In this document: one piece after another, positions 1-64,000 of the stretch
Layout: the number at the start of each line of letters is the position of its first letter
Numbering within the stretch: the stretch's first letter is position 1
DNA from: Bacteroidia bacterium
GTDB lineage: Bacteria; Bacteroidota; Bacteroidia; Bacteroidales; GWF2-35-48
Direction: 5' to 3'
DNA: 64,000 bases
Assembly (NCBI GenBank): GCA_016212695.1
Contig: JACREX010000048.1
Span: 5,984-69,983 of the forward strand
Made by a program: the position numbers and the translations under genes
Notes under the pieces: model-generated
The model's database searches: none
Told to the model about the DNA's origin: nothing
The model's input: only the letters and a program-made list of their open reading frames with translations

Positions 1-2
1 CG

Positions 3-635
3 ATGACCATTGAAGGCAAACGGATGTATGTGTATGGCGCGATTGGCGGATTGGCCGGCATTTCAGCAGAAGGTGATGATGCCGGAAAAATTCTATGGGA
101 ATTTTCTTCAAGTGCGCCGTCTGTTGTAGCGCCGTCTGCAGTATATTTGAATAAAGGGAAAATCCTGTTTACTGCCGGTTATGGAGCCGGAAGCGCAGTT
201 ATTAGAATTGGAAAAAAGAATGATACATTTGAAGCAACGCTAGTACAAAAATTAACTCCATCAACGGGTATTGCATCGGAGCAACAAACCCCGGTTTTTT
301 ATAACGGCTTGTTGTATTGCATCCTGCCAAAAGATGCAGGAGCGCTGCATAATCAGTTTGTGTGTTATAATCCCGATGATTGCAGCAAGCCTGTGTGGTC
401 AAGCGGAAAAACGAAACGGTTTGGACTAGGTCCCTACTTAGTTATTAACGATAAATTTTTAATTTTGAATGATGACGGCGAATTGACGTTGATCAAAGCT
501 TCATCCACAGGGTATTCTCAAATTGCTCAGGTAAAAATTATAGACGGACAGGATGCCTGGGGGCCAATGGCTTTTGCTGATGGATACTTAATTATCCGCG
601 ACCTGAAAAAAATGTATGGTATAGATTTACGATAA
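3..635 (+). CDS. PQQ-like (BamB/quinoprotein-fold) beta-propeller repeat protein, C-terminal part; the 5' end lies outside the window
   Basis: The ORF is open to the window edge. Its C-terminus (..AWGPMAFADGYLIIRDLKKMYGIDL) parallels the C-terminus of the 47683..49026 paralog (..AWTVPVMANGKLYLRYLQTLVCYNL). The TAA stop overlaps the next ATG (TAATG at 633-637). Confidence 0.6.
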   Translation: MTIEGKRMYVYGAIGGLAGISAEGDDAGKILWEFSSSAPSVVAPSAVYLNKGKILFTAGYGAGSAVIRIGKKNDTFEATLVQKLTPSTGIASEQQTPVFYNGLLYCILPKDAGALHNQFVCYNPDDCSKPVWSSGKTKRFGLGPYLVINDKFLILNDDGELTLIKASSTGYSQIAQVKIIDGQDAWGPMAFADGYLIIRDLKKMYGIDLR

Positions 636-1597
636 TGCAGAAACACTACAAAATAGCGCTTGCCGGCGTAATCATTATGATTGTAATAATGATTGTCGGA
701 AAAATTTTAGTTCGAAATGTAAAAAACAGCACAGATAAAAATCCATATGAACTAAACCTTGACACGCTTGGAAAAATCCCTGAAAAATACCAATGTTATA
801 AAGAGGTGAATAAAATTAAAATTGATTTTAGTTGCCCTCACGGAATAGCTTTTGATACCGGTGATAATATCTGGGTGAGCGGTGATAGCTTGTTGCTGAA
901 ACTGAATAATTCAGGAAAAGAAATCTCACGGGTTTATACGCGGTCAATAGGATTTTGCATTGCCATTGATAAGGATAATAAAATTTTTATCGGCGCTGAA
1001 AATCATATTGAGATATACAGCCCTTCAGGAAATCTTTTAAATAAGTGGCAGAATATCGGGGATAGTTCAGTTATTACTTCAATTGCCCTGAAGCCAGATA
1101 TGGCCTATATTGCAGATGCGCATAATAATTTTATTTACCAGTTCGGCATGGATGGAATTATCCTTAATAAAATCGGCACAAAAGATACTTCAGATGAAAT
1201 CACAAGGTTTATTATTCCCAGTTATTATTTTGATGTTGCCGTAGATGCAGAAGGTTTTTTATGGGCTGCGAATACGGGCATGCATATCATGGTAAAATTT
1301 GATGAAACCGGAAAACCTCAATCCCATTGGGGAAAAGCGTCTGCCAGTTTAGACGGTTTCTGCGGTTGCTGTAATCCTTCTCATTTTGCCATTCTCAGAG
1401 ACGGTTCTTTTATCACCGCTGAAAAAGGAATTGTAAGAGTTAAAAAATATAACAAAAACGGAGAGTTTCTCTGCGCTTTGGCGGGTTCTGATAAATTTGC
1501 AAAAAACAGCAAAGGCCTTGATATTGCAGTGGATTCAAAACAGAAAATTTATATTCTCGAACCACAGGCAAAATTAATACACGTGTTTCAAAATTAA
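635..1597 (+). CDS. NHL-repeat six-bladed beta-propeller protein with an N-terminal membrane anchor
   Basis: N-terminal hydrophobic helix (IALAGVIIMIVIMIVGKIL). Six recurring NHL-like blades, e.g. PHGIAFDTGDNIWVSG, FDVAVDAEGFLWAANTG, GLDIAVDSKQKIYILE. Unusual CGCC motif at nt 1361-1372. Start overlaps the upstream stop. Confidence 0.6.
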   Translation: MQKHYKIALAGVIIMIVIMIVGKILVRNVKNSTDKNPYELNLDTLGKIPEKYQCYKEVNKIKIDFSCPHGIAFDTGDNIWVSGDSLLLKLNNSGKEISRVYTRSIGFCIAIDKDNKIFIGAENHIEIYSPSGNLLNKWQNIGDSSVITSIALKPDMAYIADAHNNFIYQFGMDGIILNKIGTKDTSDEITRFIIPSYYFDVAVDAEGFLWAANTGMHIMVKFDETGKPQSHWGKASASLDGFCGCCNPSHFAILRDGSFITAEKGIVRVKKYNKNGEFLCALAGSDKFAKNSKGLDIAVDSKQKIYILEPQAKLIHVFQN

Positions 1598-1614
1598 ATG
1601 TTCATTTAAAATTT

Positions 1615-2208
1615 ATGGACAAAAAAGAAAATAAAAAGAATGATTCCGGAAGCAAAAAAAGCATGAACCGCAGGGATTTCATTCGCCTGGGATTTCAAGC
1701 TGCCGCATTTGTGTCAATAGCTTCCGTGAGCGGTTATCTTGTAAAGAAATCGATGGATGAAGATCTCGTATGGCAGATTGATCCTTATAAATGTACTCAA
1801 TGCGGCCGTTGCGCGACATCCTGCGTGTTGAATCCCTCTGCCGTGAAATGCGTACATATATATATAATGTGCGGCTACTGCAATTTATGCAGCGGTTATT
1901 TTGTCCCTAATGTAAAGGAATTAAATACTGGCGCCGAGAACCTGTTGTGCCCTACAAAAGCATTAAAAAGATCATATATAGAGAAGCACTATTATAAATA
2001 CGATATTGACAGGGAACTTTGTATCGGATGTGCAAAATGTGTGAAGGGTTGCAGTTCTTTTGGAAACGGATCGCTTCATTTGCAGATCATCCGCGATCTT
2101 TGTAAAAAGTGTAACCAGTGCTCTATTGCCAAAGTATGCCCATCGGGAGCATTTAAACAGATTTCCGCTAGCAAAGCGTATTTGTTGAAGAGTGGATGGA
2201 AAGGATAA
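1615..2208 (+). CDS. Tat-signal polyferredoxin (NapG-like periplasmic 4Fe-4S protein)
   Basis: Twin-arginine motif NRRDFIRLG followed by a hydrophobic stretch. Several Cys clusters: CTQCGRCATSC, CGYCNLCSGY, CIGCAKCVKGC, CKKCNQCSIAKVCP. Confidence 0.75.
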   Translation: MDKKENKKNDSGSKKSMNRRDFIRLGFQAAAFVSIASVSGYLVKKSMDEDLVWQIDPYKCTQCGRCATSCVLNPSAVKCVHIYIMCGYCNLCSGYFVPNVKELNTGAENLLCPTKALKRSYIEKHYYKYDIDRELCIGCAKCVKGCSSFGNGSLHLQIIRDLCKKCNQCSIAKVCPSGAFKQISASKAYLLKSGWKG

Positions 2209-2235
2209 ACCAGTTTCAAGTTCATTTCGGACATT

Positions 2236-2305
2236 GAGCCCTGAGTTGAACCCTGAGCTTGTCGAAGGGTGTCGAAGGGTCGAAATGCCGAAATGGTCGA
2301 AGTGT
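2236..2305. repeat. Intergenic low-complexity repeat element (CCCTGAG x2, GTCGAAGGGT x2, CGAAATG x2, GTCGAAGTGT)
   Basis: Read directly in the 160-nt spacer between the two ferredoxin genes. The same word set and order recurs at 38461-38530. Confidence 0.6.
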
Positions 2306-2368
2306 GAAGAAGAGAGTGTTTAAAGTTAAAAGTTTGAGCGATGATAAATTTAAGTTCAACGTAATGAA

Positions 2369-3658
2369 ATGAGTAAAATTTTTAAGATACTATCCTTTTT
2401 ATATTTTGCATTAAACTCTGCTGTATTGTTTGCGCAGCAACGTTTCCCGCAGCCCGAGTTTGATAACGGGCATGTGCCTCCGCCCACGCAATTACCATTT
2501 GACCAGGGTATATTTATGGTTTATCTTGATATATTCGTTTTTGTTGTTTTGTTATCGCTCATCACCTATTTTATTTTAAAGAAACGATCACGAAGGTTTG
2601 TTTTTTGGTCAACTGTTTTTTCTGTGATTTATTTTGGATTTTACAGGCATGGCTGTGTATGTTCCATAGGCGCTATACAAAATGTATCCCTGGCATTGCT
2701 TGATAAAAGCTATATCCTTCCAATATCCGTTATCGTTTTTTTTGTTTTACCCCTGTTTTATACTCTTTTTTTCGGAAGAACTTTTTGTGCCGGCGTCTGC
2801 TTGTTTGGCTCGCTGCAGGATTTGGTGATTTATAAACCTGTTAAAGTTTCTTCATGGATTCAAAAATCATTAGGTATTATTCCTTATTTATATTTATCGT
2901 TGGCGGTTTTATTTGCTGCAACCGGTTCGGATTTTATTATTTGCAGATACGATCCGTTTATCGGATTTTTCAGGTTCAGCGCAACATTCGGCATGTATGT
3001 GTTTGGCGTTTTGATTTTGGTAACCGGCATTTTTATTGCCCGCCCTTATTGCCGTTTTTTATGTCCGTATGGCGTATTGCTGAACTGGATTTCCCGCATT
3101 TCATGGTGGCATCTCACTATCTCACCAACAGATTGTATACAGTGCGGACTATGTGAAAATACATGTCCTGTTGATGCGATTCAGAAACCAACTGCTACAG
3201 TGAAGTCAGAACCTCAGGAAAAAGGCACAAAACGTCTCTTATTGTTTTTTATCCTGATTCCTGTTTTTATGTTTGCCAGTGGATTTATATGTTCCAGTCT
3301 TTACAAACCATTATCTATGGTTAATTTACAGGTGAGGCTGGCCCAAGAGATATCAGATGAAATTCTTACAAATACAAAATCAGCAAGCCAGGAAGCAATA
3401 ACATTTAATGCATCAGGAATATCGGTAAAGGAGCTTTTTGCAGATGCCGCCGTTATTCAGTCAAAGATATACAAAGGGGCATGGATCATGGGTGCATTGC
3501 TTGGATTGTTTCTTGCAACCGCTCTTATCAGATCGTCCATTTTTAAATATAGAACGATTTATGAACCAGACAGGGGAAATTGCCTGAGTTGCGGCAGGTG
3601 TTATAAGTATTGCCCGGTGGATAAAGACAGGAGGAGAAAGGAAAAAGCAGAAAGTTGA
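2369..3658 (+). CDS. NapH/MauN/NosR-like integral membrane 4Fe-4S binding protein
   Basis: Signal peptide and multiple TM helices. Membrane CxxxC(P) motifs (GCVCSIGA, FCAGVCLFGS, YCRFLCPYG). Two ferredoxin motifs: CIQCGLCENTCP and CLSCGRCYKYCP. Confidence 0.7.
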   Translation: MSKIFKILSFLYFALNSAVLFAQQRFPQPEFDNGHVPPPTQLPFDQGIFMVYLDIFVFVVLLSLITYFILKKRSRRFVFWSTVFSVIYFGFYRHGCVCSIGAIQNVSLALLDKSYILPISVIVFFVLPLFYTLFFGRTFCAGVCLFGSLQDLVIYKPVKVSSWIQKSLGIIPYLYLSLAVLFAATGSDFIICRYDPFIGFFRFSATFGMYVFGVLILVTGIFIARPYCRFLCPYGVLLNWISRISWWHLTISPTDCIQCGLCENTCPVDAIQKPTATVKSEPQEKGTKRLLLFFILIPVFMFASGFICSSLYKPLSMVNLQVRLAQEISDEILTNTKSASQEAITFNASGISVKELFADAAVIQSKIYKGAWIMGALLGLFLATALIRSSIFKYRTIYEPDRGNCLSCGRCYKYCPVDKDRRRKEKAES

Positions 3659-5529
3659 AAAGTAAGAGATCGATAAAAAGTAAATATCAAATATACTCGA
3701 CATTAATAATTATGTTGTCGGAAACAAAAAATATAATTCGTAAAATTACAAAGGGAACAGCTTTGGTTTCCTTCGTTTTTATCATACTCATCAGTGCATT
3801 GCTCATTATAAATTATATTCAGTTGAAGTCAGTTTCCCCGATTGAAAATAACCGTGTTGAAAAATTAATCGGCAAACTCAGCCAAAATCCAAACGATGAA
3901 GAATTGAAACAGCAAATACGTTCCGTAGATCTGATGACGCGGAAAGCTTTTTTTACCAGCGAGTGGCAGCTTGATATTGGTTCGTATTTTTTGTTAGTGG
4001 CGGTAATACTTCTTATAGCATCTGTATTAATTTATAATTCATTGAAATTTGAAGTCACGAAACCTGAAGCGCCTACTACCCGGATTGATTTCTGGATGAA
4101 GCGATCCAACGAACGGATATGGATACTATCTCTTACTATGATAATTGTTGCATTTGTCGTTGTATTATTGTTTTTGTCGAAGAATTCTTATACCGATTTT
4201 AATACAGAGAAAGACGGATTGTCGGCAAATGAATATAGTAACACCAACGATGTAAAAGATCAAAATATTCAGATTCAAGAGATATTGAAAAAAGCTGACA
4301 ACTCTTTGGTAAATTCAATAGAATCTATTACAGATGTATATCCTGCTGATGCTGATGAAAAAGATTTCCCGGATGATAATTCTATTCTGTCAAATTATCC
4401 TTCTTTCCGCGGGCCTTTTGGTTTGGGTGTAAGCAATCAGCAAAAACTGCCAACAGAATGGGATGGTGTATCCGGTAAAAATATTGTATGGAAAACTGCT
4501 GTTCCGTTACCGGGCTATAACTCGCCTGTTGTATGGGGTAATTATATTTTCCTTTCAGGCGCAACGGCACAGAAAAGAGAAGTGTATTGTTTTAACCGTA
4601 AGAATGGAAAATTAATCTGGTCGCGGCCTGTTGAAAATATCAAAGGCAGCCCGGCTGCTGCTCCCAAGGTTACGGATGCCGGGTATTCCGCTTCAACCCT
4701 GACAACCGATGGTAAAAGGGTTTTTGCCATATTTGCCAATGGAGACCTTATTTGTTTTGATTTTGAGGGGAAACAACTTTGGGCAAAAAACCTGGGTGTA
4801 CCCGATAACCATTACGGCCACGCTTCTTCGCTGAATTTTTTTCACAACCTTTTAATTGTTCAGTACGATCAGAACAAAACAAGAAACCTGTTAGCTCTTT
4901 CAACTCATACTGGAAATGTAAGATGGAATACAACCCGTCCGGGCCATATATCATGGGCTTCTCCGATCATTGTTAAAAATGGTAATCAATATGAAATTAT
5001 TGTAAATAATGAACCGTATGTCGCATCCTATGATCCTGAAACCGGAAATGAATTATGGAAAGTGGATTGCTTGAGCGGTGAGATCGGTCCGTCGCCCGCC
5101 TATGCCGACGGTGTGGTTTTTGCTGTGAATACGTATGCAAAGTTGACTGCTGTTAAAGCAGGAAATCCTCCAAAAATAATCTGGGAAAATGAAGATTTTC
5201 TTTCGGATGTTTCAAGCCCTGTGGCGTGGAAAGATTATTTAATTGTAACAACATCTGCAGGCGAAGTTGCCTGTTATAACACAAAAGACGGTACGCTATT
5301 CTGGTCGAACGAATTTGATATTGGGTTTTATGCTTCGCCGATTATTGCAAATGGTAAAATATACATGATGAATCGTAACGGAGTGATGCATATTATGAAG
5401 ACGGATAAGAAATTTTCATTGGTCGGCGTCCCCAAAATAGGTGAAAAATCTGATTGTACGCCTGCGTTTGCAAATGGACAGATTTATATCAGAGGGCAGA
5501 AAAATTTGTATTGTGTGGGGAATAAATAA
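3655..5529 (+). CDS. Membrane-anchored PQQ-like beta-propeller repeat protein
   Basis: N-terminal roughly 190 aa contains about three hydrophobic helices. The C-terminal roughly 380 aa is a propeller (..NIVWKTAVPLPGYNSPVVWGNYIFLSG.., ..LWKVDCLSGEIGPSPAYADGVVFAV..). The listed start at 3655 is non-ATG and overlaps the upstream gene; the in-frame ATG at 3712 (MLSETKN..) is an alternative start. Confidence 0.65.
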   Translation: MKSKRSIKSKYQIYSTLIIMLSETKNIIRKITKGTALVSFVFIILISALLIINYIQLKSVSPIENNRVEKLIGKLSQNPNDEELKQQIRSVDLMTRKAFFTSEWQLDIGSYFLLVAVILLIASVLIYNSLKFEVTKPEAPTTRIDFWMKRSNERIWILSLTMIIVAFVVVLLFLSKNSYTDFNTEKDGLSANEYSNTNDVKDQNIQIQEILKKADNSLVNSIESITDVYPADADEKDFPDDNSILSNYPSFRGPFGLGVSNQQKLPTEWDGVSGKNIVWKTAVPLPGYNSPVVWGNYIFLSGATAQKREVYCFNRKNGKLIWSRPVENIKGSPAAAPKVTDAGYSASTLTTDGKRVFAIFANGDLICFDFEGKQLWAKNLGVPDNHYGHASSLNFFHNLLIVQYDQNKTRNLLALSTHTGNVRWNTTRPGHISWASPIIVKNGNQYEIIVNNEPYVASYDPETGNELWKVDCLSGEIGPSPAYADGVVFAVNTYAKLTAVKAGNPPKIIWENEDFLSDVSSPVAWKDYLIVTTSAGEVACYNTKDGTLFWSNEFDIGFYASPIIANGKIYMMNRNGVMHIMKTDKKFSLVGVPKIGEKSDCTPAFANGQIYIRGQKNLYCVGNK

Positions 5530-5531
5530 CG

Positions 5532-7877
5532 ATGATTGAAAATACTGAACATATTATACAGCAAATCGTCAGCCAATACGGAACATCGAAAGATAAAGCC
5601 ATCCCTGTTTTACAGGCTGTTCAAAAAGAATTTAATTATCTGCCGGATGACGTTTTAAAAAAAGTTTGCGATCTGACAGGTATTTCTTATTCGCGAATAA
5701 TCGGTGTTTCTACTTTTTATTCTCAATTTCGTTTTATACCTGCAGGTAAGCATCTTATAAAAGTTTGTGTGGGTACGGCATGCCATGTAAAAGGCGCTAT
5801 GCAGGTGTATGATGCTTTTTCCCGTTATTTGAAATTGAACCCTGAACATGATACGGATAAGGATGGCCTGTTCACTTTGAAGCAGGTTGCTTGCTTAGGT
5901 TGTTGCACGATTGCGCCGGCTGTTCAGATTGATGAAGTAACCTATGGAAAAGTCGGGCAGAATGATATTGCGGAAATACTAAATAATTTTTTATCAAAAG
6001 CAACCGAAAAATACGTTGAACAAAAATCATGGATACGAAACTCCAAACTGCAGGGTGAAATCCGCCTAGGATTAGGCTCTTGTTGTATTGCCAGCGGCAG
6101 CGAAGATGTAAGGGAAGCCTTGATGGACGGGCTTAAAGCAACCGGGATCCATACTCAGGTGAAACAAGTGAGTTGTGTGGGAATGTGTCACCAGGTTCCA
6201 TTGCTCGAAGTCAAAGACAAGAATGATAGTGTTACGTTTTATTCGAAAGTAGCGCCACAGGATGTAAAAAATATTTTATTGAAACATTTTGAACCCGCCA
6301 ATTTTGTAGATAAGTTGAAAAATAACCTGTTTCAGAAATTAGACCGCCTGTATTTAGACAACCAGGTTTCATCACCAGACAAATGTTATCTTGATGTATC
6401 CGAAAAACCTGTTCAGGATTTTATGAAAAAGCAGGTTCATATCGCCACTGAATTAAAAGGCGTTTTAAATCCGATTGACATTGACGAGTATAAACAAAAA
6501 GGCGGATTTGAAGCATTACAAAAATGTCTGGATGAATATTCTCCGGAAGAAATTATTGAAATGATAAAACAAAGCGGATTACGGGGCAGGGGAGGAGCAG
6601 GTTTTCCAACCGGAGAAAAATGGGAAGCGGTTTATAACCGGCAATCAAATATTAAATATATTATATGTAATGGAGATGAAGGCGATCCCGGCGCATTTAT
6701 GGACCGTATGCTTCTTGAATCTTTCCCATACCGTATTATTGAAGGGATGACGATAGCCGCTTATGCTACCGGTGCAACAAAGGGTTATTTTTATATTCGT
6801 GCTGAATATCGCCTGGCTGTGAAACGAATCCGGGAAGCATTGGCTGAATGTGAAAAGCATGGATTTATAGGAGATAATATATTAAATTCAAAAACTTCGT
6901 TACAGATTGAAATTTTTGAAGGCGCCGGCGCTTTTGTTTGCGGTGAAGAAACCGCCCTGATAGCTTCTATGGAAGGTAAACGCGGCATGCCCCACATGCG
7001 CCCGCCATTTCCTGCTCAACAGGGGTTTAATGGTTATCCTACCTTAGTGAATAATGTTGAAACTTTTGCAAATATTTCGTGGATCATCAGGAATGGAGCG
7101 AATGCTTTTAATAAGATCGGAACATCATCCGGCAAGGGAACGAAAGTATTTGCTTTAGCCGGGAAAATAGCGCGGGGCGGACTTATTGAGGTACCTATGG
7201 GAATTACCATTCGTGAAATTGTTGAGGAAATCGGAGGAGGAATACAGGGAAATAAAAAATTTAAAGCAGTTCAGATCGGCGGTCCTTCCGGTGGATGTAT
7301 TCCTGCTTCTTTGGCTGAAACGCCTGTAGATTATCAATTCCTTAATGAGATCGGAGCCATGATGGGTTCCGGTGGTCTCGTGGTTCTTGACGAAACGGAT
7401 TGCGTGATTGATATAGCGAAATATTTTCTTTCTTTCACCCAAAACCAATCCTGCGGAAAATGTGTATATTGCAGGGTCGGCACAAAGCATATACTCAACA
7501 TCCTTGAAAAAATTTCTTCGGGAAAAGCCAACATGGACGACCTGAAAAAATTAGCGGAATTATCATTTCAGGTAAAAAAAGGAAGTATGTGCGGTCTTGG
7601 AAAAAGTGCGCCAAACCCGGTTATAACAACTTTGAAATATTTCATGGAAGAGTATGAAGCACATATCTCGGGAACCTGTCCTGCGAAAAAGTGTAAAGAA
7701 TTAATAATGTATTCTATTAATGAAAAATGTATCGGCTGCACCCGTTGCGCACAATATTGTCCATCAGGCGCTATTGAATTTAATCCTTACGAAAAGCACA
7801 ATATTGATATTGAAAAATGTATTAAATGCGATATTTGCAAACAGGTTTGTCCGAATGAGGCAGTTGAGAAGATATAG
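5532..7877 (+). CDS. Fused NuoE-like/NuoF-like NAD(P)H-oxidising flavoprotein (HydB/HndC-type) with C-terminal 2x[4Fe-4S] ferredoxin
   Basis: Thioredoxin-like 2Fe-2S motifs (CVGTACHVKG..CLGCCTIAP; GSCCIASG..CVGMCHQVP). NuoF FMN/NADH motifs: GRGGAGFPTGEKW, CNGDEGDPGAFMDR, GAGAFVCGEETALIASMEG. N3-type cluster SCGKCVYCRVG..MCGLG. C-terminal CIGCTRCAQYCP and CIKCDICKQVCP. Confidence 0.85.
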   Translation: MIENTEHIIQQIVSQYGTSKDKAIPVLQAVQKEFNYLPDDVLKKVCDLTGISYSRIIGVSTFYSQFRFIPAGKHLIKVCVGTACHVKGAMQVYDAFSRYLKLNPEHDTDKDGLFTLKQVACLGCCTIAPAVQIDEVTYGKVGQNDIAEILNNFLSKATEKYVEQKSWIRNSKLQGEIRLGLGSCCIASGSEDVREALMDGLKATGIHTQVKQVSCVGMCHQVPLLEVKDKNDSVTFYSKVAPQDVKNILLKHFEPANFVDKLKNNLFQKLDRLYLDNQVSSPDKCYLDVSEKPVQDFMKKQVHIATELKGVLNPIDIDEYKQKGGFEALQKCLDEYSPEEIIEMIKQSGLRGRGGAGFPTGEKWEAVYNRQSNIKYIICNGDEGDPGAFMDRMLLESFPYRIIEGMTIAAYATGATKGYFYIRAEYRLAVKRIREALAECEKHGFIGDNILNSKTSLQIEIFEGAGAFVCGEETALIASMEGKRGMPHMRPPFPAQQGFNGYPTLVNNVETFANISWIIRNGANAFNKIGTSSGKGTKVFALAGKIARGGLIEVPMGITIREIVEEIGGGIQGNKKFKAVQIGGPSGGCIPASLAETPVDYQFLNEIGAMMGSGGLVVLDETDCVIDIAKYFLSFTQNQSCGKCVYCRVGTKHILNILEKISSGKANMDDLKKLAELSFQVKKGSMCGLGKSAPNPVITTLKYFMEEYEAHISGTCPAKKCKELIMYSINEKCIGCTRCAQYCPSGAIEFNPYEKHNIDIEKCIKCDICKQVCPNEAVEKI

Positions 7878-7941
7878 GCTAATATGAGTTCGTTTTTATT
7901 TATTATCAGCATGCAGCCGATTATTGAACACATGAATTGAA

Positions 7942-8994
7942 ATGATACGAATTAAAATAAATAATATTTTTATTGAAGTACCGGATGGCACAATGCTTTT
8001 AAAAGCAGCAGAGCAATTAGGCATTGAAATACCCACACTCTGTTATCTGAAAGATTTTATTCCATCCTCTTCGTGTATGGTCTGTGTTGTTGAAGATAAA
8101 TATTCCGGAAAATTTTTGCCGGCTTGTTCTGCTTTGGCTCAGACCGGAATGATTATTGAAACAGATAATGATGAGGTTAAAAAGCTACGAAAAAATGCTG
8201 TTGAACTTTTATTGAGCGAACATGTCGGCGATTGCGAAGCGCCCTGCAAGAGGGCTTGTCCAGCACACACCAATATCCCAGCGATAAACCGTTTTCTTGC
8301 AAAAGGTGATTTCAAGAATGCAGCAAAAATTTTGCATAAAACAAAACACGGTTGTGCTGAATGTGCAGCTCCCTGTGAAAAGGTATGCAGGAGAAAAAAT
8401 ATTGATGCTGCTGTTTCAATAATGCAATTGCAGGAATTTATTTTTTCACAAAAAGATTTCAAAGAAATACCGTCATCTTCAAAAAGTCAACGTATAGCGA
8501 AACTGAAATTTAATTCAAGCTATGGCAAAATGCGCGATAATGAAAAGCCTGAATTTTTAAAAGAACCAGAAAATGCAAATGCAAGAACTGAACCCAAAGA
8601 GATTCAATCCGGATTTACTGCCGATGAAGCCGTAGCCGAAGCAAAACGCTGCCTGCATTGTGATTGCAGGAAAGCCGATATATGTAAACTGAGATTATTG
8701 GCTGAGAAATTTGAAGCCTGTCAAAGAATCTTTGAGTTGACGGAAAGAAATGATGTATCGAAAATTATTTATCCTGAAAATGTAATTTACGAACCGCAAA
8801 AATGTATTAAATGCGGTATTTGTATTCAGATAACAGAAAAAACAGAGGAGATTGCCTTTACGTTTATCGGAAGGGGGTTTAAAGTTAAGATCGGAGTCCC
8901 GTTTACTGATAAAATATCGAAAGCTTTGAGAAAAACGGCAAAAGAATGTGTTGATTCTTGCCCGACAGGTGCGTTGGCTTTTTATAAAAGTTAA
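7942..8994 (+). CDS. 2Fe-2S / multi-4Fe-4S iron-sulfur protein (NuoG/HydA N-terminal-like plus GltD-N-terminal-like domain); no catalytic domain
   Basis: N-terminal plant-type 2Fe-2S fold (IKINNIFIEVPDGTMLL..CYLKDFIPSSSCMVCVV..LPACS). EHVGDCEAPCKRACPAHTNIP resembles the Fer4_20/GltD N-terminus. Further clusters: CLHCDC..CKL, CIKCGICIQ, CVDSCPTGA. Confidence 0.7.
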   Translation: MIRIKINNIFIEVPDGTMLLKAAEQLGIEIPTLCYLKDFIPSSSCMVCVVEDKYSGKFLPACSALAQTGMIIETDNDEVKKLRKNAVELLLSEHVGDCEAPCKRACPAHTNIPAINRFLAKGDFKNAAKILHKTKHGCAECAAPCEKVCRRKNIDAAVSIMQLQEFIFSQKDFKEIPSSSKSQRIAKLKFNSSYGKMRDNEKPEFLKEPENANARTEPKEIQSGFTADEAVAEAKRCLHCDCRKADICKLRLLAEKFEACQRIFELTERNDVSKIIYPENVIYEPQKCIKCGICIQITEKTEEIAFTFIGRGFKVKIGVPFTDKISKALRKTAKECVDSCPTGALAFYKS

Positions 8995-9033
8995 TTTCAA
9001 ATTTTAAAATGCAGAATCAGTAATTACTAAAAA

Positions 9034-10299
9034 ATGGTGAGATTAAAATATGAGTCCCCTCCGAAAAGTTCAAATGCTGAAAATCCGCTTTGCCCCAACC
9101 CTAAAGGGAGGCTGATTTTCAGCGACTTCCCTTTAGGGATTAAGGGCAAAAAGTCGCTGAAATCATTAAATACGACTTTTCGGAGGGGACTCAAATATAT
9201 AACCCTGATTATTTTTTTCCTTACAAGGACTACCCCGTTCTTTTCTCAGACATCTACCAATTGGCCGATTTATCGGGGCGATAATTCTCTGACAGGAAAT
9301 ACGCAATGTAAAATACCGGAGGGAATGAAGATCCTTTGGTCGTATAAGACGGGCGGAGAAATAAAATCATCTCCCGTGATCAGCGACAACACGATTTTTA
9401 TCGGATCAACCGATGGAAATTTATATGCCCTGAATAAGAACGGATCGCTTAAATGGAAATTTAATACCAAAGTCGCTATTGAGGCTCCGCCGGTGTATAT
9501 AAACCAATTGGTTATTGTCGGAAATCTTGAGGGAACCGTGTATGCTGTCAATGCTGCAACCGGGAAACAAGCCTGGACATATAAAACAGACGGGCAGGTG
9601 AGCGGTTCTGTGAACTGGATTGATATCAATGAGAAAATTCAAATCCTGATACCCAGTTACGACTATGCAATACATTGCGTAAATCTCACGGATGGAAAAT
9701 TAGTCTGGAAATGCGAAACAAATAATTACCTGAATGGAGCGCCAACCACCGACAACAAAAATATTATCATCGGCGGCTGCGATGCAAAAGTTCATATCAT
9801 CAATGCAAAAACCGGGAAGGAAATTGGCGGTGTGGATGCTGGAACATATATTGCTGTTTCTTCTGCGTTATCAGGAAACTACGCTTATATGGGAGATTAT
9901 GATGGAAATTTTTTATGTGTTGACATTATCAATAAAAAAATTGTATGGAAAAAAGAAACTTCGCAAAACGCCCCGTTTTTATCATCGCCTGCAGTTACAA
10001 AAGATAAAGTTATTGCCGGGTCGCACGATAAAAAAGTATATTGCTTTGATAAAAAAAACGGCAAGGTTTTATGGACATTTCAGACCCTTGGAAAGATTGA
10101 AAGTTCACCCGTCATTTCAAATGACAGGGTTTTAATTTGTTCTAAAGACGGATGGATCAGAATTCTGTCTTTAACTAACGGAAAAGAAATCCAAAAGTAT
10201 GAATTGGGTGTGGCAATAACGTGTACGCCGGCTGTTATTGATAATTTAATAGTTGTTGGAGCCGCGGATGGCAAGGTGTATGCATTAGGAAAAAAATGA
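9034..10299 (+). CDS. Secreted PQQ-like beta-propeller repeat protein whose signal peptide is interrupted by a 147-nt in-frame insertion
   Basis: Repeated motifs (IKSSPVISDNTIFIGSTDGNLYAL, IESSPVISNDRVLICSKDGWIRIL, ITCTPAVIDNLIVVGAADGKVYAL). ATG at 9034 is the only in-frame ATG upstream of the h-region ITLIIFFL. Codons 7-55 are encoded by the inverted-repeat element. Confidence 0.7.
   Translation: MVRLKYESPPKSSNAENPLCPNPKGRLIFSDFPLGIKGKKSLKSLNTTFRRGLKYITLIIFFLTRTTPFFSQTSTNWPIYRGDNSLTGNTQCKIPEGMKILWSYKTGGEIKSSPVISDNTIFIGSTDGNLYALNKNGSLKWKFNTKVAIEAPPVYINQLVIVGNLEGTVYAVNAATGKQAWTYKTDGQVSGSVNWIDINEKIQILIPSYDYAIHCVNLTDGKLVWKCETNNYLNGAPTTDNKNIIIGGCDAKVHIINAKTGKEIGGVDAGTYIAVSSALSGNYAYMGDYDGNFLCVDIINKKIVWKKETSQNAPFLSSPAVTKDKVIAGSHDKKVYCFDKKNGKVLWTFQTLGKIESSPVISNDRVLICSKDGWIRILSLTNGKEIQKYELGVAITCTPAVIDNLIVVGAADGKVYALGKK
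9052..9192. mobile_element. MITE-like palindromic element: 18-bp perfect terminal inverted repeats, flanked by AAATAT direct repeats
   Basis: GAGTCCCCTCCGAAAAGT (9052-9069) is the exact reverse complement of ACTTTTCGGAGGGGACTC (9175-9192). AAATAT occurs at 9046-9051 and 9193-9198. Internal 11-bp stems: 9099-9109/9128-9138 and 9118-9128/9151-9161. Confidence 0.6.
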
Positions 10300-10435
10300 T
10301 AATGGTATGATGTTATGGCAAAATTATAATGGAGAATCTAATGAATGTATAATTGAATATGCTTGCCTGCGGTAAGCAGGGAAAATGTAAGCGGCAAATT
10401 TTAGTGGTCTGCAGAACACATTTCAACAAGCGCAG

Positions 10436-13228
10436 TCAGGGTAATAATTTATTCCTTAAAAATTTTCCCGTATACGATTTTTCGCATTTTGCCAGGTCTT
10501 CGGGAAGGCCCTCGAATACAACTGAACCTCCTTCGTTTCCTCCTTCAGGGCCAAGGTCAATTACCCAGTCGGCAGATTTAATAACCTCCGGGTTATGTTC
10601 AATTATAACTACCGTGTGTCCCTTTTTTATCAGGGCGTTGAGTGCGTCGAGCAATTTCCGAATATCATGAAAATGCAGGCCGGTGGTGGGTTCGTCGAAA
10701 ATAAACAGGCTGGGTTCCTGTTTGTCTTTCCCAAGGAAAGAAGCAAGTTTCACGCGCTGGCTTTCCCCTCCGCTAAGCGTGCTCGACGATTGCCCCAGCT
10801 TAACATATCCCATGCCCACATCTGCGAGAGCCTGCAGCTTTTCAATAATTTTCTTTTCAGTATGTTCTTTGCTTTGTGAGAACAAAATAATAGCTTCGTC
10901 AATAGTAAGGTTCAGGATATCAAAAATACTGTGACCGTAATATTTCACATCTAATATTTCTTCTTTAAAACGCTGCCCCTTGCAGCTTTCGCACACTAAG
11001 TGGACATCAGCCATAAACTGCATCTCTACGGTGATAATGCCTTCTCCCTGGCATTCCTCGCACCTGCCTCCGTCAATATTAAAAGAAAAATGCGACTGCG
11101 TGAAACCGTTCAGCTTCGATAATTTTTGGTATGCAAATAGCTTTCTGATTTCATCGTACGCTTTAATATAGGTTACCGGATTGGAACGCGACGATTTTCC
11201 GATTGGGTTCTGGTCAATAAACTCTATATCTTTTATTAGATGAGTGTCTCCCTTGATGATACTGAAATGGCCTGTTTTTTCTCCATATCCGCCATACAAT
11301 TTTTTCAGGGCGGGATACAATATTTTTTTCACCAATGATGATTTTCCCGAACCGCTCACGCCGCTGATTACAGTAAATGTGTTCAATGGGAATTTAACAT
11401 TAATACCCTTCAGATTGTTTTCCCGTGCGCCCTGGATTTCTATATAATTATTCCATTTGCGGCGATGATGGGGTATGGCTATTTTTTCATTTCCACACAG
11501 GTATTTTGCCGTTAATCCATTACTGTTTTTTATCAAGGAATCTATGGTACCCTGAAAGACGATCTCGCCTCCCAGCCGTCCGGCCTGGGGCCCGATATCT
11601 ATTATCTCATCGCCGGAACGGATGATCTCTTCGTCGTGTTCGACCACTATAACAGTATTCCCGATATTTCGCAGTTGTTTCAGAACTTTGATCAGCAGGT
11701 GCGTATCCCTTGGATGCAGGCCGATGCTTGGTTCATCAAGCACATAGAGCGAACCCACAAGGCTGCTGCCTAGCGATGTAGCCAGGTTTATACGCTGAGA
11801 TTCCCCTCCTGAAAGTGTAGATGAAAGCCGGTTCAATGTGAGGTAGCTTAATCCGACATCTATTAAAAACTGCAGCCTGCTGCGGATTTCGATCAGGATA
11901 CGTTTTGATACGCCCGTCTCAAATTCCGATAATTTAAGATTATTAATAAACTCTGCTAATCGGGCTATCGGCATCAGAACCAGTTCTTGTATGGGTTTAT
12001 CATTTATTTTAACATACGAAGCCTCCTTCTTTAACCTTGTTCCGCCACACTGCGGGCAGACAGTTTTTCCCTGGTAACGGGACAACATCACGCGGAACTG
12101 TATCTTATATTTTTTCTCTTCGAGATATTGAAAAAATTCGTTCAGACCATTGAAATACCGGTTGCCTCTCCAGAGAAGCCGCTTTTGATCTTCGGTTAAT
12201 TCATAAAAGGGTTTGTGAATAGGGAAATTGAATTTTGAAGCGTTGAATACAAGATTGTTCTTCCACTCTTCCATTACCTCTCCTTTCCAGCAGGCAACGG
12301 CATCTTCGTAAACAGATAAATTTTTGTTCGGGATCACAAGGTCTTCATCAATTCCGATTGTTTTTCCGAAGCCTTCGCATACAGGGCAGGCGCCTATCGG
12401 GTTATTAAAACTGAATATATGTTCGGATGGAATTTCAAATGTGATACCGTCGGATTCAAATTTGTTTGAGAAAAGTTCCGACCCGGTTTTTTTGTTATCC
12501 GCAATTCGTACGATACAATGTCCTTTACCTTCAAAAAAGGCAGTTTCAATACTATCCGACATGCGGCTTATTGTATCTTCATCTTCTTTTACTTTAAAAC
12601 GGTCTATTAAAATATTTACCGTATTCAGGATATTTTCAGGGTATTTATTTTTTAAGGCATCGCTTAACTCAACTATTTCGTTATTGATTTCAACTCTTGA
12701 AAACCCTTGTTTTATCAATAAGCTGAGGATTTCCTTTACGCTTCTTTTCCTTTCATTCAAAACAGGAGCCAGTACTAAAATTTTAGTTTCTGCCGGAAAT
12801 GAAAAAATATATTTTAATACATCTTTTACCGAATGTTGTTTTACTTCTTTTCCTGACACCGGAGAAAAAGTCTTACCGATCCTTGCATACAGGAGTTTCA
12901 GGTAATCGTATATTTCTGTCGAAGTTCCGACAGTAGACCGGGGATTATGCGTGTTTACTCTTTGCTGAATGGCGATAGCCGGAGGAATACCTTTGATAAA
13001 ATCAACTTCAGGTTTGTTTATTTTTTCAAGGAACTGCCGGGTGTAAGACGAAAGGCTTTCAACGTATCTGCGTTGGCCTTCGGCATACAGCGTATCAAAT
13101 GCCATGGAAGATTTTCCTGAACCGGAGAGACCTGTAAAAACGATAAGTTTATTATGCGGAATCGAGAGATTAATATTTTTTAAATTATTTACTCTTGCTC
13201 CTTTAATATGTATGTATCCTGATTCCAT
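10436..13228 (-). CDS. uvrA: Excinuclease ABC subunit A
   Basis: 930 aa. Two ABC modules: Walker A GLSGSGKSS and GVSGSGKSS, signature LSGGESQR twice. Zinc-finger motifs CPVCEGFG, CPQCGGTR, CEECQGEG, CESCKGQR. Confidence 0.97.
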   Translation of the reverse strand: MESGYIHIKGARVNNLKNINLSIPHNKLIVFTGLSGSGKSSMAFDTLYAEGQRRYVESLSSYTRQFLEKINKPEVDFIKGIPPAIAIQQRVNTHNPRSTVGTSTEIYDYLKLLYARIGKTFSPVSGKEVKQHSVKDVLKYIFSFPAETKILVLAPVLNERKRSVKEILSLLIKQGFSRVEINNEIVELSDALKNKYPENILNTVNILIDRFKVKEDEDTISRMSDSIETAFFEGKGHCIVRIADNKKTGSELFSNKFESDGITFEIPSEHIFSFNNPIGACPVCEGFGKTIGIDEDLVIPNKNLSVYEDAVACWKGEVMEEWKNNLVFNASKFNFPIHKPFYELTEDQKRLLWRGNRYFNGLNEFFQYLEEKKYKIQFRVMLSRYQGKTVCPQCGGTRLKKEASYVKINDKPIQELVLMPIARLAEFINNLKLSEFETGVSKRILIEIRSRLQFLIDVGLSYLTLNRLSSTLSGGESQRINLATSLGSSLVGSLYVLDEPSIGLHPRDTHLLIKVLKQLRNIGNTVIVVEHDEEIIRSGDEIIDIGPQAGRLGGEIVFQGTIDSLIKNSNGLTAKYLCGNEKIAIPHHRRKWNNYIEIQGARENNLKGINVKFPLNTFTVISGVSGSGKSSLVKKILYPALKKLYGGYGEKTGHFSIIKGDTHLIKDIEFIDQNPIGKSSRSNPVTYIKAYDEIRKLFAYQKLSKLNGFTQSHFSFNIDGGRCEECQGEGIITVEMQFMADVHLVCESCKGQRFKEEILDVKYYGHSIFDILNLTIDEAIILFSQSKEHTEKKIIEKLQALADVGMGYVKLGQSSSTLSGGESQRVKLASFLGKDKQEPSLFIFDEPTTGLHFHDIRKLLDALNALIKKGHTVVIIEHNPEVIKSADWVIDLGPEGGNEGGSVVFEGLPEDLAKCEKSYTGKFLRNKLLP

Positions 13229-13242
13229 TTTTTTTGAATCCG

Positions 13243-13250
13243 CAAAATTA
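13243..13250 (-). promoter_or_regulatory. Bacteroidota -7 promoter box (TAATTTTG on the minus strand) upstream of uvrA
   Basis: Plus-strand CAAAATTA is TAATTTTG on the minus strand and matches the TAnnTTTG consensus. It lies about 15 nt upstream of the uvrA ATG. Confidence 0.4.
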
Positions 13251-13424
13251 GAGAAATTTTTTCTTTTTATTTTGTTGCCGAGCCTTTTTATCTGCTTAAT
13301 TTTTCAAATAGGTAAAATATTGTTTTATACTTCAACTATTCAGATTTGCTTTTTCTTGCAAACCTGAATGCTCAGCATAACTGAATCTAAACATTTTTGC
13401 ATTTGCAAACCTGCAAAGATTCAG

Positions 13425-13432
13425 TATATTTG
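13425..13432 (+). promoter_or_regulatory. Bacteroidota -7 promoter box (TATATTTG) upstream of the methyltransferase gene
   Basis: Matches TAnnTTTG. It lies 13 nt upstream of the ATG at 13445, which supports that start over the listed 13397. Confidence 0.4.
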
Positions 13433-13444
13433 CGCAAAATTAAC

Positions 13445-14176
13445 ATGGCAATGAATTTTATAAAGAAGGTCATTAAATCCATACTCTGGATACTTCATGC
13501 CGATATAACTAAAAACCAGAAGTATGACCGGCTTACCTATAACATCATGAAAAAAGTTATTAAACCGGGTTCAAACTGTATTGATATTGGTTGTCATAAA
13601 GGAGAGATGCTCGACCTGATGCTTAAATTTTCTCCGCAGGGAATGCATTATGCTTTTGAGCCCATACCAGAAATGTTTCATGCCCTGGTAGAAAAATATT
13701 CAAAAACCAATTGCAGGATTTTCAAGATTGGCCTCAGTGATTCCAAGGGAGAGGCAGATTTTCATTATGTTGTAAATGCCCCTGCTTACAGCGGTTTTAG
13801 AAAACGCAGGTATGCTGTTAAAAAAGTTGAAATTTCAAAAATCATTGTGAAAAAAGACAGGTTAGATAATATTTTACCTAAAGATTTAAAAATTTCGTTT
13901 GTAAAAATTGATGTTGAAGGAGCCGAACTGGAAGTATTAAAAGGAGGTATTGAAACCATCAGAAGATGCCGGCCTGTGATTATTTTCGAGCATGGCCTTG
14001 GCGCATCCGATCATTACGGCACTACGCCGGAAGATATTTACAATCTTTTTACGAACGGCTGCAATATGAAAGTATCGCTGATGGACAGGTGGCTGAATAA
14101 TCAGGATTCTCTCACCAAACAGGAATTTTCAGAACAATTCGGCAAGGGAATTAATTATTATTTTATTGCTTATTAA
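13445..14176 (+). CDS. FkbM-family SAM-dependent methyltransferase
   Basis: DIGCHKGE SAM-binding loop and the family-typical VKIDVEGAELEVLKG motif. Start placed at ATG 13445 (MAMNFIKK..) downstream of the promoter box. Confidence 0.8.
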   Translation: MAMNFIKKVIKSILWILHADITKNQKYDRLTYNIMKKVIKPGSNCIDIGCHKGEMLDLMLKFSPQGMHYAFEPIPEMFHALVEKYSKTNCRIFKIGLSDSKGEADFHYVVNAPAYSGFRKRRYAVKKVEISKIIVKKDRLDNILPKDLKISFVKIDVEGAELEVLKGGIETIRRCRPVIIFEHGLGASDHYGTTPEDIYNLFTNGCNMKVSLMDRWLNNQDSLTKQEFSEQFGKGINYYFIAY

Positions 14177-14255
14177 ACAAAGGAGCCGTCAGTCATCCGT
14201 CATCGGTCATCAATCAATAGTCGGTAAATTTATTTTTTCAATAAGATATTTTTCC

Positions 14256-14263
14256 TATTTTTG
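14256..14263 (+). promoter_or_regulatory. Bacteroidota -7 promoter box (TATTTTTG)
   Basis: Matches TAnnTTTG, 20 nt upstream of the ATG at 14284. Confidence 0.4.
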
Positions 14264-14283
14264 AGGCCTTTAATTAAAAAGAG

Positions 14284-15294
14284 ATGGGAGATAAAACAGA
14301 TCAGGAATATAATTTCAACACAAATGATTTATTAATTTATATTAATAAAAACAAACAGCCGCTTTTCATTATTACGGTTGCCGCTTTTGTAATCTCAACA
14401 GTGGTATCTCTTCTCCTTACACCCCAATATAAATCCACCGCCATTATTTTTCCGACAGCCACTACGTCTATTTCAAATTCTTTACTCAGCTTGAATTTAC
14501 CCAAGAAAGAAATATTAAATTTCGGGAAGGAAGAGGAAGTGGAACAGATGCTGCAGGTATTGCAATCGGATGAGATCGAAAATAGGATCGTCCGGAAATA
14601 TGACCTTATGAGGCATTATAAGATAACATCCAGATATCCACGCACTGCATTAGATGAAGAATATAAAGACAATATTACATTTATCAGAACGCCTTATTTA
14701 TCCATTGAGATTGAAGTTTACGACCGCGATCCGCAAACTGCAGCCGATATTGCAAACGACATTGCCGCCTTAGTGGATACTACGATTAATAATATGCTTA
14801 AAGAACGCGCCCAGAAAGCATTCATGCTGGTTGAAAAAGAGTATTTTTCTTTAAAAGCCCGTAAACAGGCATTGGAGGATTCATTAAAGAGGATCCAACA
14901 AAAAGGGATATCGCATTACGAATATCAGTCGCAGGCGTTAAACGAAGCGTTGGGAAAGGCCATTGCCGATGGAAAAACGAACGGCGCCGAACAGATTGAC
15001 AAACGGCTAAAAATACTCGCAGAATATGGAGCCGCGTATGTTTCTATCAGGGATTTATTAGAAAAAGAAACAGAAAAGCAGGCAAACTTAGAATCAAAAT
15101 TTTCTGAAGCCAAAGTGGACGCAGAGCAGAATTTACCTCATAAATTTGTTGTAAACAAAGCGATAAAAGCCGAGAAGAGCAGTTACCCGATCGAATGGCT
15201 GATTATTTGTATAAGTACGGTCTCTGCCTTTTTACTTGGATTTCTGATTTTAATACTGTTCGACAAAGTAAAAAAAAAACGCTCGTTGAATTAA
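14284..15294 (+). CDS. Polysaccharide chain-length-determinant (Wzz/GumC-like) protein
   Basis: Bitopic topology: TM near the N-terminus (LFIITVAAFVISTVVSLLL) and at the C-terminus (WLIICISTVSAFLLGFLILILF). Coiled-coil-rich middle region. Paralogous to the next ORF. Confidence 0.55.
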   Translation: MGDKTDQEYNFNTNDLLIYINKNKQPLFIITVAAFVISTVVSLLLTPQYKSTAIIFPTATTSISNSLLSLNLPKKEILNFGKEEEVEQMLQVLQSDEIENRIVRKYDLMRHYKITSRYPRTALDEEYKDNITFIRTPYLSIEIEVYDRDPQTAADIANDIAALVDTTINNMLKERAQKAFMLVEKEYFSLKARKQALEDSLKRIQQKGISHYEYQSQALNEALGKAIADGKTNGAEQIDKRLKILAEYGAAYVSIRDLLEKETEKQANLESKFSEAKVDAEQNLPHKFVVNKAIKAEKSSYPIEWLIICISTVSAFLLGFLILILFDKVKKKRSLN

Positions 15295-15347
15295 AAACCA
15301 TTTCCATCAGGGTTGAAGAGTCATTTAATAATTTTAATTACGATAAT

Positions 15348-16292
15348 ATGGAAGCATTTTTTAACAATAAGAGTATTTTCATGATAATGAATAAATGGAA
15401 AGCTCACCTTATAATTGTTGCCGTTGCAGCGATTCTTTTAAGCGCCATAGTGTCTTTTCTGATTAAACCTAAATTCAGGTCGTTTGCATACCTATACCCG
15501 ATAAATCTTCCAACCCTTTCTGAAGAGTCCAAGACCGAGCAGATGCTTCAGATCATCCAATCCATGGATATAAAGAAAAAATTATATAAAGCGCTAAACC
15601 TTGGAAAGCACTATGAACTGGATTCAACGTCAAAATATTATTTTTCATATTTGAATGATGAATTTGAAAACAATGTTTCTTTTACAAAGACTGAATTTGA
15701 AGGTGTGGGCGTTGAGGTGTATGATACGGACCCCTATACGGCATGCAATATCATTGATTCAATTATAAAGTTTTATAACGATAAAGTGGAAGCATTGCAT
15801 AAAAAGAAAAATTATGAAATGGTCTTTATAAAAGGTAAAGAATTGAAGAGAAAAAGAACAGAAATTGACTCGCTGGAACGGCTTCAGCGCGATCTCAGGA
15901 TAAAATACGGAGTTATTGATTTCGACGCCCAGGCAAAGGAACTCACGCGCGGGTATATGAATATGCTTATGGTTGGCAAGAAGGGAGGAGAAACAGGCAG
16001 AGAGGTTGATACGCTGATGAGAAATTTAAAGGAAAAGGGCGGCGATCTTTTAAGTTTGCGGTCGGTTATCTGGGCCGCTTATGACCAGTTACGTGTCATA
16101 AAAGACGAATATGATAAAAATTTTACGGAAGTTCAGAAAAAAATTACCTATTCTTTGATCGTCAGCACGCCTTATCCTGCAGATAAAAAATCATATCCCA
16201 TCCGGTGGCTCATTGTTGTAGGGTCAACCCTTGGGGCGCTTATCATTGCATTTATTGCTATTGCTTTTATAGAAAACCGTAAGAAAAACTAA
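15348..16292 (+). CDS. Polysaccharide chain-length-determinant-like protein (paralog of 14284..15294)
   Basis: Same N- and C-terminal TM layout. Shared C-terminal motif (KSYPIRWLIVVGSTLGA vs SSYPIEWLIICISTVSA). Start moved to ATG 15348 (MEAFFNNK..) to remove the 100-nt overlap of the listed 15195 start. Confidence 0.55.
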   Translation: MEAFFNNKSIFMIMNKWKAHLIIVAVAAILLSAIVSFLIKPKFRSFAYLYPINLPTLSEESKTEQMLQIIQSMDIKKKLYKALNLGKHYELDSTSKYYFSYLNDEFENNVSFTKTEFEGVGVEVYDTDPYTACNIIDSIIKFYNDKVEALHKKKNYEMVFIKGKELKRKRTEIDSLERLQRDLRIKYGVIDFDAQAKELTRGYMNMLMVGKKGGETGREVDTLMRNLKEKGGDLLSLRSVIWAAYDQLRVIKDEYDKNFTEVQKKITYSLIVSTPYPADKKSYPIRWLIVVGSTLGALIIAFIAIAFIENRKKN

Positions 16293-16306
16293 TCCGGATA
16301 CCATAA

Positions 16307-17773
16307 ATGGTTCCTAAAAATCTTTTATTAACCCTCCAGGATTTTAAGAAAGAAAAATGGTTTTACATCATTTCTGCCGCATTCATTATTATTAATATCA
16401 TAATGATGGCGCAGGCAAACTACTATTTCAACCTTGTTCCGTTTGCGCTGCTGATAATTCTTTATACAATATTTGCATTAGATAAACTCATATTTTTAAT
16501 TGTATTCTTTACACCCCTTTCTATTCCACTGAGAGAATTTTTACCACACACTTCCGTTGACATGAGCTTGCCGACAGAGCCTCTTTTATTTGGCGTAATG
16601 CTGTTGTTTTTATTTAAACTTTTAGTGGAGAAAAATTTTGATAAAAAAATACTGAAACATCCCGTATCCATTGTGATTTATCTGAATCTGACCTGGATAT
16701 TTATTACCAGCCTTACAAGCACCATGCCCTTAGTTTCTTTCAAGTTCTTTATTGCGAGATGCTGGTTTGTTGTGGTTTTCTACTTAATGGCTACATTGGT
16801 TTTTAAGAAATATAACTTTATTAAAACATATTTTTGGTGTTACATTATACCGATGATTTTTGTTATCGGATTCACGTTGTACAGATTATCCGGTTATGGT
16901 TTTTTTGACGAAAAAGCAGCTCACGAAGTGATGAATCCGATCTATAACGATCATACTTCATATGCGGCTGTGCTCGCTATGCTATGCCCGGTTCTTTTCG
17001 GTTTACTGTTTTACTCCGGATACCCCGTATATAAAAAAATAATTTCTTTTGCCGTGCTGGTAATATTTATTATTGCAATAATATTTTCTTATACGCGCGC
17101 ATCCTGGCTCAGCATGGCTGCTGCTTTGGCTTTTTGGATACTGTTAATGCTGAAAATAAAACTAAAGACTATATTTATATCCGCATTTATACTTATCGCC
17201 CTGTTTTTTGCTTTTAAAACCGAAATCGTAATGCGGCTCGAAAAAAACAGGCAGGATTCATCAACCAATTTAAAGGAGCATATTCAATCAATCTCCAATG
17301 TTACTTCAGATGCGTCGAATGTTGAGCGGTTAAACCGGTGGAGTTGCGCTATCAGGATGTTTGAGGCAAAACCGGTCTTCGGATGGGGGCCGGGAACTTA
17401 TATGTTCAAATATGCCCCATTCCAGTTGTCTTATGAAAAAACGATTATCAGCACAAATGCAGGTAACCGGGGGAACGCCCACAGTGAATATTTAGGCCCC
17501 TTATCCGAGTCAGGCCTGTTGGGAATGGTCACGTTTACATTAATTGTTTTATTTACAATTTATACAGGGGCTAAAGTATATCGCAATGCAATCAATAAAA
17601 AAATCAAGCTAATGGCTCTTATTTTAAATTTAAGCTTGGTTACTTATTATGTCCACGGTATCCTGAACAACTTCCTTGATACCGATAAAGCTTCGGCTTT
17701 GTTCTGGGGATTTACAGCAATGATAGTAGCGCTGGATATTTATCATAATAAATTATCAGAAACAGCAGCGTAG
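16307..17773 (+). CDS. O-antigen ligase/polymerase-like (Wzy_C family) membrane protein
   Basis: About 10-12 TM helices. Motif SYTRASWLSM followed by a large loop (NRWSCAIRMFEAKPVFGWGPGTY..HSEYLGPLSESGLLG), typical of O-antigen ligase-like proteins. Confidence 0.7.
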   Translation: MVPKNLLLTLQDFKKEKWFYIISAAFIIINIIMMAQANYYFNLVPFALLIILYTIFALDKLIFLIVFFTPLSIPLREFLPHTSVDMSLPTEPLLFGVMLLFLFKLLVEKNFDKKILKHPVSIVIYLNLTWIFITSLTSTMPLVSFKFFIARCWFVVVFYLMATLVFKKYNFIKTYFWCYIIPMIFVIGFTLYRLSGYGFFDEKAAHEVMNPIYNDHTSYAAVLAMLCPVLFGLLFYSGYPVYKKIISFAVLVIFIIAIIFSYTRASWLSMAAALAFWILLMLKIKLKTIFISAFILIALFFAFKTEIVMRLEKNRQDSSTNLKEHIQSISNVTSDASNVERLNRWSCAIRMFEAKPVFGWGPGTYMFKYAPFQLSYEKTIISTNAGNRGNAHSEYLGPLSESGLLGMVTFTLIVLFTIYTGAKVYRNAINKKIKLMALILNLSLVTYYVHGILNNFLDTDKASALFWGFTAMIVALDIYHNKLSETAA

Positions 17774-17853
17774 GCAAAAGATGCTGTTGTTAATACTCCT
17801 CCGGCGACCGAAGATCCGCAGAATTATACTGCCAATAGCTAAAAGCGCAAAAG

Positions 17854-18162
17854 TTGAAAGCAGACCTTGCCTACCGGCAGGCAGAATTATTTTACTCAGC
17901 ATTTTTAAGTTTACCAGAAACAGAAAAAGAAAATTTTTTAAGTCGTTTATTAAATAGTTTAAATGACAAAGCGATTGCCTTTACATCAAAAGGAAAACCA
18001 TTAACTAAAAAGCAGTATGTCCAACACATAGAAACCATTAGTAAAGATGTCAAAAAGGGTAATTTTATATCACATGAACAATTAATTCACCAAATTTTAA
18101 AATTAAACTCCAGGGTCTCCTTCCTGCTTCTGTGGATTTTGTTTATTATTTATGAATTTTAG
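17854..18162 (+). CDS. Small hypothetical protein, possibly a decayed antitoxin-like gene
   Basis: Non-ATG start inside a palindromic repeat copy. FLSLPETEKENFLSRLLNSL resembles the 'addiction module component' helix pattern. The hydrophobic tail looks like read-through. Weak call. Confidence 0.25.
   Translation: MKADLAYRQAELFYSAFLSLPETEKENFLSRLLNSLNDKAIAFTSKGKPLTKKQYVQHIETISKDVKKGNFISHEQLIHQILKLNSRVSFLLLWILFIIYEF
17865..17884. repeat. Palindromic 21-nt repeat, copy 1 (inverted orientation, 20 of 21 nt)
   Basis: CCTTGCCTACCGGCAGGCAG is the reverse complement of the motif at 36244 and 62531. Confidence 0.8.
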
Positions 18163-18203
18163 TATATGATCTGAAATAAAATCTCTGAGTTTAAAATGAA
18201 AAT

Positions 18204-21200
18204 TTATTCAATCAAAATAAAAGCCGCCCAAAAGTAAGGATCATACTTCTTTCTCATCTCCATTTGTGTTTCATTAAATGATTTTCGAATGTCTTTTAAC
18301 AGTAACAACTTTTCATAAAATCGTATCATGAATTCCGAGGTTTCTTTGTCAGGAACCTGCCATAAACTCATTACTATAAAATTTACTCCAGCTATTTTGA
18401 ATGCTCGCTGCAGGCCATACACACCCTCGCTGCCCTTGATATCGCCAAGGCCGGTTTCGCAGGCTGACATGACCAGAACCCGGGTATTGGGAAGATTCAT
18501 ATTCGATACTTCGTAAGCTGTAAGAACCCCATCTTCGCCTTCAATGGTTGTTTTAGTCCACACATCATTGGCCTTAGCCAGAACCAATCCGGAACGCATC
18601 AACGGGTTTGCACTGTTTACAAAATTTTCTAATCCAAAACCGCTATTGCCTCCGCGAAAAACAACATCATTTTTAACTGATTTTTTATCCATATCTTCTT
18701 TCAGCCCTTTTGGGTCCGGGAAAAAAAAGCCATGCGTTGCAATATGAATTATCTGGGGTGAATTTTTTCCATTTAATGATTTAAAATTTTCTTCGCTGGC
18801 AAGTAATCCTTCGTATTCGTTAGGTTTTATTTTATTCTTAATAAAAGAATCGGCTATTTTATTTGCTTCCTGCCTGCTGCCTTCAAGATATTTCCATATC
18901 TCAGGCCCGGAAGATTCTGTGCTGAACCGTGCGCCGCCAAAAATACATACTTTTATATCCTTACCGGCTAAATCATGGTTGCCTTTTTCAGTGATTGCAG
19001 AGGTTGATGAAACGGCATTCAATATATATTTTTCTGACAAATATTTGTTTTCTTTTGTCTTTATGGCTGCAAAAGAAATTTTATGCAGTAAACCGGAGGG
19101 AGAATAATAAATCGTTTTTATAACTGCCGGTAATGAATCTAAATTTTTCCAGATGATGTCATACAACTTGTTGTTTTTAGCATTCACGGTTCCATAAATA
19201 TTTGTGATATAATCGAGATTATTTCCGCCATACACACCTATCAGGTTTTCAAGTTCTTTTGCCTCAAAAAGCGGGATCATTTCAGGAGATTTACTTTCAG
19301 GCAAAATTACGAGTGCGCAATAATTGTCGCTGTAGGTATTATTTTTCTCAAGCCTTTTAAAATGTGTAAATTCAATAGCAGCTTCATTGGGTTTTATTTG
19401 TTTTTTTATATCAGTCCAGTCCTGTTTAAAAAGCTCAACATCATTGCTAAGGTCATTTGATTTTGTGACCAGTTCCTTTTCCAGCATATTGGCTTTTTCC
19501 TCCATAGTTTCTATACTCCGGTCACTGTCTTTTGCAGTAGATGTATATAATTTTGCCAACTGTTGCTTTGTACCAATCCACTCATTATATTTGCTGATCA
19601 TTTCCTTGTCATTGCTATTCAGAATCGTATTTTTTATTTTACCGGATGTCCGCAACAGAATGCCTTTGTTTATCAATTCGTTTTTGTAAACCAGAGCGGT
19701 AACAGACGGATTATTTTTTTTGCTTTTCATGGCAAAGGAATTTAGCATGTCATTGTAGTGTGATATTGTTTTTAAATAATCTGATTTTTCTTCTTCAGAT
19801 AAAAAAGAGAAGTTGTTTTTTATGAGTTCATGATTTAACTGCATAGCCCGGGTATAATACTTTTCTGCATCGGTAAATTTACCGGTACCTTCGTAAATAT
19901 AGGCAAGACTTGACATCACATCGGAGCAAACCGGGTTGCTTTCTCCAAAAACAGATTGCTTTAATTTCAACGATTCTAAAGCGTATTGTTCTGCTTTATC
20001 ATATTTGGATAAACCGGTATAGAGCAGCGCCAGGTTATGATAACCGACAGCCAGATCAGAGTGGTTCTCTCCAAATATTTTCTTTTCAATTTCAATTGTT
20101 TTTAAATACAAAGGTTCAGCATTAACGAATTGCCCTGTGTTACGGTATAATTCAGCCAGGTTGCTCAGGTGCGTAATGTAATCGGGATGATTCACGCCAT
20201 GTATTACGCTATCAATTTTTAATGCTCTTGTAAAATAACCTGCGGCTTTATCTGTGAATTCTGCAGCGTCTTTATCATTGGCAGAACCAATCGCTTTTGC
20301 CAGGAATAAAGCGCCAAGATTACTCAGCGTTGTTGTATAATTTGAATTTTTCTCACCATAAATTTTTTCATATTTTGTCAGGGCTTCTGTATAATTTTTT
20401 TCCGCCTTACTATAATTCCCGGTTTCATAATAAAAGACACCCAGGTTTAATACAGTGGTTACATAATTGGGATGTTCCATACCTAATTTTTCCTTTGTAA
20501 TACGAACCGATTCCAGTAAATATTCTTCTGCCTGCTTGTTATTACCTTTTTTAATCATCGTATTGGCCAGGGCGTTTAGCATATTTACATTATCCGGATG
20601 CTCTTTGCCGAATGAGGTATATTGGATTTCCAGCGCTTTTTTAAGTATATCTTCTGATTTTTTATAATCGCCGGATTCATAATAAAACAAACCCAGGTTA
20701 TTCAAAAAGGTGGCATATTCAGGATGCATGTCGCCATAGATTTTTTCAAAAATAATCTGACATTTTCTATAGGTTTCACCAGCCATCTGGTAATTTCCGA
20801 GAGTGCTGTAAAGCCCCGCCAGACTGTTAAGGGTATTTGCAAAGGAGGCATGAAATTCGCCCACAGTCTTTATTTGAATTTCCAGCGCTTTTTTAAGTAA
20901 TTTTTCAGCATTCCCGAAGTCACCTCTGGTGATTTTCACATTAGCCAGATTGAATATCGTTACAGCATATTCAGCGTGATTCTCACCCTGAATTTCTTTC
21001 CGGAGCTCGGCTGCATTTTCAAATTGTGCTTCAGCAGTTTTATAATCTCCGGTCTGTTCAAAAAGCAAAGCGAGATTATTTAAGGATGTTACATAAGCAT
21101 CGTATTTTTCACCATAGAGATTTTTTTGAATATCCATAGCCCTTTTCGTTAGTTCAATGGCCTCTTTATATTTCGCGTTGGAGGAATAAACGGATGCCAT

Positions 21201-22280
21201 ATTGCTTAGTGCAATGGCATAATTCGGATTCGTTTCTCCATAAATGTTTTTATAAATGGAAATAGTCTGGTCAAATAATTTTTCTGCTTCTTTGTATTTA
21301 CCCATATTATCATATAATACGGCCAAATTCGAAAGAGTAAGGGCATAAAAACCGCTCTCTTTTTTGTACACTTTTTCTTTAATTTTCAATGATTTCAGAT
21401 ACAACTCCTCGGCCTTCGCATTCCTACCCTGCTTTTCGTAAGTAACCGCTATATTGTTAAGTGCAGTGGCATAATCAGCGCTTATTTCTCCAAACAGTTT
21501 TCTGCAAGCCTCTGCAAAATCAAGATACACATTTTCTGATTTTTCATACAGCCCAGCCTTTATATAAAGTTCTCCAAGTGTGTTTAAAGATGTTAGATAC
21601 TCCTTGCTTGATTTACCATACGTATTGCCAATAATTTCAGCGGCATTTTTATAAAAAGGCTCAGCTTTTTCAAATTTTCCGTTGGCATAATAAAACGGTG
21701 CAATTATATTAACCATGGCCTGATACAGAGAATCAGTTTCTTTATACTCACTTTTCACTACGTTAAAAACGTCTTCGTAGATTTCTTCTGCTTTTTTATA
21801 ACTGCCGGCCATGTTGTAGATATTCGCCTGCTGAATGGCCGTATTAACAAAATCCATACTGTTTTTCCCCTGGTCTTTCTCAATAAAATCCAGCACTTCT
21901 TTCATCAACGGATAGGCTATGGAGTATTTTTTAATATAGGTGTAATTGACAGCAAGGTTGTAGGTAACCATTATATAATTGTAGTTATTTTTACCCGAAA
22001 GCGATTTATATAATTCTTGTGTTTCTTTGTATGTTTCAACCGCTTTATCGTAATCCTGAATACTGTAATAAGCAAAGGCGATGTATCTCAAAACACTTAT
22101 ATAATTAGTATCTTTTTTACCTATAAGTGTTAAAGTTTTATTCCCAGTTTCAATGGCTTTTTTAAATTCCTGCGATTGAAATTGTTTTAAAAAAGTTTGA
22201 TAAGAACTTTTCCATTCTTGAGAAAAACAAACATGAAAAGTGAATAAGGTAAAAATAGTAATGAAGGTGGTTTTCTTCAT
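18204..22280 (-). CDS. Secreted TPR-repeat protein with a C-terminal CHAT (caspase-fold) protease domain
   Basis: Signal peptide MKKTTFITIFTLFTFHVCFSQ. About 17-20 TPR units (recurrent ..A..YN/LA..Y...G.Y.KAE..Y pattern). C-terminal CHAT dyad motifs IIHIATHGFF (His) and LVMSACETGLG (Cys). Confidence 0.85.
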   Translation of the reverse strand: MKKTTFITIFTLFTFHVCFSQEWKSSYQTFLKQFQSQEFKKAIETGNKTLTLIGKKDTNYISVLRYIAFAYYSIQDYDKAVETYKETQELYKSLSGKNNYNYIMVTYNLAVNYTYIKKYSIAYPLMKEVLDFIEKDQGKNSMDFVNTAIQQANIYNMAGSYKKAEEIYEDVFNVVKSEYKETDSLYQAMVNIIAPFYYANGKFEKAEPFYKNAAEIIGNTYGKSSKEYLTSLNTLGELYIKAGLYEKSENVYLDFAEACRKLFGEISADYATALNNIAVTYEKQGRNAKAEELYLKSLKIKEKVYKKESGFYALTLSNLAVLYDNMGKYKEAEKLFDQTISIYKNIYGETNPNYAIALSNMASVYSSNAKYKEAIELTKRAMDIQKNLYGEKYDAYVTSLNNLALLFEQTGDYKTAEAQFENAAELRKEIQGENHAEYAVTIFNLANVKITRGDFGNAEKLLKKALEIQIKTVGEFHASFANTLNSLAGLYSTLGNYQMAGETYRKCQIIFEKIYGDMHPEYATFLNNLGLFYYESGDYKKSEDILKKALEIQYTSFGKEHPDNVNMLNALANTMIKKGNNKQAEEYLLESVRITKEKLGMEHPNYVTTVLNLGVFYYETGNYSKAEKNYTEALTKYEKIYGEKNSNYTTTLSNLGALFLAKAIGSANDKDAAEFTDKAAGYFTRALKIDSVIHGVNHPDYITHLSNLAELYRNTGQFVNAEPLYLKTIEIEKKIFGENHSDLAVGYHNLALLYTGLSKYDKAEQYALESLKLKQSVFGESNPVCSDVMSSLAYIYEGTGKFTDAEKYYTRAMQLNHELIKNNFSFLSEEEKSDYLKTISHYNDMLNSFAMKSKKNNPSVTALVYKNELINKGILLRTSGKIKNTILNSNDKEMISKYNEWIGTKQQLAKLYTSTAKDSDRSIETMEEKANMLEKELVTKSNDLSNDVELFKQDWTDIKKQIKPNEAAIEFTHFKRLEKNNTYSDNYCALVILPESKSPEMIPLFEAKELENLIGVYGGNNLDYITNIYGTVNAKNNKLYDIIWKNLDSLPAVIKTIYYSPSGLLHKISFAAIKTKENKYLSEKYILNAVSSTSAITEKGNHDLAGKDIKVCIFGGARFSTESSGPEIWKYLEGSRQEANKIADSFIKNKIKPNEYEGLLASEENFKSLNGKNSPQIIHIATHGFFFPDPKGLKEDMDKKSVKNDVVFRGGNSGFGLENFVNSANPLMRSGLVLAKANDVWTKTTIEGEDGVLTAYEVSNMNLPNTRVLVMSACETGLGDIKGSEGVYGLQRAFKIAGVNFIVMSLWQVPDKETSEFMIRFYEKLLLLKDIRKSFNETQMEMRKKYDPYFWAAFILIE

Positions 22281-22367
22281 TTTTTTAAATTCATGGTTTC
22301 ACTAAAAAATAAAATGGATATTGCTTTCCACATCTATAACTAATACAAACTCGAAACTTTAAACATA

Positions 22368-25300
22368 TTACCACACCCTGAAATCAAACTCCAGATTCTC
22401 TTTCCTGCTGGTCGGATTTTGTTTGCCATTTGTAAGCTTTTGTACGCAGTCTGAAATATAATCTCTGAGTTCAGAAACTGTGATTTGCTTGTCTTTGTTT
22501 TTATCTGCATGACCGGTTTTCAGGCCTTCAAGTAAGGCATAAGTAAACACACCATTCTTCCAGTTTTTGGATTCAAAAGCAAATTCTTTACCGCCTGCTG
22601 AAGAGATTACCATAGCGCCTGATCCCCTGCGTAAGTCTGCAAACAAGGTTTGCATGAGTTCAAAAGAATTTTGCAGACCCAAAGAATTTTCTTTATTCTT
22701 CAGCCCGTTGAATCCCCTGAATTTTACATCACCGATACTTGTTTCTTTCACTGCAGTCAGCTCCACCTCATCTTTATCCACTTCTCCGGAATGACAGGCA
22801 TCAATAAAAATTAATTTCTTTAAGGCAGGAATACCATCCACCAAATTTTCTAGTTCATCATACGACATACCACGTAGAGATGGATGGTTAAAATCCACAT
22901 CAGTAGTAGCAAAATAATAGTCGAGTTTTTCATCTAACAAACCGTGGCTGGCTATAAATACCAACACCTGGTCGTCGGGTTTGCTTTGTTTTAAAAATTC
23001 TTTGGCTTTTAATATGTTCTCCTTGGTTGCATTTTTATTTGTGATCAGGAGCGTGAAAGTTTCGCCGGGGCTTTGTTTTTTTTCTTTGAATATTGATGAA
23101 AAATCTATCGCATCTTTGGCTGCATAGGTGAGATTAAACTGCTTGTCATGGTATTCCGATACACCAATGGATACAATGTACAAATCGGATTTGAATGCTT
23201 CTTTGGGTTCATATTTTATTTCTAAGTTTTCACGCAGACTTTCCACCCCTTTTTCATTTAAACATGAAATTTCGATTTTGTTTTTCCCATTCATTAAATC
23301 CACCTCTAATTGTTTTGAAAATTGCTTTGTGTTTTCATCTCTAAGGTTAATCCCGTTTACTCCAAATACAGGAACATCATTGATCCAGACGTTTATGCGG
23401 TCGAGTTTGAATTCCGTATCTTTTGCAAGAATTTTTAAAAGTAGTTTTTTATCACGGGTGGTCAATGGAATATTGTTTTTATTCTCTAAAACGATTTCAG
23501 GAATATGAAAAACATGAGAAAACATATTTTCTGAAAAATTTAATTTCTTAAGCCTTTTCAGATAAGCCATGCGGTAGGAATTGATGACGGCAGAATCTAC
23601 ATAACTTAATCTTTTCAGAATTATGTCAGGCCGGTTGTACTGCATATCATACTGATCGAACAGGAAAACTTTGTTGTCTTTCACAAAATGAACTGCATCG
23701 GTTCCTTTTTTTGTGGACATATAATAACCATCGGGCGTATAAACAATATATTCGTTACCGGGTCCGGAAAGAGAAATAAATGTCGCTACTTCGTTTCCGT
23801 TTTTGGCATCATAGAATTTAATCTGTCCGTCGTCGCTACCCGAAATGATGTATTTTCCATCGGCGCTGCAGCACACATCGTGAACCGAAGTAACATTTCC
23901 TTTGAGAATAAAATGCTCTTTGCCTGTGAGAATATCATATACTCCGATAGCTGTTCCATAGGTGCTCACCACTACAAATTTCCCATCGGCAGTGATACAC
24001 ATTGACGTAACAGAATTGAGTTGTTTTGGATAAGAAAGCAGTTCCTTTTTATTTTCAAAATCCCACAATTTGATTGTATAATCACTGCTGCCTGTGATCA
24101 GGTATTTCCCATCTTTACTGAAAAGCGCCTTATGTATACTCCTCTGCTTTGTTTTGATTTTACAGTTCCGTTTGTTATTAATAATATCCCAGTATGTTAA
24201 AATACCATCGTTCCCGCCAGCCGCTAAATATTTTGAATCGGGACTAAAACAAACTGTATATACGGAGGCTCTGTCAATTTTTTTAAGTAAAATTTGCTTC
24301 CCATTTTCCATGTTAATAAGAGTGACACCCGATTCAGCCACTGCCAGCCATTTTCCGTCAGGGCTAAAGCACAGGTCGTTAATCATCCACGATGTTTTAA
24401 GGAGTTCTTTCAGTGTCTCGCCTGAAGCAATATCTACCAGCACAATGGAACTTTTTTTCCGGTCTTCACAGGCAGCATATTTTCCATCAGGTCTGATGGA
24501 GAAGCGACAGGAATATTTCATTTTACTGATCACCTTCGGTTTCATCACTTCCCACATTTGCAGGTTTAAAAAGCCATAGCCATCTAATAAATATTTGTTG
24601 TCAGGTGTTATAGCCACGCTTAGAACGGCGGCAGAACTACCTTTAAATTTTCCCAGGTCTTTTCCTGTACTGACTTCCCAAAAGCGGATTTGTTTGTCCT
24701 GTGCGGTGGTTACAAAATATTTTCCGTCGGGGCTCAGGCAGGTTCCAAAAATATAATCTGTGTGACCGGTAAAAATCTGCTCAATACTGTCGGTGACACA
24801 ATTTTTAAGAATCATGTTACGCGCTTTGTCGTCCTGATATATCAGGCTGCCGCCGCCTTTGGCAAACAACACGGGACCCAGACCGGTAAAAGAGTTCAAT
24901 TCTTTTTGCGAATTAATGTCAATAATTTTGATGACAGGTTTTGCATCGAATTCGTTTTCATAGCTTGCTAATTTTTTACTATCAGGACTGAAATCAATAG
25001 AATTTACGGTGGACAAAAAGAGGTTGAAAATCTTTAATTCTTTTCCAGTTTCGGGATCCCAGAAAACAACGGTTTTATCGCCGCTGCCGCTGGCAAAAAA
25101 ACTGCCGTCGGGACTGAATTTTATTTTAGTCACCCATTGGGTATGTTTGGTCAGAATATATTTTACTTGGTAATTTTTAAGGTCCCAGCAACGGATGGTT
25201 TTATCGGAGCTTCCGCTAACCAATAATGGTTTATCAGGACTATAAGCGAGTGTGGTGACAATATTTGTATGACCCTTTAACAGGGCAATTTTATCTCCTG

Positions 25301-25628
25301 TAAAGTAATCAACAATTTTAATATGGGTATTGAAAGTGCTGCCGGAATCCTGCGCCACAAAAGCAACCTGTTTACCATCGGGGCTAAAACATACTGGATC
25401 GCGGCCATCGAAAGATTTAAGCTCCCTGCCGGTAGGGACGTCCCATATAATAATATTATTGCCTCCTGCTGTTGCTACATATTTCCCATCAGTACTGTAT
25501 GCTGAATAGTTAGCGGCAAATATCTGCCCGTGGCCTTTTTGTATGCGCAGTTCGGGTTGCTGGGAAAAAGAATTTATGCAAATATTGAATAAAATAACGG
25601 GTAGCCAGGTTTTTAAAATTGCAGCCAT
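22368..25628 (-). CDS. Secreted WD40-repeat protein with a C-terminal caspase (peptidase C14) domain
   Basis: Signal peptide MAAILKTWLPVILFNICINSFSQ. Many WD40 blades (IIIWDVPTG, IRCWDLKN, VVFWDPETG, IKLWDFEN..). C-terminal caspase dyad motifs VLVFIASHGLL (His) and LIFIDACHSGE (Cys). Confidence 0.85.
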   Translation of the reverse strand: MAAILKTWLPVILFNICINSFSQQPELRIQKGHGQIFAANYSAYSTDGKYVATAGGNNIIIWDVPTGRELKSFDGRDPVCFSPDGKQVAFVAQDSGSTFNTHIKIVDYFTGDKIALLKGHTNIVTTLAYSPDKPLLVSGSSDKTIRCWDLKNYQVKYILTKHTQWVTKIKFSPDGSFFASGSGDKTVVFWDPETGKELKIFNLFLSTVNSIDFSPDSKKLASYENEFDAKPVIKIIDINSQKELNSFTGLGPVLFAKGGGSLIYQDDKARNMILKNCVTDSIEQIFTGHTDYIFGTCLSPDGKYFVTTAQDKQIRFWEVSTGKDLGKFKGSSAAVLSVAITPDNKYLLDGYGFLNLQMWEVMKPKVISKMKYSCRFSIRPDGKYAACEDRKKSSIVLVDIASGETLKELLKTSWMINDLCFSPDGKWLAVAESGVTLINMENGKQILLKKIDRASVYTVCFSPDSKYLAAGGNDGILTYWDIINNKRNCKIKTKQRSIHKALFSKDGKYLITGSSDYTIKLWDFENKKELLSYPKQLNSVTSMCITADGKFVVVSTYGTAIGVYDILTGKEHFILKGNVTSVHDVCCSADGKYIISGSDDGQIKFYDAKNGNEVATFISLSGPGNEYIVYTPDGYYMSTKKGTDAVHFVKDNKVFLFDQYDMQYNRPDIILKRLSYVDSAVINSYRMAYLKRLKKLNFSENMFSHVFHIPEIVLENKNNIPLTTRDKKLLLKILAKDTEFKLDRINVWINDVPVFGVNGINLRDENTKQFSKQLEVDLMNGKNKIEISCLNEKGVESLRENLEIKYEPKEAFKSDLYIVSIGVSEYHDKQFNLTYAAKDAIDFSSIFKEKKQSPGETFTLLITNKNATKENILKAKEFLKQSKPDDQVLVFIASHGLLDEKLDYYFATTDVDFNHPSLRGMSYDELENLVDGIPALKKLIFIDACHSGEVDKDEVELTAVKETSIGDVKFRGFNGLKNKENSLGLQNSFELMQTLFADLRRGSGAMVISSAGGKEFAFESKNWKNGVFTYALLEGLKTGHADKNKDKQITVSELRDYISDCVQKLTNGKQNPTSRKENLEFDFRVW

Positions 25629-25644
25629 AACAATTGTCGGTTTA

Positions 25645-28017
25645 TCAAAATTGAAACCGTACTAAAAAAATATAAAATAATCCCAACTGGTAATCGTAAT
25701 TCACCTTGTTTTCTTTGGGATCATACGACTCAAGGAAAAAATTGCGGTGATTGGTGATATTCTGAACGTCAATACCGAATTCCATATTGAATTTCGGAAA
25801 ATTGAATTTCATTCCCGCTCTTACATCTATGCGGAAATAATCAGGATATCTTTTTTCATAGGCACGCGCAAAATCGTAAACTGCCGCATGGGCGACACGT
25901 GATAATGCCGTGTCAATCGGGATATATCTTTTTCCGCCGGCAGACACTATTTTCAGATCCAAAGACAGGGAATTATATTTCCCGATTTTGAATTTATATC
26001 CGCCCAACGCATTCACTACATAATTCCCGTTGAAAAGCGTATTTCTTTCCACGCTGTCGCTGCCCGTGTATTTTGATTCAAAAAGCGATGCTGTGAAAAG
26101 ATAATAATAATTTTTTGTCAGGAAATGTTCCACTGTCAGCTCGATGCCGTAATTTTTTCCTGCCCCGTTGTTTACAAGGCTGTCGATCCTACTCTGGTAA
26201 AATTCGCTTCCGAAATTTATGATTGAAAATGTGGAACTTTTTCTTTCGACGGGAATCTTCAATAACTGCTGATAATACACTTCTGTTTTCAGCCGCATGT
26301 TTTCGGTAATGAGAAAATCATACCCTAAAACAACCTGGTTGCTTCTGGTGAAAGTAAGGTTTTTATTGGTTTGTATCCTGGAATTATCCGGTAGTTTTGT
26401 CTCAACAAAATAAAACAGCATAGGCTGCAACTGGCTGTGGGCGCCGAATCCGATGCTGAGCGAATGCATGGCATTGAGCTTCCATTTGAAATTAAAACGG
26501 GGTTCCACCGCAAAATCGTTGTTCAGCGTAAAATGCTGGTAATGCAAACCTCCATTGATAATGTAATTATCTGTGATTTTGTGTTGCCACTGGATGTGCG
26601 ACTGGATGAGCGTAATATCTTTTCCGCGGGTGTCGGTCTGCTTGAAGAACTGATATGCGGGCGTGAGGATGCTGTCCGTATAATAGGCTGATATTTCATC
26701 AACTGTAAAACCTGCAGAAAAATAATTTTTTGAATTAATTTTTTTTGAATACTGCTCCGACAACGTGTATTTGATCTCATGGCTTTCGTTACCGTAATAC
26801 TGGAAAGACGGTTTATCTGTAAATGCAGAATCAGCCTTGATTTTTGTACGGCTACCGGACAACGCTATTCCTGAAACTAAGCGGGCTGAATTTGTGGCTT
26901 TCGGGTTTAGAAAAATCGAATGGGTGATACCGATAACCCCCATATCCGTACTGAAACGGATGTCCATATTGGGATGGCCGAAGGTCCAGTCCGAAGGCCT
27001 CTGTTCTTTCGATAAAATGTCAGTATAACTCATGCCCCCGACGCCGAAAACCGAAAAATTCCCTAATTTTCCTGCCGGAAGATCCGTTTTAAAAGACAAA
27101 TCCTGATACTGTGGCGTGGCCGACACGCCGAAACTGATTCCCATGGCGCGGAAAAATTCCAGTGTGGAATACCGGTAGCTGGTAAGGTAAGAGCCTTTAT
27201 AGTTTTTAGAAAAAGGCCCTTCTGCGCCAAATTCAAAACCATTAAGGCCTACCTGTGCAATGTATTCCCGTTTTTCATTGTTGCCGCTGCGCATATGAAG
27301 ATCGAATACGCCTGCCAGCGCATTGCCATATTCTGCAGGAAAAGCGCCGGTAAAAAAATCGGAGTTATCGAGAAGATTATTGTTTAAAATGCTGATGGGT
27401 CCTCCGGTTGTTCCCAGCGTGCCAAAGTGATTCGGATTCGGAATGTTGATGCCATCGAGCCTGTAAAGCACTCCCGACGGCGAATTGCCGCGGATGATAA
27501 TATCGTTTCTCTGGTCGCCTGCCGCCATTACCCCTGCATAATTGCAAACCATGCGCGCAGGATCGAACCATGTGCCTGCATAGCGTTCCGTCTCTTCAAC
27601 GGTGAACGAACGCGCGCTCACGCTGGCCATTTTATTCAGCGGCTGATCTTTCCGGATGCCCGCTTTCACCACTACTTCGTCGGTCATTATTACTTTTTCT
27701 TCCATCTCTGTTTTCAGCACAAGTTCTTTGCCGGAACTGAGTGTAACATTCGGTAGTATGATCGTATGATAACCGATAAAACTGAAACTGATATCGTATT
27801 TCGCTACCGGAACATCCTGTATTTTGAATTCTCCGTATTCGTTGGTAACAGCGCCTGTGAGCGGATTGGAATTCAGCAGCACCACATTCACTCCGGCCAG
27901 AGGTTGCCTGGAATTTTTATCAAATACCTGTCCGCGGATAGTCTGCCGAAAAGCGTTCTGAGTAAAACCCAAAGGCGCAAATAAAATAATAGATATTAAA
28001 ATTAAAACGGCTTTCAT
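25645..28017 (-). CDS. TonB-dependent outer-membrane receptor with an N-terminal carboxypeptidase-regulatory-like domain
   Basis: Signal peptide. IRGQVFDKNSRQPLAGVNVVL (CarbopepD_reg-like). Plug region (DIIIRGNSPSGVLYRLDGINIPNPNHF). Long beta-barrel ending in a terminal aromatic (..LVRFQF). Confidence 0.85.
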   Translation of the reverse strand: MKAVLILISIILFAPLGFTQNAFRQTIRGQVFDKNSRQPLAGVNVVLLNSNPLTGAVTNEYGEFKIQDVPVAKYDISFSFIGYHTIILPNVTLSSGKELVLKTEMEEKVIMTDEVVVKAGIRKDQPLNKMASVSARSFTVEETERYAGTWFDPARMVCNYAGVMAAGDQRNDIIIRGNSPSGVLYRLDGINIPNPNHFGTLGTTGGPISILNNNLLDNSDFFTGAFPAEYGNALAGVFDLHMRSGNNEKREYIAQVGLNGFEFGAEGPFSKNYKGSYLTSYRYSTLEFFRAMGISFGVSATPQYQDLSFKTDLPAGKLGNFSVFGVGGMSYTDILSKEQRPSDWTFGHPNMDIRFSTDMGVIGITHSIFLNPKATNSARLVSGIALSGSRTKIKADSAFTDKPSFQYYGNESHEIKYTLSEQYSKKINSKNYFSAGFTVDEISAYYTDSILTPAYQFFKQTDTRGKDITLIQSHIQWQHKITDNYIINGGLHYQHFTLNNDFAVEPRFNFKWKLNAMHSLSIGFGAHSQLQPMLFYFVETKLPDNSRIQTNKNLTFTRSNQVVLGYDFLITENMRLKTEVYYQQLLKIPVERKSSTFSIINFGSEFYQSRIDSLVNNGAGKNYGIELTVEHFLTKNYYYLFTASLFESKYTGSDSVERNTLFNGNYVVNALGGYKFKIGKYNSLSLDLKIVSAGGKRYIPIDTALSRVAHAAVYDFARAYEKRYPDYFRIDVRAGMKFNFPKFNMEFGIDVQNITNHRNFFLESYDPKENKVNYDYQLGLFYIFLVRFQF

Positions 28018-28033
28018 TTATAAAATTAATATG

Positions 28034-28041
28034 CAAATTTA
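28034..28041 (-). promoter_or_regulatory. Bacteroidota -7 promoter box (TAAATTTG on the minus strand) upstream of the TonB-dependent receptor gene
   Basis: Plus-strand CAAATTTA is TAAATTTG on the minus strand and matches TAnnTTTG. It lies 17 nt upstream of the ATG at 28017. Confidence 0.4.
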
Positions 28042-28136
28042 TCGAAAAACAGATAAATTTTTATAATAAAAATTGTATTAACCCTTTCGTAGAGTATTTA
28101 TTCTGGAATGTATGATCCTTATTTCTGATCGTGGGA

Positions 28137-29471
28137 TTATTTTTTCATAAACGGCATATTGCCCATCATTCTTGAAATATTTTTTCCGCTGGTGACCATC
28201 CGCATCATCCTACGGGTTTCATCAAATTGTTTTATGAGCCGGTTTACTTCCTGGATATCCGTTCCGCTTCCTAATGCAATCCTTTTTCTGCGGCTGCCGT
28301 TAAGCAGGGCAGGGTCTTCGCGTTCAGAAGGCGTCATCGAAAAAATAATTGCTTCAATATTTTTAAACGCATTATCGTCAATGTCTATATTCTTCAATGC
28401 TTTGCCAACGCCGGGTATCATAGAGGCAAGATCTTTCAGGTTTCCCATTTTTTTTATCTGCTGAATCTGGGAAAGAAAATCGTTAAAATTAAACTGGTTT
28501 TTTGCAATTTTTTTCTGCAGTTTCCTGGACTCTTCAAGGTTGAATTGTTCCTGCGCCCGTTCAACAAGGGAAACAATATCGCCCATGCCCAGAATACGGT
28601 CGGCCATACGTTCGGGATAGAAAATATCCAATGCGTCTAATTTTTCGCCCGTACCCACAAATTTGATGGGTTTATCTACAACAGATCGGATTGACAATGC
28701 GGCGCCGCCCCGCGTATCGCCGTCTAATTTTGTAAGAACCACGCCGTCGAAATTCAGGCGGTCGTTAAATTCTTTTGCAGTATTCACGGCATCCTGCCCG
28801 GTCATGGAATCAACCACAAACAAAATCTCGCCGGGATTAACGGCTTTTTTAATGGCTGCGATCTCGTTCATCATTTCTTCATCAACAGCAAGACGGCCGG
28901 CTGTGTCAATGATTAACAGGTCGAAACCGTTGAGCCTTGCATGTTTTATGGAATTTTCCGCTATACGAACCGGGTTGTTATTTCCTTCTTCGGTGTACAC
29001 AGGGATATCAATCTGCCTGCCTAATATTTTTAGCTGTTCGATAGCCGCAGGGCGGTACACGTCGCAGGCAGTGAGTAAAGGGCGTTTTCCGCGTTTATTC
29101 TTTAAAAAATTTGCCAGCTTCCCTGAAAATGTTGTCTTCCCTGAACCCTGCAAGCCTGCCATTAAAATAACGGCAGGACTCCCCTTGATATTAATCTCCT
29201 GCTTCTGGCCGCCCATCAGTTCAATCAGTTCATCATGGACTATCTTCACCATCATTTCTCCAGGCTTCACAACCTTGAGAACATCCATGCCCAGCGCTTT
29301 TTTCTTTACATTATCTGTGAATTGTTTGGCTATTTTGAAATTAACGTCGGCATCCAGCAATGCCCGCCTCACCTCTTTCAGCGTTTCGGCAATATTGATC
29401 TCTGTGATCCTGCCTTCGCCTTTTAAAAGTTTGAACGATTTTTCTAATTTTTCACTTAAACTTTCAAACAT
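28137..29471 (-). CDS. ffh: Signal recognition particle protein
   Basis: 444 aa. GTPase motifs GLQGSGKTT, DTAGR, TKLDGD. Met-rich M domain at the C-terminus. Confidence 0.97.
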   Translation of the reverse strand: MFESLSEKLEKSFKLLKGEGRITEINIAETLKEVRRALLDADVNFKIAKQFTDNVKKKALGMDVLKVVKPGEMMVKIVHDELIELMGGQKQEINIKGSPAVILMAGLQGSGKTTFSGKLANFLKNKRGKRPLLTACDVYRPAAIEQLKILGRQIDIPVYTEEGNNNPVRIAENSIKHARLNGFDLLIIDTAGRLAVDEEMMNEIAAIKKAVNPGEILFVVDSMTGQDAVNTAKEFNDRLNFDGVVLTKLDGDTRGGAALSIRSVVDKPIKFVGTGEKLDALDIFYPERMADRILGMGDIVSLVERAQEQFNLEESRKLQKKIAKNQFNFNDFLSQIQQIKKMGNLKDLASMIPGVGKALKNIDIDDNAFKNIEAIIFSMTPSEREDPALLNGSRRKRIALGSGTDIQEVNRLIKQFDETRRMMRMVTSGKNISRMMGNMPFMKK

Positions 29472-29497
29472 TTTCTTGTGTTTTTTAACCCGGACAG

Positions 29498-29505
29498 CAA
29501 AGATA
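29498..29505 (-). promoter_or_regulatory. Bacteroidota -7 promoter box (TATCTTTG on the minus strand) upstream of ffh
   Basis: Plus-strand CAAAGATA is TATCTTTG on the minus strand and matches TAnnTTTG. It lies about 27 nt upstream of the ffh ATG. Confidence 0.35.
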
Positions 29506-29638
29506 ATTAAATATATCTTGGAATTATAAGCCGGTAAACTATTTTTTTAACTATGATAAATTATTTATCTTGCAGCGATTTTTTTATATGGTTTTTGCCG
29601 TTCATTTATAATATATAACAAAATTTATTAATCACAGG

Positions 29639-31513
29639 ATGGACAGGAATTCGATCATAGGTTTGTTGATTATCGGCGCTATCATTATTATTTTCAGTAT
29701 TGTTTCCAGCCCCAGCAAGGAGGATGTTGAACGGGCGAAAAAACAGCAGGACTCGGCTATGGCCGCTTTTAAAAAGACAAATGAAGAAAAAGAAAAAATA
29801 CTTACCCTTGAAAAAAAGAAACAGGACTCTTTAAAAAATCTTCCGGATACAACCCGTAAAAGTGATTTAAAGGATAAATACGGTTCATTTGCCCCATCAA
29901 CCGAAGGCAGCGAAGAATTTGTAACCATCGAGAATAACCTGATCAAAATAAAAATTTCCAATAAGGGCGGAAGGATATATTCTGCCCAGTTAAAACATTA
30001 TCACACCTGGGACGGGAAACCGCTGTTGTTGTTCGACGGAGCGAATAACGAGTTCGGATTGAATTTCTTTTCACAAAACAAATCCATTTCTACCAATGAT
30101 CTTTTCTTTACTCCTTCTACTGCGGAAAAACATATTTCTTCCGATAAAGAAACCAAATCGCTTAGCATGAAACTGCTTTGCGGCGATAAAGGCCGAATCG
30201 AGTATTTGTATAGCCTTGAACCCAACAGCTACATGCTGAAATTCAAAATGAACTTCAGTAATTTGGACAGCATCATATCCAATAATGCAAGCTACCTGAC
30301 CCTTAACTGGAAGGCTCTTATTCCCGGGCTTGAAAAAGGGGTACAGTGGGAGAGCGACAATACTTCTATCTATTGGAAACTCATGGACGAAGAAGTGAAT
30401 TACCTGAATGAACGAAGCGAAGATGTAAAAGAAAATTTAAAAACCAAAGTGAAATGGATTGCTTACAAGCAGCAGTTTTTTTCGACTATCCTTGTTGCCG
30501 ACAGCGCTTTTCTGAATGCGCAGGTGCATGCATTAAAAGCGGATACTGCCTCACATTGCCTGAAAAAGTTCATGGCTGAAATCAGCCTGCCATATGAAAA
30601 AACAGGCAAGCAATCCATACCGATGAAATTTTATTTCGGTCCTAACCAGGTTAAAATTTTAAAGCAGTTCAATCTGGAATTTGAACAGCTAGTACCTCTC
30701 GGTTGGGCTATTTTTAAATGGGTGAACCAGTTTCTTGTGATCCCGATATTTAACTTCCTCGGTTCCTATATCTCGAATTACGGATTGATCATTTTCCTGC
30801 TTACCATTATTATTAAGATTCTTCTATTTCCACTGACTTACAAATCATATCTGTCGAGCGCAAAAATGAGGGTTTTAAAGCCGCAGGTTGACGAGCTTAA
30901 TAAAAAAATTCCAAAAGAAAAGACCATGGAACGCCAGCAGGCAGCCATGGCTTTGTACAAAAAAGTCGGCGTTAACCCGATGGGGGGATGTATCCCTATA
31001 CTACTCCAGTTCCCGATACTGATCGCATTGTTCAGGTTTTTCCCCGCCTCCATTGAATTGCGCCAGCAGAGTTTTTTATGGGCGACAGATCTTTCTACAT
31101 ATGACAGCATTTGTTCCTGGAGCGTCCAGATTCCATTTGTTTCTGAGTATTTTGGAAACCATTTAAGCTTGTTCACCCTGTTAATGTGCGGTTCATTGAT
31201 TCTTACAACCCTGATGAACAGCGAACAGATGGCTGGTACTTCACAAATGCCGGGAATGAAAGTCATGATGTGGATGATGCCGGTGATGATGCTGCTATGG
31301 TTTAATAATTATGCGGCAGGACTGAGTTATTATTATTTCCTGGCCAATATGATCACATTCCTGCAAACCATAATTATCAGGCGGTTTGTTGACGATAAGA
31401 AAATTTTAAGCCAACTCGAAGCTAATAAAGCCAAACCTGTTAAACGGTCAAAGTTTCAGCAACGACTTGAAGAAATGGCAAAAAAAAGAGGGTATAAACT
31501 ACCGAAAAAGTAG
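29639..31513 (+). CDS. yidC: Membrane protein insertase YidC (long Bacteroidota type)
   Basis: 624 aa. N-terminal TM, large periplasmic domain, and a conserved core (NYGLIIFLLTIIIKILLFPLTYKSY..MGGCIPILLQFPILIALF). Confidence 0.93.
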   Translation: MDRNSIIGLLIIGAIIIIFSIVSSPSKEDVERAKKQQDSAMAAFKKTNEEKEKILTLEKKKQDSLKNLPDTTRKSDLKDKYGSFAPSTEGSEEFVTIENNLIKIKISNKGGRIYSAQLKHYHTWDGKPLLLFDGANNEFGLNFFSQNKSISTNDLFFTPSTAEKHISSDKETKSLSMKLLCGDKGRIEYLYSLEPNSYMLKFKMNFSNLDSIISNNASYLTLNWKALIPGLEKGVQWESDNTSIYWKLMDEEVNYLNERSEDVKENLKTKVKWIAYKQQFFSTILVADSAFLNAQVHALKADTASHCLKKFMAEISLPYEKTGKQSIPMKFYFGPNQVKILKQFNLEFEQLVPLGWAIFKWVNQFLVIPIFNFLGSYISNYGLIIFLLTIIIKILLFPLTYKSYLSSAKMRVLKPQVDELNKKIPKEKTMERQQAAMALYKKVGVNPMGGCIPILLQFPILIALFRFFPASIELRQQSFLWATDLSTYDSICSWSVQIPFVSEYFGNHLSLFTLLMCGSLILTTLMNSEQMAGTSQMPGMKVMMWMMPVMMLLWFNNYAAGLSYYYFLANMITFLQTIIIRRFVDDKKILSQLEANKAKPVKRSKFQQRLEEMAKKRGYKLPKK

Positions 31514-31637
31514 ATAAAAAGCTAAAAGTAAAAAGTCGAAAGCTAAACCAGAATTTTAACCTGTAATTTGTAACATATAACTTGAAACTTAAAAACCAGA
31601 AACTTGAAATATTAATGTATAACTTAAACCAAAAATT

Positions 31638-32768
31638 ATGAAAAGAGTATTAATTCTTATGGCTGTGGTAGCTCAATCAATAGTTGTTTGTGCTCAGCAA
31701 AAAAACTGTAACAATCCGTTATCGAACGATGAGTTTCAGCTTAAAATGAACGATATTATAAATAAACCGAACGATGCGGCCAAACTGGAAGCTGCAAAAA
31801 AAATTGTTCATTCAAGTTGTTTGCTTTCAGCCCAGGTGAAGCAATTAGCAAAAACTTTCCAGAATGACATCAACCGGCTGGATTTTGTGAAAGCTTCGTA
31901 TAACAGCACCTTTGATAAGAATAATTTTTACGATGTGTATGATGAATTTGCTTATTTCTCAACTGTTTTCAAATTGCATGATTACATTGAAAGTATCAGG
32001 GACAACAAGCCCGCCGGCAATGTCTCTGCAAATTCAGGGAATGATAATACATCAGGTAATACTTCGCTTGTAAAATTTCCAAAATTAGATTATCCGGATT
32101 GTACCAGATATAATGGCGCTAAAGGCTGTCCGAGTCCGATGGGCGATAAAGATTTTAATTCCATGGCGCGCCAGTTTTTAGATGAACAGAATGATGCAGC
32201 AAAGACCGCTGCCGCTGAAAAATCGCTTCAGAGCGGTTGCTTTTCTGTGGAACAACTGATGAAGATAGCAACCACTTTTAAAAATGATAAAGATAAATTG
32301 AACTATTTTAAAAAGGCATATTTCAAATGTTATGACCAGGGAAATTTTGGTTCTGCACAGCAGGTTTTCAATGAAAAAGAATTCAACAAACTGCTTCTCG
32401 ATTTTATCGCTTCACAGGGCGGCGGCAAGCAGATTTCTACTACATCAACTACTACTACTACTACTACAAACTGCCAGGTGCTGAATAAGGAATTCAAGGA
32501 AGTGATAGAATCCGTGAAAAATCAGAAATTTGAAAACACGAAGATTACAGTTGCCAAACAAGCTATTCAGGCAAAGAAATGTTTTACAGCTTTCCAGATC
32601 AAAGAAATTGCCAAGCTGATGAACTTTGAAGAAGGCAAACTCGATGTTGCAAAATTTGCCTGGGATTACTGTATTGACAGGGAAAATAATTATTCGCTCC
32701 TGAACGAGATATTTTCTTTCGACAGCAGTAAAAATGATTTATACAATTTTACTCACCCGGCAAAATAA
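31638..32768 (+). CDS. Secreted protein with three tandem ~95-aa domains (DUF4476-like)
   Basis: Signal peptide. Three internal repeats each start at a Cys (CNNPLSNDEF.., CPSPMGDKDF.., CQVLNKEFKE..) and share the pattern ..C(l/f)s..Q(v/l)..(l/i)a..F.nD..(k/r)L(d/n)(f/y).K.(a/s)Y. A poly-Thr linker is present. The family assignment is from memory only. Confidence 0.45.
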   Translation: MKRVLILMAVVAQSIVVCAQQKNCNNPLSNDEFQLKMNDIINKPNDAAKLEAAKKIVHSSCLLSAQVKQLAKTFQNDINRLDFVKASYNSTFDKNNFYDVYDEFAYFSTVFKLHDYIESIRDNKPAGNVSANSGNDNTSGNTSLVKFPKLDYPDCTRYNGAKGCPSPMGDKDFNSMARQFLDEQNDAAKTAAAEKSLQSGCFSVEQLMKIATTFKNDKDKLNYFKKAYFKCYDQGNFGSAQQVFNEKEFNKLLLDFIASQGGGKQISTTSTTTTTTTNCQVLNKEFKEVIESVKNQKFENTKITVAKQAIQAKKCFTAFQIKEIAKLMNFEEGKLDVAKFAWDYCIDRENNYSLLNEIFSFDSSKNDLYNFTHPAK

Positions 32769-32789
32769 AAGAAATTCAAAAAAAATTAA

Positions 32790-32822
32790 AAGAAGGGTGG
32801 AATTTTCATCCTTCTTTTTTTA
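32790..32822. terminator. Candidate bidirectional rho-independent terminator between convergent genes
   Basis: AAGAAGG (32790-32796) pairs with CCTTCTT (32810-32816). An A-run lies on the left and a T-run on the right. The hairpin overlaps the stop codon of the minus-strand gene. Confidence 0.45.
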
Positions 32823-33843
32823 TGTAAAGATTTAAAATCCTGTTATAAATAATCACTAAAACACAAGTGCAAACAGTTATGAAGATAAACCATAAGGGTA
32901 GTTTGGCAAGGCTCTGTGTTTTATATATTGATGTTGCTATATTACCAATCAGTATCCACTGAATAATATAAAATACCGTTACATTTTTTCCAACCCATTT
33001 TAAAAAGTTTAATACAGGATTCTTTTCTTTTCTGTCCCGGACAAATGAAAAAAGCGATACCCAGAAAACAAGGAATAACAGGGTCCAGAAATAATATTTC
33101 AATCCGTGATGATAATAGTGTTTCAGATTGTGTGTGATTTCTGAAGCATACTTTATCGTAATCAAAATAAAAATACCGGTGGCAATAGTTATTATCAACC
33201 GAAAAATTTCACTGAGTTGTTCCACTTTATAATTATTGGAAAAAATCCTGAAACCTGCGCCCAGTAAGGGGTAGGCAATCCACGGGAATACCGGGAAATA
33301 AGACCATCTGTAGCCGCCACCGAAAAAGGCTGTAATAAATTTTAAAGGATTATTTGCGGTAAGATATTGATTAAAATAGGGAGTTAACAGTATTGCCAAT
33401 ACGGATAACAGGATGTAGGGTAAATAAAAATTTGAAAATGTTCTTCGTATGAATGTTATAATGATAACGCTGATACCTGATAAAATCAGGATATCCGCTC
33501 CAAAAATAAATTCAAGCGGATTAAGCCGGGCATTTTCAAAAAAGATATGAATCAGTACATGAAAATTCAAACCGATATTCAGCAGCAAACCGGTGAGTAT
33601 TAATTTTAATCCGCGGAATACGGATTCCCTGAATGATTTATTCGACGATATTACAAAATATCCTAATATAGCCATAAAAACTGGCGCTACGGGTGGCCCG
33701 CCCATAAAAAGAGAAACTTTACCAAGGATGCTGTCAAAGATACCCTGCTGGGCAAAAAGCTCCATGATATGCACCTGGATCATGAGCAATACGGCAACCC
33801 CCTTGAGAATATCTGGAGTAATAAACCGGGATGCTTTATTCAT
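32806..33843 (-). CDS. Polytopic membrane protein, DUF1624/heparan-alpha-glucosaminide N-acetyltransferase-like acyltransferase
   Basis: About 10 TM helices. N-terminal ITPDILKGVAVLLMIQVH resembles the conserved R/D..G.a...M...H start of this family. Confidence 0.5.
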   Translation of the reverse strand: MNKASRFITPDILKGVAVLLMIQVHIMELFAQQGIFDSILGKVSLFMGGPPVAPVFMAILGYFVISSNKSFRESVFRGLKLILTGLLLNIGLNFHVLIHIFFENARLNPLEFIFGADILILSGISVIIITFIRRTFSNFYLPYILLSVLAILLTPYFNQYLTANNPLKFITAFFGGGYRWSYFPVFPWIAYPLLGAGFRIFSNNYKVEQLSEIFRLIITIATGIFILITIKYASEITHNLKHYYHHGLKYYFWTLLFLVFWVSLFSFVRDRKEKNPVLNFLKWVGKNVTVFYIIQWILIGNIATSIYKTQSLAKLPLWFIFITVCTCVLVIIYNRILNLYIKKEG

Positions 33844-33972
33844 AAAGAAAAATTAGAATTCTAAAAGGACAAGATCAGGGCTACTGTTCAACAACGGGTT
33901 TAGAATTTAGAATTTTGGTATTTGATTAGGATTAGGATTAAGTTTTTAGTTCATTGTTTCTTCCACTTCGCA

Positions 33973-34127
<155 letters not shown>

Positions 34128-34760
34128 TTATTTTATATATCCCAATCCTTCTGTTGCTGAAGCATCGCCGGGAGCGAGCATAAGAACTTTATTGAAAAGT
34201 ATTTTGGCTTTTCCGGTATTGCCTTTGAAATAATTAGCCCATCCAAACATTAATAAACCGTCGTAACTGAATGGGTAGAGATTAACCACTTTTTCAAAAT
34301 ATTTATAAGCCTTGTCGTAATCCTTTTTTCCGTAATAGATCATTCCGAGCCGGTAGTTTGCCGTTGAATTATTCGGATCAATATCCAGCACCTTAACATA
34401 CTGCTGTTGCACCTGTTCCCAGTTCCCGAGCTGGGCGGCCGGTATCACAATGCCCATTCTCGGCTCAATGGCCATAGGCATAAGATCGATAGCTTTCTGA
34501 TAATAGGCAACGGCATCTGTGAACCTCCCGGATTCATAATACAGCCAGCCTAACCTGAGATTGATCTCATACTCATAATTTTTTTCACCCATCACTTTTT
34601 TGATCTCTTCTATCGCTTTATTGTAGTCTCCTTTTTTTTCAATAGTGTAACTATCTTTGAAAGCGGCGACAACTTTTGAATCCTGCGCATTGCCGGATAA
34701 TGCGATGCAGAAAATTCCACATAATATAGTGGATTTGAGCGATAAATTTAAAATTTTCAT
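34128..34760 (-). CDS. Secreted tetratricopeptide-repeat protein
   Basis: Signal peptide (..CIALSGNAQD). Four or five TPR units (YNKAIEEIKKV, FTDAVAYYQKAIDL, WEQVQQQYVKVLDIDPNN, YDKAYKYFEKVVNLYP..). Confidence 0.7.
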   Translation of the reverse strand: MKILNLSLKSTILCGIFCIALSGNAQDSKVVAAFKDSYTIEKKGDYNKAIEEIKKVMGEKNYEYEINLRLGWLYYESGRFTDAVAYYQKAIDLMPMAIEPRMGIVIPAAQLGNWEQVQQQYVKVLDIDPNNSTANYRLGMIYYGKKDYDKAYKYFEKVVNLYPFSYDGLLMFGWANYFKGNTGKAKILFNKVLMLAPGDASATEGLGYIK

Positions 34761-34857
34761 GAAATAACCTCCTGTGATTTTATTAATGATTTAATTTTTT
34801 TTTAAAAAATAATGTCTGCAAAAATAACATAATAAATTTTACTCTGATTTCAATTCA

Positions 34858-36207
34858 TTAAAGTTTCCAGGATAAACTTCCTAAAATCATCTGGCTCCGA
34901 TAATTTATTTTACCTGTTTTTAATGAATTGTCAAAATAATTATAATAAGATATTCTTCTATCACCTTGATATTTGATGGATATAATTATTTTTTTTATGG
35001 GTATTATGAAAGATGTTCCATATCTGAAATCAATGGGATCAGCCGTATTGTTGACGCCAAATGCATTTTGTTCCACATAGTTGTTCAGGTTGCCAAATGT
35101 AATAAATCCTTCAATCCACAAATGATTAAACAGTTTTGTCCCTGCTTTTTGATCAAATACAATATTTTTTTTCACCCGCTCATTTTTTTTCACTTGTTCA
35201 TTCTTTAAAGCTATAGTAGAGAATGTATATAAATTCAGGTTGCCAAGCGGAAATGCGGAGAGAATAAAACCAAACTGGTTTTGTCTGGCATTGTTTAAAT
35301 TCGAAATGGTTCCAAAAATATTAAAACCGAATTTGGAAATTTTTTTATCGAATGCCAGTGAAGCGGCAAAATTATTCATTGTGATTCCTTTCCTGTCAAC
35401 TATCACTTTTCTTTCGGTTGTATCATAGGTTGAAAAGAGCGTGGCATAATCAACCATAATAAAATGAAAAGCGGGGATCACTGAAAAACCCCTGCCAGCC
35501 CGATATGTGATATTAGTGTAGAACTGGTTTTGATATAATTTGTAATCATCGCTTAAAACATGAGGGAAAATCTGTATTTGCTTTGTATTGTTAATCCTCA
35601 GGCAACCGTAATAAGCGGTCATCAAAATATTTCTGTGAACCGAATAAGACAGTCCGCCGCCTGCATAAGAAATATTTTTAATCAGGTTGTATTCTGTCCA
35701 TTTAATACTATTCGGATGGTTATTTTTTTCCCCGATTAATGGGTTTGTATTATTCCGGCTGTTGTTGATTCCGCAATCAAGAAAAATTTCATTGAAGAAA
35801 AAAGATTTGACTTTATCCTTAAAAATTTCAGGATATTTTTTCACCAATGCATTGGCATCGCTTTTCCTGCCCATATATAAACAACTGTAATACAAATATT
35901 CCAAAGTATAGTAATCTCCGGAATTAAATGTAAGCGCTTTTTCAAAGTGGGAAATAGATTTAATGTAATTCTGTTTCGTAAAATATGCAACACCCATCCG
36001 AACCCTTAAATAGAAATAGTCAACACTGTTCGCAAGGAGATTATTCCCGTTTAAAATAAGACTGTCCCATTGTGCATTGAGTAAATAATCATAAGTTTTA
36101 TCATTAACTGAACCGGTATTTTTTTCAGATTGAGAAAACACCCATTGTACACATAAACAAAAAACACATACAATAAATAATCTATATATTAATTTTTTTT
36201 TATACAT
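34858..36207 (-). CDS. Hypothetical secreted protein (TPR-like N-terminus, probable beta-rich C-terminus)
   Basis: Signal peptide MYKKKLIYRLFIVCVFCLCVQWVFSQ. N-terminal TPR-like helices (YIKSISHFEKALTFNSGDYYTLEYLYY). The C-terminal two-thirds shows an alternating hydrophobic pattern. Internal duplication NEQVKKNERVKKN. Confidence 0.4.
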   Translation of the reverse strand: MYKKKLIYRLFIVCVFCLCVQWVFSQSEKNTGSVNDKTYDYLLNAQWDSLILNGNNLLANSVDYFYLRVRMGVAYFTKQNYIKSISHFEKALTFNSGDYYTLEYLYYSCLYMGRKSDANALVKKYPEIFKDKVKSFFFNEIFLDCGINNSRNNTNPLIGEKNNHPNSIKWTEYNLIKNISYAGGGLSYSVHRNILMTAYYGCLRINNTKQIQIFPHVLSDDYKLYQNQFYTNITYRAGRGFSVIPAFHFIMVDYATLFSTYDTTERKVIVDRKGITMNNFAASLAFDKKISKFGFNIFGTISNLNNARQNQFGFILSAFPLGNLNLYTFSTIALKNEQVKKNERVKKNIVFDQKAGTKLFNHLWIEGFITFGNLNNYVEQNAFGVNNTADPIDFRYGTSFIIPIKKIIISIKYQGDRRISYYNYFDNSLKTGKINYRSQMILGSLSWKL

Positions 36208-36243
36208 AAAACGGGGTAAATTTGTACTGTTGGTAATCGGTTA

Positions 36244-36264
36244 CCTGCCTGCCGGTAGGCAAGG
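36244..36264. repeat. Palindromic 21-nt repeat, copy 2
   Basis: CCTGCCTGCCGGTAGGCAAGG, identical to 62531-62551. The core TGCCTGCCGGTAGGCA is a near-perfect palindrome. Confidence 0.8.
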
Positions 36265-36358
36265 TCGGTAAACGGTATTCAGAATTACCGACCACCGAAT
36301 ACTGAATACTGATTACCAAATGTAAAATGTATGATTTTATTCCACGCATATCATAAAC

Positions 36359-37861
36359 TTACTGCCAGGTAATATCAAGATTAATAATCAAACCATTCTG
36401 GTTTAAAGGTATTGTTGGCGGATGGTTGGGATAATTATTCAAATTAAACTGAACAAAATTAATCGGAATGTCATTTTCCGGCATCATCCCTTTTTTATCC
36501 CACAACTCAATTTTATAAACCTGATTTAAAACCGGCGCCTGAAACGGCGGATTAAGATTCCAGAAAACCGGAAGAGACATGGGTGTAACGCCGAGCAATG
36601 CCTGTGAGCGCGCATCAATATATACGGTTGCTGCAAAATCTGTGATTTTGAAATAAAGATTTACCATCTGGGGCTGCGGAGGGATTGGGAATGGAAACTG
36701 AAATACGGTAATTTTTGTGATTTGTGCAGACTGGACAATGTTTTGTACCTGTATATAAGCTGTTTTTATCATGGTGTTTGAACCCTGCAGGTTTGAAACA
36801 GTAAGAGAAACATCATATGAACCGATAAAAGGATAAAAAATATTTGTTGGATTTTGCAGGGTTGACATACTTGGATTGCCACCCGGGAATGTCCAGTTCC
36901 ACGAGGTGGGATTATTAACGGAAAGATCTGTAAAATTAACAGGCTGGCCCGGCATAATAATAGTTTGGTCTGCGATAAAATCGGGTACAGGAGCCGATCC
37001 TGTGGTAACAACCTGTATATACTGTGTTTTTGTTTTGGTATCCGATCCCTGCTGGTTGGATGCTGTGAGGGTAACATCATAATATCCGGCAGTGAAATAT
37101 GTAATATTAGCCGGATTTTTTACATTAGCGGTACTCGGTGATCCACCCTGGAAAGTCCAACTCCACGAGGTTGGATTATTTATGGAAAGATCGAAGAAAT
37201 CAACAATCTGCCCTGTCGCAATCAGTATATGATCCGCTGTAAAATCCGTAACCGGTGTAAAGATAACTTCTTTTACATGTACTAAGTTTTTTCTTTCTAT
37301 AAATGTGGTGCCGCAGGAATTAACGCCCGAAAGAACAATGCTGTACAATCCGGGGTATGAATACGAATGGGCAGTATTTTTTAAAGAAGTGGAATAGCCA
37401 TCGCCGAAACTCCACAACCATGCATTTTGAAATATGCCTCCCTGCTGCTGGCAATTGAACCTGACGCTGTCTCCTACAAATACGGCGGTGTCGCTTACCG
37501 TAAAATCAAATGCCGGTTTCCTGACAATATATACCACCTTTCGTTCAACATGCATTCCTCCTTTGCCATATGCGGTGAGTTCAATAGTGTAGATACCTTC
37601 AGTATTGTAAATGTGTGTGGGATTAGGTTTGTATTCTACTGGTGTTCCGTCTCCGTAATTCCACCGGAAAACAGTTGCATTGGTCGAAAGATTATTGAAT
37701 ACAACCCGGGTAGGGATATTACATGTATCGAGCGGGGTAAATGAATAGGCTGCCGTAGGAACCGGTTCCACTTCTTTCCTGCAGGAATAAAAAGAGATAA
37801 GGATTATAGATAAAACTAAAAATGAATATATTTTTCTCATACTATCTCTTAAGACGCCCAA
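36359..37861 (-). CDS. Lipoprotein with tandem PKD domains
   Basis: Lipoprotein-type signal (LISFYSC). Four PKD-like units, two nearly identical (..DLSINNPTSWSWTFQGGSPS..YYDVTLTASNQQGSDT.. and ..DLSVNNPTSWNWTFPGGNPS..SYDVSLTVSNLQGSNT..). Confidence 0.8.
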   Translation of the reverse strand: MGVLRDSMRKIYSFLVLSIILISFYSCRKEVEPVPTAAYSFTPLDTCNIPTRVVFNNLSTNATVFRWNYGDGTPVEYKPNPTHIYNTEGIYTIELTAYGKGGMHVERKVVYIVRKPAFDFTVSDTAVFVGDSVRFNCQQQGGIFQNAWLWSFGDGYSTSLKNTAHSYSYPGLYSIVLSGVNSCGTTFIERKNLVHVKEVIFTPVTDFTADHILIATGQIVDFFDLSINNPTSWSWTFQGGSPSTANVKNPANITYFTAGYYDVTLTASNQQGSDTKTKTQYIQVVTTGSAPVPDFIADQTIIMPGQPVNFTDLSVNNPTSWNWTFPGGNPSMSTLQNPTNIFYPFIGSYDVSLTVSNLQGSNTMIKTAYIQVQNIVQSAQITKITVFQFPFPIPPQPQMVNLYFKITDFAATVYIDARSQALLGVTPMSLPVFWNLNPPFQAPVLNQVYKIELWDKKGMMPENDIPINFVQFNLNNYPNHPPTIPLNQNGLIINLDITWQ

Positions 37862-37938
37862 TAATAAAATTTAGTTGCAAAAAAAAATGTTTCAAACATC
37901 GAACATCAAACATTAAACTATAAACGCTTTGTTTCAAT

Positions 37939-40209
37939 TCAACTTATACATTTTGCTTCAATCTCTTTGTTTTTATTTTTTATAATAAATTTTGAAATTC
38001 CTTTTTCACTTATATTAATATTGAATTCAACAAGGCTTATTCTTTTGCTGAATAATAAAGTTTCTGCCTGCGATTTCAGGGTAATCAGGGAAGGACTCAG
38101 ATCATTATCAACCGTTGAATATTCGAGGGTATAACAGGCTTTAATGAAAATATAGAAAGGCGCAATAAAGTCCTGCAGAAACAGCCCTGCTTTATTTACC
38201 AGCAGGTGTATAGGATAAATATCTGTCATTTTTAAATTTTTGTAATACCCAAATTGTATCTTATAAAAAGCAAGGAAAAAATAATACAGTAACGAAGTCT
38301 TATCACCTGTAAAATGACTGAAATAAAAAATATACCCGTCGTTTACAAAATAAGCATATGAATTTGTATCCCGGCAGTACATATAGGAATTGTTATTAAT
38401 ATCTGTGTAAATTTCCCATTCTGTGATTTCTGATTTCTGATTTCTGATTTGTGATTTGTCACACTGAGCCGTCGCCCTGAGCGCTCTGCTGAGCACAGCC
38501 GAAGCATTGTCGAAGGGGCAGTCGAAGTGTACTTCCCAGTTCAGTTTCTGTCCCGGTATGAAATGAAACGCTTTTGTCAGCAGTGTGTTTACTTCAATAT
38601 TTGAAATCACCTGTTTCTCAACCGGCTTGCTGAAAGACTCTAATTCGAATACATGGTCGTTCCTGTTTATATAATAACTGATAGGATAATCCAGCGTTTT
38701 GGAACCTATATATGGTGTGGACTGGATCTGGAAATGCAGGTGTGGATAGGGAGAACGCCCGGAATTTCCGCAATGCGCCACCGCCTGTCCCTGCCTTACA
38801 TATTCGCCTATATAAACTTTGAATGATCCGGTTTTCAGATGGCATAATTTTGTGTGAAGGAATTCGGCATGTTTGATAATAATCGTATTACCCCAGTTAT
38901 CAGTCGTATTTACATCATTGATTTTATTATCCTCTACTCCGTCAACAATATGAACCACATACCCGGCGGCAGGAGCCAGTACAAGTTTATCATAGCAGTA
39001 ATAATCTTCCAATTCATGGCCGGAACTTTTAAACGGTTTCTGATCGCTGTCTAATATCTCAAAGTCCCATGCATGTTTCCAGTCATCTTTGTGGGTATGC
39101 TTTCCGTTATGGCCCTGCGTAACATGCCACTCGCCCCAGAAAGGCAGTTTGATCGGAAAATAATACGCATTTCTAAATCGTTGCGTGGTATTCTGAAACG
39201 AATACAGGTTGACTTCAGGCGAACCCTGCTGCACATAAGGTTCTGTGAGAATGGGCGATTTAAAAAGACGCACTTTTATTACATATATAAATAACAGCAC
39301 GACAAAGTTAAAAGGAAGTGAAAAAATAAACAACTGGAAGATTCCGAATATTTTTGAAAAACTGATGGTGATCACTGTTACAACAGGCACCAGCAATACA
39401 GACCATAAATACGATAATCTTGACGGGATGAGAAAAAATCCTCCGATGGCAATACCCGTGAGAATATAATTAAACCCGATATAATTATAATTCATATCAG
39501 CTAACCGGGCGCCGATAAGTTCATAGAAAAAATAGGCGGTATAAAAATTTATAAGAGAAAGAGAGAATGCAATCCTAGAATAATACAGCAGGCCGATGGC
39601 GATCAGCAGCCCGGCAAGCATGTTATACTGGAAAAAAATAGCTCCCAGCGATATGAAGTAAACTCTCAGCGATTCAACGATTTCAAGGTTGGTCCACCAA
39701 ACGTACATGTCCACCAGGGAACTTCCGCCGATGGTATATAATTCATTCAGCTTATACAGCCCCCGGTCGCTGATTACAAGCGAATGAAATTCGCGTGAAG
39801 AAAGGGTTATAACCCAGAGTGCAATCAGGAACGGGATGCTCAGGTAAGGTAAATAATATTTGCCAATGACAGTTTCAAGTAAAATGGTGATAAAGAAACA
39901 TAAGGCTGAAATAACCAACAGTATCAGTATTACTTGAATACTCGGGCTGAAAGCAATGCCTATTCCAAGTCCGACCAAAAGGCTGTTAAAACTGTAATAA
40001 CCATGCCCGATCTTGTATCTGTCGAAACCCAGCCAATAAGCAAGCGCAATGGAAGCAAGCACGGAAAGCAATCCGCAAAGACCGGCAAACCAGTCGAAGA
40101 AAGTTACAAGCATCAGGATTATTGCAAACAGTCTTTTATCGGAGAAAAAAATCTGCGAATAACTGTTCAGTATCCCGCTTATAATATTTTTCAGGCTAAA
40201 ATCCCTCAC
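37939..40209 (-). CDS. Fusion protein: urea-transporter-like membrane domain plus M23 (LytM-type) metallopeptidase plus C-terminal domain of unknown function
   Basis: The N-terminal roughly 320 aa is polytopic, with UT-like motifs (ILNSYSQIFF, YYSFNSLLVGLGIG). M23 motifs: HAWDF (HxxxD) and SPYPHLHFQI (HxH), with GNTIIIKHAEFLHTKLCHL. Contains a 40-codon repeat-derived insertion. Confidence 0.75.
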   Translation of the reverse strand: MRDFSLKNIISGILNSYSQIFFSDKRLFAIILMLVTFFDWFAGLCGLLSVLASIALAYWLGFDRYKIGHGYYSFNSLLVGLGIGIAFSPSIQVILILLVISALCFFITILLETVIGKYYLPYLSIPFLIALWVITLSSREFHSLVISDRGLYKLNELYTIGGSSLVDMYVWWTNLEIVESLRVYFISLGAIFFQYNMLAGLLIAIGLLYYSRIAFSLSLINFYTAYFFYELIGARLADMNYNYIGFNYILTGIAIGGFFLIPSRLSYLWSVLLVPVVTVITISFSKIFGIFQLFIFSLPFNFVVLLFIYVIKVRLFKSPILTEPYVQQGSPEVNLYSFQNTTQRFRNAYYFPIKLPFWGEWHVTQGHNGKHTHKDDWKHAWDFEILDSDQKPFKSSGHELEDYYCYDKLVLAPAAGYVVHIVDGVEDNKINDVNTTDNWGNTIIIKHAEFLHTKLCHLKTGSFKVYIGEYVRQGQAVAHCGNSGRSPYPHLHFQIQSTPYIGSKTLDYPISYYINRNDHVFELESFSKPVEKQVISNIEVNTLLTKAFHFIPGQKLNWEVHFDCPFDNASAVLSRALRATAQCDKSQIRNQKSEITEWEIYTDINNNSYMYCRDTNSYAYFVNDGYIFYFSHFTGDKTSLLYYFFLAFYKIQFGYYKNLKMTDIYPIHLLVNKAGLFLQDFIAPFYIFIKACYTLEYSTVDNDLSPSLITLKSQAETLLFSKRISLVEFNINISEKGISKFIIKNKNKEIEAKCIS
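38419..38538. mobile_element. 120-nt in-frame repeat-element insertion inside the M23 fusion gene (114-nt insert plus one copy of a TTCCCA direct repeat)
   Basis: TTCCCA occurs at 38413-38418 and 38533-38538, exactly 120 nt apart. The interior has five TGATTT[C/G] heptamers plus CCCTGAGC / GTCGAAGGGG / GTCGAAGTGT words, which are shared with the intergenic repeat at 2236-2305. Confidence 0.5.
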
Positions 40210-40400
40210 GAATTTCTAAATTTTAAATCGAGCTAAATTTTTTTTTACAAATATTCAAAATTACTCTTTTTTTGGTGTTATAAAATTTTGAAAAAATATT
40301 ATATAATTATAACCTTTGAAAAATTTCATAAGTTTATGCTTTGTTTTTTTATTAATCTTGTTGATTCTTTTACAGGAGGCAGTATTGACCGCAGAAATTT

Positions 40401-41684
40401 ATGAATATAAAATTAATGCTTGACATTGACCGGGAACACATCTGGCATCCGTATACATCGCTGACAGTTCCGTTGCCTGTTTACTTAGTGAAATCGGCAC
40501 AGGGCGTTTATATCGAACTGGAAGACGGAAGAAAACTTATAGACGGAATGTCTTCGTGGTGGTCGGCAATTCATGGATATAATCATCCTGTGTTGAATAA
40601 AGCGTTAACCGACCAGTTGCATAAAATGTCGCATATAATGTTTGGCGGATTAACACATGAACCGGCCATTGAGTTTACTCAAAAACTCTTACGGATTACA
40701 CCGGAGAAATTACAAAAAATATTTTATTGCGATTCCGGCTCTGTTGCTGTGGAAGTGGCCATGAAAATGGCCTTGCAGTACTGGTATGCAAAAGGTAACA
40801 AGCAAAAAAATAAATTTCTGACCCTGCGTTCGGGCTATCATGGCGATACCTGGCATGCCATGTCTGTATGCGATCCTGTAACCGGTATGCATTCGATTTT
40901 CAGCGACAGGTTGCCGGAACAGGTTTTTATCCCGTCTCCCCGTAGTAAATTTGATGAGCCGCTTTGCGATGAAGATAAACTGAATATTAAAAAAGCGATT
41001 GCTGATAATAAACACAGCATTGCCGCAGTGATACTTGAGCCTGTTGTACAGGGAGCAGGAGGCATGAAGTTTTATTCTCCGGGCTATTTAAAATATGTAA
41101 GACAATTGTGTGATGAAAACAATATTTTATTGATTTTCGATGAAATTGCCACAGGTTTCGGTCGCACCGGAAAATTATTCGCCTGTGAACATTCACACAC
41201 TTCGCCGGATATCATGTGCATAGGCAAAGCCATTACAGGCGGATATATGAGCTTTGCTGCAATGCTTGCCACAACAGAAGTAGCGCAAACAGTTTGTTCA
41301 GGAAATCCCGGAGTTTTTATGCATGGGCCAACATTCATGGGCAACCCGCTGGCATGCTCAGTGGCCAATGCAAATATCGGCCTGCTTGAAAATTCACAAT
41401 GGCAGGAAAAAGTTCTTGGTATGGAAATGCAACTGAAAAATGAACTTTTCGCAGCTAAAAATATCGAAGGAGTCGAAGATGTACGCTGCCTTGGCGCTAT
41501 TGGTGTTGTAGAGATGAAACAACCTGTTGATATGGCAAAAATTCAACCCCTGTTCGTGAATGAAGGCGTTTGGATCAGACCCTTTGGCAAGCTCATTTAT
41601 ATAATGCCTCCTTACATTATTGAAAAAGACGAATTGTCAAAACTTATTACCGCAATAATTCGGGTAATAAAAAAGATTGTGTAA
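40401..41684 (+). CDS. bioA: Adenosylmethionine-8-amino-7-oxononanoate aminotransferase
   Basis: 427 aa class-III aminotransferase. Motifs [20 protein letters not shown] and the PLP-lysine context [10 protein letters not shown]. Sits in a bioA-bioF-bioD row. Confidence 0.93.
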
Positions 41685-41696
41685 AAAATTATATAA

Positions 41697-42854
41697 ATGG
41701 ATAATTTTTATAAAAAAATTCTGGAAGATATTGAAGAAAAGGGAAACCTTCGCAAACTGGTGAATACCTGCCAAACCGGAAGTTTTATAACAGTGAATGG
41801 TAAACAATATCTGAATTTTTCATCCAATGATTATTTGGGGATTGCATCCGATAAAGAAATCGTAAAGAAATTTTTCATTCAAATTAAAAATACGGATCAT
41901 CTCTTCGGAACTCCTTCTTCAAGATTGCTCACAGGTAATCATCCGGCGTATGAAAAACTGGAATCATTAATGACGGATTTGTTCCGGAAGGAAGCGTGCC
42001 TTGTTTATAACAGCGGTTATCATGCCAATATCGGGATATTGCCTGCTCTTGCAGGAAAAAAGGATATGATTCTTGCAGACAAATTCGTTCATGCCAGTAT
42101 CATAGACGGAATTAAACTGGCAGGCTGTGATTTTTTCCGCTATAAACACTTAGATTTTTCGCATCTTGAATCATACCTGAAAAAATACCGGTCAAAATAT
42201 GATAAAGTTTTTGTTGTTACCGAGTCAGTATTCAGTATGGATGGAGACCTTGCCGATCTGCCTGCATTGGTGGAATTGAAAAAGAAATACGATTTCGCAA
42301 TTTATTTAGACGAAGCGCATGCTTTCGGCGTTTTCGGGAAAAGCGGGTTAGGGCTTGCCGAACAGATGAACTGCATCGGCGATATGGATTTATTGATGGG
42401 AACATTTGGAAAAGCAGCGGCATCGCAGGGAGCATTTGTCGTTTGTTCAAAAGTAATCAAAGAATTTCTGGTTAATCATTCCCGTTCGCTTATATTTACA
42501 ACTGCATTGCCCCAGGTAAATGTGATGTGGACTGAGTATATACTACGGTTGATTTTAAACATGCAACATAAGCGTGATCACCTGTTCAGCCTTGTCGGTT
42601 ATTTTAAAAAGGCTCTGGAGGAATCAGGAAAAAACAGTACATCCTGCAGTCAGATCATTCCTTATATAGTTGGTGAAAATAAAAATTGCATAGCGTTATC
42701 TGAGAAACTAAAAAGCGCCGGATTCTGGTGCATGCCTGTTCGATATCCTACTGTACCTGCAGGAACAGCGCGTATCCGGTTTTCGCTTTCTGCAACCATG
42801 ACTTTTGACATTTTAAATAATTTGATTGCTGAATTACAAAGCATGCAGAAATAA
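41697..42854 (+). CDS. bioF: 8-amino-7-oxononanoate synthase
   Basis: 385 aa. Motifs SNDYLG, DEAHAFGVFG and the PLP-lysine motif GTFGKAAA. Flanked by bioA and bioD. Confidence 0.9.
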   Translation: MDNFYKKILEDIEEKGNLRKLVNTCQTGSFITVNGKQYLNFSSNDYLGIASDKEIVKKFFIQIKNTDHLFGTPSSRLLTGNHPAYEKLESLMTDLFRKEACLVYNSGYHANIGILPALAGKKDMILADKFVHASIIDGIKLAGCDFFRYKHLDFSHLESYLKKYRSKYDKVFVVTESVFSMDGDLADLPALVELKKKYDFAIYLDEAHAFGVFGKSGLGLAEQMNCIGDMDLLMGTFGKAAASQGAFVVCSKVIKEFLVNHSRSLIFTTALPQVNVMWTEYILRLILNMQHKRDHLFSLVGYFKKALEESGKNSTSCSQIIPYIVGENKNCIALSEKLKSAGFWCMPVRYPTVPAGTARIRFSLSATMTFDILNNLIAELQSMQK

Positions 42855-42874
42855 ATAATGAAGAGGAAGATGTA

Positions 42875-43519
42875 ATGTCAGGAAAAACATATTTTGTAAG
42901 CGGTATTGATACCGGGGTAGGGAAGTCAGTTACCACAGGTTTTCTGGCTCTGCAATTAAAAAATGAGGGGAAAAAAGTCATAACGCAGAAGATGGTGCAG
43001 ACCGGATGCAATGGCACATCTGAAGACATTTTGCTTCATCGCCGGATCATGAATGAGGAATTAAACGAATTTGACAGGCAGGGGTTAACATGCCCGTATA
43101 TTTTTCGTCATCCTTCATCACCGCACCTGGCAGCATCTTTGGAAAATACTGTGATTGATACACAAAAAATAACCATGGCAACCGGGCAGCTTGAACAGCA
43201 TTTTGAGATTGTTTTACTCGAAGGCGCAGGCGGTTTGTTTGTTCCGCTTCATAATCGGTTTTTTATCATAGATTATATTCAGCGGCAAAATTACCCTGTG
43301 ATACTTGTAACATCGCCAAGGCTTGGCAGTATCAATCTTACATTGCAATGTATCAATATTTGCAGGGAGAGAAAAATTGATATTGTGAATCTTGTATTTA
43401 ATAATTTCCCTGAAACAGATCCGTTAATTTTCAACAGCACAAAGAAATTTTTTCAGGAATATTTAAAAGAATTTTTACATGGATGTGATTTCACAGAAAT
43501 TCCGGTTTTAAATGTGTAA
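42875..43519 (+). CDS. bioD: Dethiobiotin synthase
   Basis: 214 aa. P-loop GIDTGVGKS and LLEGAGG motif. Confidence 0.9.
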   Translation: MSGKTYFVSGIDTGVGKSVTTGFLALQLKNEGKKVITQKMVQTGCNGTSEDILLHRRIMNEELNEFDRQGLTCPYIFRHPSSPHLAASLENTVIDTQKITMATGQLEQHFEIVLLEGAGGLFVPLHNRFFIIDYIQRQNYPVILVTSPRLGSINLTLQCINICRERKIDIVNLVFNNFPETDPLIFNSTKKFFQEYLKEFLHGCDFTEIPVLNV

Positions 43520-43612
43520 TTCATCAGCTTATACTTATTTTTGCTATTTAAGATATCATTTTGCATTTTTATTAAGCAACCACAGACCTTGCTGATAATA
43601 TCTGAATTATTA

Positions 43613-44188
43613 ATGAATCGGATTATACAAACTGCAGGTCATGTATTAGATGAGCTACGGGGATATGTAATTCATTCTTTACAACAAAAAGGAATTTCCG
43701 GCGAACAGAAGGATGGGATGGATGTGGCATTTGTTGCAATTAACCTCAGCCCTCAGACCACACAGGTTTCGCTTTGCTCTATGCCGGGTAAAACCTGTGT
43801 GGTCTACACCGCTCAATATGCCGGGGCGAATAATCCTGTGTACATTGTAGAGACGGGACATGTCCCGCCGTCTCTACGAGAAATTCGCCCCGACAAAATG
43901 TCCGTAGCCATCCATGAAACCATGCAGCCCTTTACAAATCATAGTATCAAATTACAAAAAGGCGACACGATCTATCTGATAAGCGACGGTTATGCGGATC
44001 AGTTCGGCGGGCCGAAAGGAAAAAAATTTTATGAAATACAATTCAAAGAAATGATATTGGCCAATAGTCATTTGTCAATGGAAAAGCAAAAAGAAATTCT
44101 TGATAAAACCATTGAGGAGTGGAAAAATGGTAATGCTGAAAAATACGACCAAACGGATGATATCACTGTTTTAGGAATTAAAATATAA
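43613..44188 (+). pseudogene. C-terminal half of a SpoIIE/PP2C-type phosphatase domain (N-terminal half missing)
   Basis: Contains KDGMDVAFVAIN, YAGANNPVYIV, LISDGYADQFGG and TDDITVLGIKI (late PP2C motifs). It lacks the upstream metal-binding DxxGHG region. It begins immediately after bioD and contains a palindromic hairpin at 43847-43877. Confidence 0.5.
43847..43877. repeat. Palindromic GTAGAGACGG..CCGTCTCTAC hairpin element inside the PP2C fragment
   Basis: GTAGAGACGG (43847-43856) is the reverse complement of CCGTCTCTAC (43868-43877). The interior GACATGTC is itself palindromic. Confidence 0.7.
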
Positions 44189-44230
44189 GAGAAGAGTTCG
44201 ATAACAAATTACTTTAGATATAAAAGAATA

Positions 44231-44404
44231 ATGAACAGAACAAACAAGTTGATTCATTTGACGCATTTTGAAACGCCTCTGGGTACAATGGTTGCCGGGG
44301 CTGTTGAGGAAGGCGTCTGCCTGCTTGAATTTTCCGACAGAAAAATTCTGGATAAAGAATTAAATTTTTTCCCCGTTTCTCAATTCTTCTTTAGTTTTTT
44401 TTAA
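44231..44404 (+). pseudogene. N-terminal fragment of a methylated-DNA-protein-cysteine methyltransferase (Ogt/Ada-like) gene
   Basis: 57-codon ORF MNRTNKLIHLTHFETPLGTMVAGAVEEGVCLLEFSDRKILDKEL.. matches the typical N-terminal domain pattern (F.TPLG.m.a......G.c.LeF.DR), then degenerates into FFPVSQFFFSFF and stops. The catalytic PCHR region is absent. Confidence 0.45.
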
Positions 44405-44438
44405 TTTTAGAGTTTGTTTTTAATTAATAAATTCTACC

Positions 44439-47400
44439 ATGAAATTCATCGGCGATTTCCATATTCATTCTCATTACTCCCTTGCAACAAGCGGCGAACT
44501 GATCCCTGAATTCCTTGATTACTGGGCAAGGATCAAAGGCATCAAAGTTATCGGAACAGGCGACTTTACCCACCCGAAATGGACCAAAGAATTACAGGAA
44601 AAAACCGAGCCTGCGGAACAGGGCCTCTATAAAATCAAAAACAGTTTCAGAAAAGAAATTCCTTTTAAAATTCCGAATATTGACGATGAAACCCGTTTTT
44701 TACTGACTACTGAAATCAGTTGCATTTATAAGAAACAGGGGAAGGTGCGCAAGGTGCACAATGTGATTTTTGCAAAAGATTTTGAAACTGTTGAAAAGAT
44801 ACAACGCCAGTTGCAGAAATTAAATTTCAACATCACATCCGACGGAAGGCCCATCCTGGGCATGGATTCGAAAAACCTTCTTGAACTGCTGCTGAATATA
44901 AATGAAAATATTTTCTTTGTCCCGGCGCACATCTGGACGCCATGGTTCTCTGTGCTGGGCGATAAATCGGGCTTTGAAACCATAGAAGAATGTTTTGATG
45001 ATCTCACAAAATATATTCATGCGGTTGAAATGGGTTTGTCGAGCCACCCGCCGATGAACTGGGCTGTGAGCTTCCTTGATAAATATACCTTACTAGCAAA
45101 CTCCGATGCCCACTCCCCTGAGAAGCTCGGTAGAAATGCCAATATCCTTGATTCAGCGCTGTCTTATAATGATATTATAAATACAATTAAAACAGGCGAT
45201 AAATTTTTAGGTACCGTGAGCTTCTTTCCGCAGGAAGGGAAATATCATTTCGACGGGCATCGTAAATGCAATATTTGCTGGAGCCCTCTTGAAACATTGA
45301 AACATAACGGCATCTGCCCGGTGTGCAACAAAAAAGTGGTGGTTGGCGTTATGAACCGCGTAGCGCAGCTTGCCGACCGGGATAATATCCTTGACCGCCC
45401 GAACCGCCGTCCTTTTTATTCCCTGATCCCGCTAAAAGAGATATTGGCCGAACTAACCGGGAAGGGCGGGAACACAAAAGACGTTGTGAAAAATTATCAA
45501 AACCTTTTGCAAAAAGCAGGGCCGGAATTTGACCTGTTATTAAATATTCCCATTGATGAAATCAAAAAAATTGCCTGCGGGCAGATTGCCGAAGCCATCC
45601 GCAGGATGAGGAACGGAGAAGTTTATATACAGGAAGGTTATGATGGCGAATTCGGTATCATTAAAGTAATGCACAAAGATGAAAAAAGCCTTGCCCCGCA
45701 TCCGGATTCATTATTCGGCAACCGGAAAACCGCTGTTGAAAAACCCGCGCAGAAACTGATTAATTTCGATCTGAAAGAATATCAAAAACTAAAACATGTG
45801 GTGAGCATGGCCGAACCATCCCAAAAACCGCAACCCGTCGTTGAGAATACGGTTGCAGAAAAAAACACAGAAAACAAATACGGCTTAAACAAAGAGCAAA
45901 ATGCAGCCGTTGAACACAACTCGGGACCTGCGCTGATCATTGCCGGACCCGGTACGGGGAAGACGCGGGCGCTCACTTACAGAATCGCTTATCTAATAAA
46001 TTCCTGCTGTATTGCTCCTGGAAATATTCTTGCGGTAACGTTTACAAACAAAGCGGCAGAAGAGATAAAAAAACGCGTTGAAGAAATTTTTGAATATAAA
46101 AAAACTGCAGATGCAGTCAGCGTTTCAACATTTCATGCACTGGGACTGTCCGTCTTGAAAAAAAATTTTGAAAAAACAGGGAGAGATAAGGAGTTTATTA
46201 TTATTGATGATAACGATAAAGAGCAACTGTTTTTCCATGAAAGTTTTGATAAAAAACAGGCGAAAAAAATTATTTCTTCCATCTCTGAAGCCAAGCAGAA
46301 TATGCTTACGGCAGAAACAATAAAAGATAAAGAAGACGCTCAGTTATTTGCCCGGTACGAAGAAGCCCTGAAAAATATAAATGCTTTCGATCTCGACGAC
46401 TTGGTGTATCAACCGGTTCTGCTGTTTGAAAAAGAACCGCAAATTCTGAATGAGTGCAGGGAAAAATATCAATGGATGATGATTGATGAATACCAGGACA
46501 CAAATTTTGCACAGTACCGGTTCACCCGGCTGCTGATGCCGGATGCGCAATCAAACCTTTGTGTTATCGGCGATCCCAACCAGGCTATTTACGGGTTCCG
46601 CGGCGCGGATGTGAAATACATCCGGCAGTTTATCGCCGATTTTCCCGGCGCAAAAGTTTTCCGGCTCACCAAAAGTTACCGCTGTTCCGACCGTATCCTG
46701 AAAGCATCTGAAGAAATCATTCAGGGCAAGGTGGTACAAAGTATGCTCAGCGGTCTGCAGAAAGGGATTAAACTTAAAATAGCGCAACACCCGTCTGATA
46801 AAAGCGAGGCTGAATTCATAGCCCGCGCCATTGAAAACATGATCGGCGGCCTGCGTTTCTTTTCCATAGACAGCAATATTGCCGAAGGAAACGAAGAATC
46901 CGAAATCAAAAGCCTGTCTGATTTTGTGGTTCTCTGCAGGATGAAAGATCAGTTCAAAGCTATTGAAAAAGCATTCAATGATCACAGTATTCCCTACCAG
47001 GTTATCGGCGACACTCCTTTTTTCAGGCAGGATCCGGTGCGCTCTGTTCTCGACATTTTAAAAACATCGGTTCATACCCAAAATAATTTCCTTGTTGAAA
47101 AATTATCGGCGAATAAAAAAATCAGAAAGATTGATTTTGGATGGCTGAAGAAAACCGCTAAAGGCAAAACCGTTAAAGAACTGATATCAGCAATTATCGA
47201 ACATTCCTTTGTTTCAGAAAAAGAGACGCACGAAAGTTCATTTAAAAAACTGATGGATTTTGCAGACTCGTTTAATAACCGTATTGATGATTTTATTGAA
47301 TTTACTGCATTAGGAACCGCTACCGATCTATACATACCATCTATTGAAAATGTTACGCTGATGACTCTTCATGCTGCAAAAGGGCTCGAATTCAAATGTG

Positions 47401-47681
47401 TTTTTATAGCGGGCTGCGAAGACGGTCTGATTCCCTATCATCTTTTCGAAAACCAACGGTCTGATACGGATGAAGAAAAACGGTTATTATATGTGGGCAT
47501 GACCCGTGCAGAAAAATTCCTGTACCTGACCCATGCGGAAAGGCGCTTTATCCTTGGCCGGGAATACAGCCTTTCCCGGAGTCCATTTATCGACAATATT
47601 GAAAAAGAACTCATCGAGATTTCAAAATCCGAACCAAAGAAAAAAGGAAAAAAAGACGAGGGGCAAATGAGCCTGTTTTAA
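44439..47681 (+). CDS. Fusion of an endonuclease-Q-like PHP/zinc-finger nuclease domain with a UvrD/Rep superfamily-1 helicase
   Basis: N-terminus: GDFHIHSHYSLATS (PHP metal site), NSDAHSPEKLG, zinc finger CNICWSP..CPVCNKK. C-terminus: helicase motifs AGPGTGKT (I), IDEYQDTN (II), TLHAAKGLEF, YVGMTRAEKFLYLT (VI). Confidence 0.8.
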   Translation: MKFIGDFHIHSHYSLATSGELIPEFLDYWARIKGIKVIGTGDFTHPKWTKELQEKTEPAEQGLYKIKNSFRKEIPFKIPNIDDETRFLLTTEISCIYKKQGKVRKVHNVIFAKDFETVEKIQRQLQKLNFNITSDGRPILGMDSKNLLELLLNINENIFFVPAHIWTPWFSVLGDKSGFETIEECFDDLTKYIHAVEMGLSSHPPMNWAVSFLDKYTLLANSDAHSPEKLGRNANILDSALSYNDIINTIKTGDKFLGTVSFFPQEGKYHFDGHRKCNICWSPLETLKHNGICPVCNKKVVVGVMNRVAQLADRDNILDRPNRRPFYSLIPLKEILAELTGKGGNTKDVVKNYQNLLQKAGPEFDLLLNIPIDEIKKIACGQIAEAIRRMRNGEVYIQEGYDGEFGIIKVMHKDEKSLAPHPDSLFGNRKTAVEKPAQKLINFDLKEYQKLKHVVSMAEPSQKPQPVVENTVAEKNTENKYGLNKEQNAAVEHNSGPALIIAGPGTGKTRALTYRIAYLINSCCIAPGNILAVTFTNKAAEEIKKRVEEIFEYKKTADAVSVSTFHALGLSVLKKNFEKTGRDKEFIIIDDNDKEQLFFHESFDKKQAKKIISSISEAKQNMLTAETIKDKEDAQLFARYEEALKNINAFDLDDLVYQPVLLFEKEPQILNECREKYQWMMIDEYQDTNFAQYRFTRLLMPDAQSNLCVIGDPNQAIYGFRGADVKYIRQFIADFPGAKVFRLTKSYRCSDRILKASEEIIQGKVVQSMLSGLQKGIKLKIAQHPSDKSEAEFIARAIENMIGGLRFFSIDSNIAEGNEESEIKSLSDFVVLCRMKDQFKAIEKAFNDHSIPYQVIGDTPFFRQDPVRSVLDILKTSVHTQNNFLVEKLSANKKIRKIDFGWLKKTAKGKTVKELISAIIEHSFVSEKETHESSFKKLMDFADSFNNRIDDFIEFTALGTATDLYIPSIENVTLMTLHAAKGLEFKCVFIAGCEDGLIPYHLFENQRSDTDEEKRLLYVGMTRAEKFLYLTHAERRFILGREYSLSRSPFIDNIEKELIEISKSEPKKKGKKDEGQMSLF

Positions 47682-47682
47682 A

Positions 47683-49026
47683 TTAAGGCATCAGGTTATA
47701 GCAAACCAAGGTCTGCAGATATCTCAGATAGAGTTTGCCATTTGCCATTACGGGAACCGTCCATGCCTGGTTTTTCACATTCTCCAGCGCAGATTTTATT
47801 TCCCCAACTTTAATAAATTTAGCAGGATCGGGTCTTACAAGATACAGGTTGCCTTTAATATCGAGACACAGCAAATAACCATCGGCAAAGGTTGTTGTTC
47901 CCCATCCTATTTCACCGCTGCTCCACATTTCTTTTCCGCTTGCAAATTCCACGCATTTGAAAAACCCTTTGTTCTGTGTACTCTGGCCGGAATAACCGTA
48001 AAGAAAGCCGTCAATAAGTATCGGATCCGAATGATGAGATGCGATGGCATTGTTTTTCCAGAGAACGGAATACCCGTCTTTTCTTGCTTTTATTGCCTGT
48101 CCTCCCATATTATAACCTGCGGTGTGGAAAATAATATCTTTGTCAACAAGAGGCGTGGTTGCATTAATGCCATGATCGGTTTCCCATGGAATGCGCCAGA
48201 GTTCTTTTCCGTTTTCCGGCTCAAGGCATGAAAGCCCTTTTGCGTGATATGCCAGAAGTTTCAAATCATTATCAATACTAACTAATGTTGATGCAGAATA
48301 CCCGGCGTCGCCTTCCATAGATTTCCATAAAACATCGCCGTTGATTTTATTATAGGCAACCACCAATGCTTTTCCGCCGCCCTTTACTATTACCATGTTT
48401 TTATAAACTAACGGCGATGAGGCAAAGCCCCAGCGCGGTTCCTGTCCGCCAATATCCTTCACATTTTTTTTCCATATCAGTTTACCGTTTTCAAGGCTCC
48501 AGCAGGCAAGATCGCCGCTGCGGCCAAAGGTATATACACAAATGCTGTCGATGCAGGCTGTAGCGCGGGAGCCGGGCCCGTGGCCGATTTCAGCATCTGC
48601 CGGATAAGAGCCTGCCCATATCAGTTTACCCGTTTCAGAATTTATACAAAAAACAAGATCGTTTTTTTCATCCCTGCCGGGGACAACAAGCCTGTTTCCC
48701 TGTACCACAGGAGAAGACCATGTGGCGGTCTGCTTACCCTGGCATAAATAATCTGCCTGCCAGAGTTTTTTTAATCCTTTTGTCCAATCGGTGTTTATAC
48801 CTGTTGTAACATTCTTTCCATCGAGACGTGAGCCACGCCAGCAGGGCCAGTCTGCAATTCCTTTTGTAAGAGGCACCACTTCTGCTGTAGTTGAGGGAAT
48901 TTTATCCAGTTTGCCCGAAATTTCTTCACTTCCCAATATCATGTGAAATGCCCTGTAAGCCAAAAAAATAATGATGGCAAACACTATAACAACAATGATC
49001 AATATAATTTTCCATTTCTTTTTCAT
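47683..49026 (-). CDS. Membrane-anchored PQQ-like beta-propeller repeat protein
   Basis: N-terminal TM (WKIILIIVVIVFAIIIFLAY). Propeller repeats (WSSPVVQGNRLVVPG.., FASSPLVYKNMVIVKGG.., HHSDPILIDGFLYGYSG..). Paralogous to 3..635. Confidence 0.7.
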   Translation of the reverse strand: MKKKWKIILIIVVIVFAIIIFLAYRAFHMILGSEEISGKLDKIPSTTAEVVPLTKGIADWPCWRGSRLDGKNVTTGINTDWTKGLKKLWQADYLCQGKQTATWSSPVVQGNRLVVPGRDEKNDLVFCINSETGKLIWAGSYPADAEIGHGPGSRATACIDSICVYTFGRSGDLACWSLENGKLIWKKNVKDIGGQEPRWGFASSPLVYKNMVIVKGGGKALVVAYNKINGDVLWKSMEGDAGYSASTLVSIDNDLKLLAYHAKGLSCLEPENGKELWRIPWETDHGINATTPLVDKDIIFHTAGYNMGGQAIKARKDGYSVLWKNNAIASHHSDPILIDGFLYGYSGQSTQNKGFFKCVEFASGKEMWSSGEIGWGTTTFADGYLLCLDIKGNLYLVRPDPAKFIKVGEIKSALENVKNQAWTVPVMANGKLYLRYLQTLVCYNLMP

Positions 49027-49156
49027 GAACTGATTTTTATAATTCGTGACGCAAAAATAAAATTTAAAATTAAATTATTCCAAAGATTCCCGTTTCTACT
49101 TAAAAACTCCTAATTTTACTGCGGCTTTGGTCCGTTTTATGCTTGTAATTGCAAAG

Positions 49157-52100
49157 ATGAAGCACGTCATTTACATTATAGCTTTTTTAATCCCTGCGCT
49201 GTTACTGACTTCTTCTGTTTTTGGCCAAAAGGATACGACAAAATCAGAGATGTCGTTTGATTTTGGCATCACGCGGGGAAAAAATATTGACCTGTGGCCG
49301 ATTTTCAAACGCTTCCGGAGTAAAGAGAGAAAAGATATTGAAGTATTATATCCGCTATTTCGCTATAACAGGAATTATACAAACCACACCAAACACACAA
49401 ATTTTTTCCCTTTCTGGTGGAACGACAGTTCTTCGGTTTCAAAAGATTTGAGGATCGGTACGCTTTATTATCCTTCCCTTATACATACTTCAAAAGACAG
49501 AAGCAAAGGCATCAGTTCTTTCAGGTTTATAGATCTCGCGCCTGAAATTAATTTTATTGAATTTACAAAATCCTCCGACGGGCTCTTTATCCAAAACAAT
49601 ATTTGTTTTCTATTATGGTATAAAAATGATCTCGCATTAAAAAATTCGCACCTGATCTTTTTCCCGGTTTACTGGTCGTTTAAAAATCCTGAAAGGACTT
49701 CGAACACATTCATACCGGTTTTTTCTTCGGGAACGTATCACAATAACCAGAATAAATATACGGTTGTAACCCCGCTGTTCTGGCATTTTCAGGAAGGCGA
49801 TGATTACAGGAATATACTCTTCCCCCTTTGGTGGAATAAAAAACAGGGATCCGGAGATAATTTAGTCAAATCAAATGTTGTATTCCCAATATACTGGTCG
49901 CTCAAAAACAAAGACAAAGACAACAAAATTTTATTTCCTGTGGTCTGGAGTCTGAAAAACTGCAATTATAATTCTTTCACTATTGCCCCGCTGTTTTCGG
50001 CAGGCCATTCTGCAGACGGGAAAAACAGCCACATCATGGCAACCCCGCTGTTCTGGCTCTTCAAAAAAAACGAAGAATATACCAATATTTTATTCCCGCT
50101 TTGGTGGAACATAAAGAGAGGTTCCGGAGACAATGCGGTTTTCACGAATGTCGTATTTCCGGTTTACTGGAACATGAAAGATGCCCGCTATACTTCAGTT
50201 ACTGTTCCCCCGCTTTTTTCAACGGGCCATTCCACAGACGGCAACAACGGACACCTGATGGTAACCCCGCTGTTCTGGCATTTCAAAGAAGGCGACGGAT
50301 ACAGAAATGTATTGTTCCCTTTCTGGTGGAATAAAAAAACAGGCAGCGGCGAGGATGCGGTTTATAAAAATTATGTATTCCCGCTGTACGGATCTTATAA
50401 AAACCGCTATAATAGCTGTCATATTCTATTCCCCGTATTATGGCACTTCAGGGACGAGAAATACACTTCTCTGACTATAGCGCCGATATTATCCGCCGGA
50501 CATTCTCCGGACGGGAAAAAAAGCCATTTAATGCTTAGCCCGCTGTTCTGGCAATTCAAAGACGGCGACGATTACAGGAATATTTTATTCCCTGTATGGT
50601 GGAATAAAAAAGAAAGTTCAGGGGACAATGCGGTCTATTCAAATATTGTTTTTCCCTTCTACTGGTCTTATAAAGACAAAGACCGCGACAACCAGGTTTT
50701 ATTCCCTGTTCACTGGAAGATGAAAAATAAAAAATATAGCTCTTACACCTTCGCCCCGCTGTTTTCCACCGGCCATTCTCCGGATTCTTCAAGAACGCAT
50801 TTAATGGTCAGCCCGCTGATATGGTTCACCAAAAAAAACGACGTTACACGCAGCGCCGTTTTCCCGTTATACTGGACCTATAAAGACAAGGTGAAAGAAA
50901 TCAAGATCATGCTTCCCATGTTCTGGAGTATAAAAGACACAGCCTACACTTCGGTAACGGTGGCGCCGCTTTTTTCAAAGGGACATTCGGCAGACAACAG
51001 GAAAAGCTACCTGATGGCAACCCCGCTATACTGGCATTTCAAAGACCGCGACGGATACAGGAATATTTTGTTCCCGCTGTGGTGGAACAAAAAAACCGGA
51101 GACGGGGAAAATGAGAGATACTCCAATGTGATCTTCCCGCTATATTTTGCTTTCAAAAATCGTGACAGAGACGACAAAGTGCTGTTTCCCGTTTTCTGGA
51201 AAATGAAAGATAATTATTACAGTTCGGTTACTCTTTTTCCGTTGTTTTCAACCGGCCATTCGCCGGATGACAAAGAGAAACACCTGACGATTTCACCGCT
51301 GTTCTGGCATTATCAAAATGATGGGAATTATAAAAACGTATTGTTCCCGATATGGTGGTATAAAAAAAGCGGATCCGGGGAAAATGAAAAATATACCAAT
51401 GTAATCTTCCCTCTCTATTGGGCTTATAAAGATCATGACGAAAACAACAGGATTTTATTTCCTGTATTCTGGAGCATGAAAAATTCAAAATATAACTCCT
51501 TAACAGTTGCGCCAATATTTTCAACAGGCCATTCCGCTGACGATACAAGAAGTCATTTGATTGTAACCCCGCTGTTCTGGCATACCAAAGAAAAAGACGG
51601 TTACAGCAATGTTTTGTTTCCTCTCTGGTGGAATCAGAAATACGGCGAAGGCGAAAATGAAGTCCGTTCTAATGTACTATTTCCAATATACTGGTCTTAC
51701 AAAGACAAAAACACAGATAATAAAGTTGTGTTCCCTGTACACTGGAGACTGAAAAATGAACATTATTCATCTTATACTTTTTTCCCGCTGTTCTCTAAAG
51801 GCCATTCTCCTGATGAAAGCGAGAGCCACTTAGTAGTGACCCCGCTGTTCTGGAATATTAAAAAACGGGATGAACATAACCGGGTGTTGTTTCCGCTATG
51901 GTGGTATATAAAACGCGGAGAAGGAGAAAACGAAACCTGTACAAATGTAGTTTTTCCGCTGTATTGGGCATTTAAAAACAGGAACGAAGACAATAAAGTG
52001 CTGTTCCCAGTTTACTGGAACTTAAAAAATTTTAAATACCATTCTGTTACCATTTTCCCGATATTTTCCAAAGGAGAGTCGCCGGATGGCAATAAAAATC

Positions 52101-53344
52101 ATGTAATGGCGACCCCTCTGTTCTGGCATTTCAAAGAAGGCGACCGCTGCGATAATGTGCTGTTCCCGATCTGGTGGAACAAAAAACAGGGTTCAGGCGA
52201 AAACGAGATTTCATACAACGTGGCATTCCCGTTATACTGGTCGTTTAAAAATAAAGATAAAAATAACACAATATTTTTCCCGGTTCTCTGGAAATTTAAA
52301 AATTCACATTACTCGTCATTTACGGTTCCTCCGTTGTTTTCGGCAGGCCATTCGGCAGACGACAAAAACAACCATTTAGTGGTAACGCCGCTGTTCTGGC
52401 ATTTTAAAAAAGACGAAGAATACAGTAATATTTTATTCCCAATCTGGTGGAATAACAAATGGGGAAAAGGTGAAAATTCAATATATACCAATGTGGTGTT
52501 CCCGCTTTACTGGGCATATAAAGACCTGCATAAAAACAACAAAGTTTTGTTCCCGTTGGTCTGGAGTTTCAAACATACCCGGTATAGTTCTCTCACCATT
52601 CTTCCCGTATTCTCCGCAGGCCATTCTCCGGATAATTCGTACGGACATTTAATGATCACCCCGCTGTTCTGGAAGATCAAAAAGCCGGGATATCAAAGGC
52701 TGGTTCTATTCCCTGTAATTGATACCTATTCCGACACTGCCGGAAAATCGGATTTTAATTTGCTGTATATTATTTTCAGGACAAGCAAAGAAAAAGAAAG
52801 AAGAACATTCAGTTTCCTGTGGCCAATCTGCGAATTCAAAAAAGACATTGATTACAGGTATTTCAGGTTTGCGCCGGTGATATGGTATGAAAAATCAAAG
52901 ACCTCGCAATATTTCTCCGTGCAGCCTTTATTCTATTACAAAAAAGATACGGTATCAAAAAATTACAATATCCTCTGGCAACTTTATACCACCAAAAATT
53001 TCTTCCACATAAAAAAATCGAAAAATATTTTATGGAAAGTTGTTACCTTGGATAAATATTACAACAATGATTATGAATTCAGGATACTGCATCTCTTATA
53101 TGCAAATATAAATAAAGACGGAAACATAGAACGGAGCATATTCCCGCTTTACCACTATACAAAAGAAAAGAACGGCAACCGGTCGCTGGCAATCCTGTTT
53201 TATTTCTATAATTCGTTTAAACGGCAGATCACCGATACGGATGAGTTTTATCAGGAAGTGAGGATATTCTGGTTTGTCAGGCTGAAGTCGAACTACAAGG
53301 TGCTGAAAGCAAAAGGAATTAATGAGAATCTTATAAAGCAGTGA
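49157..53344 (+). CDS. Very large secreted tandem-repeat protein of unknown function (aromatic FPLxW units; 91-aa super-repeat)
   Basis: Signal peptide MKHVIYIIAFLIPALLLTSSVFGQ (ATG 49157; the listed start 49127 is non-ATG). There are 12 occurrences of the anchor (T/S)PL(F/I/Y)W, mostly 273 nt apart (49770, 50043, 50265, 50538, 50811, 51020, 51294, 51567, 51840, 52113, 52386, 52659). No stop codon over 4.2 kb. Confidence 0.8.
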   Translation: MKHVIYIIAFLIPALLLTSSVFGQKDTTKSEMSFDFGITRGKNIDLWPIFKRFRSKERKDIEVLYPLFRYNRNYTNHTKHTNFFPFWWNDSSSVSKDLRIGTLYYPSLIHTSKDRSKGISSFRFIDLAPEINFIEFTKSSDGLFIQNNICFLLWYKNDLALKNSHLIFFPVYWSFKNPERTSNTFIPVFSSGTYHNNQNKYTVVTPLFWHFQEGDDYRNILFPLWWNKKQGSGDNLVKSNVVFPIYWSLKNKDKDNKILFPVVWSLKNCNYNSFTIAPLFSAGHSADGKNSHIMATPLFWLFKKNEEYTNILFPLWWNIKRGSGDNAVFTNVVFPVYWNMKDARYTSVTVPPLFSTGHSTDGNNGHLMVTPLFWHFKEGDGYRNVLFPFWWNKKTGSGEDAVYKNYVFPLYGSYKNRYNSCHILFPVLWHFRDEKYTSLTIAPILSAGHSPDGKKSHLMLSPLFWQFKDGDDYRNILFPVWWNKKESSGDNAVYSNIVFPFYWSYKDKDRDNQVLFPVHWKMKNKKYSSYTFAPLFSTGHSPDSSRTHLMVSPLIWFTKKNDVTRSAVFPLYWTYKDKVKEIKIMLPMFWSIKDTAYTSVTVAPLFSKGHSADNRKSYLMATPLYWHFKDRDGYRNILFPLWWNKKTGDGENERYSNVIFPLYFAFKNRDRDDKVLFPVFWKMKDNYYSSVTLFPLFSTGHSPDDKEKHLTISPLFWHYQNDGNYKNVLFPIWWYKKSGSGENEKYTNVIFPLYWAYKDHDENNRILFPVFWSMKNSKYNSLTVAPIFSTGHSADDTRSHLIVTPLFWHTKEKDGYSNVLFPLWWNQKYGEGENEVRSNVLFPIYWSYKDKNTDNKVVFPVHWRLKNEHYSSYTFFPLFSKGHSPDESESHLVVTPLFWNIKKRDEHNRVLFPLWWYIKRGEGENETCTNVVFPLYWAFKNRNEDNKVLFPVYWNLKNFKYHSVTIFPIFSKGESPDGNKNHVMATPLFWHFKEGDRCDNVLFPIWWNKKQGSGENEISYNVAFPLYWSFKNKDKNNTIFFPVLWKFKNSHYSSFTVPPLFSAGHSADDKNNHLVVTPLFWHFKKDEEYSNILFPIWWNNKWGKGENSIYTNVVFPLYWAYKDLHKNNKVLFPLVWSFKHTRYSSLTILPVFSAGHSPDNSYGHLMITPLFWKIKKPGYQRLVLFPVIDTYSDTAGKSDFNLLYIIFRTSKEKERRTFSFLWPICEFKKDIDYRYFRFAPVIWYEKSKTSQYFSVQPLFYYKKDTVSKNYNILWQLYTTKNFFHIKKSKNILWKVVTLDKYYNNDYEFRILHLLYANINKDGNIERSIFPLYHYTKEKNGNRSLAILFYFYNSFKRQITDTDEFYQEVRIFWFVRLKSNYKVLKAKGINENLIKQ

Positions 53345-53547
53345 TAAAAAGAAACAAAGGAGAAGGCATCGCCGAGTTTTTCGCTGTGGTCGTAAATGAA
53401 TGCGTTAATTTCTTTCAGGAAAAGTTTTAATGTTTCGGGGTCACGATATTGCAAATAAGCATTTTTAAAAATATCACGGCATTATTTATTTTTGTTTTAG
53501 TATCGGTATCGAGCATAATTATTTTTTGTTTTTTTCTTTAAAATGTG

Positions 53548-53586
53548 CGACCCCGAAGGGGTCGTATATCGTCCCCGGTTTTTTTT
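53548..53586 (+). terminator. GC-rich hairpin (CGACCCC-GAA-GGGGTCG) followed by a T8 run; candidate terminator or small structured RNA
   Basis: 7-bp perfect stem at 53548-53564 and T8 at 53579-53586. The 14-nt gap between stem and T-run is atypical for a terminator. A second hairpin, GAATCC-TTCG-GGATTC, lies at 53597-53611. Confidence 0.35.
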
Positions 53587-53658
53587 ATAAACATTTGAAT
53601 CCTTCGGATTCGATTACTTATTCTCAATTTTATTAAACTATTTCTCATTGGCTCAAAA

Positions 53659-53721
53659 CTAATCAAAATCTGATTCTTCAAGTAATTTATTGATTTTTAT
53701 TCTTGCTTTTGCTTCTTTCAT
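53659..53721 (-). pseudogene. 20-codon remnant resembling the N-terminus of a type I restriction (HsdR-like)/restriction-helicase gene
   Basis: The minus strand reads ATG AAA GAA GCA AAA GCA AGA ATA AAA ATC AAT AAA TTA CTT GAA GAA TCA GAT TTT GAT TAG = MKEAKARIKINKLLEESDFD*. The pattern E.(K/Q).RI.I(D/N)..L...G is typical of such N-termini. Recognition is from memory only. Confidence 0.3.
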
Positions 53722-53746
53722 ATTCTAATAAATCAGAATGACAAAG

Positions 53747-55138
53747 TTAATTAAAACACGCAAGAATCCACTGCTTAATATACTCCAGAACTTCCGGAGA
53801 AAATGTTTCTTCTATCTTGCTGTATTCCGTGGGAGAACCGGTGGTGCAATGCTGAAACAGGTGGTTTAATCCCGGAAATTCCTTTACAGTATAATCTTTG
53901 CATTTACCTTTTTTCACAACATCTTCAATCGCTTTCAGATTTTCTTTGGATGGCACCTGCAAATCCTTTTCCCCATTCAAAGCAAGCAGCGGGCATTTTA
54001 CTTTTTTTAATGCTTTTCCCGGATTGTACGCCAGAAAAAAACGGAACCAGGGAGAGGTAAGCTGCATCATGCCGGATTGTATAGTTGCCCATGAATACCT
54101 GTCTTTTTCATCGGCAGTCATCTTCTTATACATGCCGTCCATGAATTCTTTCATCCTGGCAACAGCCTTTTTATTGTCTCTGTTTTTCTTAACAATCGAG
54201 TACATTGTTTTACTGATAAAACTGTTTTTCCTGATATCTTCTTCGGATACATTTTCGGCTTTCGAAATAAGAGCCGATTGAAGCATCAGTATTTCTTCGC
54301 CTGTAAACGCAGTGCCTGCCAGCATGATAATAAATGCAGCATCTTTTGCAACCATGGGCGCAATGATCCCTCCCTCGCTATGGCCTATCAAACCGATTTT
54401 ATGAATATCAATCATGGAATCGGTCTTTAAAAAATCGAGCGCCACTTTGGCATCGCGGGCAAAATCTTCGGTGGTGCAAACCGCAAAATTTCCCGTTGAT
54501 TTCGCCGTGCCGCGGTCGTCGTAGCGCAATACGGCAATGCCGTTGCGCGAAAGATAATCGGCAATGATCCAGAAGGGTTTGTGCCCCAGTATTTCCTCAT
54601 CGCGGTTCTGCCGTCCCGATCCGGTTATAAGAATCACTGCCGCACAGGGCTTATCTGTTTTTGGGATCGTAAGCGTGCCGGCAAGAGTAACATTGTCTTT
54701 TTTATTATCAAAGGTCACTTCCTGAATATCGTAGGGGAACGGTTCTTTGGGTTCCTGCGGCCTTACCAGAACAAACGCTTCTTTAGTCCGTTTCAGATCA
54801 AGAGGTATTTTTCCGTTTTGCTTCCACTCGCCGGTAATTAAGCTGTCGCCCTTCTGCAATACTCCCGTATATTTTACTCCTGCCGATTTTATGCTAAGAT
54901 CAAGAGTATCATTCCTGAAATCTATTTTAGTTACTTTAATGTCTTTTGCTCCCTGATCCGGGCTGTCCATCATGACAAAAATGACCCCGTTCTCTTCTGT
55001 GATCCGGAAAACAATCCGTAATTCTATGGCATTGGTTTTTATGACTCCGAGCCAGTTGCCAAGCACTCTTTTCTGCTGCTGGCCGAATGCGCAGATGCAG
55101 TATAAAAACAGTAAAAATATAAATGCGATTTTTTTCAT
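53747..55138 (-). CDS. Secreted alpha/beta-hydrolase (serine hydrolase)
   Basis: Signal peptide. Nucleophile elbow GLIGHSEGG. C-terminal GEKDLQVP and LNHLF (Asp/His region). Confidence 0.75.
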   Translation of the reverse strand: MKKIAFIFLLFLYCICAFGQQQKRVLGNWLGVIKTNAIELRIVFRITEENGVIFVMMDSPDQGAKDIKVTKIDFRNDTLDLSIKSAGVKYTGVLQKGDSLITGEWKQNGKIPLDLKRTKEAFVLVRPQEPKEPFPYDIQEVTFDNKKDNVTLAGTLTIPKTDKPCAAVILITGSGRQNRDEEILGHKPFWIIADYLSRNGIAVLRYDDRGTAKSTGNFAVCTTEDFARDAKVALDFLKTDSMIDIHKIGLIGHSEGGIIAPMVAKDAAFIIMLAGTAFTGEEILMLQSALISKAENVSEEDIRKNSFISKTMYSIVKKNRDNKKAVARMKEFMDGMYKKMTADEKDRYSWATIQSGMMQLTSPWFRFFLAYNPGKALKKVKCPLLALNGEKDLQVPSKENLKAIEDVVKKGKCKDYTVKEFPGLNHLFQHCTTGSPTEYSKIEETFSPEVLEYIKQWILACFN

Positions 55139-55139
55139 C

Positions 55140-55796
55140 TCAGGTCAATTTTTTAATTACCATTAAACCATCGTGTATGGGAAACAATACGTTCTGAACC
55201 CGCCCGTCCTGCTGAACAAAATCATTAAAGGCAAGTATTCCGCGGGTAAAATGATCGCTGCCCGGGAGATCCTTTTTCACCACCTTTCCGCTCCATAAAA
55301 CATTGTCGGCAATAATAAAACCGCCTTTCCTTACTTTATCAAAAACCAAATTGTAATAATCAAGATACTGTTTTTTCTCACCATCAATAAATACAAGGTC
55401 AAAGGTTCTGTTAATCTCCGGAATGATCTTCAGCGCATCGCCAATATGAAAGTGAATTTTATGCGTAAGGTTTGCCTTTTTAAAATATGACAGGGCAAGT
55501 TCTGCGATCTCATCGTTGATTTCTATGGTATGCAATTCGCCTTTATCCGGAAGCGTCTGCGCCATGCAGATAGCAGAATACCCGGTAAAGGTGCCGATTT
55601 CAAGAATATATTCCAGGTTCACCATATGGCAGAGCATCTGCAGAATTTTTCCCTGAAGATGGCCGGAACACATACGCGGATGCATAATCCGTACATGGGT
55701 CTCGCGGTAAAGCTCTTTTAAAAGTTCGCTTTCCGGCTCGGTGTGGTCGAGGATATATTGTTCCAGATAGTCGCTAAAAGAATTGTCGGTAATCAT
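55140..55796 (-). CDS. Class I SAM-dependent O-methyltransferase (caffeoyl-CoA OMT / YrrM-like)
   Basis: LEIGTFTGYS SAM loop and FDLVFIDGEKKQY metal/substrate motif. 218 aa. Confidence 0.85.
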   Translation of the reverse strand: MITDNSFSDYLEQYILDHTEPESELLKELYRETHVRIMHPRMCSGHLQGKILQMLCHMVNLEYILEIGTFTGYSAICMAQTLPDKGELHTIEINDEIAELALSYFKKANLTHKIHFHIGDALKIIPEINRTFDLVFIDGEKKQYLDYYNLVFDKVRKGGFIIADNVLWSGKVVKKDLPGSDHFTRGILAFNDFVQQDGRVQNVLFPIHDGLMVIKKLT

Positions 55797-55835
55797 GGGT
55801 TACAGTTATTTAATCGGGAATCAGTTAGTCTGGTT

Positions 55836-57167
55836 TTATCTTGTTTTTGGTATAACATTTCTGCTGATGAAATAAACAATAAGGCCAATGATGGTAAAAG
55901 CAACACCGGCTAAAGATTCATGCGGTTTATAAATAAATCCGTACACTAAAATCCAAATATTAATAAGAAGGAACAAGAGGGGTAAAAACGGATAAAAGGG
56001 CGTCTTGTATGGCCGTTCTAAGTTTGGCTGCTTTATGCGGTGAACTATCAAACCCAGCACCGTGAGGAAACAGAAAAGATTCAGGGAGAAACCGATAAAA
56101 ACAATCACCTGCTCAAACGTAGATGTAAGAATGTAAAGAATTGAAATCGCGCTCTGGGTAATAATTGCAATATAAGGAATATCTTTTTTACTTTTTTTGG
56201 AAAGCCTGCGGAAAAGTGAAAAATCATCGCCTATCACCTGTGATATCCTGGGGCCGATAATAATCATGGAACTAATGGTAGAAAGCAGCAAAATTGAAAT
56301 GATCCCGCCCATAATTCTTCCAAGACCGATACCGAAGACCTTGCCTGCATATACATACCCAACCTCAAGTTGACCGGCCATGTCGGGGATTGGTACAGTG
56401 TACAAAAAAATAAAATTCACCATCACATATAAAAAAATCACAAAAGCAGTTCCAATGATAAGGCTGAACGGAATATTCCGCGACGGATTTTTTATTTCGC
56501 CGGATATATATGCTGCGGCATTCCATCCGGAATACGAATAGGTAACAAAATACATGGATATGGCAAAAGCGGGCGAGATCATATCATGCAAGGCTTTTTT
56601 GCTTGGTAAAAAATCAATGCCCGTAGGGGTTCCATACACAAAACCCAGGACTATCAGCGTCAAAATAAAAATAACTTTTCCTGTAGTGAGGACGTTCTGG
56701 AACTTTGCGCCTAAAAATTTATCGGTCGAATGGAGTACAGTAAAAAATACTATTACCAGAATAGCAACCAGTGCGGGTGGTTCAATGCATGATAAAAACT
56801 TCGGCGCATATAAAGAGCAGTCTATGGAACTGCACAAATACCTGCCGAAAGCATAGGCGGCAGCAGCAACCGGCGCAGCAAACCCAATGAGAAAAGAAAT
56901 CCAGCCTGCAAGAAAACCGATGGATGGGTGAAATATTTTTGTCAGAAACGTGTACTCCCCCCCGGAACGCGGCATCATAGCTCCCAGTTCAGAATAAGCA
57001 AAAGCACCCAATAGGGCAATAATCCCACCCAGCACCCAAAGCATGATAATAGCAAAACCAGACGTGATTCCCATTACCTGGAAACCGAGACTTGTAAAAA
57101 TTCCGGTACCTACCATATTTGCCACAACCAAAGATACGCCTGTATATAAGCTAAATTTTTTCTCCAT
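55836..57167 (-). CDS. APC-family amino acid permease
   Basis: 443 aa, about 12 TM helices. Motifs GTGIFTSLGF and YSELGAMMPRSGGEY are typical of APC transporters. Confidence 0.85.
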   Translation of the reverse strand: MEKKFSLYTGVSLVVANMVGTGIFTSLGFQVMGITSGFAIIMLWVLGGIIALLGAFAYSELGAMMPRSGGEYTFLTKIFHPSIGFLAGWISFLIGFAAPVAAAAYAFGRYLCSSIDCSLYAPKFLSCIEPPALVAILVIVFFTVLHSTDKFLGAKFQNVLTTGKVIFILTLIVLGFVYGTPTGIDFLPSKKALHDMISPAFAISMYFVTYSYSGWNAAAYISGEIKNPSRNIPFSLIIGTAFVIFLYVMVNFIFLYTVPIPDMAGQLEVGYVYAGKVFGIGLGRIMGGIISILLLSTISSMIIIGPRISQVIGDDFSLFRRLSKKSKKDIPYIAIITQSAISILYILTSTFEQVIVFIGFSLNLFCFLTVLGLIVHRIKQPNLERPYKTPFYPFLPLLFLLINIWILVYGFIYKPHESLAGVAFTIIGLIVYFISRNVIPKTR

Positions 57168-57614
57168 CTATCTGACTTTTATTTTCTGTCCCAGCCGCAA
57201 TGTAGCGGTTTTACCAATATTATTTAACGCACATAAGGCATTTACGCTTGTTTTATATTTCCGTGCAATTGCCAATAATGTGTCCCCTTTTTTCACAATG
57301 TGAATAGTGGCTTTTTCGGTCTGGTCATTTTTTTTTGTGAAATTTTTATCAGGCTGGGAATTCTTATAAGTAGTGTTATCCTGCTTAATGAGCCATTGTG
57401 AATCAAAATAATTTTTATCGGTTTTGGCTGCTGCGGTATCTTTTTTATGATCTCCCGGATACATCCATTTATGATTCTCGAATAGGATGATCTTTCCGGT
57501 TTTTATTTCAAATGTATCGATCACTTTGTCTTGTATGCGTTGAGAAAAGGCCGTAAGCGATATAAGTAAAAATAAAATTGAGATATAATATTTTGACAGA
57601 CCGGTATGCAACAT
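57168..57614 (-). CDS. Secreted LysM-domain protein
   Basis: Signal peptide. C-terminal LysM domain HIVKKGDTLLAIARKYKTSVNALCALNNIGKTATLRLGQKIKV. Confidence 0.75.
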   Translation of the reverse strand: MLHTGLSKYYISILFLLISLTAFSQRIQDKVIDTFEIKTGKIILFENHKWMYPGDHKKDTAAAKTDKNYFDSQWLIKQDNTTYKNSQPDKNFTKKNDQTEKATIHIVKKGDTLLAIARKYKTSVNALCALNNIGKTATLRLGQKIKVR

Positions 57615-57617
57615 ATT

Positions 57618-58478
57618 TTATTTTTCTTTTAAAAAACTCAAAATATTATCTGTTTTCGAGTCCCAGAATTTATAATCATGTTCTGCATTTTCGCTGACGC
57701 TGATGACACAATTCAATTCAGGTTTCTTTTTTTTCAATTCCCGGAAAAATAGTTCTGTCTGGCTGCAGGGAACGATTTTATCTTTCTTACCATGCGCGAG
57801 GTACAGAGGGACTGAAATTTTATCAATATTATTACAGGGATTGTCTTCTCCCTCCCACCTTTCGGGGAATTTATTGTATGGACCATAATACCCCGACATT
57901 AAGTTATCGGTTTTTAAAAGGGACTGGTCGTAATCGCCGGATAAGGCGGCTCCTGCAATAAAAATATTTTTAGTATGCACGGCAAGCAATGCCACACCGC
58001 GGGCTCCGGTTGATATACCATACATAAAACTCTTTCCGCCAACTAAAAATATCCCGTATTTTTTCTGCAGAAAAGGAATCAAAGAATCAAGAAGCCATTT
58101 ACGAGTAGGATATTTTTTCCAGTCTGCCCGTGTTTCGGGATACAACTCTCCCGAATAAACGCTTTTTCCCATTTCGGGCATAATGAGGCGAAACCCGGTT
58201 TGTCTTGCCTTTTCGCAAAACGAGGATTTCTCGCAACAATCAGTTCTCCGGAAATTCCATCCGGGAAGCATCAGGATATCGCCCGCTATTTTTCCCCGAG
58301 GCGCTAAAATATCAACATCAACACCCTGAATTTTCAAAGTAGTATCGTTTATAAGTGCCCCGTATTGCCGGGTATCAGAAGGTTTTTCACAAGGCATCTG
58401 ACTTCTTTCAAAATTACACGCACTGAAAAGTAGTATGTATACAAAAATTAATACGTTATTTACAGAGCCGGTTTCCAC
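57618..58478 (-). CDS. Alpha/beta-hydrolase family esterase
   Basis: GISTGARG nucleophile elbow (GxSxG). Late HGKKDKIVP and AEHDY motifs (Asp/His). Confidence 0.65.
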   Translation of the reverse strand: METGSVNNVLIFVYILLFSACNFERSQMPCEKPSDTRQYGALINDTTLKIQGVDVDILAPRGKIAGDILMLPGWNFRRTDCCEKSSFCEKARQTGFRLIMPEMGKSVYSGELYPETRADWKKYPTRKWLLDSLIPFLQKKYGIFLVGGKSFMYGISTGARGVALLAVHTKNIFIAGAALSGDYDQSLLKTDNLMSGYYGPYNKFPERWEGEDNPCNNIDKISVPLYLAHGKKDKIVPCSQTELFFRELKKKKPELNCVISVSENAEHDYKFWDSKTDNILSFLKEK

Positions 58479-58490
58479 TCAAAACAGAAT

Positions 58491-59714
58491 TTATAATGTA
58501 TCCGTATGCTTTTTCTTTGCATACAAAAGATTCACTTCATTGTGATGGATGTTGTACCCTATCCGGAAAGGGATCTTACCCTTATGTGGGCTTTTATCAA
58601 TCGCTTCTTTGAGGTCGGTCTGGTATTTATTACTGAAAAGCTTAATCGTCTTTGAATAGTGTCCAAACAATTTATTATCCCAGTTTGAAGCATCAAAATT
58701 TTTGTACGGGATTCCCGAATCGTCCTGCAGAACCACCTCCGAATTATCAAGAATGTATTGCCTGATGATGCTGAACCCACTTCCATGCATAAGGTAAGAT
58801 GCCGCTTTTAAAAATGTATTTTGCCTGCCAATATTTTTTGCAAACAACAAAAGCGATTTATGATTTTTTAAATTCTGATCGGCTATATTGTAAGAAAAAT
58901 AATATAGTGATTGCCTCCGAATACGTGCAGAATCGCAAAAATCAATCTTAATGGCATATGGCCTGATATTTTCTTTTTTATCATATTCTTTCACCTTCCC
59001 CAGCGTATCCAGAGATATATAATTAATTCCTAACATCCGGTAACCGCAACGCTTAATATAAAAGGTAAGCAAATGAATGGTTCCGTTGAGGTCAATCTGG
59101 TTGAGTTCGTAACTCATGCTGCGGGTCCTGAAAAAACCGACTTTGTTTGAATAGAAAAGCGAATTTTCAATTTTTGTAAAATAGCGTTGAATATTTGCAG
59201 AGGACATGGTGTCAAAATTTTGAAATTTACCCACAGGTTCCAGGCCGACAAGTATATAATTCTTCGCATAGGGAAAAAACGAATTTGCATATAAAAAATC
59301 AGCTCCGGCAAAGGGATAAAAAAGGGTATTGGTATCTTTACTTATACTTAATTGCAATGAATCCGTCCATTTTTTTATGGGCTTGACTTTATAATGAGAA
59401 ACCATATTCCAGTCTTCATTTACAATTTTCTGATACTGTGGCCAGAACTTCTCCTTTTCAATTTTTTTATAATATTTTCTGGCAGGCATCGCGCTTATAA
59501 TGCAGGCCATATCATCTTTCAGCGTATCAATAGTAACAAGAATTTCATGTTTTATTTTTTTCAGAGTATCTTTTCTGACTTTTGCCGAGTCGTTTGCAGC
59601 GTTATCAGAATTCTTGGCTTTTGAAGGGTTTTCGCATGACAAGGCGCACCATGAGAGAAAGATTAAAATGATGCACAAAAATTTAATCTCAAACAGATTG
59701 ATACGACAAAACAT
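58491..59714 (-). CDS. Hypothetical lipoprotein
   Basis: Lipobox-like CALSC after a hydrophobic N-terminus. No motif I can assign. Contiguous with the three downstream minus-strand genes. Confidence 0.4.
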   Translation of the reverse strand: MFCRINLFEIKFLCIILIFLSWCALSCENPSKAKNSDNAANDSAKVRKDTLKKIKHEILVTIDTLKDDMACIISAMPARKYYKKIEKEKFWPQYQKIVNEDWNMVSHYKVKPIKKWTDSLQLSISKDTNTLFYPFAGADFLYANSFFPYAKNYILVGLEPVGKFQNFDTMSSANIQRYFTKIENSLFYSNKVGFFRTRSMSYELNQIDLNGTIHLLTFYIKRCGYRMLGINYISLDTLGKVKEYDKKENIRPYAIKIDFCDSARIRRQSLYYFSYNIADQNLKNHKSLLLFAKNIGRQNTFLKAASYLMHGSGFSIIRQYILDNSEVVLQDDSGIPYKNFDASNWDNKLFGHYSKTIKLFSNKYQTDLKEAIDKSPHKGKIPFRIGYNIHHNEVNLLYAKKKHTDTL

Positions 59715-59850
59715 AATTTTAAAAAATATTTCCGTTCCAAATTTATATTAATATACGGAATAATCAATATGTCTTTTAAAATCGGATGATCCCCTTAACA
59801 ATGCTGAATAAATTTCTTATTATTGCCCTTTTTAAAAAAGTTACGGCATC

Positions 59851-61758
59851 ATGCAAAATTGCATTTTACTATATCTGTTCTTCCTATCCATTATAACAAG
59901 CTCCTGCAGGTTTGATCCGCAAAAAAATGTAACCGCTCTGTTTGCAAAAAAAGAACCGGTTAAAACCCCCGTTACTCTGATTTCAAAAAAAAAGATAATA
60001 CCGGGAGATACCAGCAGAATCAAAGTATTCAACGGCACATTCCTGGGTAATGAAAAAAGAAATTTCTACGGACTCAAAGCGCCGACGAAACTAAAAGAAG
60101 TATGGAGGTTCCCGCTTGGGACGGGGAATACAAGAATCGGTTCGCAGGTACGTACGTGGGGCGGATCCGGCTGGACAGGGCAGCCCCTGATTTTACTTGA
60201 AGATTCAATTCCTTATTTAATCCAGGGGGCATACGATCATCACCTGAGAAAAATAAATGCGCTGACCGGAGAAGAAATCTGGAAATATAAATTTGACGAT
60301 GTTGTAAAGGCTACGGGAACTGTCAGGATCAATCTAAAAGCAAAATCCTACGATGAAAAATACGTGATCCTGCAAGGCAGCAGGCAGGGTTTCGCTAAAT
60401 CGTTCAGCGATCCGTTCATGCCCAGTTTAAGAGCCGTATCGTACATTACGGGCAAAGAATTATGGAGGATGAACAGCCGGCAGACCGAATGTTACAGCCG
60501 CGATGTTGACGGCTCTGCTTTTATAAGAAACGACACTGCATATATATGCCTTGAAAACGGTATTTTTACTGTTTTTGATCCGGACAAAAACGATGCGGTC
60601 ATTAAAAACAATATCACACAACCCAGAATTTATGAAGAGCACATGCTTTATAAAAAAAAGGATAAGGCTACGCATGGGAGTGACCTTGTAGCAGAATCTT
60701 CTCCATCTTTGCTTGGGAACCGGATATATATAACAGCAGGATCCGGCCATATATACGGATACAACTTAAAAACCAGAACGATGGATTGGGATTTTGTTAC
60801 CGGCTCTGACCTGAACGGATCGCCTGTTGTTACAAAAGACAGTTGCCTGCTGATCACCGTCGAAAAGCAATTTATCCGGGGACGAGGCGGCGTTTTAAAG
60901 ATGGATCCTTCCAGACCGCCGGAACAATCTGTGGTATGGTATTTCCCGACAGAAGATAAAAAATATTCTGAATGGATGGGCGGTGTGATCGGGTCGCTGA
61001 GCATTAATGATTATTATAATCCTGCCGATAGTTTTCCCAATATATCAGCTTTTATCGGCATTGACGGATATCTGTATGTGGTAGATTACAAAACAATCAT
61101 AGCGGATAAAAAAGTTTTGGGTTTTGATAATAAAACCTATTACAACACACCCAAACTCCTTTTCAAACAAGAGATCGGGCCTTCGATATCAACGCCTGTG
61201 ATTGTTGACAATAAACTGATCGCCGCATCGTACAAGGGTTTATATCTTTTCGAGTTTGACAAAAATATGAAATTCAAACAGCTTGATTATAAAGTTACCA
61301 GTTCCATTGAGGCGACGCCTGTTGTTTACAACCACAGGGTTTTTGTTGCATCGCGCGACGGGAACTTGTATTGCTTCGGAGACGATACCATCCGGCGCGG
61401 AAAGAAAACGCTGCTTGCTTCCAAAGATAAGTTTCCTGTGAGTAAAGAAAATGTAACGACACAGAAATTAGTTACAGAGAAAAAAACAACCCGTGAAGAA
61501 GTTGTGAAAAAACAGAAAATTTCACAAGCAACAAAAGGATCGTTTCAGTTGATCGCAGGTTCGTTTACCATAAAATCCAATGCGGAAAAATTTGTATTGC
61601 AATTAACCAAAGAAGGCTACAAACCCCAAATAATCGTTGCTTCAGGCAACCGGAACCTTGTGAGCATCGGGGCTTTTACGGATAAAAACGAAGCGGCTAA
61701 AGAACAGGAAAAACTCCGTGCAAAAGGGAAAGATTCATGGATACTTGACTATAAATAA
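59851..61758 (+). CDS. Lipoprotein with a PQQ-like beta-propeller and a C-terminal SPOR (peptidoglycan-binding) domain
   Basis: Lipobox (LSIITSSC). Propeller repeats (GSGWTGQPLILLED.., AESSPSLLGNRIYITAGSGHIYGY.., IEATPVVYNHRVFVASRDGNLYCF). C-terminal SPOR pattern FQLIAGSFTIKSNAEKFVLQLTKEGYKPQIIV..LVSIGAFTDKNEAAKEQEKLRAKG. Confidence 0.75.
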   Translation: MQNCILLYLFFLSIITSSCRFDPQKNVTALFAKKEPVKTPVTLISKKKIIPGDTSRIKVFNGTFLGNEKRNFYGLKAPTKLKEVWRFPLGTGNTRIGSQVRTWGGSGWTGQPLILLEDSIPYLIQGAYDHHLRKINALTGEEIWKYKFDDVVKATGTVRINLKAKSYDEKYVILQGSRQGFAKSFSDPFMPSLRAVSYITGKELWRMNSRQTECYSRDVDGSAFIRNDTAYICLENGIFTVFDPDKNDAVIKNNITQPRIYEEHMLYKKKDKATHGSDLVAESSPSLLGNRIYITAGSGHIYGYNLKTRTMDWDFVTGSDLNGSPVVTKDSCLLITVEKQFIRGRGGVLKMDPSRPPEQSVVWYFPTEDKKYSEWMGGVIGSLSINDYYNPADSFPNISAFIGIDGYLYVVDYKTIIADKKVLGFDNKTYYNTPKLLFKQEIGPSISTPVIVDNKLIAASYKGLYLFEFDKNMKFKQLDYKVTSSIEATPVVYNHRVFVASRDGNLYCFGDDTIRRGKKTLLASKDKFPVSKENVTTQKLVTEKKTTREEVVKKQKISQATKGSFQLIAGSFTIKSNAEKFVLQLTKEGYKPQIIVASGNRNLVSIGAFTDKNEAAKEQEKLRAKGKDSWILDYK

Positions 61759-61765
61759 TTTTTAA

Positions 61766-62329
61766 ATGAAACGTCTTTTTATTGCAGTGGATATCAAGTT
61801 TTCAGAAGAAACGAAGAAAATTATTTACGATATTTTTCAACAGTTATCACCTGCATTACGGGCCAAATGGGTTAATCCCGACAATGCGCATATTACCCTT
61901 AAATTTCTTGGAGATACCGATGAAAATAAGATCGAAACCATTGCCTCGCTGCTAAAAAATGTTGCAGAAGAAAACCAATGCTGCGACATTGAAATAACCC
62001 GGCTTGGTGTTTTTAAAAATATGAAATCCCCTTCTGTTCTCTGGATTGGCGTATCAAACGGGGAAGCATTAAAACAACTTTCTGAAAAAATCAATGATTT
62101 GCTCGAAAAAGCATGCATTGAAAAAGAAACAAAACCATTCAGGGCACACCTGACGATTGGAAGAATAAAACAAGTAAATAATTTTGATACCTTAAAAAAA
62201 ATAATTGAAAAATACCAAGATTTTGTTTTTGGAAAAATAAAAATCTCCGGGTTTCATCTGTATGAAAGCGCTCTTACACCTAAGTGGCCGATATATCATA
62301 GGCTTTATTCTTTTCCTTTGAAAGATTAA
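61766..62329 (+). CDS. thpR: RNA 2',3'-cyclic phosphodiesterase (2H phosphoesterase, LigT/ThpR)
   Basis: 187 aa with the two HxT/S motifs HITLKF and HLTIGR. Confidence 0.85.
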   Translation: MKRLFIAVDIKFSEETKKIIYDIFQQLSPALRAKWVNPDNAHITLKFLGDTDENKIETIASLLKNVAEENQCCDIEITRLGVFKNMKSPSVLWIGVSNGEALKQLSEKINDLLEKACIEKETKPFRAHLTIGRIKQVNNFDTLKKIIEKYQDFVFGKIKISGFHLYESALTPKWPIYHRLYSFPLKD

Positions 62330-62530
62330 ATTATAAGGTATTGCTAATTGGGTATAATTTTATAGATTGCTTCGGTCGTTCCTCCTTATAAATACCTATT
62401 TATTTCCCATACTCATCAAAATATGTTGAAAAAACTATAATAAATTCAATTGTATTTTATTTTAATTTATATTTTTGAGCGGACATAATACTTTTATGGG
62501 CATCTCTATAAACTGTTTTTTCTCGCAAAG

Positions 62531-62551
62531 CCTGCCTGCCGGTAGGCAAGG
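62531..62551. repeat. Palindromic 21-nt repeat, copy 3
   Basis: CCTGCCTGCCGGTAGGCAAGG, identical to 36244-36264. The shared flank is AAGGT[C/T]GG. Confidence 0.8.
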
Positions 62552-62619
62552 TTGGCGTGAATTATTTTATTTGGAGTTTTTAGAGGTTCCCTTATGTAAA
62601 ATTAATAAAACTTTTAATT

Positions 62620-63642
62620 ATGGTGAATCTGGATTGGGGAAGCCTTCCCTTCGGATATCAGAAAACCGATTATAACCTCCGCTGTTACTACAGAAACGGT
62701 AAATGGGGAGAAGTAGAAATCTCCTCATCGGAATATATTAACATTCATATGGCGGCTTCCGCTTTGCATTATGGGCAGGAAGCATTTGAAGGCCTGAAGG
62801 CCTACCGCGGGAAAGACGGCAAAGTGCGGTTGTTCCGTTGGGATGAAAATGCAAAACGGATGCAGCGTTCCGCAGAAGCCCTGAAGATGGCGGTTCCATC
62901 CATGGAGTTGTTTCATGAGATGATCACAAAAGCAGTGAAGTTAAATGACAGGTATATTCCTCCTTACGGGACCGGTGCTTCTCTTTATATCCGTCCGTTA
63001 CTTTACGGATCGGGCCCGGAAGTAGGCGTTAAACCTGCCAGCGAATACCTGCTTGTGGTTTTTGTTTCTCCTGTCGGCCCTTATTTTAAAGGAGGAGTTA
63101 CGCCGGTAAAAATTGCCATTGTGCGCGATAGCGATCGCGCAGCGCCGCTGGGAACCGGCAATGTAAAAGTAGGCGGCAACTATGCTTCCAGTTTAAAGAG
63201 CATTGTTAAGGTACAAGCCCTTGGATACAGTTCGCCGATGTATTTAGACGCCAAAGAAAAAAAATATATCGACGAGATCGGTGCCGCCAATTTCTTCGGC
63301 ATTAAAAACAATACGTATATCACACCCAAATCAGAATCCATACTGCCTTCTATTACCAATATGAGCCTGATGGTGCTGGCCGAAGACCTCGGTATGAAAG
63401 TGGAACGACGCCCGGTTCCCCTTGAAGAACTGGAAACCTTTGAAGAGGTGGGAGCATGCGGTACTGCTGCCGTGATATCGCCCATCAATGAAATAATGGA
63501 TATGGATCACAACCGGGCTTACAAATTCTGCAAAGACGGAAAACCAGGGCCTTTGTCACATAAATTGTATAATATACTTATCAGTATTCAACACGGAGAA
63601 GTGGAAGATAAATTCAAATGGACAGAACTTATTGAATTTTAA
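62620..63642 (+). CDS. ilvE: Branched-chain amino acid aminotransferase (class IV)
   Basis: 340 aa. Motifs YGQEAFEGLKAYR, GTGASLYIRP, GNVKVGGNYASSL and GACGTAAVISPI. Confidence 0.92.
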   Translation: MVNLDWGSLPFGYQKTDYNLRCYYRNGKWGEVEISSSEYINIHMAASALHYGQEAFEGLKAYRGKDGKVRLFRWDENAKRMQRSAEALKMAVPSMELFHEMITKAVKLNDRYIPPYGTGASLYIRPLLYGSGPEVGVKPASEYLLVVFVSPVGPYFKGGVTPVKIAIVRDSDRAAPLGTGNVKVGGNYASSLKSIVKVQALGYSSPMYLDAKEKKYIDEIGAANFFGIKNNTYITPKSESILPSITNMSLMVLAEDLGMKVERRPVPLEELETFEEVGACGTAAVISPINEIMDMDHNRAYKFCKDGKPGPLSHKLYNILISIQHGEVEDKFKWTELIEF

Positions 63643-63710
63643 TTTCTCCCAGCTTACCACCTGTTTTTATTTGTTTTGCAAAACATAAAGTGAATTAATC
63701 AGAATTCAGC

Positions 63711-64000
63711 ATGTCGTTGCGGAAAGCATTATTTGTAATAAATCCGATAGCGGGAGGAAAAAAGAAAGATGACCTGCCAGACCTGATCCGTTTTGTTATA
63801 AACAACCGGATGGAGCATAAAATCATTGTGTGGCAAAGTGCTGATCAGAATATTGATGAAGTCATAAAAAAGGAGATCGCTGAAAACGGCTTTACCATGG
63901 TGGTTGCAGCAGGCGGCGACGGCACCATAAACCGGATTGCATCGTGTATAAACAGAACAAGCACCACGCTTGGAATTATTCCCTTAGGTTCCGGAAACGG
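63711..64000 (+). CDS. Diacylglycerol/lipid kinase family protein (YegS-like), N-terminal part; continues beyond the window
   Basis: ATG at 63711: MSLRKALFVINPIAGGKKK.., GGDGTINR motif, LGIIPLGSGN. The ORF is open to the window end. Confidence 0.8.
   Translation, partial: MSLRKALFVINPIAGGKKKDDLPDLIRFVINNRMEHKIIVWQSADQNIDEVIKKEIAENGFTMVVAAGGDGTINRIASCINRTSTTLGIIPLGSGN

Follow-up and report, generated by a model that had tools for sequence, protein, structure and literature searches.

Within the window, the 64-kb stretch of DNA analyzed here, a gene on the forward strand (9034..10299) encodes a PQQ/BamB-like β-propeller protein of 421 aa, 49 codons of which derive from a MITE. The product is 100% identical to the NCBI entry MBI5217760.1, annotated as 'PQQ-binding-like beta-propeller repeat protein [Bacteroidia bacterium]', and from residue 137 on it matches the propeller families PQQ_2 (2.9e-43) and Beta-prop_ACSF4 (4.6e-58) of Pfam. 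Upstream, on the same strand, lies a gene for an Fe-S protein (7942..8994), which ends 39 nt 5' of the propeller start and is a probable operon partner of the propeller gene. The propeller gene opens with six ancestral codons, MVRLKY (9034..9051, + strand), which comprise the original start and a positively charged n-region and can be aligned to orthologue N-termini beginning MK(R/K).. Further downstream (9199..9249, + strand), the signal peptide retains an intact hydrophobic core and c-region, ITLIIFFLTRTTPFFS followed by Q72, with the hydropathy peak at residues 53-58.

Between these two parts of the signal peptide lies the MITE itself (9052..9192, + strand), a transposase-free element of 141 nt with a long hairpin fold. 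The 18-bp perfect terminal inverted repeats (TIRs) that had been predicted are both present. The left TIR, GAGTCCCCTCCGAAAAGT, occupies 9052..9069 on the + strand, and the right TIR (9175..9192, - strand) is its exact reverse complement (18/18). The same 18-mer forms the ends of IS1182-like insertion sequences and of further MITEs. The predicted flanking repeats AAATAT were likewise found on both sides of the element, forming a 6-bp target-site duplication whose left copy (9046..9051) corresponds to codons K5-Y6 and whose right copy (9193..9198) now corresponds to codons K54-Y55. Calculated from the flank composition, a 6/6 match of the flanks by chance has a probability of about 0.1%. Allowing up to three mismatches, TIR sites in the 64-kb window were limited to the two element ends and one unrelated site with three mismatches, with 0.03 matches expected by chance; none of 100 shuffles gave three. 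The GC content of the element is 46.8%, compared with 38.8% for the window. Its open frames are 47-codon read-throughs only and a transposase gene is absent; a tblastn search with transposases found no match in the 64-kb window, which contains no second copy of the element and no parent transposase.

Deletion of 147 nt, corresponding to the element and one copy of the duplication, results in MVRLKYITLIIFFLTRTTPFFSQTSTNW. As the original prediction had claimed, this restores a signal-peptide N-terminus: with the 147 nt removed, MVRLKYITLIIFFLTRTTPFFSQTSTNWPIYRG aligns residue for residue with the orthologues. The next-closest relatives of the propeller share 48-58% identity with it and are mostly ~370 aa long. 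An uninterrupted N-terminus had been expected for them, and the 49-aa segment is indeed missing from all 14 aligned orthologues, which argues for an insertion and against the alternative of a segment conserved at the protein level in all of them. Most orthologue N-termini consist of M-K/R, ~15 hydrophobic residues and then (A/S/G)-Q-T...W-P-x-Y-R-G, while a few have longer, unrelated called N-termini. In the orthologue alignment Q72 is conserved almost throughout and W77 without exception, and all 57 invariant columns (15 aligned sequences, the window protein included) are kept in the propeller. Orthology is further indicated by the gene order shared between the window and the orthologue locus L128, where a NuoF-like 782-aa gene is followed by a Fer2_4 protein and the propeller; the equivalents of the first two in the window are ORFs of 781 aa and 350 aa. 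A search for the empty-site allele, using the 33-mer ATGGTGAGATTAAAATATATAACCCTGATTATT, gave 0 matches in metagenome_contigs.

No in-frame ATG, GTG or TTG occurs within 9037-9325. No canonical start thus lies downstream that could make the element simply 5' UTR, and an exported product must be initiated at 9034 and contain the residues encoded by the MITE. Around the insertion site, a scan for promoters and terminators detected no more sites than were present in shuffles.

Further copies of the element had been expected elsewhere, and we identified eight members of its 141-nt subfamily, all in genomes or metagenomes other than the source. One of them (L052), from an uncultured Bacteroidales genome, measures 141 nt and shares the interior of the window element, while the other seven (contigs L121-L127) were obtained from a metagenome scan with an interior 25-mer; L123 and L126 represent the same locus on two contigs, and the L127 copy lacks its left part. 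All subfamily copies with recognizable TIRs are exactly 141 nt long, their interiors share 94-98% identity with that of the window element, and the readable duplications are all 6 bp, as in L125 (AATTTT) and L052 (TTATTT). None of the eight copies lies inside a gene: all are intergenic, and several start 0-6 nt past a stop codon or overlap one. The subfamily core (9111..9157, + strand) is invariant in all eight aligned copies; positions 9114-9138 within it served as the search pattern, and the independent evidence is the remaining 22 nt.

To place the subfamily in a wider context, the 18-mer TIR was scanned against one genome per species, which returned at least 120 loci. Among the matches listed, these include Bacteroidales, Saprospiraceae, Polaribacter, Chromatiaceae, Thiotrichaceae, Desulfococcaceae and Treponema, as well as Cloacimonadia, Anaerolineales, Calditrichota, Latescibacterota and others, while viral contigs gave 0 matches. 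Many of the listed matches are located ~50-300 nt from a contig end, as is characteristic of repeats at which assemblies break. The TIR loci fall into two classes, elements of ~1.8-1.9 kb and short ones (88-332 nt) whose interiors are unrelated. For the 51 short elements among the matches listed, that of the window included, an exact 6-bp duplication was found in 29, and a 7-bp duplication in two. The consensus of the duplicated target is A-W-N-N-W-T (A in 29/31, W, N, N, T/A, T in 29/31), which the AAATAT of the window fits. This consensus is close to a palindrome, a usual trait of DDE transposase targets. A duplication of 4 bp with TIRs one base longer (T...A) was considered and rejected, because the duplications of L052 (TTATTT) and L102 (TAAGTT), in which the right flank begins with T instead of A, still match over 6 bp.

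The elements of ~1.8-1.9 kb begin with the identical 18-mer and end with a similar inverted copy. They contain a single ORF of 509-567 aa (MFRKS..Q..LF..WHNQF..), the start of which lies ~100-170 nt inside the end of the long element. The encoded transposases comprise the domains DUF772 (PF05598) and DDE_Tnp_1 (PF01609), with PF13751 in one of the two that were checked. Their best NCBIfam family is IS1182, with E-values of 1e-27 to 1e-34 and nearly the whole model aligned, and the presence of one transposase ORF with DUF772 and DDE_Tnp_1 is a further likeness to this family of IS5-related DDE transposons. In contrast to IS1182 members, however, the partner transposases score far below the cutoff of the NCBIfam model NF033551 (97.1 and 117.1 bits, compared with 270) and reach low identity, 23-33% by tblastn, to genes on plasmids, among which are genes annotated as IS1182 family. 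We therefore call the partner IS1182-like rather than an IS1182 member; judging from sequence comparison, it is a deep, apparently unnamed branch. Three partner transposases share only 37-45% identity with one another, although one and the same 18-mer opens all three elements.

Taken together, the segment 9052-9192 is a genuine MITE. It is short, carries TIRs and a family-typical duplication, has copies at unrelated sites and possesses an autonomous partner with the same ends. The predicted MITE-like nature of the element, including its 6-bp target-site duplication, is thereby borne out by other copies, which share its TIRs and likewise show duplications of 6 bp. The searchable literature, which is limited, yielded the family neither by the TIR string nor as IS1182 MITEs. 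The window element reveals a large family, made up of insertion sequences and MITEs, for which we found no description and whose 18-bp ends are identical across distant phyla.

The minimum-energy fold predicted for the RNA of the element is a single long hairpin (-70.6 kcal/mol, z -9.3 vs shuffles), built from the TIRs, an outward-extended first stem and a small apical GCUGA/UCAGC stem. In the mRNA this hairpin would begin 18 nt past the AUG, and in this context the start region, too, is predicted to be paired, with U-rich sequence further downstream. The original prediction had described two perfect 11-bp stems in the interior, interleaved so as to be either pseudoknot-like or mutually exclusive. 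The first (9099-9109/9128-9138) does measure 11 nt, but the second is really 12 nt long (9117-9128/9151-9162). Forcing the second stem resulted in a fold of -65.8 kcal/mol, a cost of ~5 kcal/mol. In the eight-copy alignment, compensatory changes were found only in the TIR helix (6 of 19 pairs), where, for instance, GAGTCCACTCTAAAAAGT of L125 pairs with GCTTTTTAGAGTGGACTC. The inner helices are either invariant or show one-sided breaks, with no covariation for either fold. The covariation of the TIR helix is itself no argument for an RNA function, because a transposase reading both ends would produce matched changes. Rfam searches over the window gave nothing at gathering thresholds, and a permissive search returned only generic microRNA-precursor hairpins far below cutoff. 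Given the cost of the second stem and the confinement of compensatory changes to the TIR helix, nothing favors a pseudoknot or riboswitch-like reading, and we did not adopt it. The interleaved stems are instead best read as alternative pairings of one central segment within one long MITE hairpin, as far as the modeled folds indicate.

Element and duplication together measure 147 nt (3 x 49) and are stop-free in the frame of the ORF 9034..10299, in agreement with the 49 stop-free codons of the original prediction. Two of the six element frames, +0 and -1, are open. The chance of about 10% that had been given for such a stretch to stay open is correct as arithmetic ((61/64)^49 = 0.095), while shuffles matched to the composition of the element lowered it to 5%. 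An open frame is thus improbable for random sequence, as claimed, but not for this subfamily, whose length preserves the frame and which has a third of its frames open. With a length plus duplication that always equals 3 x 49, and with two open frames in six, about one third of this subfamily's insertions into coding sequence would read through.

For the family as a whole, nothing indicates that compatibility with coding sequence has been selected for. Over the 51 short elements, (length + 6) mod 3 is distributed as 16/10/25, showing no bias to multiples of three, and most of those listed are closed in all six frames. Among the matches listed, the window copy is the only one of the 51 to lie inside a real gene. 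Other in-frame cases (L051, L066, L074, L078 and L080) were rejected, their spanning frames of at least 100 codons giving low-complexity or nonsense translations. The 49-aa MITE peptide retrieved one match among 5.8 billion proteins or clusters, a 73-aa JGI hypothetical protein, and on this count we also rejected the peptide as a recurrent protein module.

These numbers also bear on the likeness to Rickettsia palindromic elements (RPEs) that had been proposed for the element. The likeness holds for this one insertion, a palindromic repeat of ~150 nt that lies in frame, is stop-free and adds ~50 residues, but it does not extend to the family, with its single intragenic member and its lack of a length bias. 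RPEs are recurrently intragenic; in R. conorii, close to half of the 44 copies lie within genes (PMC10969869). Such recurrent in-frame insertion into unrelated genes is not seen in the MITE family, which, unlike RPEs, has clear TIRs, a duplication and an autonomous partner.

The n-region of the gene as it stands comprises 55 aa, as originally estimated, compared with 2-5 in orthologues with short N-termini, and it extends far beyond the usual range of Sec signal peptides. The 49-aa insert is basic, with 10 K/R against 3 D/E and a net charge of +7. A positive n-region, a hydrophobic core and a cleavage region matching that of the orthologues are all present. In Bacteroidetes, Q commonly follows the signal peptidase I site, and we infer that cleavage takes place just before the conserved Q72. 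In the loop model of signal-peptide insertion, the n-side of the hydrophobic core stays cytoplasmic. A Pfam search with residues 1-88, extended-signal-peptide models included, found no family at E-values up to 1. Extended signal peptide regions (ESPRs) occur in autotransporters and two-partner secretion proteins, where they give signal peptides of at least 50 residues with an N-terminal extension before an ordinary n/h/c signal. The protein encoded here resembles them in having such an extension. ESPRs, however, are conserved and vertically inherited, whereas the extension of the window protein is transposon-derived, unique to one gene and devoid of an ESPR motif.

The account that we favor, and that we regard as very probable as a whole, is the insertion of a selfish MITE by an IS1182-like transposase, in frame through an accident of survivorship. 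An IS1182-like DDE transposase would recognize the 18-bp ends, GAGTCCCCTCCGAAAAGT, and move the 141-bp MITE in trans. The element was inserted at the AT-rich AAATAT between codons 6 and 7 of the propeller signal peptide, and the repair of a 6-bp staggered cut would have duplicated this hexamer. AT-rich gene boundaries appear to be the usual landing sites, from which the window copy would have strayed by landing 18 nt inside the next gene. Because 147 equals 3 x 49 and the element has no stop codon in the frame in which it landed, the gene still reads through from its original ATG. The 49 extra residues would lengthen the cytoplasmic n-region and leave the hydrophobic core and cleavage region intact. 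If targeting works, the extension would be cut off as part of the signal peptide, so that the mature protein, from about Q72, would be unchanged; such a removal would explain why the insertion has survived. The in-frame outcome would then be a matter of survivorship and not an evolved property of the family. The insertion looks recent, because its TIRs and duplication are perfect and its GC content differs from that of the host.

From the sequence we consider it probable that the insertion is tolerated. The main rival to tolerance, which is possible but clearly less probable, is a fresh knock-out, in which the long n-region, the hairpin or both would abolish export or translation and turn the gene into a new pseudogene. 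With TIRs and duplication still perfect, there would have been too little time for visible purging or decay, and a hairpin of this stability, starting at +19 after the AUG, could reduce initiation or elongation. In addition, no other copy of the subfamily or family is found in a real gene among the matches listed, suggesting that intragenic copies are normally lost. A knock-out is nevertheless at odds with the intact hydrophobic core and c-region and with the basic insert, whose charge of +7 keeps the positive-inside orientation. All 421 codons are open and every alignment-invariant residue of the propeller is retained, and hairpins are unwound by elongating ribosomes. That the 141 nt were misjoined into the gene as a repeat during the building of the metagenome-assembled genome is the least probable explanation of all. 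Family members do often lie at contig ends and disturb assemblies, but here the sequences on either side come from one gene, excision recreates exactly an N-terminus like that of the orthologues, and the junctions show the family-typical 6-bp duplication at the consensus target.

It is also unlikely that the insertion is put to use, be it that the hairpin or the extension tunes translation or Sec targeting, or that the 47-nt core is a module spread to gene boundaries; if true, the former would represent a transposon-born extended signal peptide. Co-option of the element as a regulatory hairpin, an ESPR-like basic extension or a functional RNA core is, in the same vein, very doubtful. It would be consistent with the very stable hairpin, with an interior (9111-9157) that, unlike the diverging TIRs, does not vary among eight copies of different sample origin, and with the position of several copies 0-6 nt past stop codons, reminiscent of terminator or stabilizer repeats. 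Part of this invariance, however, is due to how the copies were found, and the inner stems lack covariation. The insertion is moreover a single event, shared by none of the orthologues and encoding a peptide essentially absent from 5.8 billion proteins, and neither a Pfam match for the N-terminus nor an Rfam family points to a function. Finally, the element could be a 5' UTR if a non-canonical start just downstream (ATA 9199, CTG 9205 or ATT 9208) gave rise to a short signal peptide. We regard this as highly improbable. These codons do lie in frame directly after the element, but a presequence starting there would be without a positively charged n-region, the candidate codons fall in predicted paired sequence at the foot of the hairpin, and the orthologue alignment identifies ATG 9034, which is preceded by an A-rich leader, as the ancestral start.

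The kind of event favored here, a tolerated in-frame insertion of a selfish MITE, is already known, while for this particular family and for its location in a signal peptide our limited search found no description. A 2024 review describes in-frame fusions by intragenic MITEs as 'not unusual', with RPEs as the extreme case, and intragenic MITEs occasionally keep the frame and add a peptide without known function (PMC10969869). The window element shares with the intragenic bacterial MITEs ERIC/IRU, Correia, Nezha, the Anabaena MITEs and QMITE1 that it is small, TIR-bounded, non-autonomous and hairpin-forming. It differs from them in belonging to another sequence family and in being inserted in a cleaved signal peptide; a search of the open-access literature turned up no MITE described at such a site. 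The MITEs of Porphyromonas gingivalis (Klein et al. 2015, cited in PMC5771137) also occur in a Bacteroidota host and, in that citation, break short-read assemblies, a likeness in kind that implies no sequence relationship. Unlike the window MITE, they are not reported within signal peptides in the account given there.

If tolerated, the insertion would provide a natural example of why some intragenic transposon insertions survive, combining a frame-preserving length with a landing site in a segment that the protein loses after export. Comparison of the presequence with and without the 49 residues would offer a ready-made test of the limits on length and structure of the Sec n-region in Bacteroidota. 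Members of the family also fragment metagenome assemblies, and its short derivatives can be annotated as protein, as in the 73-aa JGI 'hypothetical protein' and in the corresponding segment of MBI5217760.1, the annotation of which should flag the mobile-element insertion.

The terminal inverted repeat (TIR) is unusually rigid given the depth of its insertion-sequence lineage. The 18-nt end, GAGTCCCCTCCGAAAAGT, does not differ between elements of distant phyla across the matching genome loci (L001-L120, at least 120 loci; e.g. L034, L072 and L093), and three transposases compared from elements that share it are only 37-45% identical to one another. The lineage carrying these ends falls well short in score of the IS1182 cutoff, the NCBIfam family threshold for the transposase.

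Using alignment A2, we compared the copies of the 141-nt subfamily, namely the window copy, L052 from an uncultured Bacteroidales genome and the metagenome contigs L121-L127, and found the TIRs to be less conserved than the interior. The invariant interior comprises 47 nt (window 9111-9157), of which 25 were set by the search pattern used to find the copies. Changes in the left and right TIR arms are matched to each other, and the core keeps a constant right half even in places where the left-hand sequence it pairs with differs.

Four of these copies lie near stop codons (L052, 7316-7456; L123, 1828-1968; L124, 3183-3323; L125, 10945-11085), starting 0-6 nt past a stop codon or overlapping one. 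The genes flanking them are co-directional, with the element itself in either orientation. Such siting could result from a target preference for AT-rich gene ends; alternatively, the copies could have been kept as terminator-like or stabilising hairpins. The sole database proteins similar to the 49-aa peptide encoded by the MITE are JGI 'hypothetical proteins' of 73 aa (P0121/P0122), which presumably result from gene calling within an element copy at an intergenic site.

Among MITEs that have the same TIR and differing interiors (L005, L033, L053, L051 and L119), palindromes built of G/C tracts recur, for example CCCCTAAAGGGGA...TCCCCTTTAGGGG or CCCCTCCC...GGGAGGGG; they may represent a common hairpin module or structural convergence. 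Another locus with this TIR (L077, 1788-1975) holds an incomplete copy of a 132-nt MITE directly beside a complete one in inverted orientation. Two exact TIRs are found there at a spacing of 188 nt, and a third TIR, which has diverged, lies in between; the arrangement resembles an insertion that is nested or head-to-head.

The secreted propeller gene of the window is preceded by genes for a NuoF-like Fe-S flavoprotein and a Fer2_4-type protein (5532-10299). The same gene pairing is present at the orthologue locus L128 (1-6116), with an additional, second PQQ propeller upstream. Across these two loci, the pairing of an exported propeller with cytoplasmic redox proteins is conserved yet odd. Elsewhere in the window, a perfect 15-nt inverted repeat (AGACCACACAGGTTT / AAACCTGTGTGGTCT) was found at 43755-43805, its arms being 21 nt apart.

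Follow-up and report, generated by a model that had tools for sequence, protein, structure and literature searches.

Two predicted Sec-exported, sensor-fused caspase-fold proteases encoded beside a core TonB-dependent receptor gene in a Bacteroidia bacterium

A 64-kb stretch of DNA from a Bacteroidia bacterium, referred to hereafter as the window, was analysed. The first-pass annotation had described three successive minus-strand genes encoding a TonB-dependent receptor, a WD40-caspase and a TPR-CHAT protein, and the list of open reading frames confirmed both their coordinates (Table 1) and the intergenic gaps of 16 nt (receptor/caspase) and 87 nt (caspase/CHAT). None of the three genes has an in-frame start 5' of its listed start codon. 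As annotated, a promoter-like box, TAAATTTG, precedes the receptor gene only; the motif TAnnTTTG is absent from both internal gaps, and no terminator-like hairpin was found in either. The motif has no statistical weight by itself, because its class occurs 82 times in the window as compared with 80.8 expected by chance, and it is position alone that argues for function of this box. The spacing of the genes makes their co-transcription plausible, and the 16-nt gap, together with the absence of an internal box or terminator, is compatible with a true operon in this genome.

Table 1. Features of the receptor, caspase and CHAT genes (positions in the window).
Feature	Position	Strand	Basis
Candidate Bacteroidota -7-type promoter box, TAAATTTG	28034..28041	-	16 nt 5' of receptor ATG
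TonB-dependent-receptor-like outer-membrane protein, 790 aa	25645..28017	-	Signal peptide, CarboxypepD_reg domain, plug, barrel; NCBI name
Receptor signal peptide, aa 1-19, predicted cleavage GFT/Q	27961..28017	-	Passes strict heuristic; small residue then Gln
TonB-box-like DEVVVKA, aa 113-119, right after CarboxypepD_reg domain	27661..27681	-	Family consensus xEVVVKA
WD40-caspase, predicted exported, 1086 aa	22368..25628	-	WD40 and Peptidase_C14 domains
Caspase signal peptide, aa 1-22, predicted cleavage SFS/QQ	25563..25628	-	In register with homologue leaders
WD40 beta-propeller region, aa 23-611	23796..25562	-	PF00400 E=1.4e-72 and many propeller families
Conserved helical linker and Ig-like beta-sandwich, aa 612-814, before caspase domain	23187..23795	-	Alignment A1
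Caspase (Peptidase_C14) domain, aa 815-1086	22371..23186	-	PF00656 E=3.4e-15
ASHG, aa 893-896, catalytic His895	22941..22952	-	H284/G285 invariant in A1
DACHSG, aa 943-948, catalytic Cys945, Asp943 two residues ahead	22785..22802	-	D332, C334, S336, G337 invariant in A1
DVKFRG in p20-p10 linker	22713..22730	-	Arg at that column in 17/24 sequences (A1)
EF-hand-like loop	22470..22505	-	Pfam EF-hand_1 E=0.0025, below cut-off
TPR-CHAT protein, predicted exported, 1358 aa	18204..22280	-	TPR_12 and CHAT domains
CHAT signal peptide, aa 1-20, predicted cleavage CFS/QEW	22221..22280	-	N-terminus and orthologues
Helical pre-CHAT region and CHAT protease domain, aa 859-1358	18207..19706	-	Pfam CHAT = aa 1037-1357
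ATHG, aa 1181-1184, catalytic His1183	18729..18740	-	T324, H325, G326 invariant in A2
SACETG, aa 1272-1277, catalytic Cys1274	18450..18467	-	S414-G419 invariant in A2

The receptor is 100% identical to NCBI MBI5217769.1, 'TonB-dependent receptor [Bacteroidia bacterium]'. Its signal peptidase I-like leader, MKAVLILISIILFAPLGFT followed by Q, precedes a CarbopepD_reg_2 match (E=4.9e-19) and a weak Plug match (25.9 bits against a Pfam cut-off of 23.9); there was no sequence match to any solved structure. DEVVVKA can be read as a TonB box from the known consensus, and its E114 is invariant in the receptor alignment (A3), which has a mean column identity of 62%. Homologues number at least 7,998; the best 120 are mostly ~770–840 aa long and 49–78% identical. 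The receptor gene is a strongly conserved core gene with a GC3 (0.479) like that of ffh (0.474) and yidC (0.477); the GC3 of the protease genes is lower and accessory-like (0.387 for caspase, 0.347 for CHAT).

The WD40-caspase is identical to NCBI MBI5217768.1, 'caspase family protein'. Its propeller region is long enough for about two propellers and is presumed to be a ligand-binding sensor. The strands of the Ig-like beta-sandwich region (fragment residues 100–195) had a pLDDT above 90 in an AlphaFold model, and the caspase domain matched GSU0716 (3BIJ), Arabidopsis metacaspase 9, MALT1 and T. brucei MCA2 with a Foldseek probability of 1.00. The His-Cys dyads of both proteases had been annotated as intact, and this held for the caspase, where ASHG and DACHSG fall on invariant columns H284 and C334 of alignment A1. 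By analogy with metacaspases, Asp943 presumably lines the S1 pocket. The p20-p10 linker, modelled with a pLDDT below 50, contains DVKFRG, a candidate site of autoprocessing after Arg. The EF-hand-like loop, DKNKDKQITVSE, has the family consensus DxNKDGxIxVSEL in A1.

The TPR-CHAT protein matched the Pfam families TPR_12 (E=3.4e-146) and CHAT (E=1.2e-54), and its CHAT half matched Csx29/Craspase TPR-CHAT, DdvA (8ROT) and separase with a Foldseek probability of 1.00. Its dyad is intact as well, ATHG and SACETG lying on invariant columns H325 and C416 of alignment A2. Two orthologues of like length, L087 (1364 aa) and L089 (1356 aa), share the leader and a Q[DET]W start.

Both proteases are ordinary members of known, uncharacterised families. 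The caspase module family comprises 8,263 representatives of 50%-identity clusters at E<=1e-30; in all of the 150 best matches among these the module is C-terminal, in proteins of ~540–2000 aa. Tandem paralogues were present in 14 of 77 caspase-anchored loci. No experimental study of any member of this caspase family was found in the literature searched.

Both proteases begin with signal peptidase I-like leaders (MAAILKTWLPVILFNICINSFS followed by QQ in the caspase, MKKTTFITIFTLFTFHVCFS followed by QEW in the CHAT protein) at positions conserved across both families, which supports the earlier reading that they are exported. The caspase leader is weak, with one Lys and an Asn within its hydrophobic stretch; as it fails a strict hydrophobicity rule, its support comes from homology. 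Most complete homologues of both proteases have n-h-c leaders, often ending before Gln, and in the caspase family a conserved mature end, QxPELxxQxGH, follows directly. Of the complete homologues, 60 of 76 (caspase) and 58 of 75 (CHAT) passed a crude leader rule, and in many of those that failed it a leader can be seen behind a Met further downstream. Because the background of such heuristics is high (47–55% of long ORFs in those loci), it is mainly visual and positional conservation that argues for family-wide export. On this evidence export of the two caspase-fold proteins is very probable. Neither matched Por_Secre_tail, the type IX secretion C-terminal domain, neither has a lipobox, and neither extends past the conserved end of its catalytic domain. 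With no type IX tail or lipobox, both are probably soluble in the periplasm, and this is their most likely predicted location. The first-pass annotation stated that repeat-sensor caspase and CHAT proteins are usually discussed as cytoplasmic. Most of the systems discussed are indeed so (PMC7159879), but the premise is too strong: a 2012 survey had already remarked on N-terminal helices or signal peptides of prokaryotic metacaspases (PMC3501461), a 2014 study pointed out genes with signal peptides in a flavobacterium WD40-metacaspase cluster (PMC3914696), and the structure of DdvA, a periplasmic TPR-CHAT protein, was published in 2024 (PMC11506125).

It is possible, if doubtful, that the caspase and the CHAT protein act as a pair independent of the receptor, either as a two-step periplasmic protease cascade or as two sensors leading to one output. 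Their co-location is sporadic, at ~4–9% of loci. Both families occurred in 7 of 77 caspase-anchored loci (L009, L021, L024, L035, L061, L065, L012) and in 3 of 80 CHAT-anchored loci (L087, L124, L165), and likewise in L166. Copies are adjacent and on the same strand in two Ignavibacteriaceae (L009, L021), Paludibacter (L024) and Leeuwenhoekiella (L065), and a WD40-caspase lies within ~3 kb of the closest full-length CHAT orthologue found (L087, 54%) and of a partial CHAT copy in L012. Immediate neighbours in ~4 of 77 loci are about 10-fold more than expected from 10 CHAT genes per 4000, a gene count that was assumed. However, a single family was present in the remaining 70 caspase-anchored and 77 CHAT-anchored loci, and order, orientation and spacing differ among loci. 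The CHAT orthologue L089 has no caspase nearby, and a search for a conserved small partner gene found none. As both families are multi-copy in many genomes, proximity by chance has to be reckoned with.

Release of the proteases outside the cell, for instance within outer-membrane vesicles or along a route not yet recognised, would make them degradative or attack enzymes directed at prey, algae or competitors. Bacteroidota are well known to secrete clan CD proteases, such as the gingipains and C11 enzymes. Secreted polymorphic toxins, too, make use of caspase-fold domains, either as the toxin or for processing (PMC3482391), and a role in algal interaction has been suggested for the Psychroflexus WD40-metacaspase island (PMC3914696). 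The absence of a type IX C-terminal domain, of a lipobox and of a toxin domain after the caspase domain nevertheless makes such release unlikely, and the huge sensor repeats favour regulated over bulk proteolysis.

The first-pass annotation had linked the exported pair to the receptor and suggested a periplasmic or surface sensing and proteolysis module. In such an envelope module of all three products, the receptor would import or present a ligand and the two periplasmic proteases would sense and cut it. The shared strand and short gaps, the sole TAnnTTTG box before the receptor, the lack of a terminator-like site in the gaps and the envelope as the destination of all three products are in keeping with this. 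However, tblastn and family HMM searches revealed no receptor homologue within 10 kb in any of the 77 caspase-anchored genome loci or the 80 CHAT-anchored metagenome loci, so that the proposed synteny of the trio was seen in none of 157 protease-anchored loci. Nor was a caspase or CHAT gene present in 7 loci around the closest receptor orthologues (73–78% identity), the neighbours of which differ from one another. The search yielded no close relative of this genome with the protease genes (~55% identity for the best caspase homologue), so that the loci compared come from genomes other than true sisters. The proposed functional link to an outer-membrane importer is likewise unsupported, in view of the lack of shared loci and the differing GC3 of the receptor, a conserved core gene; the promoter motif, moreover, occurs at chance frequency. 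A single module is largely refuted by this lack of synteny and is very improbable. We conclude that the receptor gene adjoins the protease genes by local accident and that the trio is no conserved system. Both protease genes could be read through from the receptor promoter in this genome, but such read-through would be an accident of placement, without functional coupling.

That the leaders are start-codon artefacts and the proteins cytoplasmic, like STAND- or CRISPR-linked caspase/CHAT effectors, is scarcely credible: the caspase leader is weak and the systems under discussion are mostly cytoplasmic (PMC7159879), but there is no upstream in-frame start, the leaders and the residues that follow them are conserved among homologues, and no NTPase, Cas7-11 or CRISPR array lies nearby.

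The best explanation, and in our view a probable one, is that the locus encodes two separate Sec-exported, sensor-fused caspase-fold cysteine proteases, from very large, paralogue-rich, Bacteroidota-centred families, which lie downstream of a core receptor gene by local gene order only. Sec would export each precursor, signal peptidase I would cleave it ahead of Gln, and the proteases would probably remain soluble in the periplasm. There, a protein ligand could be bound by the WD40 propellers of the one and by the long TPR solenoid of the other, and ligand binding or oligomerisation might activate the intact dyads. Because of its metacaspase-type D-x-C-H-S-G motif, the caspase probably cleaves after Arg or Lys; it may process itself at VxFR in the inter-subunit linker, and its EF-hand-like loop may make it responsive to Ca2+. 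The most probable role would be envelope surveillance or conflict, in which foreign or damaged periplasmic proteins are recognised and cut; alternatively, the proteases may process envelope proteins of the cell itself in a regulated manner.

Compared with known systems, the receptor shares its N-terminal CarboxypepD_reg domain, plug signature and TonB-box-like DEVVVKA with TonB-dependent transporters of Bacteroidota, but this copy has no Pfam barrel match and no SusD-like partner gene adjoins it. The caspase shares the C14 fold, His-Cys dyad and DxCHSG motif with WD40-bearing prokaryotic metacaspases/orthocaspases (MEROPS C14). WD40 was the commonest partner domain in the metacaspase survey of Asplund-Samuelsson et al. 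(2012; PMC3501461), and genomic island 15 of Psychroflexus torquis carries a WD40-metacaspase cluster (PMC3914696). Further likenesses are paralogue clusters in Bacteroidota and the presence of N-terminal helices or signal peptides. In contrast to the published proteins, the caspase domain in the window family is C-terminal, after a conserved helical linker and Ig-like domain, and carries an EF-hand-like loop. Csx29 of type III-E CRISPR Craspase (7Y9X_B, E=2.8e-11) ranked first among the structural matches of the CHAT half and has the same TPR-plus-CHAT order. Csx29 is cytoplasmic and Cas7-11-bound, whereas the window protein has a signal peptide and no Cas gene; the 64-kb window contains no CRISPR array, and PADLOC matched no Craspase component at the locus. 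DdvA (8ROT) ranked ninth among the Foldseek matches (E=6.8e-9). Where DdvA has a zinc-binding anti-sigma domain and a membrane helix, the window protein has a predicted cleavable leader; its TPR array is much longer, and there is no ECF sigma gene among the ORFs scanned (~2.4 to 33.8 kb). Like the window CHAT protein, DdvA is a TPR-CHAT protein with a conserved His-Cys dyad; it is periplasmic, as predicted for the window protein, and a periplasmic protein sensor is the proposed role.

Four consecutive minus-strand genes, ffh and the trio of TonB-dependent-receptor-like, WD40-caspase and TPR-CHAT genes, are separated by 119, 16 and 87 nt. The ORFs found match the gene coordinates of the first-pass annotation exactly. 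Besides ffh, the neighbours of the trio comprise yidC, an O-antigen-ligase-like gene, a methyltransferase gene and uvrA. A candidate promoter box of the Bacteroidota -7 type (TAnnTTTG), TAAATTTG, precedes the receptor ATG at 16 nt. The motif is absent from both internal gaps and from the minus strand throughout 24754-28033, so that the motif scan agrees with the earlier description of a box before the receptor and none between the genes. The window has 82 occurrences of TAnnTTTG where shuffles predict 80.8, and the weight of the box before the receptor as evidence lies in its position only. No terminator-like hairpin was detected in either internal gap, in a scan whose terminator counts equalled the shuffle expectation; a sigma-70-type promoter scan is inapplicable to Bacteroidota promoters. 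Given the short spacing and the absence of terminator-like hairpins from the gaps, co-transcription of the trio is plausible. The window contained no Rfam RNA element and, outside the trio, no other caspase or CHAT paralogue.

Coordinates of features in the window and in loci fetched around homologues in other genomes and metagenomes (L-numbers)
Feature	Sequence	Coordinates	Strand	Remark
ffh	window	28137-29471	-	first of four consecutive genes
Outer-membrane protein (receptor)	window	25645-28017	-	second of four; 790 aa
WD40-caspase	window	22368-25628	-	third of four; 1086 aa
EF-hand-like loop DKNKDKQITVSE	window	22470-22505	-	within the caspase domain
TPR-CHAT protein	window	18204-22280	-	fourth of four; 1358 aa
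Acyl_transf_3 gene	window	32806-33843	-
Tandem heptamer array	window	33947-34130		about 26 copies of TCGATRT
PQQ_2/BamB-like protein	window	3655-5529	+
PQQ_2/BamB-like protein	window	9034-10299	+
PQQ_2/BamB-like protein	window	47683-49026	-
PQQ_2/BamB-like protein	window	59851-61758	+	C-terminal SPOR peptidoglycan-binding domain
Urea transporter (UT) and Peptidase_M23 ORF	window	37939-40209	-	single ORF
Large ORF	window	49127-53344	+	1405 aa; TTG start
Island with WD40-caspase homologue	L166 (ENA ERZ25039522 contig_30569)	1-16355
Two paralogous GldM-like proteins	L087	5763-7067		about 210 aa each
Reg_prop/Y_Y_Y/SpoIIE protein	L087	14541-17849
Reg_prop/Y_Y_Y/SpoIIE protein	L168	3535-6861
Reg_prop/Y_Y_Y/SpoIIE protein	L083	5819-9217
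Split receptor orthologue	L083	about 10001-12419		three reading frames

The synteny check covered 77 loci anchored on the caspase module (species-representative genomes, 44–55% identity), 80 metagenome loci anchored on the CHAT half and seven loci around the closest relatives of the receptor (73–78% identity). The caspase-anchored loci were mostly from Bacteroidota, with some from Ignavibacteriaceae, Acidobacteriota, Planctomycetota and others. A receptor homologue was found within 10 kb in none of the 77 caspase-anchored loci and in none of the 80 CHAT-anchored loci. Reciprocally, none of the seven receptor relatives had a caspase or CHAT neighbour, their neighbours being unrelated and varying between loci. 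When the receptor family HMM was run against ORFs of at least 150 aa in the fetched loci, it scored in receptor-anchored loci only; the HMM is family-specific, and unrelated TonB-dependent receptors near the proteases would escape it. One locus (L167) has a CarboxypepD_reg/OMP_b-brl_3 gene on the opposite strand to a caspase homologue, some 3 kb away. Composition agrees with the synteny picture: GC3 of the receptor gene (0.479) is like that of ffh (0.474) and yidC (0.477), whereas the caspase (0.387) and CHAT (0.347) genes are similar to the accessory genes that flank them away from the receptor. The first-pass annotation had proposed that the receptor, caspase and CHAT genes are linked as a module, to be abandoned if they were not syntenic in relatives; in the loci compared they are not. 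Because protease loci lack the receptor, receptor relatives lack the proteases and GC3 differs, we conclude that the trio is not a conserved unit, and we regard the link of the receptor to the proteases as incidental.

The receptor itself comes from a family under very strong conservation, with at least 7,998 homologues. The best 120 of these mostly measure about 770–840 aa, at 49–78% identity, and mean column identity in the family alignment is 62%. Its domains are CarboxypepD_reg and, by a weak match, Plug (PF07715, 25.9 bits against a cut-off of 23.9), and the plug-like stretch at aa 170–250 is strongly conserved in the family. The barrel profile PF00593 gave no match in the window receptor and has a precomputed match in some orthologues. 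The family also conserves DEVVVKA (aa 113–119), which we take to resemble the TonB box consensus. A sequence search of the receptor against solved structures gave no match. The receptor and the caspase each have an identical counterpart at NCBI, from a metagenome-assembled genome of Bacteroidia, under the names 'TonB-dependent receptor' and 'caspase family protein', respectively. In 'Bacteroidetes bacterium RIFOXYA12_FULL_35_11' and related contigs (L083–L085) the receptor orthologue is split over three reading frames, a sign of either pseudogenization or recurrent misassembly.

The WD40-caspase combines strong WD40 matches with a C-terminal Peptidase_C14 domain. Its assignment to C14 is based on profile, catalytic positions and the caspase-haemoglobinase fold. 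PF00656 matched the C-terminal 475 aa with 56.8 bits against a cut-off of 21.4 (E=3.4e-15), and the catalytic His895 (ASHG) and Cys945 (DACHSG) are invariant among 24 homologues, as is the Asp two positions ahead of the Cys. The module has four parts: a helical linker and an Ig-like sandwich come before the caspase domain, which has an EF-hand-like loop. An AlphaFold model of the module, built on the family alignment, had a mean pLDDT of 80.7. Foldseek matched it with probability 1.00 to Geobacter GSU0716 (3BIJ), Arabidopsis metacaspase 9, MALT1 and T. brucei MCA2; the family profile had no match among solved structures by sequence. Metacaspases cleave after Arg or Lys at P1. A semi-conserved VxFR in the disordered inter-subunit linker, together with the D-x-C-H-S-G motif, suggests by analogy metacaspase-like cutting after basic residues and self-processing. 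The EF-hand-like loop, conserved family-wide with the consensus DxNKDGxIxVSEL, matched Pfam EF-hand_1 at E=0.0025, below cut-off; it suggests that calcium may control the enzyme via a site other than that of classical metacaspases. The module family comprises 8,263 representatives of 50%-identity clusters at E<=1e-30, and in all of the best 150 of these the module is C-terminal.

In the TPR-CHAT protein, about fifteen TPR_12 units precede a CHAT domain; it is a CHAT protease by profile (PF12770, E=1.2e-54), His-Cys dyad and fold. The dyad, H1183 and C1274, is invariant among 23 homologues. The model of the CHAT half from its family alignment had a mean pLDDT of 81.5; in Foldseek it matched Csx29 of the type III-E Craspase, the periplasmic anti-sigma factor DdvA and separase. 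The profile of this family, too, found no solved structure by sequence. A conserved small partner gene beside CHAT orthologues was considered and rejected, since the small ORFs in three such loci (L087, L089 and L012) are mutually unrelated and absent from the window.

By eye, the receptor, caspase and CHAT proteins each start with an n-h-c leader ending before Gln, a residue that fits the Bacteroidota Q-rule for Sec/signal peptidase I substrates (PMC5837995). Caspase-family leaders run into a conserved QxPELxxQxGH, to which the window protein conforms (FSQQPELRIQKGHG). The window CHAT protein passes directly from a 20-aa leader into its TPRs, and the orthologues in L087 and L089 share its length, leader and Q[DET]W start. 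Among complete homologues in the fetched loci, a crude leader rule was passed by 60 of 76 caspase-family and 58 of 75 CHAT-family proteins, and many of those failing it show a leader after a later Met. All long ORFs of these loci passed the crude rule in 55% and a stricter rule in 47% of cases; with a background so unspecific, the rules were dropped as statistics and positional conservation was relied on instead. The first-pass annotation of an exported pair with intact dyads finds support: the His/Cys motifs of both proteases are all present on invariant family columns and the leaders are conserved family-wide. The receptor and CHAT leaders pass the stricter rule; the caspase leader fails it. 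Judged from these leaders, export of both proteases is a well-supported prediction. Both finish at the conserved end of the catalytic domain; neither has a Pfam match to a type IX sorting domain (Por_Secre_tail or similar) or a lipobox, so that a soluble periplasmic location would be the default expectation.

Co-location of the two protease genes is infrequent. A CHAT gene was present in 7 of the 77 caspase-anchored loci and a caspase homologue in 3 of the 80 CHAT-anchored loci (about 4–9% of anchored loci), most copies being solitary; tandem caspase paralogues occurred in 14 of the 77. The genes are adjacent on the same strand in two Ignavibacteriaceae, Paludibacter and Leeuwenhoekiella, and a WD40-caspase lies within about 3 kb of the closest full-length CHAT orthologue found (L087) and of a partial copy (L012). 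Order and orientation vary between loci. Such cases hint at loosely assembled islands in which exported caspase-fold proteins are encoded together, resembling the WD40-metacaspase island of Psychroflexus torquis (PMC3914696). A functional pairing of caspase and CHAT seems to us rather unlikely.

Several of these loci have further genes of note. The island in L166 holds, with its WD40-caspase homologue, a 434-aa CHAT protein, a WD40-GYF protein, an ECF sigma factor, a 1180-aa WD40 protein and a zf-HC2 anti-sigma domain fused to a Ser/Thr kinase, an arrangement that recalls DdvA/DdvS logic. In L087, two paralogous exported proteins, each with a GldM third-domain-like fold and without a counterpart in the window, sit between a divergent WD40-caspase gene and the full-length CHAT orthologue. 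Large Reg_prop/Y_Y_Y/SpoIIE (PP2C phosphatase) proteins adjoin or lie near two CHAT orthologues, and one is near a receptor orthologue; as the family is common in Bacteroidota, this may be coincidence.

Elsewhere in the window, the heptamer array lies directly upstream of the acyltransferase gene and could be a slipped-strand phase-variation element for this surface-modifying enzyme. Four separate PQQ_2/BamB-like beta-propeller proteins are encoded in the 64 kb, the urea transporter–peptidase ORF is an unusual fusion, and the 1405-aa ORF has no Pfam match at E<=0.001.

As the three-gene module is not a conserved system, the specific finding matters little. The protease families merit attention: they are very large and consistently predicted to be exported, with intact catalytic dyads and huge sensor arrays, and we know of no member of either with a known function. 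Work on caspase-fold sensor proteases has dealt almost wholly with cytoplasmic effectors of death or defence, and to our knowledge DdvA is the sole periplasmic one characterized so far. A broader reading, which we hold to be distinctly improbable, is that the exported WD40-caspases and TPR-CHAT proteins of Bacteroidota and neighbouring phyla form a widespread periplasmic system for pattern recognition and proteolysis. Its repeat arrays would sense foreign proteins as they enter the envelope, such as effectors of phages, predators or competitors. Caspase and CHAT proteins encoded side by side, as in the window, would act as a protease cascade, and where ECF sigma/anti-sigma pairs are occasionally coupled to them, as in L166, the output would be transcriptional. 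Functional work on a tractable member from Bacteroidota could reveal whether caspase-type surveillance operates in the bacterial periplasm. The role of exported sensor-caspases in the Bacteroidota envelope is a real question and not a new one, and the window locus is no easier for testing it than hundreds of others.

Among known systems, DdvA is a solved periplasmic TPR-CHAT protein (PMC11506125). In DdvA-type anti-sigma factors an N-terminal zinc-binding anti-sigma domain and a membrane helix are accompanied by a cognate ECF sigma gene alongside; the window CHAT protein lacks an anti-sigma domain and no Sigma70 domain occurs in ORFs of at least 150 aa across about 2.4–33.8 kb or in the others scanned beyond, which rules this type out. 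Csx29 of Craspase is cytoplasmic and associated with Cas7-11/gRAMP and a CRISPR array. The window protein has a predicted signal peptide, no ORF scanned has a Cas domain and the window contains no CRISPR array or CRISPR-like repeats, so a type III-E Craspase is ruled out; PADLOC returned generic caspase, HEAT-ARM and TPR matches, with no defence system and no Craspase match. The NCBIfam model 'caspase, EACC1-associated type' scored 81 bits, below its cut-off of 140. A STAND/NLR-like conflict system (Kaur et al., 2020) is ruled out by the lack of an NTPase domain in either protease, type IX secretion cargo by the lack of C-terminal sorting domains, and a polymorphic toxin with a caspase-like releasing peptidase by the C-terminal position of the caspase, with no toxin domain after it. 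WD40 is the commonest partner of prokaryotic metacaspases, whose N-terminal helices are possibly signal peptides (PMC3501461), and signal-peptide-bearing genes were flagged in a WD40-metacaspase cluster of a flavobacterium (PMC3914696). The window proteases are members of C14 and CHAT, in subfamilies that are annotated but functionally unstudied, and as such are ordinary members of known, very large, uncharacterized families.
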